DNA of 48,988 nucleotides from Chitinophagaceae bacterium UBA2789 (GTDB taxonomy: Bacteria > Bacteroidota > Bacteroidia > Chitinophagales > Chitinophagaceae). Below are positions 1 through 48,988 of the stretch, one piece after another; within the stretch, counting starts at the first letter, position 1; each line of letters starts with the position of its first letter. The position numbers were made by a program, and so were the translations under genes. Below the pieces are notes generated by a model. The model did no database searches. It was given only the letters and a program-made list of their open reading frames with translations, and was not told where the DNA came from. The stretch lies in the NCBI GenBank assembly GCA_002352145.1, contig DEHX01000097.1, forward strand, positions 1 to 48,988, written 5' to 3'.

Positions 1-869
1 TGAATAAGCAAAACAGTATCACCCGGGTTAAAATTAGTATCATCTTCAACTGTAAGCTTATTTTCACAAGGGTAAAGAGACAATACCGGAGTATAACTGT
101 TAATTATACCACCTGTGGATTGGTTAACAAAACAAGAATCTATAAAAAAAGTGCAACTAGTATTTGTAGTGTTTAATACAGCATTGCCAAACTGAATACC
201 ATTATAGTTTGGGTTTCCTTGTTTATTTAAAAGATTATCGAATCGGTAATATGCAACAAGACCTGATTGTGTTGCCGGGTTAGGGAGACTGGTGTTCAGG
301 TAATTTTGTATTTGAGACTGTGTCCTCGCAATATTCCATATTCTAACTTCATTAATAAAACCTGTAAATGGAAAAATGGTTGGCGCACCTTCAGGCACAT
401 TCTGCCCAATTGTAGTAATCAGATTGTTTGTAATAAGATTACCTGATGCCGCAGTTTGACTGTGTAAAAAACCATTGCGATAAAATTTGAGCGTAGTGCC
501 ATCATATACCATGGCTACATGGTATGTTTTATTAAGTTGTATCGAACAACTTTCAAAAATCAGGTGGTGTCCGCTACCGGTAGTGGTAATAGCACAACCA
601 TTTGGCCAGAGAGCATAATTGGTATTTGCAGGACCTGTATGTTTAGAAACAAGGAACCCGTATCCACCTGCCGGATTCTCCGGTGCTGTTCTGTTAAAAT
701 TGACTTCAACTGTAATGTGTGTGCCAGCGATATCCAGATCCCCTATTCTGATATATGAAGGCTCTGATGGAGTATTAAGCCAATTATTGCAAGGGAGTTG
801 TGCAAAAATTGATGTGGAATAAAGAAAAAAGATCAATAACGGATTTGCCTTCTTCGTAAAATTCTGCAT
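1..869 (-). CDS. Exported LamG-like jellyroll (concanavalin A-like) domain protein; 3' end lies beyond the left edge
   Basis: Not in the ORF track. Manual translation from ATG at 869 stays open to the edge: MQNFTKKANPLLIFFLYSTSIFAQLPC (signal peptide ending FA-Q), then LamG-type motifs TYHVAMVYDGTTLKFYRNG, FTGFINEVRIWNIART and GLVAYYRFD, ending NPGDTVLLIQ. Confidence 0.85.
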   Translation of the reverse strand, partial: MQNFTKKANPLLIFFLYSTSIFAQLPCNNWLNTPSEPSYIRIGDLDIAGTHITVEVNFNRTAPENPAGGYGFLVSKHTGPANTNYALWPNGCAITTTGSGHHLIFESCSIQLNKTYHVAMVYDGTTLKFYRNGFLHSQTAASGNLITNNLITTIGQNVPEGAPTIFPFTGFINEVRIWNIARTQSQIQNYLNTSLPNPATQSGLVAYYRFDNLLNKQGNPNYNGIQFGNAVLNTTNTSCTFFIDSCFVNQSTGGIINSYTPVLSLYPCENKLTVEDDTNFNPGDTVLLI

Positions 870-879
870 GTTTTAGCTA

Positions 880-2223
880 TTACTTGAAATAGACAACACC
901 AGTATAGTTGTGCGGACTTATTTTCTTAAGCTCCCTCTTTATTTCATCTTTTATTTTGAGTTTATCTATGAACTGGTGAATGGCTTTTTTATCAATCTTA
1001 TTATTTCCCCTTGTCAGATCCTTTAAGGCTTCATATGGGTTAGGATAATTTTCTCTTCGTAGTATTGTTTGTATGGCTTCTGCTACAACCGCCCAATTAT
1101 TTTCGAGGTCTTCATAAATCTTTGTGTCATTAATAACCAATTTGCCTAATCCTTTTTCAATTGACCTGAAAGCGATTAATGTATGTGCAAATGGTACGCC
1201 GATATTTCTCAAAACAGTTGAATCTGTAAGGTCCCGTTGCAGGCGGGAAACAGGTAGTTTGGCAGAGAGGAACTCAAATAATGAATTGGCAATTCCCAGA
1301 TTGCCTTCTGCATTTTCGAAATCAATCGGGTTTACTTTGTGAGGCATGGCAGAGGAGCCTACTTCTCCCTTTTTTGTCTTTTGACGGAAATATTCCATTG
1401 ATACATAACTCCATGTATCCCGGCAAAAATCAGTAAGGATATTGTTGATCCTTTTCATACAATCAAAATGAGCTGCCAGGTTATCATAATGCTCGATCTG
1501 TGTTGTAAACTGCTGCCGGGTGAGGCCTAAATGCCTTACAAAATCATTTCCAAATTTTATCCAGTCTGTTTTTGGAAATGCAACATGATGAGCATTAAAG
1601 TTACCTGTCGCCCCCCCAAACTTACCGGTAAAAGGAATTCCGATAAATTGCTCAATCTGGTTTTGTATCCGCTCCACGAATACCATTATTTCTTTGCCCA
1701 GCCTGGTGGGACTGGCAGGTTGTCCGTGTGTATGTGCCAACATAGGAATGTCTTTCCATTCTTCTGCCAGCAATTTCAATTCTGTATTAAGGTTAAGCAA
1801 GGCGGGTAGGTACTCATATTCAATGGCATGCTTCCATGAAAGCGGAATAGCAGTGTTATTTATGTCCTGTGAGGTAAGCCCGAAATGTACCCATTCTTTG
1901 GCTGCCTGTCCCCCGCATTTTTCCAGCTCATTTTTAAGAAAATATTCAACTGCCTTAACATCATGATTGGTAGTAAATTCAATTTGTTTAATTTCCTGGG
2001 CATCTTCCGGGCCAAAATCTTCCAGCAGTTTTTGAAGGTGTTTAGTGGTTTTGCCCGGAAGTTTAAAGATTTTTTTCTTTTCCAGGAATAACAGGTACTC
2101 CACCTCCACCATTACCCGGTATTTCATTAAGCCGTATTCTGAGAAGTATTCATCCAAATGCTGTACTTGTTTGCGATAACGGCCGTCAACGGCTGAAATA
2201 GCGGTTAGATTCGTAAGTTCCAT
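880..2223 (-). CDS. purB: Adenylosuccinate lyase
   Basis: Fumarate-lyase superfamily signature GSSAMPHKVNPIDFEN, plus TNHDVKAVEY and SRLQRDLTDS. Confidence 0.97.
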   Translation of the reverse strand: MELTNLTAISAVDGRYRKQVQHLDEYFSEYGLMKYRVMVEVEYLLFLEKKKIFKLPGKTTKHLQKLLEDFGPEDAQEIKQIEFTTNHDVKAVEYFLKNELEKCGGQAAKEWVHFGLTSQDINNTAIPLSWKHAIEYEYLPALLNLNTELKLLAEEWKDIPMLAHTHGQPASPTRLGKEIMVFVERIQNQIEQFIGIPFTGKFGGATGNFNAHHVAFPKTDWIKFGNDFVRHLGLTRQQFTTQIEHYDNLAAHFDCMKRINNILTDFCRDTWSYVSMEYFRQKTKKGEVGSSAMPHKVNPIDFENAEGNLGIANSLFEFLSAKLPVSRLQRDLTDSTVLRNIGVPFAHTLIAFRSIEKGLGKLVINDTKIYEDLENNWAVVAEAIQTILRRENYPNPYEALKDLTRGNNKIDKKAIHQFIDKLKIKDEIKRELKKISPHNYTGVVYFK

Positions 2224-2252
2224 GATATTTTTATTAAAGAAGGCTGACCCTT

Positions 2253-2274
2253 TACCTTTGCAGCCACAAAAGTA
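2253..2274. promoter_or_regulatory. Overlapping divergent Bacteroidota -7 boxes for mqnA (+) and purB (-)
   Basis: TACCTTTG at 2253-2260 on + and TACTTTTG at 2274-2267 on -, both exact TAnnTTTG matches within a 57-nt intergenic gap. Confidence 0.7.
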
Positions 2275-2280
2275 ATTTAA

Positions 2281-3027
2281 TTGGAGAAGATTCGTGTTGG
2301 CATAGTTAACTACCTTAATACAAAGCCATTAATCTATGGGTTAGATAAACCCCCGGTTGCCAACCTTATTGAACTTGTAGGTGATTATCCCTCCAGGGTT
2401 GCAGAGTTGCTAATAAAAGGAGAAGTGGATATTGGTCTGATACCGGTTGCGGTAATACCCCAGCTTCCGACAGCCCATGTGGTAGGTAATTATTGTATCG
2501 GAACCGAAGGCGAAATTGCTTCTGTTGCGCTTTTCAGTGAGGTACCAATGTACGAAATAAAAAAGGTTTATCTCGATTACCAAAGCCGTACTTCAGTGGC
2601 CCTGCTAAAATATCTAATGAAAGAATACTGGGGTATCAATCCTGAAATCGTCGAGGCGGTAGATGAAGATTATAGAAAGGAAATTAAAGGCACTACTGCC
2701 GGGTTGGTTATAGGTGACAGGGCACTTGAACAGCGAAAGATTTCTACTTTTATTTACGATCTGGGCTCTGAATGGAGGAAAATAACAGGGTTGCCTTTTG
2801 TTTTTGCAGCGTGGGTTAGTTTAAAGCCATTACCGCAGGATTTCATTACCCTGTTTGACAAGGCTAATGCTGAAGGGCTTCTGCATATTGATGAAATCGT
2901 GTTGAATACTCCTTATGAGTTATATGACCTGAAAAAATATTACCAATTGCATTTAAGCTATGATCTGGACGATGCAAAACAGAGAGGAATGAATCATTTT
3001 CTCAGCGTAATTAAGGAGATAGAATAG
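2281..3027 (+). CDS. mqnA: Chorismate dehydratase MqnA family protein (futalosine menaquinone pathway), TTG start
   Basis: Motifs YLNTKPL, SRTSVALL, LVIGDRAL and DLGSEWRKITGLPFVFAAW. Confidence 0.88.
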   Translation: MEKIRVGIVNYLNTKPLIYGLDKPPVANLIELVGDYPSRVAELLIKGEVDIGLIPVAVIPQLPTAHVVGNYCIGTEGEIASVALFSEVPMYEIKKVYLDYQSRTSVALLKYLMKEYWGINPEIVEAVDEDYRKEIKGTTAGLVIGDRALEQRKISTFIYDLGSEWRKITGLPFVFAAWVSLKPLPQDFITLFDKANAEGLLHIDEIVLNTPYELYDLKKYYQLHLSYDLDDAKQRGMNHFLSVIKEIE

Positions 3028-3035
3028 GAATTAAT

Positions 3036-3878
3036 TTAAACTACTTGCTGTTTCCTGAAGCAGAAAATATTTAATTGTATCTGATAGGGGATTGCCGGGT
3101 CTTTTACTTTGGAAAATGGATGTTCGTAAATGGCCTGTGCTTCCTTAATATAATAATTGAAACCAGCCCTGGTCAGTATCTGGAAAATCTGAGTCAGTTC
3201 TTCCTGTTGATCGTAGAGGCCATGGTATTCAATAAACATATTATTTATAACGTTCAGTTTTTCTTCGATGTCGCTCAATACTTTGAATTCGGCTCCTTCA
3301 ATATCGATTTTGAGAAAGTCAACTTTATCTGTCAGCAGGTCTTTTAATCTTATTGCTTTCACTTTTCTTACGCCAGTTACTCCGGATTCTTCAATTCGGC
3401 TTGACATTGACGCATCTTCCGAGAACTCAATTTCAGTGTTGGCAATCCATATAGCCTCTTTTCTTAATTCAATGTTTTTATAACTCCTTGCAGCAACGTT
3501 TTTTGATAATAGCTCAAAATTTTTTTCGTCGGGCTCAAATGCGGTTATCCGGGCATCCGGGTATAGTTCTTTCAGATAAATTACACTCAGGCCAATATTT
3601 GCCCCGCAATCCAGCACCCGGGCGTCAGATGGGAGTTGTTGCTTATATATTTCATCAACAAAGATCTCTTTTATGCCGTGCAGGAACTCCTGGGGATTGT
3701 AAAAGTAGGTGCTTGCTCCATAAAGAATATGAGAATTTAATTTTCCCGGGGGCAGATGTTTTAGATATTTTACTTTAAAATAGTTAAGGTTTGCTTTTTG
3801 GTACGGATTTTTTAAAGATTTATTGATTCTGTGACGAATCCCGGTTTTTATATTTTTAAAGAATGATCCTTTATTCAT
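3036..3878 (-). CDS. FkbM family SAM-dependent methyltransferase
   Basis: VLDCGANIG, AFEPD and FLKIDIEGAE motifs. Confidence 0.92.
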   Translation of the reverse strand: MNKGSFFKNIKTGIRHRINKSLKNPYQKANLNYFKVKYLKHLPPGKLNSHILYGASTYFYNPQEFLHGIKEIFVDEIYKQQLPSDARVLDCGANIGLSVIYLKELYPDARITAFEPDEKNFELLSKNVAARSYKNIELRKEAIWIANTEIEFSEDASMSSRIEESGVTGVRKVKAIRLKDLLTDKVDFLKIDIEGAEFKVLSDIEEKLNVINNMFIEYHGLYDQQEELTQIFQILTRAGFNYYIKEAQAIYEHPFSKVKDPAIPYQIQLNIFCFRKQQVV

Positions 3879-3926
3879 GATTTCCGGTTTTACCGATTTT
3901 ACAAGTATATTAGCCCTTTTAATTCG

Positions 3927-4820
3927 ATGATATCTATAATAATTTGTTCAATTAGCCCTGAATTTCTTGGGCAAGTAAAGGAAAATATTTCAGATACCAT
4001 CGGGCTGGAATATGAATTACTTGTTTGGGATAACCGGCAGGCAAATATCGGGCTTTGCGAAGTATATAACCGGATGGCTGGGCAGGCAAAATTCGAGTTC
4101 ATTTGTTTTCTCCATGAGGATATTTATTTTGAGCGAACTGGATGGGGCATTGACTTAATTTCCTTATTCAACAGCAGAAATGAGTTAGGGGTAATAGGTG
4201 TTGCAGGAAGTAAATATAAATCTGCAGCTTACTCCGGATGGTACACAGGCATTGGGGATTTTGATTGTGCGGATTTAGTTCATATTGAAAGAGGGAAGGT
4301 AAGGCATATCTATCTTAAGCCAGATATAGATCATAATACACACTATGAAGATGTAGTTTGTATTGATGGGGTATTTATTTGTTGTCGAAAGGAAATTTGG
4401 CAGAAAATAAGATTTAATGATAATGACCTCAAAGGATTTCATTACTACGATTTAGATTTCAGTCTGAGGGCATCTCAAATTTGTAGTGTCAGTGTATTAT
4501 ATAATCTTAAACTTGTTCATGTTACTAATGGCGGGGATTTTGGCGATAAGTGGGTTGTCACAACATTTCATTTTCATAAATATTTTTTGAACAGGCTCCC
4601 GGTAATTTTGCCTGACATTAAAGTGTCAGAAAAAGCAGAATTCAAGATCAAGAAAATATGGCTTGATGTACTGAAAAGCCAGCATATTTCTTTTAAAAAC
4701 AAGCTAAGATGGATTTTCAATGAAAATCTGTATTCTAATTTTAAGTTGCTTTATTCAATATTCAAGTTCTTATTTTACAAACCATTAGGTTTGCGTTATA
4801 TTCATAAAAGAGGAACATAA
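3927..4820 (+). CDS. GT2-like (GT-A fold) glycosyltransferase
   Basis: N-terminal ISIIICS, FICFLHED and GFHYYDLDFSL motifs. Confidence 0.85.
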   Translation: MISIIICSISPEFLGQVKENISDTIGLEYELLVWDNRQANIGLCEVYNRMAGQAKFEFICFLHEDIYFERTGWGIDLISLFNSRNELGVIGVAGSKYKSAAYSGWYTGIGDFDCADLVHIERGKVRHIYLKPDIDHNTHYEDVVCIDGVFICCRKEIWQKIRFNDNDLKGFHYYDLDFSLRASQICSVSVLYNLKLVHVTNGGDFGDKWVVTTFHFHKYFLNRLPVILPDIKVSEKAEFKIKKIWLDVLKSQHISFKNKLRWIFNENLYSNFKLLYSIFKFLFYKPLGLRYIHKRGT

Positions 4821-5771
4821 GTGGACAGGCCATTCATCTCAATTTGTATTCCTGCCTATAAGAATGAGGAATTTCTTAGCAGGTTGCTTGACTCAATCCG
4901 AATCCAGGATTACAGGGATTTCGAGGTGATTATATCGGATGACAGCCCGGACTTTAGATTAAAAGAGCTGGTCGAAACTTATAGAAAGTATTTTACAATC
5001 TTTTATATAAAAAATGAAAAACCATTAGGCTCGCCGGTAAATTGGAATAATGCCATTTCACATGCAAAAGGTAAATGGATAAAGCTGATGCATGATGATG
5101 ACTGGTTTGTTGACAGCAGTAGTCTCCATAAGTTTGCTTATCAGGCTATCAATGGACAATCATCTTTTATTTTTAGTGGCTTTTATAACGTAAAAGCCAG
5201 TGATAAGTCAATGAGTAAACAACAGATTGGTTTTGTTGATAGAATATTATTGAAGAAAAACCCGATTTATTTATTGCGTAAGAATTTTGTCGGTCATCCA
5301 AGTACGACAATAATAAAAAATGAAAATATCAAATGGTACGATGAAAGATATAAGTGGGTAGTGGATATCGAGTTTTATATCCGGAGTTTTAGAAGAGATA
5401 ACCGTTATACCATTATTAAAACCCCATTGGTAAATCTGGGTATCAGCGACCAGCAAATTACCTCAGCTGTATTCAGAAGACCAGAAGTAGAGATTCCGGA
5501 GAATATTAGTTTGTTGAATGATATTTCGCCAGGCTCTTTAAAAAATATTTTCGCTTATGATTATTACTGGCGTTTTATAAGAAATTTATCCATACGAAGT
5601 ACAGAGGGAATTCATAAGTATTATGATAGTATTGCAGTTCCACCCATACTTAAATTCATGATAAAGCAACAGGCAAGAATACCATTTAATCTAACCCGTA
5701 TTGGCATGGTGTCAAAAATAACAATGTTATTTACCTATTTGTGGAATAGATTTAAAGGGAGAATAAAATGA
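4821..5771 (+). CDS. GT2 family glycosyltransferase, GTG start abutting the upstream stop
   Basis: ISICIPAYK, EVIISDDS, WIKLMHDDD and VDIEFY motifs. Confidence 0.92.
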   Translation: MDRPFISICIPAYKNEEFLSRLLDSIRIQDYRDFEVIISDDSPDFRLKELVETYRKYFTIFYIKNEKPLGSPVNWNNAISHAKGKWIKLMHDDDWFVDSSSLHKFAYQAINGQSSFIFSGFYNVKASDKSMSKQQIGFVDRILLKKNPIYLLRKNFVGHPSTTIIKNENIKWYDERYKWVVDIEFYIRSFRRDNRYTIIKTPLVNLGISDQQITSAVFRRPEVEIPENISLLNDISPGSLKNIFAYDYYWRFIRNLSIRSTEGIHKYYDSIAVPPILKFMIKQQARIPFNLTRIGMVSKITMLFTYLWNRFKGRIK

Positions 5772-6892
5772 AAATTGCCGTAAATACCAGATTACTCCGT
5801 AAAGGGAAATTGGACGGCATAGGCTGGTTTGCCTTTAACACTTTGCAATATATAACAAGGAAAAATCCGGAAGTTGAATTTCATTTTTTCTTTGATTCAG
5901 GAATTGAAAAAGAATTTCTATTTGGCCACAATGTTATTCCTCATAATCTTTTTCCGCCCGCAAAACATGCTGCACTAAATATTCTATGGTCTGAGGTAAG
6001 TGTAAAGGCCAAACTTAATTCAATCAAACCAGATTTATATTTTTCACCGGATGGTATGCTGTGCCTTGGATGGCAAGGGAGGCAATATGCAGTTATTCAT
6101 GATATAAACTTTATGCACTATCCAGAGTTTCTTAAATATTCGAACCGGAAATATTACCGGTATTATTTTCCAAAATTTGCAAAAAAAGCCAGTAGAATAG
6201 CTACCGTTTCTTCTTACAGCAAAGAAGATATTGTAAAGACATTTGGTATTGAAGAGGACAAAATAGATGTAGTTTACTGCGGAATAAATTCATTTTTTAA
6301 GCCATTGAGTATTGATGAAATTTCTGCTATTCGGAATAAATATACTTCTGGAGAACTCTATTTTCTTTTTGTTGGTGCTTTAAGCCCAAGAAAAAATGTG
6401 AAAGGGCTACTTCAGGCTTTTGAATTTTTTAAAAAGGAAACTGCTTCCAGGTTCAAATTAGTAATAGCAGGGAGTGAAATGTATCGATCAGGAGAGTTGA
6501 TTGACTATAAAAATACTATGACGTTTGGCCAGGATGTTATTTTCACAGGAAGAGTAAATGACCAGACGCTTAATGATATCTATGGCGCAGCACATGCATT
6601 TGTATTTGTTCCTTTTTTTGAAGGATTTGGAATCCCTTTAATTGAAGCAATGCAATGTCATGTGCCTGTAATTGCTTCAAATGTAACATCTTTACCTGAA
6701 GTTGCTGGTGAAGCAGCTATATTGGTAGATCCTGCAAACATTAATGAAATTAAAAACGCAATGATCAGGATTTATAATAATGATGATTTGCGCAATGATC
6801 TGATTAAAAGGGGTGATATACAAAAAAAGCTGTTTTCATGGGAGAGAACTGCTGATCTTTTATGGGAAGGCATAAATAAGTGCCTTTACTGA
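5768..6892 (+). CDS. GT4 (GT-B fold) glycosyltransferase
   Basis: FVGALSPRKN and FEGFGIPLIEAMQC motifs. ATGA-type overlap with the upstream gene. Confidence 0.93.
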   Translation: MKIAVNTRLLRKGKLDGIGWFAFNTLQYITRKNPEVEFHFFFDSGIEKEFLFGHNVIPHNLFPPAKHAALNILWSEVSVKAKLNSIKPDLYFSPDGMLCLGWQGRQYAVIHDINFMHYPEFLKYSNRKYYRYYFPKFAKKASRIATVSSYSKEDIVKTFGIEEDKIDVVYCGINSFFKPLSIDEISAIRNKYTSGELYFLFVGALSPRKNVKGLLQAFEFFKKETASRFKLVIAGSEMYRSGELIDYKNTMTFGQDVIFTGRVNDQTLNDIYGAAHAFVFVPFFEGFGIPLIEAMQCHVPVIASNVTSLPEVAGEAAILVDPANINEIKNAMIRIYNNDDLRNDLIKRGDIQKKLFSWERTADLLWEGINKCLY

Positions 6893-7821
6893 TAGGTGAT
6901 TACTAATTTTGGATGCTTGCCCGTATTCGAATATTTACTTGAACAAAATATCCTGGAGTTATAAGGTGTTTCATTTTGCAGGCCGATTATGAAGCCATGA
7001 TTTCCTGTAGCAACCATAGCTGCTACCTGGTTTTTAACATCTATATTCGTCAGGTCAAGAAATGAGGCCGAAGTATGTGGTATTAACACCTGGTCCGAAA
7101 CAGAAGAGGCTGGTTGGTTATTCCAGGTAATTGTAGAAGCAGTCCAGTTGGACAACAGCCTGCGTATATACATTGCATTATTTGTCCCAAAATTAGCATC
7201 AACATGGTTTCCGTTTAAAGGAGTTGGGTTAGAATAAAGTGTAAGACTGGCAGTTAAAATGGTTGCTGAAGCCGGTATTGAGCTTAAATCAAATTTTAAA
7301 GCACCTCTGAAATCATAAGGTGCACCTCCGGAGGTCCACGATGCAGCCACTAGTTCCGGAGCTGTAGGATCTGTTTGTGACACTCCTCCCAAAACAGCAA
7401 AATGAACTTCATTTGTATTATTCGCTGGCTGTAAAGAAAGTGTTTGTATAGGGGCCTGTGAACAAATGATTTTGGTTGTATCCACTCCAGTCAATCCGGC
7501 ATTATCTACTACCATTAATTGAAAAATGTAAGTACCGGCAATAACTCCTGTTATGGTTGTAGTGGGTGAACCCGGTGAGGTCACTACAGGAACATTTGGA
7601 CCTGAAACAAGACTCCACAAATAAGCAGTAATGGTTCCGTTCGTTGTAGTGCCTGAGCCGGTAAGGGTTATGGAAGCTTGTGGTAGTTGAACTGTTTGAT
7701 TAGGTCCTGCATTTGCTGTAGGTGGTGATTGTAACAGCTGCTCATCAGTTTCTTTTTGACAACTCCAGAATAATATACCGCTTAAAACAGCTGCCAGGGT
7801 ACTTTTTAGATAAGGCTTCAT
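6886..7821 (-). CDS. Lipoprotein with a PKD/K319L-like Ig domain and a C-terminal DNRLRE (CBM96-like) domain
   Basis: Start moved to ATG 7821: MKPYLKSTLAAVLSGILFWSC with lipobox Cys. PKD motifs PPTANAGPNQTV and GTYIFQLMVVD. DNRLRE motifs RGALKFDLSSIP, TITWNNQP and PKLVITY. Confidence 0.8.
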   Translation of the reverse strand: MKPYLKSTLAAVLSGILFWSCQKETDEQLLQSPPTANAGPNQTVQLPQASITLTGSGTTTNGTITAYLWSLVSGPNVPVVTSPGSPTTTITGVIAGTYIFQLMVVDNAGLTGVDTTKIICSQAPIQTLSLQPANNTNEVHFAVLGGVSQTDPTAPELVAASWTSGGAPYDFRGALKFDLSSIPASATILTASLTLYSNPTPLNGNHVDANFGTNNAMYIRRLLSNWTASTITWNNQPASSVSDQVLIPHTSASFLDLTNIDVKNQVAAMVATGNHGFIIGLQNETPYNSRIFCSSKYSNTGKHPKLVITYQ

Positions 7822-7868
7822 TAGTTTGTTGTAAATATTGAACAGTAAGTTACTTTTTTTTACTCTAA

Positions 7869-8975
7869 TTATAGACTGAGCTTCAATTTTTTTATGATCT
7901 GATCCCAATTATAGAGTGAATAAAACTCCGCTGGTGTGGCTTCTTTTGTTTCTGTATACATGATCCGGTTTACAAATGTCTCCCAATCATTGTCGTCTAC
8001 AATGGTAAGTTTCTTACCACAAACCGACTTTTCTATTCCGGCTGCCCCGGTTTTTGTGGCTATGACAGTAGCACCAAAAGCAATAGCTTCAACCATTTTG
8101 GTCTTTACACCACCGCCACTTTGTACCGGGTTGAGCATAATGTCTGCCGCTTTAAAATAAATAGTGATGTCATCTACAAAGCCCGCATAGATGATATTTT
8201 TATCTGCATAGGATTTGAGGTTATTCATTTCATCCGGCAAGCCTTTGCCACAGATGACAATCTTGTATTTGAAACCTTCTTTTTTTATCAGAAGTGGGTT
8301 TATGTTTTCAAGGATAACTTTTAGCGCATCCCTATTGGGTTTATAATTTAATAAACCATTAAACAAAAGTATTTTTTCTTCAACGGGAATATTATGTTTT
8401 CCAGCTATTTGATTCCGGTATTGCAATCTGTTTTCAGGATATTTCTCTATTTCAACACCGAAAGGAACATCGAAGCACCTTGTGGGTTCAATTTTCCAGG
8501 TATTAATGGCGAACGATTTGTCTTCGGGAGTAATAAAAAAAATTCCATCTGCTTTTTTCAAACAGCTTTTTTCATACCATTTTAGAATGGGCCACCACCA
8601 GCGGCCTGTACTTTTGAAACGCTGGTATTCGATATTATGCGTATGAATCAAGGTTTTTATCCCGGTTCTTTTTCTGACCCGGTAAGCAAGCCAGGCATAA
8701 TAAGGATGCTCCCATATTACCGTATCGAAACCACCTTCACTTACTATTGCCGCGATTTTTTTAATAAGGCTCCTGTCATAATAGCGGGAAAATGATCTTT
8801 TTAAAAGCGGAATCGTTTTATAGGAAGTAGCCAGCGAAAAATCATTTCCCTCCGTAGAAATAACGGTGAGGTCGGTTTCTTTTCCCAGGTTGTGATAAAA
8901 CTGCGCAATGAACTTTTGGCCCCCTGAAAAGTAAGGAAGATAAGGATAAGGGGCTATGGCAAGAACCTTTTTCAT
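7869..8975 (-). CDS. GT4 family glycosyltransferase
   Basis: Start moved to ATG 8975 (MKKVLAIAPYP). HTHNIE and GGGVKTKMVEAIAFG motifs. Confidence 0.9.
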   Translation of the reverse strand: MKKVLAIAPYPYLPYFSGGQKFIAQFYHNLGKETDLTVISTEGNDFSLATSYKTIPLLKRSFSRYYDRSLIKKIAAIVSEGGFDTVIWEHPYYAWLAYRVRKRTGIKTLIHTHNIEYQRFKSTGRWWWPILKWYEKSCLKKADGIFFITPEDKSFAINTWKIEPTRCFDVPFGVEIEKYPENRLQYRNQIAGKHNIPVEEKILLFNGLLNYKPNRDALKVILENINPLLIKKEGFKYKIVICGKGLPDEMNNLKSYADKNIIYAGFVDDITIYFKAADIMLNPVQSGGGVKTKMVEAIAFGATVIATKTGAAGIEKSVCGKKLTIVDDNDWETFVNRIMYTETKEATPAEFYSLYNWDQIIKKLKLSL

Positions 8976-8983
8976 GGATCTGT

Positions 8984-11482
8984 TCAGCTGGATTTCCGGC
9001 TTTGTCTCCACGCCATAAACAATCCTCCTACTAAACTCACCAGGATCACTATTGAAGCCATAAACATGATCGAAGTGCCCTTCTTTACTGATTCAGGTTC
9101 AAACGAAAATTTAATAGTGTGTTTTCCTGTTGGAATAGAAAGCCCACGAAGAATATAGTTTACGTTGCAATAGTCCACTTTCTTTCCATCGAGATAAGCA
9201 TTCCAGCCTTTGGGATAATAGATTTCGCTGAAAACTGCAAACTGCGAACCATTACAATTAGCCTCGTATTCTACTGCATCGTTATCAAATTTTGTCATTT
9301 TGATTGTGGATGTGGAATCGGGTTGGGGTTGCGTAACCAGGTTACTGAATGATTTTTCAACAATTGCTGTGTCTTTTAAGTTAGTAGTTCCAATGGCTTT
9401 AAAGGCGGCTACTCTGTCTTCGGTAACTCTAACATTCTTTACCAGCCAGCAATTGCCATATGCATCCGGATTTGGAATGACAATTTCCTGTTTTAGCTGA
9501 GGATCCCGGTAGACGATGTACTTTGTATTCAGCATATTCAATACCTGCTGGTTGGTGTTGCCGCTCATGTATTTTTCAATTACATCCTGGTATATCCTCA
9601 ACTTAGCCGGATGGTAACCGCCTACAGATTTATGATAATATGACGTTCTGGACTCACTGAATGTGCCGCCACTACTGGTTCCTGCCATATTCAATACACG
9701 ATAATTAGGATCGGTATCTTTTAAAATCTGTTCGTCGATAGCCGTTTTAGCAAAGTTGGTATTAGTGTAATCATCAGCAGGTACAAACAATTGATCCTGC
9801 CTGTTTTCATAAGGGCCTTTGTCATTACTAAAATATAAGTGGCTGGCAAATGTGATTTCAATGGTGCTTACAATCAATAATACAATGGCTGCAATTTTTG
9901 CATTAATTGTATTTTTGAAATAAAGATAGAACACACTCAACGCAACTATCATCAGGCCTAGAGTTCTTAGTAGTTGTCCCCCAAACAGCGCTTTTCTGTC
10001 AGCTTTCAATCCATTTACGACAGCCTGCCCAATTGCTTCGTTTTGTGCCTGCTGCGAGATACTTTGTGCTATCTCCGGATCATATGGTGATGAATAATTT
10101 GCGGAGAAGTAAAAAATACCTAACAGGGCAAATAAACCTCCTGCCGTATATAGTATTTTTTTAAAATCTGCTTTTTGTAACTGGCCTCCAAAAAGTAATT
10201 GTTGCAGTGTAAGTACTGCGGCAATTCCCATTGTGAACTGGGGGATCACTTGTGCAAAAGCAGGAGAACGGAATTTGTTGTATAAAGGAAGATGTTCGAA
10301 TAAGAAAGTATTAAAACCCGGAAGATATTTGCCCCATGTCATTAAAATACCCAAAACAGTAGCTGCCAGCAAGCCCCATCGCATCGGCGTTTTTAATAAA
10401 ACAAAACCAATCAGTCCGAGCAAGCAAATTATAACTCCGAGGTAAGCCGGGCCGGATGTGTACAATTTTCCCCAGTAAACAGGCATGCCTTGTGCTACCT
10501 GCACAGCATTGTTTTCCGGTACACCCAAATCAGTTAATTTCTTTACTACATTCGATTCTTCACCGGCATAACGACCGCTATAACCCCCGTAGGCGTTCGG
10601 CATAATCAATGACACCGTTTCTCCTTTACCAAGGCTGTATTCAAAAGCATAAGTTGTATCAAGCCCTTTTGTTTTGATGGCTTTTACTGTGTCGCTTGTA
10701 ATGTCAAGATCTTTACCTCCCCGCATTGTGAATTTGCTATATTCTGAAGTGGTCATCAGTATAAGAGCATTACCTGCAATACCTATCAATCCAGATAGAA
10801 TTGTTATGGCTCCGGCTATAGCAATATGTTCCCAGTCCTTTTCTTTTATCCATTTTACGAGGTAAGCCAGGGTGAGTATTACTGCAATTAAAAAGAAATA
10901 ATAAGTTACCTGCAAGTGGTTAACGCCTATTTGCTGGTAGGCAGCAAATGTGGTGAGTGCAAAACCAAGCCAATACTTTTTTTCATAAATATTGATAATA
11001 CCGGCCAGTACCAAAGGCATAAAAGCTGTTGCCAGCATTTGTGTATCATGCCCCGCTGCAACGATTACAGGATTATAAGTTGAAAAGGCATAGGCTAGTG
11101 ACCCTAGCATACCCACAATCGGGTTTATCCGTAATGTCAGGCATAGTATATAAAAGCAGATACAGGCCAGGAAAAAGAAGTTGATTGGTTTAGGCGTCCA
11201 TAGAGACAATATGCTGATCATATCCGGCATTACACTTTTACCTTCCATCGCCACCTGGTAGTTTGGCATTCCACTGAACAAATTGGGATTCCAGAGAGGG
11301 TAGTGGCCATTTTTTTCTTTGTATTCAAAAGCGTTTTGAGCCATCCCTTTCCAGCCCACATTATCATGTTGGTTCAATACATTTCCTTCCAGAACAGGTT
11401 TACAAAACAGGGCGGAAATGACCAGGAAAACAACAACAGCTATAACATGCGGTAAAATCTTTTTCAGCAGCAGATTGTTCAT
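8984..11482 (-). CDS. YfhO family polytopic membrane protein (GT-C-like)
   Basis: More than 10 hydrophobic segments. PLWNPNLFSGMP, SVGGYHPAKL and FSEIYYPKGWNAYLDG...NYILRG motifs typical of YfhO. Confidence 0.88.
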   Translation of the reverse strand: MNNLLLKKILPHVIAVVVFLVISALFCKPVLEGNVLNQHDNVGWKGMAQNAFEYKEKNGHYPLWNPNLFSGMPNYQVAMEGKSVMPDMISILSLWTPKPINFFFLACICFYILCLTLRINPIVGMLGSLAYAFSTYNPVIVAAGHDTQMLATAFMPLVLAGIINIYEKKYWLGFALTTFAAYQQIGVNHLQVTYYFFLIAVILTLAYLVKWIKEKDWEHIAIAGAITILSGLIGIAGNALILMTTSEYSKFTMRGGKDLDITSDTVKAIKTKGLDTTYAFEYSLGKGETVSLIMPNAYGGYSGRYAGEESNVVKKLTDLGVPENNAVQVAQGMPVYWGKLYTSGPAYLGVIICLLGLIGFVLLKTPMRWGLLAATVLGILMTWGKYLPGFNTFLFEHLPLYNKFRSPAFAQVIPQFTMGIAAVLTLQQLLFGGQLQKADFKKILYTAGGLFALLGIFYFSANYSSPYDPEIAQSISQQAQNEAIGQAVVNGLKADRKALFGGQLLRTLGLMIVALSVFYLYFKNTINAKIAAIVLLIVSTIEITFASHLYFSNDKGPYENRQDQLFVPADDYTNTNFAKTAIDEQILKDTDPNYRVLNMAGTSSGGTFSESRTSYYHKSVGGYHPAKLRIYQDVIEKYMSGNTNQQVLNMLNTKYIVYRDPQLKQEIVIPNPDAYGNCWLVKNVRVTEDRVAAFKAIGTTNLKDTAIVEKSFSNLVTQPQPDSTSTIKMTKFDNDAVEYEANCNGSQFAVFSEIYYPKGWNAYLDGKKVDYCNVNYILRGLSIPTGKHTIKFSFEPESVKKGTSIMFMASIVILVSLVGGLFMAWRQSRKSS

Positions 11483-11534
11483 ATTATTTCACAATTAGGC
11501 TGACAAAATAATGCTATTTTAGACTAAAATCCCG

Positions 11535-11846
11535 ATGCGCTGGCTTTTATTTTTGTCACGACTGGCTTTCATTTGCGGCTTGTTTTTCTTGCTCACTTTA
11601 TCCTTATTGGTGAAAGAATGGATCAAAGACGAGACCCTTGTCTCAACAATCATCACAATCGGTTTTTTCATGGGGATGATTATAGTTCCGGTAACGCTGT
11701 TTTGTTATCTGCTGCTCTGGATTTTTGGCAAAAAACCCGGAATATATGTGCCTAAATGGCTTATAGTGGCTAACATATTTGTGATGCTAATTTTGCTCAG
11801 CTATATTGTATATATAAACTACCTGTACGCACAGGCAACAGCATGA
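11535..11846 (+). CDS. Small membrane protein of unknown function (about 3 TM segments)
   Basis: Three hydrophobic stretches. ATGA overlap with the downstream gene. Upstream TATTTTAG box at 11515-11522. Confidence 0.7.
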   Translation: MRWLLFLSRLAFICGLFFLLTLSLLVKEWIKDETLVSTIITIGFFMGMIIVPVTLFCYLLLWIFGKKPGIYVPKWLIVANIFVMLILLSYIVYINYLYAQATA

Positions 11847-12643
11847 TAAAAACCATCATTCAAAGTAAACCTACCAAGCTTTTTATAATCCTGGCTGGTA
11901 TTTTCATTGCCAATGCCCTGATTGCAGAAATTATCGGGGTGAAGATTTTTTCTTTGGAGAAAACACTGGGTCTTGAGCCCATGCATATAAGATTATTGGG
12001 TAATGATCTTTCTGTAAACCTGACTGCCGGGGTCTTACTATGGCCGGTAGTTTTCATTATGACTGATATTATTAATGAGTACTATGGAATGAAAGGGGTA
12101 CGATTCCTGTCTTATCTTACCGCTGCGCTGATTGCGTTTGCCTTTTTGATATTTTATGGAGCAATGAAACTGGTTCCTGCTGATTTTTTCATTACCAGTA
12201 AACAAGGTAGTGGAGTGCCGGATATGGAAAAAGCATACAACAGCGTACTCGGGCAGGGCGGTTTTATTATTATCGGTTCTTTAACGGCGTTTATACTTGG
12301 ACAGTTGATTGATGTTTTTGTCTTTCACAAAATAAAAAGGGCGACAGGTGAAAAGCGTATCTGGTTAAGAGCTACTGGTTCTACACTGATCTCCCAGTTT
12401 ATTGATAGTTTTGTTGTGTTGTTTATTGCATTTTATGTGGGAACAAGAGTCAATGCTTCCGGTAATGACTTTGTCTGGCCTTTTGGATTGTTTATAGCAG
12501 TTGGTGTAGTTAATTACATTTACAAATTTATTGTTGCTATTCTTTTGACCCCTGTAATTTATCTTGTGCACGGTGTTATTGAAAAATACCTGGGGCATGA
12601 GCAGGCTGCTGCCATGAAAAAGGCGGCTATGGGTGATGATTAA
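11843..12643 (+). CDS. yhhQ: Queuosine precursor transporter (YhhQ/VUT family)
   Basis: FIMTDIINEYYG, GQLIDVFVF and RATGSTLISQFIDS motifs. Confidence 0.9.
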   Translation: MIKTIIQSKPTKLFIILAGIFIANALIAEIIGVKIFSLEKTLGLEPMHIRLLGNDLSVNLTAGVLLWPVVFIMTDIINEYYGMKGVRFLSYLTAALIAFAFLIFYGAMKLVPADFFITSKQGSGVPDMEKAYNSVLGQGGFIIIGSLTAFILGQLIDVFVFHKIKRATGEKRIWLRATGSTLISQFIDSFVVLFIAFYVGTRVNASGNDFVWPFGLFIAVGVVNYIYKFIVAILLTPVIYLVHGVIEKYLGHEQAAAMKKAAMGDD

Positions 12644-13097
12644 GTTTTTCTTTCACCATTGTGGCAACAATCTTATCAATAGGGAGTGTAACAGATTCTG
12701 CTGAGAAATTGTCCCAATTAATAAAGCGAAAGGTTTCTGTTTCTCTTTTTTCTTCATAAACTTTCAGCTGCTTCTCATCAAAGTCAAACGGTATGTTGCG
12801 TAGAGGAGCTTTGATTGGCTCAAGTGCTTTGGCAAAATAGTAAATGGATATTATCTGGTGCTCAGGATTAAAAGCGGAGATCTGGAAATAGTCAGTAGTG
12901 TAAATGTGCTCACCAATTTCAACTTTCAGGTTCATTTCCTCAAGAAACTCTCTTCTCAGACAGTCACGGGTGCCTTCACCAAACTCCAGCCCGCCGCCAG
13001 GAAATTTGGTAATGTAACTTCCCCGGATCAGTTCATCACTTACCAATACCTGTCGCTCACTATTTATTAAAATGCCATAAACCCTGAGATTAAACAT
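12627..13097 (-). CDS. NUDIX hydrolase
   Basis: Nudix box GGGLEFGEGTRDCLRREFLEEMNL. Start moved to ATG 13097 (MFNLRVYG). Confidence 0.9.
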   Translation of the reverse strand: MFNLRVYGILINSERQVLVSDELIRGSYITKFPGGGLEFGEGTRDCLRREFLEEMNLKVEIGEHIYTTDYFQISAFNPEHQIISIYYFAKALEPIKAPLRNIPFDFDEKQLKVYEEKRETETFRFINWDNFSAESVTLPIDKIVATMVKEKLNHHP

Positions 13098-13101
13098 GCT
13101 T

Positions 13102-14040
13102 TTAGAATATTTTCTTTCTGAAAAAGAACCATCCAATAGCTACTGAAATTCCCAATGAAAGGAAGGCAACGATATAAAATGCATAAGGGGAATGTTCAAA
13201 ACCACTTGGAACATTCATGCCGAACAAACTGGCAATCAGTACAGGGAAGGTGAGCACTATTGTAATAATGGCCAATCTCTTTAATACCTGGTTCTGGTTA
13301 TTGGCAATGATACTGGCAAAAGCGTCAAGTGTACTACTTAGGATATTGGTATAAATATTGGCCATCTCAAGGGCCTGTGAATTATCGACAATAAGGTCAT
13401 TTAAGATTTCTTTTTCTTCTTCTGTCAAACCCAGGAAATTGGTTCTTTCCAGTTTCATCATCAGCATTTCATTGGATCGGAGTGCAGTAACAAAATATAC
13501 AAGGCTTTTCTGTATCCTCATCAGTTCAAGCAGATGTTCATTTCGGCTGGCATCATATAATTTTTGTTCATAAGTATTACGCCGCATATTGATCTCCTTA
13601 AGTTGCTCCATGAAATTCTGAACAATCTTTTCAAAAACTTTAAGCACCATCATATTTCTTTTATCAGGATGCCTGTTTTGAAAAGTATTCAGGAATTTTT
13701 TGATGGCAGGGTTTTCAAACGAATTGACGGTAACGATCTGGTTATGGGTAAGAATAATACAGATAGGTATTGTTATGAAATAAGCATCGCTGTCATTAAA
13801 TGAGTTGTTCTCTGTAGGCGTTTTAATAACTATCAGTTTGACATTATCTTCTTCTTCGAATCGGCTTCTTTCATCAATGTCAAGTGAGTCGGTCAGAAAG
13901 TCAATAGGAATATCCAAGGATGAAGACAGTTCAGAAAACTCCTCTTGTTTAAGTGGTGGCAATACATTCACCCAGGCACCATTTTCTGGCTTGTCAATAG
14001 CTACAGTTTGCTGATTGATATTTTTGAAATACTGGATCAT
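13102..14040 (-). CDS. corA: CorA family Mg2+/Co2+ transporter
   Basis: GMN signature (FGMNV) between two C-terminal TM helices. Start moved to ATG 14040. TACCTTTG box at 14083-14076 on -. Confidence 0.9.
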   Translation of the reverse strand: MIQYFKNINQQTVAIDKPENGAWVNVLPPLKQEEFSELSSSLDIPIDFLTDSLDIDERSRFEEEDNVKLIVIKTPTENNSFNDSDAYFITIPICIILTHNQIVTVNSFENPAIKKFLNTFQNRHPDKRNMMVLKVFEKIVQNFMEQLKEINMRRNTYEQKLYDASRNEHLLELMRIQKSLVYFVTALRSNEMLMMKLERTNFLGLTEEEKEILNDLIVDNSQALEMANIYTNILSSTLDAFASIIANNQNQVLKRLAIITIVLTFPVLIASLFGMNVPSGFEHSPYAFYIVAFLSLGISVAIGWFFFRKKIF

Positions 14041-14129
14041 AGCCGGTGCCCGAAAGATTGTTGAGTCCGGGCAGGCAAAGGTAAGGGGCAAAAAACGGAA
14101 AGAGCGAAGTGATTGTGGTGCTGTTTAAA

Positions 14130-14912
14130 TTATATTTCTACATCTCCCTGAAATACTTTTTCTGCCGGGCCGCACAACCATATATTCTCAAAGCGGTCTT
14201 CATCTACCCGGTCAAATTCTACAGACAGGTGTCCGCCAAGAGTCTGAACCTCCACATCATTGAACCCATTTTCATTGTGATAACAAACAAGGGCGGCGGC
14301 TGTAACTCCGGTGCCGCAGGAATAGGTTTCATCTTCTACGCCTCTTTCAAAGGTCCTGACTATAATTTTATCCGGTTCTTCCAGTTGCTCTACGAAATTT
14401 ACATTAATTCCCTCATCTTCAAATTCCTTGCTATGCCGAATCTCGTAACCCTTTTTATAAACATCGAGCTCCATTACATGATTTACCATTTTGATATAAT
14501 GAGGGGAGCCGGTATTTAAAATATAGTCACCGTGAAATTTCTTAATCATGGTGACATCTTTCATTTTCAATGAAACTATTCCGTCAATGTCAATTTCTGC
14601 TTCATGCACACCATCGGATGCCAGGAACCGGTATAACTCCCGGTGGATGCCCAGGTGGTAGGCGAATTTTACCATGCACCGGCCACCATTGCCACACATA
14701 CTGCCCTCTTTACCATCGGCATTGTAATACTTCATTTCAAAATCAAACCCTTCTTTATTTTGAAGCAGCATCAGCCCGTCAGCGCCAATGCCAAAGCGCC
14801 GGTTGCAAAGCCTATGGATATTTTGTTGTGTTAAACCTAACTCGTTTTGGCGATTATCAACCAAAATGAAATCATTCCCTGTTCCCTGGTATTTATAAAA
14901 ATGAAATTGCAT
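14130..14912 (-). CDS. dapF: Diaminopimelate epimerase
   Basis: KYQGTGNDF, GIGADG, MCGNG, NTGSPH and ERGVEDETYSCGTG motifs. Real start ATG 14912 overlaps the upstream stop (ATGA). Confidence 0.96.
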   Translation of the reverse strand: MQFHFYKYQGTGNDFILVDNRQNELGLTQQNIHRLCNRRFGIGADGLMLLQNKEGFDFEMKYYNADGKEGSMCGNGGRCMVKFAYHLGIHRELYRFLASDGVHEAEIDIDGIVSLKMKDVTMIKKFHGDYILNTGSPHYIKMVNHVMELDVYKKGYEIRHSKEFEDEGINVNFVEQLEEPDKIIVRTFERGVEDETYSCGTGVTAAALVCYHNENGFNDVEVQTLGGHLSVEFDRVDEDRFENIWLCGPAEKVFQGDVEI

Positions 14913-15790
14913 CAGATGTTTTCGCTGAATATGCCAATAAATTTTTTGATAAGGTTTTCTACAGCAGCCTGTCCATCTTTGGAGAACTCCTTTTTCACCC
15001 TGTTGGCAACGATTGCGTTGATAGCCAGGCAATGATGCCCAAGCAGTTTACCAAGTCCATAAATGGCTGAAGTTTCCATTTCGAAATTAGTTATCCGGTG
15101 CTGGCCGAAACGAAAATCCGTAAGGCGATTTATCAGTTCAGGATTGCGGATACCCAGGCGCAGTATCCTTCCCTGCGGGCCATAAAAGCCGGGGCAAGTG
15201 ACCGTTATTCCCTGGTGAAAATCTAGTACAAAATGTTTGATCAGCGAAGCAGAACAACTGGTGATATAAGGATTCCCGATCTGTCCATGTATTTGGGTGT
15301 GGGTGATGAAAGAATGGAGCAGTTCTTTTTCCTGTTCATTCTGTTCATGCCGGTAGAAATTCAGCAAGTTGTCTACGCCAAGCCCATGAGTGGAGGCTAC
15401 AAAACTGTCAACTGGTATATCTTCCTGTAAAGAGCCCGAAGTGCCAATACGGATTATATTCAAAGAAGTGAGATCTCTTTTGATTTCCCGGGTGTTAAAA
15501 TCAATATTGGCCAGTGCATCCAGTTCGTTGATCACAATATCAATATTATCTGGGCCTATTCCGGAGGACAAAACGGTTAACCTTTTTTTCCCAACATAAC
15601 CTGTATGAGAAATAAATTCCCGGTGTTGTCTTTTAACTTCGATTTTGTCAAAATATTTGCTTACTTCTTTTACCCGGTCAGGGTCACCTACGGTAATGAC
15701 AGTACCGGCAATTTCTTCTGGCCTTAAGTCCAAATGATACACAGCACCCCTTGCATTAATGATCAGTTCCGATTCCGCAATTCTGCTCAT
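14912..15790 (-). CDS. Nucleoside phosphorylase (PNP_UDP_1, uridine phosphorylase-like)
   Basis: VGDPDRV, GIGPDN, IRIGTSG, GFYGPQGR and NFEMETS motifs. TAGATTTG box at 15860-15853 on -. Confidence 0.9.
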   Translation of the reverse strand: MSRIAESELIINARGAVYHLDLRPEEIAGTVITVGDPDRVKEVSKYFDKIEVKRQHREFISHTGYVGKKRLTVLSSGIGPDNIDIVINELDALANIDFNTREIKRDLTSLNIIRIGTSGSLQEDIPVDSFVASTHGLGVDNLLNFYRHEQNEQEKELLHSFITHTQIHGQIGNPYITSCSASLIKHFVLDFHQGITVTCPGFYGPQGRILRLGIRNPELINRLTDFRFGQHRITNFEMETSAIYGLGKLLGHHCLAINAIVANRVKKEFSKDGQAAVENLIKKFIGIFSENI

Positions 15791-15894
15791 GTTCTTTTAT
15801 TATTTGTTAGCGAATTAGTCAAAAAATGTATATTTGCAACCGTTTCGGATTTCAAATCTAAAGTCTTAATTCTACAATCTGAAATAATTGAAAT

Positions 15895-15965
15895 GGTCCT
15901 GTGGCCGAGTGGCTAGGCAGAGCTCTGCAAAAGCTCCTACACCAGTTCGAATCTGGTCGGGACCT
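15895..15965 (+). tRNA. tRNA-Cys(GCA); CCA not encoded
   Basis: Acceptor stem GGTCCTG/CGGGACC, anticodon arm GAGCT-CTGCAAA-AGCTC, T-loop GTTCGAATC and U discriminator. TATATTTG box at 15829-15836. Confidence 0.97.
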
Positions 15966-15967
15966 CT

Positions 15968-15995
15968 AAAAAGTCATCGTAAGATGGCTTTTTTT
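15968..15995. terminator. Intrinsic terminator after tRNA-Cys, probably bidirectional
   Basis: AAAAAGTCATC-GTAA-GATGGCTTTTTTT hairpin between convergent genes. Confidence 0.8.
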
Positions 15996-16929
15996 ATTGT
16001 GCAATGTAAACCCGTTTTCCGTTCAGCCGGCTTAAAGAATCTAAAACACGGCTGGTATCGGCAGGCGATACTGGTAAAAGAATGTAAAGTGTAAACAAAC
16101 TGGAGTCCCTTGTTTCCATCTCAACCTGCCACTGAAATGTTTTTAACCGGTTATACCTGTACAAAGCTCTTTCCTTCGGTGAAACTTCTAGAATGAATTT
16201 TTTAGTACCTGCCGGCATTATTGGAGGTTGAATTGATGTAACAGTTGTATCTTTTTTTTGAATAGTAGTGTCGGGAGATTTGCTTATTGTACTTTGATTC
16301 CGGTTTGTCTCATTTTTATCAGAGCTCACTACTGTTTCTTCCTTTTCACTTCTTTCAGTTCTTTTCTTATAAACTGTATATCCTCCCCAAATAGCAAGAC
16401 CAAAGCCCAGCAGAATCAGACCTATGGCCGCAGGCTTCTTCCAGGCAGATTTTGTGTGTTTATTATAAAATACACTTTTATAATCGCCAACCGGCTCTTC
16501 GCTTATTGTTTCCTTTCCGTATTCCCTTAGAACGGCTGAATCCATTCGATCCGGGATTACCTGTCCGGGGGTAAAACTGAATTCGCCGGTTTGGGTTTTC
16601 ACAAGGCTGCCAATTCCTTCGAAAAGAAAAGGTTTACCAATATTCAGAAACTGGCTGGCCAGTTCAAGATGAGAATAAAGGTCTGCTGAAGCAAGAGCTT
16701 TTATTTTACCACTATGTTCCGAAATAAACGCAATAAGATCAGGATCTTCTTTAACAGTCCGGTCATGCAGAAATGAAACGCCTTCTAGTGCAGATGTTTT
16801 GTTGTGTTTATCTTTTTCCAGAGCCGGCACTATATCATTATCAAGGGTAAATATACCAATACCGGGCAGGTAAAGCTGCTTTTTGGTATAGAGATATTGC
16901 GCCAGCAGGGTGGTGATTTTCAAAGTCAT
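15994..16929 (-). CDS. HU-CCDC81-like N-terminal domain, single TM helix and periplasmic SPOR-like C-terminal domain
   Basis: Start moved to ATG 16929. Repeated HU-like strands LYLPGIGIF and FLFEGIGSLVK, TM AAIGLILLGFGLAIWGGY, Ser/Thr-rich linker and a small alpha/beta C-terminal domain. The SPOR assignment is inference. Confidence 0.6.
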   Translation of the reverse strand: MTLKITTLLAQYLYTKKQLYLPGIGIFTLDNDIVPALEKDKHNKTSALEGVSFLHDRTVKEDPDLIAFISEHSGKIKALASADLYSHLELASQFLNIGKPFLFEGIGSLVKTQTGEFSFTPGQVIPDRMDSAVLREYGKETISEEPVGDYKSVFYNKHTKSAWKKPAAIGLILLGFGLAIWGGYTVYKKRTERSEKEETVVSSDKNETNRNQSTISKSPDTTIQKKDTTVTSIQPPIMPAGTKKFILEVSPKERALYRYNRLKTFQWQVEMETRDSSLFTLYILLPVSPADTSRVLDSLSRLNGKRVYIAQ

Positions 16930-17040
16930 GGAGTTAAGAAGCACAAGATATATATTTTGTTCCGGCAATGCAAGGGTGAAAGTCCTTTGTGATTTACCTT
17001 TGCCCATTCTAAGATTGTGAAAGAATAGGAGAATAAATGT

Positions 17041-17382
17041 ATGTTAACAAAAGAGGAAGCTGACTTCATCGTTTACTGGGAACAAAACCGGATGAAAAAG
17101 AAAAAGGTACTACGGCAATTGTATGTTGGTTTGCCGCTGGCTGTAGTAATGGTGATAGCAATTTTTGCAAATTTTTTCTCAGGGTGGTATAAAAGGGCAG
17201 AAATGGTGATGAGAAGAGAGCAGTCATCGCTGATTCTTGTTTTGATGATTGCAGCCATTCTGATCGTTATATTCGTTGTTATTTTTTCCGCCCGCCACCG
17301 GTGGGATATCAACGAACAACGTTACAGGGAACTACTGTTCAGGAAAGACAACACTAATTTTGAAATAACTGAAAAAGAATAA
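17041..17382 (+). CDS. Hypothetical 2-TM membrane protein
   Basis: Two hydrophobic helices. 2-nt gap to the downstream FKBP gene. Confidence 0.75.
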   Translation: MLTKEEADFIVYWEQNRMKKKKVLRQLYVGLPLAVVMVIAIFANFFSGWYKRAEMVMRREQSSLILVLMIAAILIVIFVVIFSARHRWDINEQRYRELLFRKDNTNFEITEKE

Positions 17383-17384
17383 AT

Positions 17385-17855
17385 ATGATTAAGAATCTAC
17401 AGTTAACTGCCGTTTTTGTAACGATGATGGTCACATTCTCTGGTTGTTTGAAAGACAATAGTTGTGACCCCAAAAGTGTAGAAAGTGAGGAAGCGGCGAT
17501 ACAAGCCTATGCTGCCGCTAATTCGATTAATGCGGTGAAGCATTCGAGCGGCCTGTATTATCAGATTATAAATCCCGGTAGCGGACCTACGCCAACTGTC
17601 AATTCAGTAGTATCTGCCCGGTATGTTGGCAAGCTGACAGACGGAACTATTTTCGATTCACAAACGGTGAACCCTGTTTCTTTTCCGTTGGGTAATACCA
17701 TTTTGGGCTGGCAGTTGGGTATTCCGCTGGTTCAGAAGGGCGGCACTATTAAGCTGATAATTCCATCAGCTTTAGCATATGGTTGCACTGGGCAGGGCCC
17801 AATTCCGGGTAATTCAATTTTATTTTTTGAAGTAAACGTAGTAGACGTTCAATAA
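17385..17855 (+). CDS. FKBP-type peptidyl-prolyl isomerase lipoprotein
   Basis: Lipobox FSGC. YVGKLTDGTIFDS, ILGWQLG and LIIPSALAYG...IPGNSILFFEV motifs. Confidence 0.93.
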   Translation: MIKNLQLTAVFVTMMVTFSGCLKDNSCDPKSVESEEAAIQAYAAANSINAVKHSSGLYYQIINPGSGPTPTVNSVVSARYVGKLTDGTIFDSQTVNPVSFPLGNTILGWQLGIPLVQKGGTIKLIIPSALAYGCTGQGPIPGNSILFFEVNVVDVQ

Positions 17856-17906
17856 GCAGCAGATTAAGTAACCGATTGTTATTTATACTTACCTAAATTT
17901 TTCACC

Positions 17907-19334
17907 TTGCCACACGAAGCCATCTCCGTTTTTGACATTTTTAAAATAGGCGTTGGTCCTTCAAGTTCTCATACGCTGGGGCCCTGGCGGGCGGCACAGC
18001 GGTTTGTGAAAGCTATCAGGGAAAGTAACAGGCTTTATGAAGTGAAATCTGTCAGGGTGTTACTTTATGGCTCCCTGGCCAAAACCGGCAAGGGACATGG
18101 AACTGATGTAGCTGTACAGTTGGGTTTATGCGGTGATGACCCGGTAACATTTGCTGTAGAACAAATCGCATCAAAGATCAGTGACATTGCAACTATGAAG
18201 AAAATCCTCCTGCTGGGTCTGCATGAGGTTGATTTTAATCCTGCAGAAGATATTGAGTTTCTGATTACAGAAAACCTGCCTTATCATCCCAATGCAGTTA
18301 CTTTTCTTGCCGATATGGTTTCTGGTGAATCAATTGCAGAAACTTTTTATTCTATTGGCGGCGGGTTTGTGGTTAAGGAAAATGAGGAGGTTTCAGGCGC
18401 ACAGGACGAACAACTTCCTTTTCCTATTAATACAGCCGATGACCTGTTGCACTGGTGTATAAAAACAGGCATGTCGATAAGTGAGATTGTACTGGAAAAC
18501 GAACATATCTGGAGAAGTGAAGATGAAACCAGGGCAGGTTTGTTGAATATATGGCGGGTCATGAAAGAATGTATATACCGCGGTTGTCACTCACCTGGTA
18601 TGCTTCCCGGAGGATTGAATGTAAAAAGGAGAGGGGCAGAATTAAACAAGAAACTATTAGCCGGAAAATCATACAATGATTACGAATCATGGTTGAAAGC
18701 AATCCGTTCCGGAGGAAATGATTTTAAATACACACTGGACTGGGTTAGTTGTTTTGCCCTGGCAGTTAATGAAGAGAATGCTTCGTTTGGCAGAGTAGTC
18801 ACAGCGCCTACCAATGGGGCAGCAGGAGTGATTCCAGCTGTACTTCAGTATTATATTGCTTTTTGCGATGGGAATAGTGAAGAAAAAATAGTTCATTTTC
18901 TTTTGACTGCGGCAGAGATTGGCAGCATTTTTAAAAAGGGTGCTACACTTTCAGCAGCAATGGGTGGGTGCCAGGCGGAGATCGGCGTTTCTTCAGCTAT
19001 GGCAGCTGCAGGTCTCACAGAATGTATGGGAGGTACACAAAAACAAGTAATGATGGCCTCTGAAATTGCGATGGAACATCATTTGGGCCTTACTTGTGAT
19101 CCGATTGCAGGGCTGGTCCAGGTACCTTGTATTGAGCGAAATACGATGGGAGCTATCAAGGCCATTACTGCATCGCAGTTGGCTTTGCAAAGCACTCCTG
19201 ATTTTGCCAAAGTTTCATTGGATGCAGTGATTAAAACCATGTGGGATACTGCAAAAGACATGGATTTTAAATATAAAGAAACGGCTGACGGAGGTCTGGC
19301 TGTTAATGTACCGCTCAGCTTACCCGAATGCTGA
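17907..19334 (+). CDS. sdaA: L-serine ammonia-lyase, Fe-S dependent, single chain (TTG start)
   Basis: [30 protein letters not shown] and HHLGLTCDP...VPCIERN motifs. Confidence 0.95.
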
Positions 19335-19367
19335 TTTACTAGTAACTTCCATTAAATATCCCTTACC

Positions 19368-22169
19368 ATGCGGAGACTTTTACTTGCCTGTATCTTTTCA
19401 TCAATTACTTTAATCACTTTTTCTCAACAGTTCGGAGGAAACCCTCCCTCACTTAAGTGGAAACAAATTAGTACAGATACAGTAAGGGTAATTTATCCTG
19501 CCGGACTTGACAGCCATGCACAAAGGGTGGCTTCAGTTGTTCACTACCTTGCTGCCAACAAGCCATTTTCCCTGGGTGATCAATTGAAGAAAGTAGATAT
19601 CGTATTGCAAAACCAGACAACCATCGCTAATGGCTATGTTCAGCTTGGACCTTTTAGAAGTGAGTTCTTTTTAACTCCTGAACCTGTTAATTTTAACCAG
19701 GGAAGTTTAAGCTGGACAGATCAATTGGCATTGCATGAATACAGGCATGTGCAGCAATTCAACAATTTTAATAACGGATTGAGTAAGTTGATGAAAGTGC
19801 TTTTTGGAGAAGATGGTTATACCCTTGCCATTAATGCTTCCATACCCGACTGGTTTTATGAAGGCGATGCTGTGTACCAGGAGACTGCAGTAAGTAAGCA
19901 GGGAAGGGGAAGGCTGCCACTTTTTATGAATGCTTATCCTTCTCTCTGGCAGGCCGGGAAAAAGTACTCCTGGATGAAACTGCGAAACGGTTCTTTAAAA
20001 GATTATGTACCCAACCATTACAACCTTGGCTATTTACTGGTCAATTATGGGTACCAGAAATACGGAATTGATTTTTGGAAAAAAGTAACCCGGGATGCCA
20101 GTGCATATAAAGGTCTATTCTATCCTTTCCAGTCTGCAATAAAAAGACATGCGGGAATTGATTACAAAACCTTCACTAAGCAGGCTTTTGATTTTTATAA
20201 ATTACAAACAGACACAGTAGTAAAGTTTGAAAATTTTTTAATACCTGTTAAGAAGAGTTATGTTACCAGTTATTATTTCCCTTACAATGCCGGGTCGGAT
20301 TCGCTTATTTATCTGAAATCCAGTTACCGGCAGCGACCTGTATTTTACATAAAAGATAAGGAGGGTGAACATCGTCTGAAAACAAGGGATATTTCAATTG
20401 ATGAACAATTCTCCTACAGTAACGGAAAGATTGTTTATTCGGCTTATGAAACAGATGTACGCTGGGGCTGGAGAGATTACGGTGTTATTAAATTATTAGA
20501 TGTAAAAACGGGGAAACAGCAAACGCTGACAAAAAAATCAAAATACTTTACCCCCGATATTTCTTCCGATGGTTCAAAAGTGGTGGCTGTTCAAAATCAC
20601 AATGATGGTAGCAGTGAATTGCATGTGCTTAATACCAGTGATGGAAAGGTTTTGAGGCGTATTCATTCATCTGAGATAGCAGTATTTACGGATCCCAAAT
20701 TTATTGATCAGGATAATCTTGTCACACCAGTAAGACTAAGAGACGGTAAAATGTGCCTGGCAACTGCTGAGATATCCACCGGGAACATTATCCGCCTTAC
20801 TCCGCCAACTTTTAATGTGGTTGGTTATCCATGTGTAAATAATGGAGTCATTTATTTTACGGCCAACTATGAAGGGAATGATGATGTTTTTGCTCTGCGG
20901 CTAAGCGATAAGAAAATATTTAGAATCAGCAACGGCCCCCTTGGCAATTATTATGTGAATGCAGGAAATGGAAAAATTACCTGGTCAGCTTTTACTGCTG
21001 AAGGATATCAATTGAAACAAGTACTGGAAAGTGAAATTGTATGGAATGAAGTTGGTAATGCAGTAATTGAATCATTGAATGAAAAATACCCGGTAAGTCA
21101 TGCTGCTGTGCCTGGTGATATTTTGCTATCCAAAGTGCCTCAGCGGTTTTTTTCCAATGAAAAGTACAAAAAATCAACACGGTTACTGAATTTTCATAGC
21201 TGGAGACCTTATTACTCCGATCCGATCTTTACTTTCTCGTTGTATGGTGAGAATGTACTGAATACGTTACAAACTGAATTGTATTATCTCTATAATGAAA
21301 ACGAAAGAACCAGTGCCGCAGGCTTGAGCATGACATATGGAGCTTTTTTCCCTTTTATCAGTGTGGGAACAGAATACACATTTAACCGGCAGGATGTAAT
21401 TAATAACCATGTTCGCCAATGGGATCAGCTGGATACAAGAGTAGGGTTAAATATACCGTTGAATTATGCAAGCGGCCAGACTTTTAAGAGCTTTAATGCA
21501 GGCAGTAATTATGTGTTAAGAAATGAGTTTAACAAAGGCCAGTTTGCAAACTTATTGGGTAATACTTCTTTTAGCTATCTCCTGCACACCATTTCATGGA
21601 CGCAACAGATACAGAGAGCGGTACAGCATATTTTCCCCCGATTTGCTTATACGGTTTCTGCCAGTCATCGCCATGCAATTACCAGTGTAACCGGTTATCA
21701 ATTCATTGCTAACGGGTCGTTATATGTTCCGGGATTACTTAGTAATCAAAATCTTGTATTCACAGGTTCTTTCCAGCAACGGGATACTTTATCGCAAGTA
21801 GTATTCTCCAATCGCTTTGGTTATTCAAGAGGCTATGAAGGACGTTACTTTTCCCGTATGTGGCGGTTGTCGGCCAATTATCATTTCCCTTTGTGGCATA
21901 CAGACTGGGGATTTGGAAATATTTTGTATCTCCAGCGTATCAGGGCCAATGCATTTTATGATTTTACTAAAGTCTATTCAAGAGATAAAAGGGTGACTGC
22001 CGACCAGAGAAGTGTAGGGGGTGAAATATTCATAGATACCAAATGGTGGAACCAATACCCGTTAACCTTTGGTTTCCGGATTAGCCATATGCTTGACCGT
22101 GACCAGTTTGACGGTTTCAAAGGAACCGTATTTGAATTTGTACTGCCCGTAAGTATTATCCCGAGATAA
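19368..22169 (+). CDS. Exported protein with a gluzincin-type metallopeptidase domain, a TolB/PD40-like beta-propeller and a C-terminal Omp85-like barrel
   Basis: Signal peptide ending TFS-Q. HEYRH followed by WFYEGDAV. PD40-type FTPDISSDGSKVVAV and FTDPKF. Barrel motifs YSRGY, AFYD and RSVGGE. Confidence 0.7.
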   Translation: MRRLLLACIFSSITLITFSQQFGGNPPSLKWKQISTDTVRVIYPAGLDSHAQRVASVVHYLAANKPFSLGDQLKKVDIVLQNQTTIANGYVQLGPFRSEFFLTPEPVNFNQGSLSWTDQLALHEYRHVQQFNNFNNGLSKLMKVLFGEDGYTLAINASIPDWFYEGDAVYQETAVSKQGRGRLPLFMNAYPSLWQAGKKYSWMKLRNGSLKDYVPNHYNLGYLLVNYGYQKYGIDFWKKVTRDASAYKGLFYPFQSAIKRHAGIDYKTFTKQAFDFYKLQTDTVVKFENFLIPVKKSYVTSYYFPYNAGSDSLIYLKSSYRQRPVFYIKDKEGEHRLKTRDISIDEQFSYSNGKIVYSAYETDVRWGWRDYGVIKLLDVKTGKQQTLTKKSKYFTPDISSDGSKVVAVQNHNDGSSELHVLNTSDGKVLRRIHSSEIAVFTDPKFIDQDNLVTPVRLRDGKMCLATAEISTGNIIRLTPPTFNVVGYPCVNNGVIYFTANYEGNDDVFALRLSDKKIFRISNGPLGNYYVNAGNGKITWSAFTAEGYQLKQVLESEIVWNEVGNAVIESLNEKYPVSHAAVPGDILLSKVPQRFFSNEKYKKSTRLLNFHSWRPYYSDPIFTFSLYGENVLNTLQTELYYLYNENERTSAAGLSMTYGAFFPFISVGTEYTFNRQDVINNHVRQWDQLDTRVGLNIPLNYASGQTFKSFNAGSNYVLRNEFNKGQFANLLGNTSFSYLLHTISWTQQIQRAVQHIFPRFAYTVSASHRHAITSVTGYQFIANGSLYVPGLLSNQNLVFTGSFQQRDTLSQVVFSNRFGYSRGYEGRYFSRMWRLSANYHFPLWHTDWGFGNILYLQRIRANAFYDFTKVYSRDKRVTADQRSVGGEIFIDTKWWNQYPLTFGFRISHMLDRDQFDGFKGTVFEFVLPVSIIPR

Positions 22170-22177
22170 GCTATGCT

Positions 22178-24796
22178 TTAAAGAGTTTGAAGACTTTCTT
22201 CAATCACTTTAATCTTGGCTTCCGCATCTGCCTTTTTCTTTCGTTCGATCTCAATGACTTCGGGTTTGGCATTTTGTACAAATCTTTCATTGCTTAATTT
22301 CTTATCTACTGATGCCAGGAATCCTTTCAGATAATCAAGATCTTTTTGCAATTGTAGCTTCTGCGAACTGGTATCAAGTAGTGTTGTTGTTTCAATGAAA
22401 AATTTATCTTTTTGGACTACTACTGTAATGCTATTAGCTATACTACTGTCAGTATAATTAATTGAGGATGCATTAATCTGTTTACACAAAACAGTTTCAA
22501 GCTTTTTATACGCAGCTGTATTCTCAGACTGTATGTGTAATTTAATCGTTTCTTTTGGCTTCAATTGGTTCTTATTTCTGGCATCCCTTATGCCGGAGAT
22601 TACTTCTTTCAGTAAGGAACCATCTGCAAGAATAGCGGTGTCAGCTAATTTTACCGGGTTTAACTGCTTTACTGTAAGATCATCGGCTTGAGCTTTTAGC
22701 TGATGGTATATTTCTTCTGTTACAAATGGCATGAAAGGATGCAGTAATTGCATAAGCTGCTCAAAGAATTCCACTGTTTTTTTATAAACAGCTTTATTGA
22801 TTGGTTGTTCAAATCCCGGCTTTACCCATTCCAGGTACCAACTGCAGAAATCATCCCAAATAAGTGAGTAAACCGTTTTCAATGCTTCGCTGAGCCTGAA
22901 GTCTTTGAACTGGTTATCCAATTCTGTTCTTGCCTGGTTAAGGCGGTGTTCAAACCATTCTACTGCAAAGCTGTTTTCAGCATCTTTTAATTGCCCATCT
23001 GTCTGCCGCCCTTCCCACATTTTCACCAGCTTCAGGGCATTCCACATTTTGTTGATGAAAAATCTACCCTGTTCATTGCCTGCTTCATCCCACATCAGGT
23101 CATTACCGGCAGGAGATGATATCATTATGCCAAAACGAACGGCATCGGCGCCATCTTTCTCAATCATTTCAAGCAAATCGGGTGAATTACCCAACTGCTT
23201 ACTCATTTTTCTGCCGATTTTGTCTCTTACAATACCGGTAAAATAGACTTCGTTAAAAGGTTTCAGGCCCTTGTATTCATAACCAGCCATGATCATCCTG
23301 GCTACCCAGAAAAAGATGATCTCAGGGGCTGTTACCAGTGTATTAGTAGGGTAATAATAGTTAACGTCTTTGTTGCCCGGATTACTATATCCTTTGAATA
23401 CCTCAAAGGTCCAAAGCCAGCTGGAGAACCAGGTATCAAGGCAGTCCTCATCCTGCTTAATTGTGGCATTGTCTATTCCATATAGTTTTTTGAAAAGTTC
23501 CCTTGCTTCTTTTTCCGTGGCAGCAACTACATATCTGCCTTCGGCATCGTACCAGGCCGGTATACGATGTCCCCACCAGAGTTGCCGGGAGATACACCAG
23601 TCTTTGATATTCTCCATCCAGTGTCGGTACAGGTTCTTGAACTTGGAAGGATAAAACTTAATTTCGTCATCCATTACGGCATTTAAAGCCGGTCCGGAAA
23701 TTTTCTTCATGTCAACCCACCATTGCAAAGAAAGACGGGGTTCCACCACTACATCTGTTCTTTCGCTATAACCCACCTCGCTGGTATAGTCCTCAATCTT
23801 TATAATGTGCCCTTTTTCTTCCAGTTCTTTTGCAATCTTCTTGCGGGCTTCAAAACGGTCTTCACCTATGAATATTTCAGCTTGTTCATTAAGCGTTCCG
23901 TCTTCGTTTAGAATGTCAACAACTTCAAGGTTATGCTTTTGTCCAAGCTGGTTGTCATTCATGTCATGAGCAGGTGTCACTTTCAAAGCTCCTGTTCCAA
24001 ATTCCATTGTTACATATTCATCAGTAATAATGGGAATACGTCGGTTGATTAGTGGAACAAAGGCAAATTTGCCATGCAGGTTTTTGTATCTTTCATCTTC
24101 AGGATGCACACAAATGGCAGTATCACCCATGATGGTTTCAGGTCTCACTGTAGCAATTACGATGAATTCGTCACCCGGCACATCTAATTTGTATCTTAAA
24201 TGATATAGCTTTTGCTGTGTTTGTTTACGGATCACCTCTTCATCACTCAAGGCTGTTTTTGCCTTTGGGTCCCAGTTGATCATCCTTTTGCCACGGTAAA
24301 TGAAACCTTTGTTGTATAAATCAATAAAAACATTAATTACAGACTGGTAATAATCAGGATCCATGGTAAAAGTGGTACGGTCCCAATCAAGACTGCATCC
24401 AAGTTTTTTTAATTGCTGCAGGATGATGCCCCCGTATTTTTCTTTCCACTCCCAGGCATATTTTAAAAACTCCTCTCTGCTTAAGGATGATTTGGCAATA
24501 CCCCTGTCCCGGAGCATATGTACCACTTTGGCTTCGGTCGCAATAGAGGCATGGTCTGTACCGGGTACCCAGCAAGCATTTTTTCCCTGCATGCGGGCAC
24601 GACGAATCAATATGTCCTGAATAGTATTATTCAGGCAGTGTCCCATGTGCAGGACACCGGTTACATTAGGTGGTGGGATAACAACTGTATAAGGTTCACG
24701 ATCGTCAGGTTCACTATGAAAATATTTTTTGTCCAGCCAATGCTGGTACCATTTCTGTTCAGCGGCACTGTGGTCAAAATTCTTGCTCAATTCCAT
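22178..24796 (-). CDS. valS: Valyl-tRNA synthetase
   Basis: PPPNVTGVLHMGH (HIGH-like), DWCISRQLWWGH, KMSK motif and C-terminal coiled-coil arm. TATTTTTG box at 24867-24860 on -. Confidence 0.98.
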   Translation of the reverse strand: MELSKNFDHSAAEQKWYQHWLDKKYFHSEPDDREPYTVVIPPPNVTGVLHMGHCLNNTIQDILIRRARMQGKNACWVPGTDHASIATEAKVVHMLRDRGIAKSSLSREEFLKYAWEWKEKYGGIILQQLKKLGCSLDWDRTTFTMDPDYYQSVINVFIDLYNKGFIYRGKRMINWDPKAKTALSDEEVIRKQTQQKLYHLRYKLDVPGDEFIVIATVRPETIMGDTAICVHPEDERYKNLHGKFAFVPLINRRIPIITDEYVTMEFGTGALKVTPAHDMNDNQLGQKHNLEVVDILNEDGTLNEQAEIFIGEDRFEARKKIAKELEEKGHIIKIEDYTSEVGYSERTDVVVEPRLSLQWWVDMKKISGPALNAVMDDEIKFYPSKFKNLYRHWMENIKDWCISRQLWWGHRIPAWYDAEGRYVVAATEKEARELFKKLYGIDNATIKQDEDCLDTWFSSWLWTFEVFKGYSNPGNKDVNYYYPTNTLVTAPEIIFFWVARMIMAGYEYKGLKPFNEVYFTGIVRDKIGRKMSKQLGNSPDLLEMIEKDGADAVRFGIMISSPAGNDLMWDEAGNEQGRFFINKMWNALKLVKMWEGRQTDGQLKDAENSFAVEWFEHRLNQARTELDNQFKDFRLSEALKTVYSLIWDDFCSWYLEWVKPGFEQPINKAVYKKTVEFFEQLMQLLHPFMPFVTEEIYHQLKAQADDLTVKQLNPVKLADTAILADGSLLKEVISGIRDARNKNQLKPKETIKLHIQSENTAAYKKLETVLCKQINASSINYTDSSIANSITVVVQKDKFFIETTTLLDTSSQKLQLQKDLDYLKGFLASVDKKLSNERFVQNAKPEVIEIERKKKADAEAKIKVIEESLQTL

Positions 24797-24910
24797 GCTT
24801 CTCTCTTGAGATTAAATAATGTAATGAAAGCCAGTCGAATGGACTAACGTGTAAGGCCGCAAAAATACCGGGTTTTAAGAAGATGGCGAAACGAAGGATT
24901 GTACAGTTCT

Positions 24911-25342
24911 TTATTCCGGCTGAATCATCCGGGACCTGATTTCTTCACAGATATAAGTATCTCCTTCAAACACCCGGATTATTCCTTCATATATCTCTGT
25001 AAGCGGGGAGGTTTTAGTTAAGTAACCTCTTGCACCAAAACTTATCATTTTTACAGCATAATGAAGTCTGTTACTGACAGAAATACCTATGACTTTTACA
25101 CCAGGAAACTGCTGAACAATTTTTTCTGCTATTATCAGGCCATCAGCCGGCGAATGTGTAAGATCCAGTAATAGTATATCGGGCTGAAGTTCATTGAACA
25201 ATTGTTGGGCAACCAGCCCATCGTTACAATCAGCAAGAATTTTGAACCGGGGATTACTCTCTAATATTTTTCTCCAGGACTTACGGATGGCTGTATGTTC
25301 GTCAGCCAGTATGATACGGATCTCAGGGTTACTACTTTCCAT
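24911..25342 (-). CDS. Stand-alone response regulator receiver (NarL-like REC, no output domain)
   Basis: IILADEH, phospho-acceptor LLLD, conserved Ser (GIS) and GYLTK. The protein ends at 143 aa without an HTH. Confidence 0.85.
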   Translation of the reverse strand: MESSNPEIRIILADEHTAIRKSWRKILESNPRFKILADCNDGLVAQQLFNELQPDILLLDLTHSPADGLIIAEKIVQQFPGVKVIGISVSNRLHYAVKMISFGARGYLTKTSPLTEIYEGIIRVFEGDTYICEEIRSRMIQPE

Positions 25343-25607
25343 TCCTTAACATTTCAAAATGGGTAATACTTTAAAGTTTTGCCGGAATTATTAAGGAGAG
25401 TGGATTTGGGTGGTGGCTCTTAAGATTTATTGGATAGTAAAAATACTGTAAAATAAAAGTAAATACACTATGATAAATTACCAAGTATTTTTTCTATTGT
25501 TTTTAAAAACTACTGATTTACACTTAGATATATAAATATAAGTTTGACTTTTTTAGGCTTCGGCATTAGAGTTATCTTCGCAAAAATCTGCAAAGCGGAA
25601 AAAAATT

Positions 25608-26339
25608 ATGAAGAAAGAAATTGCAAGTTGGCACAGCCCGTCGCTTAACAAAGAAATGCCGATAGCTACTTATGGAGACTATGGGTTTGCCCTTCTACTG
25701 GTTCCAACAGCCGCAGCTGATTACCTTGAATATGAGAGGTTTCAGTTGATGAATCATATTGCACCGTTTATAGAGGCTGGAGTTGTAAAAGTATTTTCTA
25801 TAGACAGTATTAACAACGAAAGCTGGCTAAGCAATACTGTAGACCCCTGGTATAAATCTGTTCGCCACCAACAGTGGAATGACTACGTCTTTAATGAAGT
25901 AGTACCCTTTATCAGAAACAGCACTAGTTCTGAAACACCCATCATCACCTGCGGGGCTTCATTTGGGGCCTTACATAGCATGAACCTGTTTCTGAAAAGG
26001 CCTGACATAATCAATGGCGTAATTGCGATGAGTGGGGTTTACGATCTTACTGAGTACACGAAGGGGCATTATGATGATCATGTTTATTTCAATAGTCCTA
26101 TGCATTATATGCCCAATATGACCGATCATAATATACTGGAGCAGATACGTCGTAGTAAGAATATCCATATTGTAACCGGTAGCGGTTCTTATGAAGACCC
26201 TACATCTAGCGGAAGGTTTGCAAAAATTTTGTATGACAAGAGTATCTGGTATGAACTGGATGTATGGGGAAAGGAATGGCCACACGACTGGGATACATGG
26301 AGAGCCATGTTGCCTCACTATATCGGGTCGAGGTTCTAG
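25608..26339 (+). CDS. Alpha/beta-hydrolase esterase family protein
   Basis: Nucleophile elbow GASFG and C-terminal HDW His motif. TATCTTCG box at 25573-25580. Confidence 0.85.
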   Translation: MKKEIASWHSPSLNKEMPIATYGDYGFALLLVPTAAADYLEYERFQLMNHIAPFIEAGVVKVFSIDSINNESWLSNTVDPWYKSVRHQQWNDYVFNEVVPFIRNSTSSETPIITCGASFGALHSMNLFLKRPDIINGVIAMSGVYDLTEYTKGHYDDHVYFNSPMHYMPNMTDHNILEQIRRSKNIHIVTGSGSYEDPTSSGRFAKILYDKSIWYELDVWGKEWPHDWDTWRAMLPHYIGSRF

Positions 26340-26388
26340 ATGATATGTAAACAAACCACCTGAAGCATCTTTATGCTAAATATGGTTT

Positions 26389-27165
26389 ATGGAAAAGATG
26401 CTTTTCTTTTTCCTGTTAATGCCTTTGATAGGTATTTCCCAATCTGACAAGCATATTACTGCTTTTGAAAAGAACATCCCCGGTTATTTAGGTAAAAGAA
26501 TCTATCTGCCGGAACCCGATTATACCATCGATTTAATTGGAGAGCCAGGTGCTTTAAAAAGAATATTGTTGATAGAAAAGGACTCAGTTTATCGCAAAAT
26601 CTTTACCCGTCAAGTATATGCTAAGGATACACTGCCGGCCATTGATTTTAATACATCTGAGTTGATTTTATACTCTGCCTGTGGGTTTTGCCTCGCAGTT
26701 TGTGATCTAAATTCAGGGCACCAATCCTGTCATCGTCCTGCCTGTAATTATCAATATGCCTGGTTCGTTCGCCAGAAACAAAATAATAAAAGAGTGGCAA
26801 GCGATCAAGAAAAAGTTATGCTAGATGTTTTATATAACAAGCAACCAGGATCATCGTCAAGACAAACTTCATGTCCTTTGTTAAGACATTCCGACTTAGA
26901 AAAACAATTTGAAATCGAAAACAAATCATGCTACCTCTATAAAATTAACAATGATTCGATTTATAACGCTGTTTTTGGATGGTATCGAAAGTATATGCCT
27001 GCATCTGTTCCGGTGATCAATTTTGAAAAACAGGAATTGCTTGTACAGGTATTCTGTCATCAGTGTTTAATTAGATATGTAGTCGACAAGAAATTATGGG
27101 TGAAAAACCCTCCACATCCGGGTCAATGTATATACAGTGCCCGTTGGTTCATAGCTGATAAATGA
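26389..27165 (+). CDS. Exported hypothetical protein with two internal Cys/His repeats
   Basis: Signal peptide ending GIS-Q. Duplicated module, see findings. Confidence 0.7.
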   Translation: MEKMLFFFLLMPLIGISQSDKHITAFEKNIPGYLGKRIYLPEPDYTIDLIGEPGALKRILLIEKDSVYRKIFTRQVYAKDTLPAIDFNTSELILYSACGFCLAVCDLNSGHQSCHRPACNYQYAWFVRQKQNNKRVASDQEKVMLDVLYNKQPGSSSRQTSCPLLRHSDLEKQFEIENKSCYLYKINNDSIYNAVFGWYRKYMPASVPVINFEKQELLVQVFCHQCLIRYVVDKKLWVKNPPHPGQCIYSARWFIADK

Positions 27166-27168
27166 CTA

Positions 27169-27816
27169 TTAAGGAATAAGTTTCCTTATCTGGCATATAA
27201 ACTCTTTTCTGCCGATCATACGGGCCCCAAAACTTTCGAGATATTCAGTATAAACCTGGCAATCGATCAGTTGAACTCCTTCTTCTTTTAGAAGCTGCAA
27301 ATACTTTAGAAAAGCAAAACGAGAAGCATTACTTTGCTTGCTAAACATACTTTCTCCAAAAAATACATTTCCTAGTCTTATACCATAAAGTCCACCAACC
27401 AATTTGTTGCCATTCCATGCTTCTGCACTGTGAGCATATCCCATTTCATGCATTTTACAATAAGCATTTTCCACCTCATCAGTTATCCATGTTCCTGTTT
27501 GTCCGGGTCTTTTTATGTTTTTACATTGGTGAATGACTTCTTTGAATGACCTGTTGATTGTAAACTCAAAATTGGTATTCTTCAATACAGCTTTTGATGT
27601 TTTATTGATTTTAAGTTCATTCGGGAAGAGAACAAAACGGGGGTGAGGGCACCACCAAAGTATTACATCACCTTCATACCATGGAAAAATACCATTCTTG
27701 TACGCAAGAACTAATCGTTCAACAGAAAGATCACCTCCCATAGCAAGCAAGCCGTCAGGTTCGGCTAAATGTACGGGGGGAAAGATGAGTTTCTTATCTT
27801 CTAACGCAAAAATCAC
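27169..27816 (-). CDS. aat: Leucyl/phenylalanyl-tRNA--protein transferase (GTG start)
   Basis: GLLAMGGDL, AYKNGIFPW, TWIT, FFGESMFS...ASR and IDCQ motifs. Start moved to GTG 27816. Confidence 0.94.
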   Translation of the reverse strand: MIFALEDKKLIFPPVHLAEPDGLLAMGGDLSVERLVLAYKNGIFPWYEGDVILWWCPHPRFVLFPNELKINKTSKAVLKNTNFEFTINRSFKEVIHQCKNIKRPGQTGTWITDEVENAYCKMHEMGYAHSAEAWNGNKLVGGLYGIRLGNVFFGESMFSKQSNASRFAFLKYLQLLKEEGVQLIDCQVYTEYLESFGARMIGRKEFICQIRKLIP

Positions 27817-27947
27817 GGATACAAAAATAGCGGACAGCTTTTTTTGACTACTTACATATCTTTGCACCGCTTTAGAATTTTGCCCAACCTGCAATTGGGG
27901 TTCAAAGCCTGTCCCGGTTTTACGGGATGAATTAAAATTCAAATTAT

Positions 27948-28982
27948 ATGGCACAATTACACAACCGCATCTCCAGAAAGGAGTTGAAAGAAGCTGTTTT
28001 AAACGATCCCACACCAAGAACGACGATTTCGTTTTACTGTTATTTTAAAATTCAAAATCCCCAGGAATTCCGCAATGTCTTATACCGGGATTTAAAGGAA
28101 ATTGGGGTGTTGGGAAGAATTTATGTAGCTGAGGAAGGAATTAATGCACAGATCAGTGTTCCGTCTGACAATCTTGATAAGTTTAGAAGTTATTTGTATT
28201 CAATCGAGCCTCTTAATGGAGTAAGGCTGAACCTGGCTGTTGATGATGATGGCAAATCCTTTTTTGTATTAGATGTTAAAGTACGTAAAAAGATTGTGGC
28301 AGATGGTATTGAAGACCCGGAGTTTGACATGGGCAATAAAGGTAAATATGTAAATGCCGAACAGTTTAATAAATTGACTGAAGACCCTGATACGGTTGTA
28401 ATAGATATGAGAAATTATTATGAGTATGAGGTTGGTCATTTTCTGAATGCCATTGAGGTGCCCTCTGATACATTCAGGGAACAGTTACCTATGGCAGTAG
28501 ACATGATGAAAGATAAAAGGGATACCAATATTATTATGTATTGTACTGGTGGTATTCGTTGTGAAAAAGCTTCGGCCTATATGCTGCACAAGGGGTTTAA
28601 GAACGTTTTTCACCTGGAGGGTGGTATTATCAATTATGCAAGGCAGGTTAAGGAAAAAGGGTTGCCCAATAAGTTCATAGGTAAAAACTTTGTTTTTGAT
28701 GACAGGTTAGGAGAACGGATCACTGATGACATCATTGCAAACTGCCATCAATGTGGAAAGCCAGCTGATACCCATACCAATTGTAAAAACGACGGTTGCC
28801 ACCTGCTTTTCATTCAATGTGATGAATGTGCTGCAAAATATGAAGGCTGTTGCAGTAAGGAATGCCAGGATACCATTCATCTTCCGTCCGAAAGAAGGAA
28901 AGAACTCCGGAAGGGGATTGATAAAGGGCAACATATTTTTAACAAATCAAGGCAACGGCTGTTTCCCCGAGGCCATAGTTGA
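27948..28982 (+). CDS. trhO: Rhodanese-related tRNA uridine(34) hydroxylase TrhO (YceA/UPF0176)
   Basis: [38 protein letters not shown] and Cys-rich C-terminal domain. TATCTTTG box near 27857. Confidence 0.92.
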
Positions 28983-28987
28983 TCTCA

Positions 28988-30100
28988 TCAGGGCATTATC
29001 CATTTGATGCAAACCGGTTTACCAATAGGTATTCTTTTACCTGAATCAGTAAGTTGCCCTGTATTTATATCTCTTTTAAAGATGACAATCTCATTACTGT
29101 TTTGATTACAAACCAAAAGGTATGTACCAGTCGGGTCAAAATTGAAATGACGGGGAGTGTTTCCCAGGGTTGGCTGGTGTCCTATCAGATTGAGCTTACC
29201 TTTATTATTTAAAGAGAAAATCGCAATATTATTTATGTTTCCCCGGTTGGAGGCGTATAAAAATTTCCCATCTGGTGAAATGTGTAAATCAGCGCTTCCG
29301 GCAAAGCTACTGTCGCCTTCAACCAAAGTGGAAACCCTTTGTATTCTTTTAAATCTTCCTTGTTTAAATTTGTGTGCTGCTACAGTACCGCTTAACTCTT
29401 CAATAAGGTATCCCACTTTATTATTGGGATGAAAAACAAAATGCCTTGGTCCGGCTCCCGGATCCGATGCTATATATTTTTGTTTACCGGTTGACAATTT
29501 ACCTGTGCCGGCATCAAAACGATAAATCATGGTTTTATCAATACCAAGATCTGGTACCAGCAACCATTTATTATCCGGCGAAAGGACCGTACAATGAACA
29601 TGTGGCCCTTTTTGCCGCTTTTCATTTATGCCTTGCCCTGTATGTTGAATGAGAGTGTCTGCGGAACTTAATCCGCCATCTTTTCTTACCGGAAAGACAG
29701 CGAGATTGCCAGAGCTATAGTTGCCGGCGAACACCCATTTCCCGGTTTTATCCATTTCAATGTAACAAGGGTGGTCACCTCCAGATGACTGTGTATTAAC
29801 ATAAGATAGCCGGCCATTCTTTTTATCAAATGAAAAGGATGTGACTTCGCCTCCGTTTCCATTCTTTCCGTTTTCGTTCACAGAATAAACAAATCTTTCG
29901 TCATTTGATATAGTGAGATAGGAGGGGTTAGAAGTCTTTATATGGCGGACTGGTTTAGCGGTTCCATTATCAGCATTGAAGCGATAAATATATATGCCTT
30001 CGCTGCCGGGTGAATCATATGTGCCTATCAGCAGGTAAAACTCCTGGCATACTGAAGGTTTTGATAAAAAGAAAACACAGAGTAATACTAGAATCTTCAT
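28988..30100 (-). CDS. Lactonase family beta-propeller (6-phosphogluconolactonase/cycloisomerase-like), exported
   Basis: NPSYL, GGDHPCY, ANYSSG, RQKGPHVH, GAGPRH, ASNRG and TPRHF motifs, with an N-terminal signal peptide. Confidence 0.9.
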   Translation of the reverse strand: MKILVLLCVFFLSKPSVCQEFYLLIGTYDSPGSEGIYIYRFNADNGTAKPVRHIKTSNPSYLTISNDERFVYSVNENGKNGNGGEVTSFSFDKKNGRLSYVNTQSSGGDHPCYIEMDKTGKWVFAGNYSSGNLAVFPVRKDGGLSSADTLIQHTGQGINEKRQKGPHVHCTVLSPDNKWLLVPDLGIDKTMIYRFDAGTGKLSTGKQKYIASDPGAGPRHFVFHPNNKVGYLIEELSGTVAAHKFKQGRFKRIQRVSTLVEGDSSFAGSADLHISPDGKFLYASNRGNINNIAIFSLNNKGKLNLIGHQPTLGNTPRHFNFDPTGTYLLVCNQNSNEIVIFKRDINTGQLTDSGKRIPIGKPVCIKWIMP

Positions 30101-30173
30101 AACATTTCTTTCAGAAAGTGAATATCTCTTATTAAAATGATTTTAACAAACCTGTGCATGCTTTGGCAAGGTC

Positions 30174-30188
30174 TGGCACAATCTTATC
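30174..30188 (+). promoter_or_regulatory. Possible sigma54-type -24 box upstream of the Tyr-rich lipoprotein
   Basis: TGGCACAATCTTATC has a good -24 (TGGCAC) and a weak -12. A second TGGCA lies 10 nt upstream at 30164. Confidence 0.3.
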
Positions 30189-30234
30189 ATTGTAGTAATC
30201 GGAAACAGATTTTTAAACTATCAAATCAAAAGCC

Positions 30235-30663
30235 ATGAAAAAGATATTTACTCTTCCGGTTCTTTCATTATTAGCTCTTGTAATTTTACTCAGCAGTTGT
30301 TTTAGGGATACAACTATTGTAAGCAGTAATGAAAACTATTGGTTGTCTAAAGAACAAGGCGAAGTTGTGTACAGTGACAGCTACTGCAACTATTATGTAG
30401 TTGAAACCTATTATGGGTACAATATTGTGCGCAGTTACGGCGGTTACAAGCCTTTTGAAGGATCTATTGTTTATGGAAACTTCAGCAGCCAGGGAACTCG
30501 TGACATGTACAACTATTCAACAGGGGTGGTCTTTACCGGTACAGTAACCGATTATTGGTTAACATATAATGAAGCCCAGGATGCCCTGGATTACTATTGC
30601 CCTCTCTACGGAAAAGGCACCAAAAGAGAATTCAAGACATCAACAGTTATTAAGAAAAAATAA
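30235..30663 (+). CDS. Tyr-rich small lipoprotein of unknown function
   Basis: Lipobox LSSC. 18 Tyr in 142 aa. Followed by a terminator. Confidence 0.8.
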   Translation: MKKIFTLPVLSLLALVILLSSCFRDTTIVSSNENYWLSKEQGEVVYSDSYCNYYVVETYYGYNIVRSYGGYKPFEGSIVYGNFSSQGTRDMYNYSTGVVFTGTVTDYWLTYNEAQDALDYYCPLYGKGTKREFKTSTVIKKK

Positions 30664-30680
30664 CTGACATGGATAAACTT

Positions 30681-30711
30681 AAAGGAGCGGTTTAACAAAC
30701 CGCTCCTTTTT
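30681..30711. terminator. Bidirectional intrinsic terminator
   Basis: AAAGGAGCGGTTT-AAC-AAACCGCTCCTTT between convergent genes. Confidence 0.85.
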
Positions 30712-31636
30712 ATATTAAAGTACTAAGGCAATTAGTCACTCTATTATATAAATCGTCATCACTGATTTTTTCAGGTATAAAAGGTTTGCCAATTACTTTC
30801 TCATAAAGCTCAATATACCTTTTGGAAATAGTTTCCACCCAGTCATCAGTCATCTCCGGAACAGTTTGTCCTTCTTTGCCCATAAAGTTGTTAGCTATCA
30901 GCCATTCCCTGACGAACTCTTTACTTAACTGTTTTTGGCGTTCTCCCTTTTTCTGACGGTCTTCAAAACCTTCTGCATAAAAATACCTCGAGGAATCGGG
31001 GGTGTGTATCTCATCCATCAATACAATTTCATTTTCCAGCTTCCCAAATTCGTATTTGGTATCTACCAATATGAGCCCCCGTTTTGCTGCGATTTCTTTG
31101 CCTCGTTCAAAGAGCCGGAGAGCATAGTTGCTTAATACCTCCCATTCCTCCCTGGTTGCAAGTCCCTTATCAATGATTTCCTCCGGTGAAATATCTTCAT
31201 CATGCCCCTCAGAGGCCTTGGTGCTGGGGGTAATGATAGGGGAGGGGAAGTAATCGTTTTCTTTCATTCCTTCCTGCATAACCGCACCACAAAGTATTCT
31301 CTTGCCTGAAGCATATGTTCGCCAGGCATGTCCCGTCAGATTTCCCCGAACTACCATTTCTATTTTATAAGGCACACATTTTTTTCCGACGGAAACATTT
31401 GGGGCGGGAACGCTAACCAACCAGTTGGGACAAATATCCTTTGTTGCATTTAGCATATATGCAGCAATCTGGTTTAAAACCTGTCCTTTAAAGGGTACAG
31501 GACGGGGAAGGATAACATCAAAAGCTGAGATCCTGTCAGAAGCGACCATTACCAGCCATTGGTCACCGATACTATACACATCCCGGACCTTGCCGCGGTA
31601 AAAACCGGTTTGGCCAGGAAACGAAAATTGACTCAT
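30710..31636 (-). CDS. purC: Phosphoribosylaminoimidazole-succinocarboxamide synthase
   Basis: YRGKVRDVY, SDRISAFD, TPSTKA and LVDTKYEFG...DEIHTPDSSR motifs. Confidence 0.97.
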   Translation of the reverse strand: MSQFSFPGQTGFYRGKVRDVYSIGDQWLVMVASDRISAFDVILPRPVPFKGQVLNQIAAYMLNATKDICPNWLVSVPAPNVSVGKKCVPYKIEMVVRGNLTGHAWRTYASGKRILCGAVMQEGMKENDYFPSPIITPSTKASEGHDEDISPEEIIDKGLATREEWEVLSNYALRLFERGKEIAAKRGLILVDTKYEFGKLENEIVLMDEIHTPDSSRYFYAEGFEDRQKKGERQKQLSKEFVREWLIANNFMGKEGQTVPEMTDDWVETISKRYIELYEKVIGKPFIPEKISDDDLYNRVTNCLSTLI

Positions 31637-31785
31637 AAACCGAATATAGGACGGGCCTAAAAACCGGCCAATCTGGGGGTGTTTAAGATTTCAACAATTT
31701 ATCCTTTCCCCTTAAAAATTAAATTTTTAGATAAACTTTACAATGCTTATTTTTCCGCCAAATTCCAAAACTAAAAATCCCTATT

Positions 31786-34737
31786 ATGAGAAAAAGCTAT
31801 AGCTTTTTGGCTGCATGGTTGATGGCTTGCCTTATTTCTTTTAGTGCTTATGCACAATCCATAACCATTTCAGGTACAGTAAAAAACAGCACCACCAAAG
31901 AGGGTGTACCTGCTGTATCTGTAGCCGTAAAAGGTACCAGCCGGGGTACTTACACAAATTCCGATGGTGAATTCACCCTTACAGTACCCAAACTTCCCGT
32001 AGTATTAGTATTTACTTCTGTTGGTTTTGACAGCCAGGAAGTAACCGTATCCGATGCCTCTCAGCCTGTTGCGGTTGATTTTAAAGTGAATACTGCGCTT
32101 GGACAAGAAGTAGTTGTTGCTGCTGCCCGTGCTCCACAGCGTTTACTGGAGTCTCCCGTTACGGTAGAAAGACTCAGTACAACTGCTCTCCGTAATATGC
32201 CGGCGCCCAACTATTATGAGGCAATCGGAAACCTGAAAGGTGTAGATGTGCATACTGCCAGTTTAACTTTCCGAACAATTACTACCCGTGGATTTGTTAG
32301 TTCAGGTAACCTTCGTTTGAATCAGTTGATTGATGGAATGGATAACCAGGCTCCCGGTTTGAACTTTTCTGTAGGTAGTGTAGTAGGACCCTCTGATCTG
32401 GATGTAGACAACGTAGAAGTTCTCTCCGGCGCCTCTTCAGCATTGTATGGCTCTGGTGGTATGAACGGAACTGTATTGGTTACGACAAAGAATCCATTCA
32501 AATACCAGGGTCTAAGCTTCAATGTCAAGCAAGGTATTATGCATGTTGACGGAAAGCAGCGTAACGCAGCTCCTTTCTATGACTGGAATTTCCGTTGGGC
32601 AAAAGCTTACAAAAACAAATTTGGTATAAAACTCGCAGCCCAGTTAGTAAAAGGTAGCGATTGGGAAGCTGAGGATTACAGAAATAAACAACAGATCGGT
32701 ATTTTAAGTAAAGTGGTGGGCGGCAACCGCCAAAATGACCCCAACTTTAATGGTATCAACATCTATGGAGATGAGACCAGTGCTGATATGAACGGTTTTG
32801 CCTATTTCGTACAGGATCAAACCAGAAGGCAAATACTTGCTGCCTCTTCCGTTATCATACCTGGAGGTTTTGATGTCGTTAATGCTGCTAATACATATTT
32901 CACAGCTATTGGCAATCCTCAATACCCTACAAATGCGCAAATCTCCACTTTCATAACTTCTCTTGCTGCGTTGGGCCCTACAGCACAGGCTGCCGTACAG
33001 CAAATGATGCCTTTCTATATTGGTTTAAGAAATAATTACTTTAATAAAGCTAGTGTTTCAAGAACTGGTTACCAGGAAGATCAACTGGTTGATTACAATA
33101 CAATGAACTTCAAGCTGACAGCTGGTTTACATTATAAAATAACCAATAACCTGGAGGTTTCATTGAACAGCTACCTTGGTACAGGTACAACAGTTTATAC
33201 CGGAGCTGACCGTTATTCTCTGCGTAACCTTAAGATGGCACAGCATAAATTGGAGTTTCGTTCTAAAAACTGGTTTATCCGTGGTTACACAACCCAGGAA
33301 AATGCAGGTGATTCATACAATGCATCAGCATTGGGCGCATTCCTTAATGAATCATACAGAGCCAGCTCTGCCTGGTTCCCGCTTTATATTGGTACTTTCT
33401 CAGAGGGACGCAGGTTGAATGGTGTTGCTGGTCAATTCCCAAGCGATTTCCAACTGCATCAAGCCGCAAGGGCTTCTGCTGACGTTGGTCGCTGGGTGCC
33501 CGGAACAAAGGCCTTTGATTCTGTAGCTGCCGTGATTAAGAAAACCCCAATCAGAAGGGGCGGAGCCTTATTCCTGGATAAATCAGATTTATGGGCTTCT
33601 GATGCACAGTTCAATATTTCTGAAATATTCAAATTCTCTAAGGTAATTGATGTAGTAGCTGGTGTTAGCTGGAAACAATGGGTAATGAATTCTCAGGGTA
33701 CCATTTTTGCTGATACTAACCAGGTTATCAGGATAAACGAATATGGTGCATTTATTCAGTTAAAGAAAAGCCTGTTCAACGATTATCTTACATTGAGTGC
33801 ATCAGGCCGTTTCGATAAGCAAACAAATTTTGATCCACGGTTTACTCCAAGGTTTACTGCGGTGTTAAAGGTTGTAAAAGACAACTTTATCCGTCTTTCT
33901 TATCAGTCAGCTTACCGCTTCCCATCCAACCAAAACCAATATATCAGCCTTGTAACAGGATCTGGTACTTTGATGGGTGCTTTGCCTGAATTTCAGACCT
34001 ATTATAAATTGAATTCAACTTTACCCGGCTATACTGCAGCAAGTGTATTAGCTTACCGTTCCGGTACACTGGCAGATTCAAGCCGCCTGGTTAGAGCACA
34101 GTACAACCCTGTAACACCGGAAACTGTGAAATCATATGAATTGGGTTATAAAGGTGTAATTGGTAAGAAATTACTGGTGGATGCTTATGTATACTACAGC
34201 CGTTATGCTAATTTCCTTGTTAGCGAAGCAGTGGTACAGTCTCGTAACGGAGCCAATTTTGAATTGTACTCTCCATACAGCAGTACCAACGTTTCTTATG
34301 TACAAAACTCAAAAGATGTTATAAAATCCCAGGGCTGGGGTATAGGCGTAGAATACCAGGCGATTAAGAATTACTTTTTCTATGGAAACGTATTCTCTGA
34401 TTACCTTAAAAATGTTGATCCAAGTGTTGTTACATTCTTCAATGCACCTAAATACCGTTTCAACGTAGGTTTGAGGAACGATAATGCTTATAAGAATATA
34501 GGCTTTAACGTGGTATTCAAATGGCAGGATAATAACTACTATGAAGGAACCTTCGTTAGTGGTACACTTCCTTACTTCGGATGGTGGGATGCCCAGGTTA
34601 CTTACCGTCCCCAGGGTACAAAGAGTGTATTTCGGATAGGTGGAACTAACCTTGGTAACTTCTATGCTAGGACTGGTTTTGGAAGCCCTGCAGTAGGGGG
34701 CTTATACTATATGAGCTATGGTTACAACCTGTTTTAA
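31786..34737 (+). CDS. TonB-dependent outer-membrane receptor with N-terminal CarboxypepD_reg-like domain
   Basis: Signal peptide AYA-Q, plug-end motif VEVLSGASSALYGSGGMNGTV, barrel motifs FTPRFTA and PETVKSYELGYK, C-terminal YGYNLF. No adjacent susD. Confidence 0.93.
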   Translation: MRKSYSFLAAWLMACLISFSAYAQSITISGTVKNSTTKEGVPAVSVAVKGTSRGTYTNSDGEFTLTVPKLPVVLVFTSVGFDSQEVTVSDASQPVAVDFKVNTALGQEVVVAAARAPQRLLESPVTVERLSTTALRNMPAPNYYEAIGNLKGVDVHTASLTFRTITTRGFVSSGNLRLNQLIDGMDNQAPGLNFSVGSVVGPSDLDVDNVEVLSGASSALYGSGGMNGTVLVTTKNPFKYQGLSFNVKQGIMHVDGKQRNAAPFYDWNFRWAKAYKNKFGIKLAAQLVKGSDWEAEDYRNKQQIGILSKVVGGNRQNDPNFNGINIYGDETSADMNGFAYFVQDQTRRQILAASSVIIPGGFDVVNAANTYFTAIGNPQYPTNAQISTFITSLAALGPTAQAAVQQMMPFYIGLRNNYFNKASVSRTGYQEDQLVDYNTMNFKLTAGLHYKITNNLEVSLNSYLGTGTTVYTGADRYSLRNLKMAQHKLEFRSKNWFIRGYTTQENAGDSYNASALGAFLNESYRASSAWFPLYIGTFSEGRRLNGVAGQFPSDFQLHQAARASADVGRWVPGTKAFDSVAAVIKKTPIRRGGALFLDKSDLWASDAQFNISEIFKFSKVIDVVAGVSWKQWVMNSQGTIFADTNQVIRINEYGAFIQLKKSLFNDYLTLSASGRFDKQTNFDPRFTPRFTAVLKVVKDNFIRLSYQSAYRFPSNQNQYISLVTGSGTLMGALPEFQTYYKLNSTLPGYTAASVLAYRSGTLADSSRLVRAQYNPVTPETVKSYELGYKGVIGKKLLVDAYVYYSRYANFLVSEAVVQSRNGANFELYSPYSSTNVSYVQNSKDVIKSQGWGIGVEYQAIKNYFFYGNVFSDYLKNVDPSVVTFFNAPKYRFNVGLRNDNAYKNIGFNVVFKWQDNNYYEGTFVSGTLPYFGWWDAQVTYRPQGTKSVFRIGGTNLGNFYARTGFGSPAVGGLYYMSYGYNLF

Positions 34738-34765
34738 TAATTGATATTGGGTTATAAGTATAACT

Positions 34766-34789
34766 AATCCCCCGCATCAGCGGGGGATT
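34766..34789. terminator. Intrinsic terminator hairpin between convergent genes
   Basis: AATCCCCCGC-ATCA-GCGGGGGATT. Confidence 0.75.
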
Positions 34790-34851
34790 CTTATTTGTAT
34801 TAAATTCTTAGACTAATGGGTGAGAGTGGCTAAGAAGAGAAAAGTACAAGC

Positions 34852-35778
34852 TTAGTTTAGTGTTTTTGAAGTTTGCCCTATCATAAGCCCATTATGATAT
34901 AACTGAACTGTATATGTCCCTTTTTGGTAATCTTCGGGGTTCAGTGAGAAGGAGAGTTTTTTGTTTTCCCCCTTTTGATATTCGAATTTTATCTTCCGGG
35001 TGTACCGCTTTTTCCCTTCATTGCGGGTATCTATTGTAGAAGAAGATTCCCATGCATCAATAGTCATTACATTGCCATCAGGCTGATTAACCACAATATA
35101 AAGCTCTGCATTGTCATAATCGCTGATATTATTTTTTACGCCAAATGATACCACCAATTTGCTTGTTTTGGAGGCAGAATTTGTTTCAAGTTCCTTATCT
35201 CTTTTTAAAGTAACTGGCACAAGGTTGAGTTCGGTAGTGACAAAGGTGGAGGCAAGGCTCACTTTTTCTGCCAGCGCTTTGTTTTCCCGGGTTAATTCCT
35301 GCATATTCCCTTCCAGGCTTTTTACCTGGATATTTACTTTATCAAGGGTGGCAGAAATTTGCTGCTTTTCTTCTTCAATTGTATAATTTTTACTTTGTAA
35401 CTCCTGAACCAGTTGTTGCAGTTCAATAGTTTTCTTTCGGGCCAATGCCAGGTCTTCTCGTTTTACGTCATTCTTTTTCAGGATTGCCGCTATCTCTGTT
35501 CTTAATCGGTAAATTTCAGCCAGTTTGTTACTTAGCTCGCCTTTAAGTAGACCTGCTGATGTTCGGGAAGAATCAAGCCGGGCATCAAGTTCATCAATAG
35601 TTTGTGAATAGATTTTATGAAGGGAATCCTGCACACCCTGTGCCACAGCCAGAGAATCTTTTACAAAAATCTCCCTCCTGATTTTGGTGTATTGGGTCTT
35701 GTCGTAAAGATGATAAACCCAAGTGCCCGTTAACCCAACTGACAACATAAGCAGCAAAAGGCTCTTGGTATCTTTCAT
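34852..35778 (-). CDS. Membrane-anchored coiled-coil protein with C-terminal beta-sandwich (paralog of 37097-38071)
   Basis: N-terminal TM, heptad-rich central region and C-terminal KLVVSF..PDG..GTYTVQLYHNG. Confidence 0.8.
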   Translation of the reverse strand: MKDTKSLLLLMLSVGLTGTWVYHLYDKTQYTKIRREIFVKDSLAVAQGVQDSLHKIYSQTIDELDARLDSSRTSAGLLKGELSNKLAEIYRLRTEIAAILKKNDVKREDLALARKKTIELQQLVQELQSKNYTIEEEKQQISATLDKVNIQVKSLEGNMQELTRENKALAEKVSLASTFVTTELNLVPVTLKRDKELETNSASKTSKLVVSFGVKNNISDYDNAELYIVVNQPDGNVMTIDAWESSSTIDTRNEGKKRYTRKIKFEYQKGENKKLSFSLNPEDYQKGTYTVQLYHNGLMIGQTSKTLN

Positions 35779-35792
35779 TACAATTAAACTAC

Positions 35793-36938
35793 TTATTTGG
35801 TTAACTGCTGGTCAACATACGCCGAAACCCATCCAACCTGCCCATTTTTTACGAGATAGAAATGTTTTGTGTCAAAGGCAGATTCAAATTGCCTCATTAT
35901 CTTGAGCAAAAGGCCACAACCTGCCATCAGTGATTTCTGATCAAAAACCTGGTGAACCCTAGTCACCTCTTTTATCACTGCATCTTTTTCATTGGCACGG
36001 TTAATGTTTCCTGCAAGGAAAGAAGCAGAATATACCGGGAAGTTAGTGTAAAGTTTTTCGGAGAATTTTCTGATCTCATCGAACGTTACAGATACTACAG
36101 GGTTGTCTATTAATTCAGGATGGGTAAGAGTGGCAATTGCCCAAGCTATGCCTCCACTAACAGCAATATTATCACTCAAAGGATAAGCGCCGCTGGCATT
36201 AACAGCATAAATAATTTCTGAATTTTCTGCTGCCGCCAGTACCCTGAATAATTGCTTGTTGAAATTTGCCAGGCTCTTATCATTTTCGCATCTTTTATCC
36301 GTTTCATTGGTTGTGCTCTTAGTGCCCCAATTAACCTGGAAGAGTTTAAAATCTTTTGTATTCCCGTAAGGGAAAAAGCCTCCTTTGGTATTACCACTGC
36401 CAATATCGATCAAAAAAGTAGTAAACCTGCGGCTATCAGGTACAATGCCAAGATGTGAAAGGCGAGCCTCCTGTAATACATCAACTACCTCTACTTGACG
36501 CTGGGGTTCATTTATCCTTATCCTGAATGAATCGATAAGTCTTTGCATCCAGGCAGTTTTCTGGTCCTTTTCAGCTTGCATTTTAACACCGCTGCTGAGA
36601 ACTGTAAATATTTTACTGGAAGGTATTTGATAGTCCTTAACCGCTTTATTAAACAACCCGGTAAGACCATTAAGGGTGGCTGAAAATGTTTCGTCGGTAA
36701 AACTGATGAAATCGGTATTCACGGAACTATCTTTCAGAATGGCGATAGCCCCGCTGCTTTTGGCGTTCTTACCTACTTCAATTACACTCATCTTCACTCC
36801 TTTAGAGCCGACTTCAATACCAGAATAAACAGTTGAATTACTGTATTTGGTCTTAATACTGCTTTGTGTAAAAGCAGTCGTACAGATAAGCAAAAAACTA
36901 ACCGTTCCCAGCTGTCTGCAAAACTTTGATATTATCAT
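35793..36938 (-). CDS. Exported Ppx/GppA-like (ASKHA fold) phosphatase-family protein
   Basis: Signal peptide ending AFT-Q. Phosphate-1 GIEVGSKGVK, catalytic-Glu-like QEARL and phosphate-2 IDIGSGNT. Confidence 0.7.
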   Translation of the reverse strand: MIISKFCRQLGTVSFLLICTTAFTQSSIKTKYSNSTVYSGIEVGSKGVKMSVIEVGKNAKSSGAIAILKDSSVNTDFISFTDETFSATLNGLTGLFNKAVKDYQIPSSKIFTVLSSGVKMQAEKDQKTAWMQRLIDSFRIRINEPQRQVEVVDVLQEARLSHLGIVPDSRRFTTFLIDIGSGNTKGGFFPYGNTKDFKLFQVNWGTKSTTNETDKRCENDKSLANFNKQLFRVLAAAENSEIIYAVNASGAYPLSDNIAVSGGIAWAIATLTHPELIDNPVVSVTFDEIRKFSEKLYTNFPVYSASFLAGNINRANEKDAVIKEVTRVHQVFDQKSLMAGCGLLLKIMRQFESAFDTKHFYLVKNGQVGWVSAYVDQQLTK

Positions 36939-36960
36939 GGTGAGTTTATTGGTTGAATAA

Positions 36961-36986
36961 AATTACTGCATTGGTAAGCAGTAATT
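36961..36986. repeat. 9-bp perfect inverted repeat upstream of the Ppx-like gene
   Basis: AATTACTGC-attggtaa-GCAGTAATT. Confidence 0.6.
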
Positions 36987-37041
36987 ATGCCTTCTTGTCT
37001 CACCGGAGTAATATGTGTAAAAGATGTGTGTTTCACTGTAA

Positions 37042-37079
37042 AACAAAAAGCCGTCTGATGAATCAGGACGGCTTTTGTT
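37042..37079 (-). terminator. Intrinsic terminator after the upstream coiled-coil gene
   Basis: AACAAAAAGCCGTCTGAT-GA-ATCAGGACGGCTTTTGTT imperfect hairpin, with A-run on the left (U-run on -). Confidence 0.75.
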
Positions 37080-37096
37080 GCAGGAGTTAACTGCTT

Positions 37097-38071
37097 TTAA
37101 CCGAATAAACCACCTTTTTTCAGGCTTCTCACACCTTCGCCGATTTTGAAGCCATTATGATAAATTTCAACTTTATAATTACCTGTCATGAAGTCATTTT
37201 GCTGAATCGGGAACTGAACTGATTTACGGGTGCCTTGTTCATAATTCACCGGTATCTTAGCAGTAAAGTTTTTATCGCCGTCTGTACGGGTATTGAGCAC
37301 ATTGCCATTTTCAGAAATTATTTTACCGTCAGGGGCTGTTACGATAAGATACATATCCGCCGGCCCGGATTTGGCTATACGGTTCTCCACGTCAAAAGAA
37401 ACAACAAGCTTGTCTACTCTTTTAGCGGTAGTGGTATTTTTCTCTTTACCACCTTTTTTCTCATTAACAGGAGTAACCTGGATGTTGGATGCGCTAAATG
37501 TAGAACCTACATCAACTGTTTTCTCGAGATTCTCTTTTTCGGTCTTTGTTAAGGTGAGGTTTTGCTCAAGGTCTGATTTTTCTTGCTTTAATGTAGTATT
37601 ATCAGCTGTCAACTGCTCATTTTCACCGGTCAGCCGTGCTACTTCTGCTTCCAATGTAGAGATTTTTTCATTCAGCTCATTAATCATCGATTTGGCCTTG
37701 GCCAATTGTGATTGAGTGGCGTTTTTGTCATTTAAAATTTTACGTATCTCAGCCTTTTTAGCATCAATTTCTTTTTGCCTGTCAGCCAACTGGCCCTGGA
37801 GATTGTTGTTGGCGCCAGTCACAGAATCAAGGCGTGCCAGCGCATTATCAAACTCCATTTGAATCTCTGTTTTTGCTGAATCAAGAGATGTTATCTGTGT
37901 TTGCTGATTGGAAATCTTTTCACTGGACTTATTCTTGTCCCATAAAAAGTAACCCCATGATCCCAGTACCACTGCAGCCAGGGCTCCAATGATGATGTTT
38001 TTGGAATTGTTGTTCTTTGCCGGCTGAACCGGTGTACTTCCTGTAGCGGAAGGGTAGTTTGTCTCTGCCAT
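37097..38071 (-). CDS. Membrane-anchored coiled-coil protein with C-terminal beta-sandwich (resembles a conserved Bacteroidota protein of unknown function)
   Basis: Start moved to ATG 38071 (MAETNYPS). TM IIIGALAAVVLGSWGYFLW, long heptad region and KLVVSF..PDG..GNYKVEIYHNG. Confidence 0.82.
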   Translation of the reverse strand: MAETNYPSATGSTPVQPAKNNNSKNIIIGALAAVVLGSWGYFLWDKNKSSEKISNQQTQITSLDSAKTEIQMEFDNALARLDSVTGANNNLQGQLADRQKEIDAKKAEIRKILNDKNATQSQLAKAKSMINELNEKISTLEAEVARLTGENEQLTADNTTLKQEKSDLEQNLTLTKTEKENLEKTVDVGSTFSASNIQVTPVNEKKGGKEKNTTTAKRVDKLVVSFDVENRIAKSGPADMYLIVTAPDGKIISENGNVLNTRTDGDKNFTAKIPVNYEQGTRKSVQFPIQQNDFMTGNYKVEIYHNGFKIGEGVRSLKKGGLFG

Positions 38072-38197
38072 ATTAAGGAATTTAGATTTTTTGTAAATGA
38101 TTTTATAAGGATTACTGAATCCGGCTGCAAGGTACTTCAGCCGTTGCATCCGTTTTTTTTATTTCCTGTTAAAAAAACTTATCCGGGCACTGAAATT

Positions 38198-38212
38198 TCT
38201 AAAACCGTGCCA
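38198..38212 (-). promoter_or_regulatory. Sigma54-like -24/-12 promoter upstream of the coiled-coil gene
   Basis: TGGCACGGTTTTAGA on -. The -24 heptamer TGGCACG is perfect; TAGA stands in place of TTGC at -12. Confidence 0.45.
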
Positions 38213-38289
38213 GAAAATCCGGCACCTTTTTCACAACCGTGGATTTTTATTGCTATATCCAAGCCTGAAAGCCTGTAATTTAGTGGCTT

Positions 38290-39288
38290 ATGAGTGTGCA
38301 AAAGATATTAGATGATTGGAAAAAGAACTCTTTTAAGCCAATTTACTGGTTGGAAGGGGAAGAGGAGTATTTTATTGACAAGGTCATCGATTATGCAGAA
38401 CATAATATTCTGCCGGAAAGTGAGGCTTCGTTCAATCTCAGTATTTTTTATGGTAAAGATGCAAATTGGGCAGATATCATTAACGCCTGCCGTCGCTATC
38501 CGATGTTTGCAGAAAGACAGGTAGTGTTGCTAAAAGAAGCGCAACAAATGCGTGACATTGAAAAACTGGAAGCGTATGTGGAAAATCCGCTGACGTCAAC
38601 TGTATTTGTGGTTTCTTATAAAGAGAAAAAACTGGATGCCCGAAAGAAATTTGCCAAGCTGGTTAAAGAAAAAGGTGTAATGGTGACCACCAAAAAACTG
38701 TATGATCGTGAGGTACCCGAATGGACACAAAATTTAGTACATTCCAAAGGGTTAACAATTACTCCCATGGGGCTTGCATTGCTGGTGGATCATATTGGTA
38801 ATGATCTGTCAAGGATAGAAAATGAGATTAATAAACTATCAGTAAACCTGAGTAAAAGAACAAATATTACAGAAGATGATATTGAGAACTATATAGGGGT
38901 AAGTAAGGATTATAATGTATTTGAGCTTCAAGCCGCACTGGCGGCAAAAGATCTGGCGAGAAGTATTCGCATTATCCAGTATTTTGAAGCTAACCCCAAG
39001 GCCGGCCCGATTCAACTGGTACTACCTTCTATTTACAGTTTTTTCAGTAAGGTATTTATGATATTTGGTACAGGTACTACTGATGAAAAAACCATTGCTA
39101 CGGCTATTGGAGTGAATCCATACTTTATGAAGGAATATTTGCAGGCCGCCCGTTTATATACTTATCCCGGTGTGGAACGAGCCCTTCTCTTACTGCATAG
39201 CTACAACCTTAAAAGTATAGGAGTGGGCAGTTCGACTACTGAAGACGCAAGTCTGATGAAGGAAATGGTCGTAAAAATGATGGCCTGA
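38290..39288 (+). CDS. holA: DNA polymerase III delta subunit
   Basis: IYWLEGEEEYF, YPMFAERQVVLLKEAQ, GNDLSRIENE and YNVFEL motifs. Confidence 0.95.
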   Translation: MSVQKILDDWKKNSFKPIYWLEGEEEYFIDKVIDYAEHNILPESEASFNLSIFYGKDANWADIINACRRYPMFAERQVVLLKEAQQMRDIEKLEAYVENPLTSTVFVVSYKEKKLDARKKFAKLVKEKGVMVTTKKLYDREVPEWTQNLVHSKGLTITPMGLALLVDHIGNDLSRIENEINKLSVNLSKRTNITEDDIENYIGVSKDYNVFELQAALAAKDLARSIRIIQYFEANPKAGPIQLVLPSIYSFFSKVFMIFGTGTTDEKTIATAIGVNPYFMKEYLQAARLYTYPGVERALLLLHSYNLKSIGVGSSTTEDASLMKEMVVKMMA

Positions 39289-39405
39289 ACAATTTGTGAC
39301 CTACCACCAAAAGCCCTTTCTTTGTGCAACTTTTCAAATTTAACGTACATCTTCTTGAACAAATACTAAAAACATTTGAATTCAATAAGCAATAAAAAAC
39401 AAATC

Positions 39406-40161
39406 ATGAAAAAATTACTCTTCTCCTTTTTTGCTTTTACTTTTTTACTTGCCGGCTGCCTTGAAACAACACAGGAAATTACCATCAATGAGGACGGAAG
39501 CGGCACGGTTGTAAACACCAATGATTTTAGTGCTCTCATTGGTCTGGCCAAACAAATGGGCGGAGCTGGAGATCTTGAAAAAGCAGGTGACATGGCCAAG
39601 GATACCGTTATTTCCATGGCACAGGGTGCTGATAGCATTCCTAACCTGACTCCTGAAGAGAAGGAAATACTGCGCAAAGGATCCCTGAGAGTGAACATGA
39701 ATATTAAGGATGAAAAATTCCTAACCAGCCTCTCTCTTCCTTTTAGCAAGCCCTCAGACATTACAATGATCAGCAAGCTTTCTGGTAAAGCCATGTCTGA
39801 AGCGATGAAGGAACAAATGGCCGATGGCTCACCGGTGGGTGGTAATAATGAAATACCTGAAACAAGCAGTTTCGATGATTATTATAAATATGAGTTCTCC
39901 GAAGGTGAACTTACCCGTAAATTGGATAAGGATAAATATGCAGGAGTAGAGAGTGATGAGTTTCTGAAGGGGATGAAGGAAGCATCGGCTATGGGTCTTT
40001 CCATGAAAGCAACCTATGTGATTAACCTGCCAAGACCGGCTCAAAAAGCTGAAGGGAAAGGTGTGAAATTATCGGATGACAAAAAGAAGGTAACAATTAC
40101 TGCTGACCTTGATGATTTTTTTGCAGATCCTTCAAAACTGGAATATAAAATCAAATACTAG
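39406..40161 (+). CDS. Lipoprotein of unknown function (LppM-like N-terminal pattern)
   Basis: Start moved to ATG 39406. Lipobox LAGC followed by LETTQEITINEDGSG. Confidence 0.8.
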   Translation: MKKLLFSFFAFTFLLAGCLETTQEITINEDGSGTVVNTNDFSALIGLAKQMGGAGDLEKAGDMAKDTVISMAQGADSIPNLTPEEKEILRKGSLRVNMNIKDEKFLTSLSLPFSKPSDITMISKLSGKAMSEAMKEQMADGSPVGGNNEIPETSSFDDYYKYEFSEGELTRKLDKDKYAGVESDEFLKGMKEASAMGLSMKATYVINLPRPAQKAEGKGVKLSDDKKKVTITADLDDFFADPSKLEYKIKY

Positions 40162-40179
40162 TATAGAAAAAATATAAAG

Positions 40180-40215
40180 TAAGAAAAGGCAACTCTGAAA
40201 GGTTGCCTTTTCTTA
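40180..40215. terminator. Bidirectional intrinsic terminator
   Basis: 14-bp perfect stem TAAGAAAAGGCAAC/GTTGCCTTTTCTTA. Confidence 0.85.
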
Positions 40216-40222
40216 TATCCTT

Positions 40223-41152
40223 TTACAGTACTTTCAAACTGTTAATCTTGTCCTGGTCAATTTGGTTTACCAGTGCTTCGAGGCTATCATACTTTACTTC
40301 TTCTCTTAAAAACGATTTAACATATACCTTCAGCGTTTGCCCGTAAATTTCTTTATCAAAATCAAACAGGTTAACCTCAACTACTCTTTTTTTACCATCA
40401 ACCGTAGGGCGGAACCCGATACTCATCATGCCTTTTAGCGTTTGTGCAGTTTCTTCGGATTTTGCGTATACAGCATAAATGCCATTTCCAGGTATTATTT
40501 TTTCCTCATTTTGAATTCTCAGATTAGCCGTTGGATATCCCAGTTTACGTCCCAATTTATCACCATGCACTACCTCTCCGGAAAAAAAGAACTCATACCC
40601 CAGTAACCTGTTGGCTGTAGTGATATCGCTGTGCAGAATGGCCTCTCTGATATTGGTGGAACTTATGGAAATGTTCTCCAGGATATGTTTGGGAATCTCT
40701 TTCAATTTATAATCAAAGATGTTGGCCATTTTTTCCAGCAAGCGATAATCTCCCAGCCGGTCCCTGCCAAACCGGTGATCATAACCAATAATAATAGTGC
40801 TGGGATGAAACTTGTCAATAAGGAAGTTTTTTACATAATCCTCTGCAGGCTGGTTGGCAAAAGCATCTGTAAAGGGAACAATTACAAGGTGGTCGATGCC
40901 CAACCCTTCCAGCAGTTCAATTCTTTCTTCTAGGGTATTAATTAAACGGATACCTAAGATAGCAGACGATACAACTTTTCTGGGATGGGGGTGAAAGGTG
41001 ATAATAACGGTTTCGCCATTAATGGCTTTTGCTTCTGACTTCAGTTTATCGATTATCTGCCTGTGTCCCATATGTACACCGTCAAAAGTGCCGATGGTAA
41101 TAACTGCGTTTTGAAAAAGCGGAAGTTGCTCTATATCACGATGTATTTTCAT
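40223..41152 (-). CDS. ribF: Bifunctional riboflavin kinase/FAD synthetase
   Basis: GTFDGVHMGH, IGYDHRFG, ISSTNIR, GYPTAN and EVNLFDF motifs. Start moved to ATG 41152. TAGTTTTG box at 41171-41164 on -. Confidence 0.96.
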   Translation of the reverse strand: MKIHRDIEQLPLFQNAVITIGTFDGVHMGHRQIIDKLKSEAKAINGETVIITFHPHPRKVVSSAILGIRLINTLEERIELLEGLGIDHLVIVPFTDAFANQPAEDYVKNFLIDKFHPSTIIIGYDHRFGRDRLGDYRLLEKMANIFDYKLKEIPKHILENISISSTNIREAILHSDITTANRLLGYEFFFSGEVVHGDKLGRKLGYPTANLRIQNEEKIIPGNGIYAVYAKSEETAQTLKGMMSIGFRPTVDGKKRVVEVNLFDFDKEIYGQTLKVYVKSFLREEVKYDSLEALVNQIDQDKINSLKVL

Positions 41153-41233
41153 AATTGAGTGGGCAAAACTACTTGATAAATTGGTAACTGCGTATTGGGA
41201 TTTGAACATTAGATTTGCCGGGTATTTACAATT

Positions 41234-42403
41234 ATGAGTTTATATAGTAAAAGAGGGGTTTCTGCACAGAAAGAAGAGGTGCATGAGGCTACCAAAAAGT
41301 TAGACAAAGGCCTTTTCCCCAAAGCTTTTTGTAAAATTTATCCCGATGTTTTATGTGGAGATGATGCATGGGTGAATGTAATGCATGCTGATGGGGCTGG
41401 CACCAAGAGTATTCTGGCTTACCTGTATTGGAAAGAAACTGGTGATATTTCAGTATGGAAAGGCATTGCACAGGATGCTATTGTGATGAACCTGGATGAC
41501 CTTCTTTGCGTGGGCATTTTTGACAACATCCTTTTTTCTTCAACTATAGACAGGAATAAGAATGTTATACCGGCAGAGGTATTGGAAGCAGTGATCAACG
41601 GTACGCAGGATTTTTTCAATACCATGAAGGATTTTGGTGTAAACATCAGCTTTATGGGCGGCGAAACTGCTGATGTAGGTGATGTGGTACGTACTATTGC
41701 TGTTAACGGAACAATGACGGCAAGATGGCCGAAAGATAAATTGATCACCAATGAGAAAATTAAGCCCGGCAATGTGATTGTGGGCCTGGCAGGCTTTGGT
41801 AAGGCTAATTACGAATCTTCCTATAACAGTGGTATCGCCAGTAACGGGCTTACCAGTGCAAGGCATGATGTATTACATAAAACATATGGAGCCCGGTTTC
41901 CAGAGAGCTATGACACCTCGCTGGACGAATCAGTAGTTTATATTGGTCAGAACAGAGTGACAGATATGGTGAAGGATGATAACCAGTCATTTGAAGCAGG
42001 CAGGTTGCTCTTAAGCCCTACCCGGACATTTGCGCCAGTCATGAAAAAATTGCTTGAAGATCATTTTGAAACCATTAACGGGTTGGTTCATTGCAGCGGT
42101 GGCGGACAAACCAAATGCCTGAAATATGTGCCGGAGAATGTTCGTATAGTAAAAGATAATTTATTTGCTCCGCCGGTAATTTTCAGATTGATACAAGAAG
42201 CCAGCAAAGCTGATGACCGGGAAATGTACCAGGTATTTAATATGGGTACCAGGCTGGAAATTTATACCAATGAAGGAAACGCTGACTCGATTATCAGTGT
42301 CTCAAAATCTTTTGGTGTGGATGCACAGGTAATTGGAAGGGTGGAAAAAGCAGAACAAAAACAACTGTTTATAAAAACAGCCTCATCAGAACTAATTTAT
42401 TAA
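41234..42403 (+). CDS. purM: AIR synthase (Bacteroidota-type PurM)
   Basis: MHADGAGTK, MNLDDL, GGETADVGD, SNGLTSARH, HCSGGG and FNMG motifs. TAGATTTG box at 41210-41217. Confidence 0.9.
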   Translation: MSLYSKRGVSAQKEEVHEATKKLDKGLFPKAFCKIYPDVLCGDDAWVNVMHADGAGTKSILAYLYWKETGDISVWKGIAQDAIVMNLDDLLCVGIFDNILFSSTIDRNKNVIPAEVLEAVINGTQDFFNTMKDFGVNISFMGGETADVGDVVRTIAVNGTMTARWPKDKLITNEKIKPGNVIVGLAGFGKANYESSYNSGIASNGLTSARHDVLHKTYGARFPESYDTSLDESVVYIGQNRVTDMVKDDNQSFEAGRLLLSPTRTFAPVMKKLLEDHFETINGLVHCSGGGQTKCLKYVPENVRIVKDNLFAPPVIFRLIQEASKADDREMYQVFNMGTRLEIYTNEGNADSIISVSKSFGVDAQVIGRVEKAEQKQLFIKTASSELIY

Positions 42404-42945
42404 TCCTGCTTCTTGTTTTTCTTCGTTTTTTTCTCACTGATAACCATAAAGGTTACAGGTTGCTTTCTGTAGGCTTTTACAAGTCTGCCGTCCTGAATAG
42501 CAGGTGACCATTTTGGGCCCTTTTTTATGACACGGACAACCTCAGCTTCCATGCCATAACCATGATTGGTCAATGCTTTTACATCTGAAATATTTCCCTC
42601 TTTATCTACAATAAACTGAACTACTACTGTGTAAGTGCCCTCGGGTGCACCATTTTTTGTGGGTGTTGAGCCATCAAGGTTTCTTTCTAAATACCTTCTC
42701 CAAATGGCATCACCACCTGGAAAACTGGCTTCAATCTCCACCCGTTCAAATACTTTTTCAGCACTATTGTCCGGAGTGCCAGATGTATCCGTTTTTCCAT
42801 TGACGTCTGTCAGAGTATTTGAATCTATTAGTGAATAGGTAAACATCATAGGGATGCTTGATTTATTGGTATCTGTATTAGCTTGCCCTAATGCTTTGGT
42901 AGTAGTACATGCTACAAAAACAGCTATGCTTAAAAAGTGGTTCAT
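42400..42945 (-). CDS. TonB C-terminal domain protein with cleavable signal peptide
   Basis: Signal ending ALG-Q. ASFPGG, VVVQFIVDKEGNISDV and KWSPAIQDG..VKAYRKQPVTF motifs. Confidence 0.85.
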   Translation of the reverse strand: MNHFLSIAVFVACTTTKALGQANTDTNKSSIPMMFTYSLIDSNTLTDVNGKTDTSGTPDNSAEKVFERVEIEASFPGGDAIWRRYLERNLDGSTPTKNGAPEGTYTVVVQFIVDKEGNISDVKALTNHGYGMEAEVVRVIKKGPKWSPAIQDGRLVKAYRKQPVTFMVISEKKTKKNKKQD

Positions 42946-43051
42946 TAAATTGTAATTGGTTATTTATGGCAGTAAATATCTGCAAAATTGATTTACAGGC
43001 ATTCTTTTTCTTACTTTGTACACAACATTTTTTCGGAATATATTTACACCT

Positions 43052-44017
43052 ATGCAATCCTTCGAACTGCTATCCAGGAAATTTGCTCTTCATTTTGAGC
43101 AGCAGCATTTCCCTGCTGAGCCTGCCAGCCTGTATCAACCTAATGAATATTTTTTAAAATTAGGTGGCAAACGAATCCGCCCGGTGCTGTGTTTGATGGG
43201 CAACGAATTGTTTGATGATATAAAAACTGATGCGTGGGAGGTGGGCTCGGCTATTGAGTTGTTTCACAATTTTACCCTGATACATGATGATATAATGGAT
43301 AAAGCTCCTTTGAGAAGGGGAATGGAAACAATTCATGCAAAATATGGGGAGAATGTCGCCCTGCTGGCCGGTGATGTGATGCTGGTGAAAGCTTACCAGC
43401 AACTGGAAAAGGTTCAACTGGAGTTTCAGCATCCTATACTTCATTTGTTTAATAAAACAGCTGCTGAAGTTTGTGAAGGCCAGCAATGGGATATGGATTT
43501 TGAGAAAAAAGAAACAGTAAAACTGGATGATTACCTGCGTATGATTGAACTAAAAACTTCTGTATTATTAGCAGCCAGTCTTAAGATGGGGGCCATATTA
43601 GGTGGGGCAGGAGAAAGAAATCAAAACCTGCTGTATGAGTTTGGAAAAAAACTGGGTATCGCTTTCCAGGTACAGGATGATTATCTCGATGCTTTTGGTG
43701 ACCCTCAAAAATTTGGTAAACAGGTTGGAGGTGATATACTAGCCAATAAAAAAACATTCTTGCTGATACATGCTTTTGAGACTGTAAATGATCCGCAGAA
43801 AGATGAACTAAATGAATTGCTCGCAGCAAATGCCCCAGATAAGGTGGAAAAGATATTAAAGATTTTCAGGGATTGTAAAGTGGATGAATGGGCACTGGAG
43901 TTAAAGAACAAATACCTGGATGAAGCATTTTCACATCTCGAAGATATTGCTGTAGTTTCAAAAAGAAAACAACCGCTGAAGGAATTGGGGCAGTTCCTGG
44001 TAAAAAGGGAACATTAA
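43052..44017 (+). CDS. Polyprenyl diphosphate synthase (IspA/GGPPS-like)
   Basis: GGKRIRP, first DDxxD (HDDIMD), second (QDDYLD) and KTS motifs. Start moved to ATG 43052. Confidence 0.93.
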   Translation: MQSFELLSRKFALHFEQQHFPAEPASLYQPNEYFLKLGGKRIRPVLCLMGNELFDDIKTDAWEVGSAIELFHNFTLIHDDIMDKAPLRRGMETIHAKYGENVALLAGDVMLVKAYQQLEKVQLEFQHPILHLFNKTAAEVCEGQQWDMDFEKKETVKLDDYLRMIELKTSVLLAASLKMGAILGGAGERNQNLLYEFGKKLGIAFQVQDDYLDAFGDPQKFGKQVGGDILANKKTFLLIHAFETVNDPQKDELNELLAANAPDKVEKILKIFRDCKVDEWALELKNKYLDEAFSHLEDIAVVSKRKQPLKELGQFLVKREH

Positions 44018-44086
44018 GTTTGTTTACAATAACCTGTAACTGCTTTCAATTTTTTCCTATTTTGAAGCATCAAAACCAACTGAAGA

Positions 44087-45727
44087 ATGTTAAATCAACT
44101 TTTCCGTAAGAAATCTATAGCCAAAATTCTGCATGAAGCAGAGGCCGGCCTGGGCGACGGGCACTCTACAGGTTTAAAGAAAGTGTTAGGGGTTAGAGAC
44201 CTGACTTTCTTTGGAGTAGCGGCCATAATAGGCGCAGGTATTTTCAGTGGTATTGGCTCCGCTGCTTCCAGCGGTGGGCCGGGGGTCGTGTTTCTCTACA
44301 TTTTTACGGCCATTGCCTGCGGCTTTGCAGCACTGTGTTATGCTGAGTTTGCGTCCACTGTTCCCGTTTCCGGTAGCGCCTACACTTACTCTTATGTTGC
44401 TTTTGGTGAAATTTTCGCATGGATCATTGGGTGGGATTTATTAATGGAATATGCCATAGGTAATATTGCTGTTGCCATTTCCTGGAGTGATTATTTTACC
44501 CGCCTGCTTCACTCTGCCGGAATGCATATTCCGGACTGGATGACGATGGATTACATGACTGCCAAAGCAGGTGCAACGGCTGAAGCGGTATCTGCCTGGA
44601 CAAATGCACCTAATTTATTTGGTTTAAAGATAGTAATGGATATTCCTGCATTACTGATTGTGGCACTTATAACTTATATCGTTTTTGTTGGTATTAAGGA
44701 GTCCCGTTCTGCCAGTAACGTTATGGTTATTATAAAGCTGGCAGTAATCTTCTTTGTTATTGTACTTGGTTCTGTCTATGTTAATCCTGGTAACTGGTCA
44801 CCGTTTACTCCCGAAGGCTTTGGAGGGATAATGAAAGGTGTTTCTGCTGTATTCTTTGCTTACATTGGTTTTGATGCAATTTCTACCACGGCAGAGGAGT
44901 GTAAGAACCCGCAAAGAGACCTTCCAAAGGGTATGATCAATTCTTTGATAATTTGTACAGTAGTATATGTTTTATTGGCTTTGGTGCTTACCGGAATGGT
45001 AAACTATAAGTCATTAAATGTTGGCGATCCCCTGGCAATGGTCTTTGATGCAAAAGGTCTGAAATTTATTTCCGGGGTTGTTGCTGTAAGTGCCATCATC
45101 GCTACTGCCAGTGTATTATTAGTCTTTCAGTTGGGACAACCCAGAATTTGGATGAGTATGAGCCGTGATGGCCTTTTGCCCAAAATTTTCTCCCGCATTC
45201 ATCCCAGGCACGGTACTCCTTCTTTTTCTACGATCCTCACAGGTATAGTAGTGGCAGTTCCTGCCTTATTTCTGAACCTTGGAGAAGTGCTATCACTGAC
45301 AAGTATCGGTACTTTGTTTGCATTTGTGCTGGTATGCGGAGGTGTTCTGGCGTTAGAACAGCAAAAGGACAGGCCTGAAAGCAAGTTTAAAGTACCATAT
45401 ATCAATTCTCAGTTTATATACCCTGTACTTTTATTGGCAGGAATAATCCTGATATGGGTAAATGTTCCCAGCCATTTTACAGAGGATATCTGGACAAAAG
45501 ATACCTGGCCAATGGTTGTTTTTTGGCTCATTGCAATTATTATGGCCGTGATGGCCTTTGTTAAGCGATTTTCGTTGATCCCGATTTTGGGTATGATGAG
45601 TTGTTTTTACCTGATGGCCCAGGAAACACATAAGGTCTGGATGCGGTTCCTTATCTGGCTGGCTATAGGCTTATGTGTTTATTTCCTGTATAGTTACAGA
45701 AATAGCAAGCTGGCAAAGGGAAAATAA
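44087..45727 (+). CDS. APC family amino acid permease
   Basis: IIGAGIF, GSAYTY, FFAYIGFD and MSRDGLLP motifs, with about 14 TM segments. Confidence 0.93.
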   Translation: MLNQLFRKKSIAKILHEAEAGLGDGHSTGLKKVLGVRDLTFFGVAAIIGAGIFSGIGSAASSGGPGVVFLYIFTAIACGFAALCYAEFASTVPVSGSAYTYSYVAFGEIFAWIIGWDLLMEYAIGNIAVAISWSDYFTRLLHSAGMHIPDWMTMDYMTAKAGATAEAVSAWTNAPNLFGLKIVMDIPALLIVALITYIVFVGIKESRSASNVMVIIKLAVIFFVIVLGSVYVNPGNWSPFTPEGFGGIMKGVSAVFFAYIGFDAISTTAEECKNPQRDLPKGMINSLIICTVVYVLLALVLTGMVNYKSLNVGDPLAMVFDAKGLKFISGVVAVSAIIATASVLLVFQLGQPRIWMSMSRDGLLPKIFSRIHPRHGTPSFSTILTGIVVAVPALFLNLGEVLSLTSIGTLFAFVLVCGGVLALEQQKDRPESKFKVPYINSQFIYPVLLLAGIILIWVNVPSHFTEDIWTKDTWPMVVFWLIAIIMAVMAFVKRFSLIPILGMMSCFYLMAQETHKVWMRFLIWLAIGLCVYFLYSYRNSKLAKGK

Positions 45728-45749
45728 TGTCTCACTATTTCATTTATAG

Positions 45750-45777
45750 AATGGCACAGTGAAGAAGCTGTGCCATT
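45750..45777 (+). terminator. Hairpin after the permease gene, probable terminator
   Basis: AATGGCACAG-tgaagaag-CTGTGCCATT followed by a T-rich tract. Confidence 0.5.
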
Positions 45778-45791
45778 TGTATTTTTGCAAT

Positions 45792-46811
45792 ATGAAATAC
45801 CAGATCGGCGATATTGTGTTGATTTTACATTCCAATGAGGAGGCGGAAGTAGTGGACATCATCAATGATAAAATGCTGATGGTAGATGTGAAAGGGGTAT
45901 CTTTTCCGGTGTATAAAGACCAGGTTGATTTTCCTTATTTCAAGCGATTTACAGAAAAGAAACCTGTATCTGCCAAAAAGGAAAGGACATATATAGATGA
46001 TGTGCGAAAAGAAAAAAGACAGGAGCAAAACAGGGTAGAAGATGGAGTATGGCTGACGTTTTTACCGGTAATGGATATCGATGAATTCGGAGATGTGATC
46101 GTTGAGGAACTGAAACTTCACCTGGTTAATCATACATCATTACCTTATAATTTTATTTATAAGCTGCATTTCTTTGGTAAGCCCGATTTTGAGCTAAAAA
46201 ATACAGTACAACCATTTGAAGATTTTTACCTGCATGATATTCCCTTTGAAGATTTGAACGATAGTCCTGCTTTTGATTTTGAGTTTTCATTGTTAATACC
46301 TGATAAGAAAAAAGCAGGTCACTTTGAAGCATCAGTTAAATTAAAGCCAAAGCAACTCTTTGCCAAAATTGAAGAGTTAAAGCAAAAGAACCTTGCTACC
46401 TTCTCCCAGCTTTTGTTTGAAAAATATCCGGATAAAGCTGTGGAAGATGTTGTGGAGATGGGACGTATGGCGGCAAAAGGCTATAAAGTTTATGATGCCT
46501 CAAAGGCCCGGCAGCATTTAGAATCTCCCCGCAGTGTAATTGATTTGCATATAGAAAAACTTACCGATGACTGGAAGCATATGAGTAATTATGAAATACT
46601 CAGCCTGCAATTGAAAACATTTGAAAAATATTATCATCTTTCAGTTATACATCATCAACCTTCACTAATAGTCATACATGGAGTAGGAGAAGGGGTGCTT
46701 CGGGATGAGATTCATGATATATTAAGGCTTAAAAAAGAGGTCAAATCATTTGTGAATCAGTTTCATCCGGCTTACGGATACGGAGCCACTGAAATATTCT
46801 TTCAATACTGA
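45792..46811 (+). CDS. Smr/MutS2 C-terminal domain protein (Bacteroidota DUF2027-Smr type)
   Basis: C-terminal IDLH...VIHGVGEGVLR...YGYGAT Smr motifs. Start moved to ATG 45792. Confidence 0.88.
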   Translation: MKYQIGDIVLILHSNEEAEVVDIINDKMLMVDVKGVSFPVYKDQVDFPYFKRFTEKKPVSAKKERTYIDDVRKEKRQEQNRVEDGVWLTFLPVMDIDEFGDVIVEELKLHLVNHTSLPYNFIYKLHFFGKPDFELKNTVQPFEDFYLHDIPFEDLNDSPAFDFEFSLLIPDKKKAGHFEASVKLKPKQLFAKIEELKQKNLATFSQLLFEKYPDKAVEDVVEMGRMAAKGYKVYDASKARQHLESPRSVIDLHIEKLTDDWKHMSNYEILSLQLKTFEKYYHLSVIHHQPSLIVIHGVGEGVLRDEIHDILRLKKEVKSFVNQFHPAYGYGATEIFFQY

Positions 46812-46835
46812 GTTTTGCAGGCTAATTTTACCCTT

Positions 46836-47210
46836 GCTACAAGCCAGGCTATCGCTTCTCCGATTCCAGGAGAGGAGGAAAGTCCGGACAGCACAGAGCA
46901 ATGCACCGGTGAATAGCCGGGCTCCGGGAAACCGGTGACAGACAGTGCCACAGAAAATAACCTCACCCCTCAACCCATTTCTGCATCTGGAGTGGGTTGA
47001 GGGGTGAAAGGGTGAAAATGTGAGGTAAGAGCTCACAGCTTTTGATGGCAACATCAATTGCGGGTAAACCTTGCATGCTGAAATGCCACGTATAGGATCG
47101 TTTGAGAACTGCTCGTTCAAGATCCAGGGTAGGCAGATTGATCCTGCAAAGTAATTTGCGGGACAGATAAATGATAGCCCAAGACAGAATCCGGCTTACA
47201 GGCTTGTAGC
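46836..47210 (+). ncRNA. rnpB: RNase P RNA, class A
   Basis: P1 GCTACAAGCC/GGCTTGTAGC, GAGGAAAGTCC, AGTGCCACAGAAAA, GGTAAAC and ACAGAATCCGGCTTA universal segments. Confidence 0.96.
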
Positions 47211-47214
47211 TTTT

Positions 47215-48114
47215 TTATTTAAGTTGATTACCAATAAACCCGGTCATTTCCATCATCCAGGCTATTCCTAAATGAACTATAAGTCCTCCCCAGATAGATC
47301 GGGTATTATATACAACGATTCCCAATAGCAGCCCGCCGAAATAAGAACTGATACATTCGCCCAACGGCTTGCCAAAATGAATGGTACAATAAAAACAGGC
47401 CATAGGCAGTATGGCATCTTTACCCACCCATTTGGCAAAACCAAGTACGAGGAACCCCCGGAAAAAAAATTCAATGGTGAAGAAATCACTTCCATAAGAT
47501 AGTTCGAATAATAACTTTTGCCACCATATTGCCTCTGAGGAAACGGAATTCAATTTTGGATATACTGAAAGAAAATCATTTTGTGTTGCCGCCAAAGTGA
47601 TTAATGGAAACATGATTAGTAACATCAACAAATAAGGTTTCCATGCCATGTTTCCGGTTCTTAGGCCATAAAGTGGCTGATCTTCGTGATACAATTTCCA
47701 TATAAAATAAAGTAAGAGAAAAATAACAATCGCAAGTGCCGGCCAATAACCTACCTGGTTCCAAAAGTGATTGTTTGTTTGATTTTCTGAAAATGATATT
47801 ACTAACGAGACGCTTATTTTCCACGCAAAGATTAATGGAGTAACGACAAGTAAAATGTAGAAGTTTTTGTTTTTTAGATGGTTCTTTTTCCTTGCGAGAC
47901 CATAAAATAAATAGGGGACAATAAATGCTGCGGCAAAGACTACATACCAGCAAAATAGTTTAACTACAAATAAATTTTTTTTTCTGATGAATGTGTCAAG
48001 TCCAAAATAATAATTACAAAAGACCAGAAATGCTGTAAACAAACTGATCAATAAAAGGATAGTTCTGTCTGTTTCCTTGTAATAGCTCTTAATATAGTAT
48101 ATGATCTCCTTCAT
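47215..48114 (-). CDS. CPBP/Abi family intramembrane glutamic endopeptidase
   Basis: IEFFFRGF, FYCTIHFGKP and IVHLGIA motifs in a polytopic protein. Confidence 0.88.
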   Translation of the reverse strand: MKEIIYYIKSYYKETDRTILLLISLFTAFLVFCNYYFGLDTFIRKKNLFVVKLFCWYVVFAAAFIVPYLFYGLARKKNHLKNKNFYILLVVTPLIFAWKISVSLVISFSENQTNNHFWNQVGYWPALAIVIFLLLYFIWKLYHEDQPLYGLRTGNMAWKPYLLMLLIMFPLITLAATQNDFLSVYPKLNSVSSEAIWWQKLLFELSYGSDFFTIEFFFRGFLVLGFAKWVGKDAILPMACFYCTIHFGKPLGECISSYFGGLLLGIVVYNTRSIWGGLIVHLGIAWMMEMTGFIGNQLK

Positions 48115-48215
48115 CTCAAACGAAAAAATAAAATTTTACGCCGGTCTTTAAACTTTCTTGCTCCATCCTTTTCAAAACATACGTTAAAAATATTTGAAAC
48201 CCCAAAAGTATAGCC

Positions 48216-48988
48216 ATGAAAACTATCACACTAAACCGGATGATGATTGCGATGTTCGCTGTTTTATTATCCATCTTTGTTATCTCCTGTCAAAAGGAAT
48301 CCAGTCTAACCGAACCTACAACTTTAACTGAAGAAGAAGCCGCCACTTATTCAGAAGAAAGTACCCAGGCTGAAGCCAGTTTTGATGATGCTGAAGATAT
48401 TGGTTTTACAGCCGCCGAAGAAGAAGGTAATGCAGGCGGTTTTGGCCTGGAGGGCCGTTCTGCATCTGAGCAGGGAAGAGTTTTCCTGCCAAATTTTGCT
48501 GAATTGCGAGGCCGTATTGGCGACTGTGCTACGATTACTGTTACACCAAACGACAGCACTTATCCCAAAACAGTCACCATTGACTTTGGCGACAGTTGCC
48601 GCGGTCGTGATGGAAAAGTAAGAAGTGGCAAGATCGTATTGCACTTCACAGGGCCTATCCGTCGCCCAGGTTCTGTAGTAACTATGACCTTTGTTAACTA
48701 TTATGTAAACAGGGTACATATTGAAGGAACGAAAATATTCAAAAACCTGAGTGAACCGCCAATGCTGCATAAATGGAGTGTGGAAGTATTGGATGGTAAG
48801 GTGACTTTCCCCAACGGCAGAGGATACACTTATGATGGCATTAAAACAGTAAAACAAATTGCCGGTATGCTAACCAATGTCGTAAGAGATGATGTGTACC
48901 AGATTACCGGCCGTTCTAAAACTGTTTTTAGAAATGGGACTACAGTAAATATCAATACTGAAGATCCGCTGATCAAAAAGGTAGCCTG
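48216..48988 (+). CDS. Lipoprotein of unknown function; 3' end lies beyond the right edge
   Basis: Not in the ORF track. Manual translation MKTITLNRMMIAMFAVLLSIFVISCQKESS (lipobox) continues through TVTIDFGDSCRGRDGKVRSGKI and stays open to the edge. Confidence 0.85.
   Translation, partial: MKTITLNRMMIAMFAVLLSIFVISCQKESSLTEPTTLTEEEAATYSEESTQAEASFDDAEDIGFTAAEEEGNAGGFGLEGRSASEQGRVFLPNFAELRGRIGDCATITVTPNDSTYPKTVTIDFGDSCRGRDGKVRSGKIVLHFTGPIRRPGSVVTMTFVNYYVNRVHIEGTKIFKNLSEPPMLHKWSVEVLDGKVTFPNGRGYTYDGIKTVKQIAGMLTNVVRDDVYQITGRSKTVFRNGTTVNINTEDPLIKKVA

Follow-up and report, generated by a model that had tools for sequence, protein, structure and literature searches.

A predicted gluzincin peptidase, a TolB-like propeller and a diverged Omp85-type barrel combined in a 'WD40-like' Omp85 protein of Chitinophagaceae

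The window analysed here is a stretch of 48,988 nucleotides from contig DEHX01000097.1 of Chitinophagaceae bacterium UBA2789. On its forward strand, positions 19368..22169 hold a complete gene that begins with ATG and runs for 933 codons plus a stop, giving a product of 933 amino acids. No second copy (paralogue) of the gene was found in the window. The valS gene lies convergent to it, 8 bp downstream, and when 80 loci were compared a convergent valS was the sole conserved neighbour (52 of the 80); the upstream genes differed and were mostly on the opposite strand. With valS converging on it and different upstream neighbours in different genomes, the gene is apparently a stand-alone unit. A search of the same 80 loci for an operon partner gave none that is conserved, and hence no hint of a pathway.

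The first 19 residues (19368..19424, + strand) form a signal peptide with a hydrophobic N-terminus and a predicted signal peptidase I site at TFS↓QQ, which places Gln at +1. Of 88 relatives, 85 have Ala, Ser or Gly at position 19 and 86 have Gln at position 20. Gln at +1 after cleavage is the Bacteroidota 'Q-rule', which the TFS↓QQ site fits. A preliminary description of the gene, made from its sequence, had noted the signal peptide, and the conserved A/S↓Q site agrees with it. A lipoprotein signal at Cys8 was considered and rejected, as only 7 residues precede the Cys and it is not conserved.

Residues 20-292 (19425..20243, + strand) make up an N-terminal gluzincin-like metallopeptidase domain, as judged from the structural model and Foldseek, with a mixed beta-sheet, an active-site helix, a helix bearing a Glu and a helical C-terminal subdomain. 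HEYRH and WFYEG had been picked out beforehand as a gluzincin arrangement within a zinc-protease domain, and both statements stand up to the conservation and modelling data. In HEYRH (residues 123-127, 19734..19748, + strand) both His are predicted to bind zinc and the Glu to act as the general base; the motif residues are invariant in 88 of 88 relatives, which are 27-48% identical to the protein. The predicted third ligand, E165, lies in WFYEG (residues 162-166, 19851..19865, + strand) on the helix after next, and both it and G166 are invariant. H123, E124, H127 and E165 belong to just 18 invariant columns in this set, and the number of HExxH motifs expected from the composition of the protein is 0.014. 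In the models the first three of these residues are on helix 116-132 and E165 is on helix 161-176. Profile comparison with a proteobacterial sister branch aligned HEYRH with HEYVH and WFYEG with LLEGLAVY, and the predicted zinc ligands and general base are kept there too. NHYNLG (residues 216-221, 20013..20030, + strand) contains the invariant Y218, with which a conserved Tyr of the sister branch is aligned; Y218 is a candidate for the Tyr that stabilises the transition state. Mean identity among the relatives was 45% in the peptidase domain, 27% in the propeller and 29% in the barrel, and the four best-conserved 15-residue segments of the whole protein all fell within the peptidase domain.

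Modelled by itself, the peptidase domain reached a pLDDT of 85 and a pTM of 0.83. When this model was searched against the PDB with Foldseek, 46 of the top 50 neighbours were M1 or M9 gluzincins and a 47th was the M1-like TAF2, the matches being weak (E of 0.0075 at best, TM 0.35-0.5). The sequence and model data support the assignment to a gluzincin-type peptidase, with HExxH on one helix and a predicted Glu ligand on a later helix. No peptidase family in Pfam matched the protein or 50 diverse relatives from the Bacteroidota branch, and in the sister branch PF13485 gave sub-threshold matches only. Like the M1 aminopeptidases and M9 collagenases of clan MA(E), the domain combines HExxH and a downstream Glu on a later helix with a predicted beta-sheet plus helical fold, and it shares the sequence HEY(x)H with M9 enzymes. 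Unlike the M1 and M9 enzymes, it has no GxMEN motif, places 37 residues between H127 and E165, and leaves all the Pfam peptidase models unmatched. The second His is separated from the Glu by 18 residues in M1 and by about 28 in M9. Neither the GxMEN motif nor the HExxH-X18-E spacing of the M1 family is present; GxMEN was found in none of the 49 close relatives, and PF01433 was not matched. One relative is titled 'Peptidase M1...' in UniRef, and no Pfam M1 match could be reproduced for it.

Residues 296-568 (20253..21071, + strand) are predicted to form a TolB/PD40-like six-bladed beta-propeller of 24 strands (DSSP of the model). The PD40/TolB-like repeats read from the sequence in the preliminary description were recovered with the NCBIfam TolB model (E=2.4e-5, residues 343-516), with the family profile against TolB in the PDB (E=2.4e-19) and with Foldseek (E=1e-9 to TolB); PD40 repeats were detected in 10 of 50 relatives. 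Direct scans with Pfam and NCBIfam, of the whole protein and of three pieces, gave weak propeller matches only, and phmmer and a close-family profile run against PDB sequences returned nothing, or TolB alone. The TIGR02800 equivalog scored 23.4 bits against a cut-off of 343, through the propeller alone. The propeller is homologous at the profile level to the six-bladed PD40 propeller of TolB from the Tol-Pal system; unlike TolB, the protein has no N-terminal TolA-binding domain. A poorly conserved linker of about 40 residues follows (residues 569-608, 21072..21191, + strand), in which model confidence is low. It is too short to leave room for a POTRA domain between propeller and barrel, and PF07244 matched neither the protein nor 50 relatives, so that the initial naming of the protein as POTRA-less was correct.

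The remaining large domain, residues 609-931 (21192..22160, + strand), is assigned to a diverged Omp85-type beta-barrel of about 16 predicted strands (DSSP) on the basis of Foldseek and a chain of homology. It was here that alternating strands with the motifs SRGY, AFYD and RSVGG had been noticed; the alternating strands correspond to a predicted barrel over about residues 609-925, and the three motifs do lie in it. SRGY (residues 820-823, 21825..21836, + strand) is in a 22-residue loop (806-827) and corresponds to the loop 6 'lid-lock' motif (V/L/I)RG(F/Y), with R821 and G822 kept in at least 90% of relatives. AFYD (residues 862-865, 21951..21962, + strand), in predicted strand 13, is the likely counterpart of the Omp85 motif (F/G)xDxG, and F863 and D865 are likewise kept in at least 90%. 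The final Gly of FxDxG is Thr here (FYDFT), and the full motif occurs in none of 49 close relatives and in 13 of 87 wider representatives. RSVGG (residues 881-885, 22008..22022, + strand), in predicted strand 14, contains the invariant G884. The most conserved barrel element is NYHFPLWHTDWGFGN (residues 837-851, 21876..21920, + strand), with an invariant Y838, at the predicted turn between strands 12 and 13; under the Omp85 topology this turn is predicted to be periplasmic.

The full-length AF2 model is of medium confidence (pLDDT 68.8), with strand 1 and several loops below 50. Its barrel has 15-17 DSSP strands over residues 597-925, as counted from the DSSP text and not from coordinates. With this model Foldseek matched BamA barrels at E=8e-8 to 2e-6 and probability 1.0 (9co2_A at 8e-8, 4n75_B at 7e-7), and BamA was the sole barrel class among the top 50 matches. 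The preliminary description had proposed an Omp85-family barrel, to be checked by looking for 16 strands and by Foldseek; at E values of about 1e-7 for BamA, and with the strand count of a medium-confidence model, the check favours the proposal. The likeness to BamA and TamA extends from the predicted 16-stranded barrel to the RGY of loop 6, between predicted strands 11 and 12, to FxD in strand 13, and to a short helix in the loop between strands 7 and 8, as in loop 4 of BamA. Unlike BamA and TamA, the protein has no POTRA domains and carries an enzyme and a propeller instead, and at the sequence level it matches neither PF01103 nor E. coli BamA or TamA.

PF01103 was matched neither by the protein nor by 50 diverse relatives of the Bacteroidota branch. 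Since the protein fails this Pfam model, its membership of Omp85 rests on structure prediction and on the homology chain. In a full-length profile comparison (hhalign) the family and the proteobacterial sister branch aligned over 856 columns with a probability of 100% and E=1.7e-39, and SRGY came into register with LRGY (loop 6) and AFYD with FVDSG (strand 13). Two members of the sister branch, P0402 and P0407, pass PF01103 with 25.0 and 26.7 bits against a gathering cut-off of 24, and when the sister-branch barrel was compared with E. coli TamA the motifs again lined up (LRGY with IRGY; E=0.0017). The link between the C-terminal domains of the two branches, taken alone, was modest (E=1.3e-4, probability 53%). 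Comparison of the barrel profile with the single E. coli BamA and TamA sequences (hhalign) gave probabilities below 1%, a single-sequence template being too weak for this to be informative. Both the profile alignments and the model support the view that the barrel belongs to Omp85.

The C-terminal strand and tail, FEFVLPVSIIPR (residues 922-933, 22131..22166, + strand), has Ile in place of the terminal aromatic residue and a 'PR' extension, the protein ending in VSIIPR. It does not carry the C-terminal aromatic (beta-signal) of Omp85 proteins. This terminus had been remarked on as atypical, which is real but holds at the level of the clade: the final residue is R in 47 of 49 close relatives, and is F, Y or W in 43 of 87 wider Bacteroidota representatives and in 56 of 60 proteobacterial relatives. 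The absence of a terminal aromatic is thus derived, and it characterises the closest clade, not the whole family.

This is a large, old family. At E<1e-30 it has 1573 representatives (50% clustering), nearly all of full length. Among Chitinophagaceae-like bacteria the gene is present in at least 587 species genomes, and relatives of full length are found also in Bacteroidales, Vibrionaceae and Desulfobotulus. A homologue on a Vibrio nigripulchritudo plasmid adjoins the gene for an M66 metalloprotease.

The architecture itself has been known since 2014, as that of an uncharacterised subfamily of which the present protein is a further member. Heinz and Lithgow (2014, Front Microbiol 5:370, PMC4104836) list about 95 'WD40-like' Omp85 proteins in Data_Sheet_3, Bacteroidota entries among them, and their census adds many accessions to the relatives named above. 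By Phyre2 these proteins matched BamA/TamA, TolB, and an M1 aminopeptidase or an M9 collagenase; the peptidase templates were 1z5h, 4kxd, 3qnf and 4fgm for M1 and 4ar1 and 4ar9 for M9, and the confidence for BamA was about 100% across the subfamily (PMC4104836). Many of the listed members have no match to PF01103 and show PF07676 repeats only. The main text of that paper treats only the propeller, as a 'BamA-BamB fusion', and the peptidase is found solely in a column of the supplement (PMC4104836). POTRA domains are typical of BamA, TamA and TpsB, whereas a protein of the noNterm, Metallo or WD40-like subfamily need not have them. The preliminary description had referred to WD40/PD40-Omp85 proteins as recognised and uncharacterised, which is accurate, with the addition that an aminopeptidase- or collagenase-like domain was already on record (PMC4104836, Data_Sheet_3). 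All three domains were recovered here with PDB templates as in Data_Sheet_3 and with no POTRA, so that the protein is like the 2014 subfamily in its three-part architecture and its structural templates. It is unlike the 2014 account in that the barrel of the present branch has diverged further, with FYDFT for FxDxG and a clade that has no terminal aromatic. One entry of the 2014 list, C7PEU5, is presumably from Chitinophaga pinensis, judging by the accession prefix. The 'Metallo' subfamily of the same census was considered as the closest relative and rejected, as its domain is PF00149, which has no HExxH. No functional study of the 'WD40-like' subfamily was found in the literature, and recent papers on BAM and TamL of Bacteroidota make no mention of such a protein.

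The gene product is very probably a member of the 'WD40-like Omp85' subfamily that is exported through Sec, resides in the outer membrane and consists of an intact gluzincin (HExxH...E) zinc-peptidase domain, a TolB-type six-bladed propeller, a short POTRA-less linker and a strongly diverged 16-stranded Omp85 barrel with the lid-lock motifs RGY in loop 6 and FxD in strand 13. Its topology can be read by analogy with other Omp85 proteins. With loop 6 extracellular and eleven strands before it, strand 1 would start at the periplasmic face, and because strand 1 begins there the peptidase and the propeller should hang in the periplasm. We consider it probable that both domains are periplasmic, with the barrel anchoring them to the outer membrane. 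The most likely function would then be that of an outer-membrane-anchored peptidase that faces the periplasm.

How such a protein might work can be put forward only tentatively, and we rate the following scheme at somewhat below an even chance. The peptidase would be the selected, catalytic core, and the propeller a platform for substrate selection, gating or the docking of partners, as in TolB, BamB and the oligopeptidase propellers. The barrel would serve to position the peptidase activity on the inner side of the outer membrane. Outer-membrane proteins that are unfolded or have stalled are one candidate for the substrates, and in that case the protein would be an enzyme of quality control, as BepA is; other polypeptides of the envelope are candidates of equal standing. 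BepA is an M48 periplasmic metalloprotease that acts at the BAM complex (PMC13067283). The likeness to BepA is a functional analogy only, in that each would pair an HExxH protease with a domain for protein interaction and act on the periplasmic side of the outer membrane. BepA differs in belonging to an unrelated peptidase family, in having TPR repeats where the present protein has a propeller, and in being soluble or BAM-associated and not fused to a barrel. A bolder form of the scheme, in which a single polypeptide is the equivalent of BAM plus BepA for the surveillance of outer-membrane proteins, seems to us improbable. There the BamA-derived barrel seam would engage nascent or stalled beta-barrel substrates, the TolB/BamB-like propeller would hold the unfolded chain and the fused gluzincin would cleave it; were this true, the machine would be widespread in Bacteroidota and in several other phyla. 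Taken together, the identity, the topology and the simpler scheme of a periplasm-facing peptidase form the best explanation overall, with the balance modestly in their favour.

Alternatively, the barrel could be the functional core, acting as a BamA/TamA paralogue that inserts a subset of outer-membrane proteins, with the propeller as a BamB-like scaffold and the peptidase as a secondary feature. Heinz and Lithgow suggested such a role, and the resemblance of the barrel to BamA and the conserved lid-lock motifs count in its favour. The pattern of constraint points the other way: the catalytic motifs are under the strongest selection, whereas the barrel is much less constrained than the peptidase domain (29% and 45% identity) and has drifted past detection by Pfam, and in this clade neither the Gly of FxDxG nor the terminal aromatic is left. 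We therefore regard an auxiliary insertase as unlikely.

The preliminary description had offered two functions, quality control and self-export. It is also unlikely that the protein is a self-exporting surface protease of the type Vd kind, in which the barrel would translocate its own peptidase and propeller to act on external substrates, in the way that PlpD delivers its patatin domain. Polypeptide translocation is within the reach of Omp85 barrels, FhaC and PlpD being examples (PMC4104836), M9-like collagenase folds are typically those of extracellular enzymes, and the Vibrio plasmid homologue has its M66 neighbour. Against this, neither a patatin nor a POTRA match was found, whereas PlpD and the TpsB proteins have at least one POTRA; export would require about 550 residues, a six-bladed propeller among them, to pass through the membrane in an unfolded state; TolB, the nearest relative of the propeller, is periplasmic; and the best-conserved barrel element sits at a predicted periplasmic turn. 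Between self-export and a periplasmic location, we favour the latter.

That the barrel is an unrelated or convergent beta-barrel anchor with RGY and FxD by coincidence is most improbable, for the missing PF01103 matches in the Bacteroidota branch, the negative comparison with single BamA and TamA sequences and the 53% for the C-terminal domains alone are outweighed by full-length collinear homology to PF01103-positive proteins, by both motifs being in register, by Foldseek yielding BamA and no further barrel class, and by the near-complete Phyre2 confidence for BamA across the subfamily. Equally slight is the chance that the HExxH domain serves for binding without catalysis: the unmatched peptidase family models, the unusual 37-residue spacing and the absence of the M1 GxMEN motif would fit a pseudo-peptidase, but E124 and the three predicted ligands do not vary in either of two phylum-level branches, and such residues are usually lost in pseudo-enzymes.

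The strongest purifying selection in this protein falls on an intact predicted zinc-peptidase site that the family models do not recognise. Members of the family are almost always annotated as 'hypothetical' or, misleadingly, as 'TolB family', and the database name 'TolB family protein' covers only one third of the protein. A three-domain description would improve on this, together with a warning that the Bacteroidota branch of the subfamily escapes Pfam PF01103. The BAM machinery of Bacteroidota has recently been shown to be unusual, and should the enzyme act on the inner side of the outer membrane, envelope proteostasis in this phylum would gain a new player. Metatranscriptome contigs fall within the gene.

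The open reading frame at 19368..22169 (+ strand) starts with ATG and encodes 933 amino acids. It and all the motifs of the preliminary description were found at their quoted positions in the translation: HEYRH (residues 123-127), WFYEG (162-166), SRGY (820-823), AFYD (862-865), RSVGG (881-885) and the C-terminus ...VSIIPR. From the composition of the protein, 0.014 HExxH motifs are expected by chance. Conservation was assessed by aligning 88 representatives with 27-48% identity to the protein. The proposed signal peptide is present; its end is marked by A, S or G at position 19 (85/88) and Gln at position 20 (86/88), a pattern which fits cleavage by signal peptidase I to give an N-terminal Gln. 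That is the Bacteroidota 'Q-rule'. Cys8 is unlikely to mark a lipoprotein signal: it is preceded by just seven residues and is not conserved.

Only 18 columns of the alignment are invariant. They include H123, E124, H127 and E165, bearing out the proposed HExxH with a downstream Glu in the gluzincin arrangement, as well as G166, A168, E172, G179, R180 and G181, and, in the barrel region, Y838 and G884. R821, G822, F863 and D865 are kept in 90% or more of the representatives. On average these share 45% identity with the protein in the N-domain (residues 20-292) and 53% in its core (116-181), 27% in the propeller and 29% in the barrel. When 15-residue windows of the whole protein are ranked by conservation, the first four fall in the N-domain, at 87-101, 116-130 (with HExxH), 159-173 (on the Glu helix) and 207-221 (with NHYxLG), and selection is therefore strongest on the putative catalytic site. 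The fifth, residues 837-851, is in the barrel. This most conserved barrel element, NYHFPLWHTDWGFGN (21876-21920), lies at a predicted periplasmic turn, outside the known Omp85 motifs.

The N-domain was modelled alone from 124 sequences, with confidence (pLDDT 85, pTM 0.83). Gluzincins made up 46 of its 50 best Foldseek neighbours in the PDB, and a 47th was TAF2, an M1-like subunit; scores were weak (best E = 0.0075, TM 0.35-0.5). The M1 neighbours were IRAP, ERAP1, PfA-M1, LTA4H, a Deinococcus M1 enzyme, 4fgm (aminopeptidase N family), Anopheles APN1 and tricorn-interacting factor F3, and those from M9 were Vibrio and Clostridium collagenases. The gluzincin plan is sheet, backing helix, sheet, HExxH helix, further helix and Glu helix, and the order of secondary structure in the model fits it, with a predicted metal site. 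Unlike M1 aminopeptidases, the protein has no GxMEN and its His-to-Glu spacing is 37 residues, so it falls outside the M1 aminopeptidases as strictly defined. It does carry an intact, strongly selected HExxH...E site within a predicted gluzincin-like fold.

The full-length AF2 model is of medium quality (pLDDT 68.8). An alpha/beta domain (residues 30-280) is followed by 24 strands forming a propeller of six four-stranded blades (300-565), and by a run of long strands (about 597-925) which number 16 if the short strand 609-611 is taken as the first. On that count SRGY falls within a 22-residue loop (806-827) between strands 11 and 12, ie loop 6, AFYD is on strand 13, and a short helix (725-729) occupies loop 4, between strands 7 and 8. 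In BamA the motifs of loop 6 and strand 13 and the loop 4 helix are established family features, and the modelled arrangement appears to match all three. The RGY of loop 6 and the FxD of strand 13 are lid-lock motifs; a description of the lid-lock is given in PMC11358297. The Foldseek search advised in the preliminary description, run with the full-length model against the PDB, retrieved TolB (E = 1e-9), in keeping with the PD40/TolB-like repeats noted there, and BamA barrels (9co2_A, 8e-8; 4n75_B, 7e-7; probability 1.0, about 15% identity). Among the best 50 matches BamA was the only barrel class.

Direct scans were much less informative. The sole Pfam match was to the propeller, below threshold, and NCBIfam gave a TolB propeller match scoring 23 bits, where the cut-off is 343; there was no match to Omp85 (PF01103), POTRA or peptidase models. 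A PDB sequence search with the protein found no match, and the close-family profile gave only a weak match to TolB.

The barrel was connected to Omp85 through a proteobacterial sister branch. Among 72,556 plasmids tblastn picked out a single relative, annotated as a 'hypothetical protein' of 942 aa, whose alignment to the Bacteroidota profile spans 849 columns (probability 99.6%, E = 7e-24). It is a full-length homologue (locus L083, NC_015156: 167205-170033) on the conjugative 247-kb plasmid pA of Vibrio nigripulchritudo. Genes for a response regulator and an ATP-binding protein are upstream of it, and one for an M66 family metalloprotease is downstream. Relatives of this plasmid protein occur in Vibrio, Photobacterium, Psychromonas, Thalassolituus and Desulfobotulus, and some are named 'Bacterial surface antigen (D15) domain-containing' in UniRef. 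Two members, P0402 and P0407, match PF01103 in their final 300 residues (25.0 and 26.7 bits; gathering cut-off 24). The consensus motifs of this branch, HEYVH, LLEGLAVY, ALRGYD and FVDSGSAW, are textbook as sequences. Profiles of the two branches align over 856 columns (probability 100%, E = 1.7e-39), pairing SRGY with LRGY and AFYDFT with FVDSGS; the last Gly of FxDxG is lost in the Bacteroidota branch. Taken singly, the N-domain (E = 3.5e-20) and propeller (7e-22) align more strongly than the barrel (1.3e-4, 309 collinear columns, probability 53%). E. coli TamA and the barrel of the proteobacterial branch align at E = 0.0017, and the alignment keeps IRGY and FVDSG in register. By these per-domain values and the sister-branch matches to PF01103 and TamA, the barrel is the most diverged domain, yet homologous in sequence to bona fide Omp85 barrels.

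The lack of a terminal aromatic residue, described earlier as atypical, is real but, judged from the alignment, a clade-specific trait: ...IIPR closes the sequence in 47/49 close relatives, Phe having become Ile with a two-residue 'PR' extension. F, Y or W is terminal in 43/87 wider Bacteroidota representatives and in 56/60 proteobacterial relatives.

In their 2014 census of Omp85 proteins, Heinz and Lithgow define a 'WD40-like' subfamily, which they treat as a BamA-BamB-like fusion (PMC4104836). About 95 members are listed (Data_Sheet_3), with Phyre2 best matches to BamA/TamA for the barrel and TolB for the propeller and a 'best aminopeptidase hit' of 1z5h, 4kxd, 3qnf, 4fgm or the collagenases 4ar1 and 4ar9; 4fgm, 4ar1 and F3 (as 1z1w) recur in our N-domain list. 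Many members have PF07676 only, with no PF01103 match (Data_Sheet_2). The group was later summarised as having 'divergent WD40 and peptidase domains' (PMC11358297). The preliminary reading, including its 'recognised but functionally uncharacterised subfamily', was thus right, and the architecture is known, because this subfamily had already been catalogued with the same folds; it will not surprise an Omp85 specialist. We found no functional study of the subfamily in the literature; the gene adds to it a new and somewhat derived member. The census labels are a likely source of confusion. PF00149 is the calcineurin-like metallophosphoesterase family. It is this domain, not an HExxH protease, that the separate 'Metallo' subfamily carries, although the text terms that subfamily a metalloprotease; the true HExxH-bearing proteins are under 'WD40-like' (PMC4104836).

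In the Omp85 topology loop 6 is extracellular; with eleven predicted strands before it, strand 1 would start at the periplasmic face, and peptidase and propeller are therefore probably in the periplasm, tethered beneath the outer membrane. The propeller could select, gate or dock substrates or partners, as do those of TolB, BamB and the oligopeptidases, the barrel would be mainly a localising anchor, and the turn 837-851, at the predicted periplasmic rim, may be a docking place for the soluble domains. An attractive possibility is that, like BepA at the BAM complex (PMC13067283), the protein degrades or processes unfolded proteins of the envelope. Self-export of the enzyme is rated below this periplasmic arrangement, and a barrel acting as insertase, for all its lid-lock motifs, below an anchor. 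A convergent barrel is also rated lower; the barrel profile matched neither E. coli BamA nor TamA as single sequences, and the sister branch supplies the homology. A pseudo-enzyme, with its four putative site residues invariant, is rated lower too.

The family is large and well conserved. A word-indexed search gave 3373 relatives, predominantly from Chitinophagaceae and without exception unnamed or 'hypothetical', and an exhaustive search of 50%-identity representatives gave 3962 proteins at E<=0.001; 1573 reach E<=1e-30, nearly all of them 900-1000 aa long and matched over their whole length. Source annotations, if any, read 'TolB family protein' or 'PD40 domain-containing protein'. At least 587 species carry it (one genome per species), including cultured Terrimonas, Niabella and Huijunlia, with distant members in Bacteroidales and Thermoflavifilum. 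An invariant putative catalytic site, in a protein found across a whole bacterial family and several other phyla, is a clear experimental target. The sequence occurs in many activated-sludge metagenomes, and short contigs within the gene at >=99% likeness in three metatranscriptomes are weak evidence that it is transcribed.

G+C is about 40% throughout the window and the gene's neighbours are housekeeping genes. Across 80 related loci no conserved operon partner was found; the sole retained neighbour is the convergent valS (valyl-tRNA synthetase, 22178-24796, opposite strand; 52/80). The two stop codons are 8 bp apart (22169/22178), leaving no intergenic space for a terminator hairpin. L-serine dehydratase (17907-19334) separates the gene from an FKBP-type isomerase two genes upstream on the same (+) strand (17385-17855; PF00254, E = 4e-19), whose N-terminus, ...VTFSGC, resembles a lipoprotein signal. 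This linkage is probably incidental, since it recurs in just 5/80 loci. Elsewhere, 31786-34737 (+) encodes a SusC-like TonB-dependent receptor with CarboxypepD_reg and Plug domains, and 15994-17007 (-) a 337-aa protein with a predicted membrane segment and a weak, sub-cut-off match to a CCDC81-like HU domain (E = 1.8e-4). A glycosyltransferase cluster (GT1, GT4) with a PKD/CBM96 protein and a YfhO-like membrane protein, at 4821-11482, is probably a cell-surface polysaccharide or glycosylation locus.
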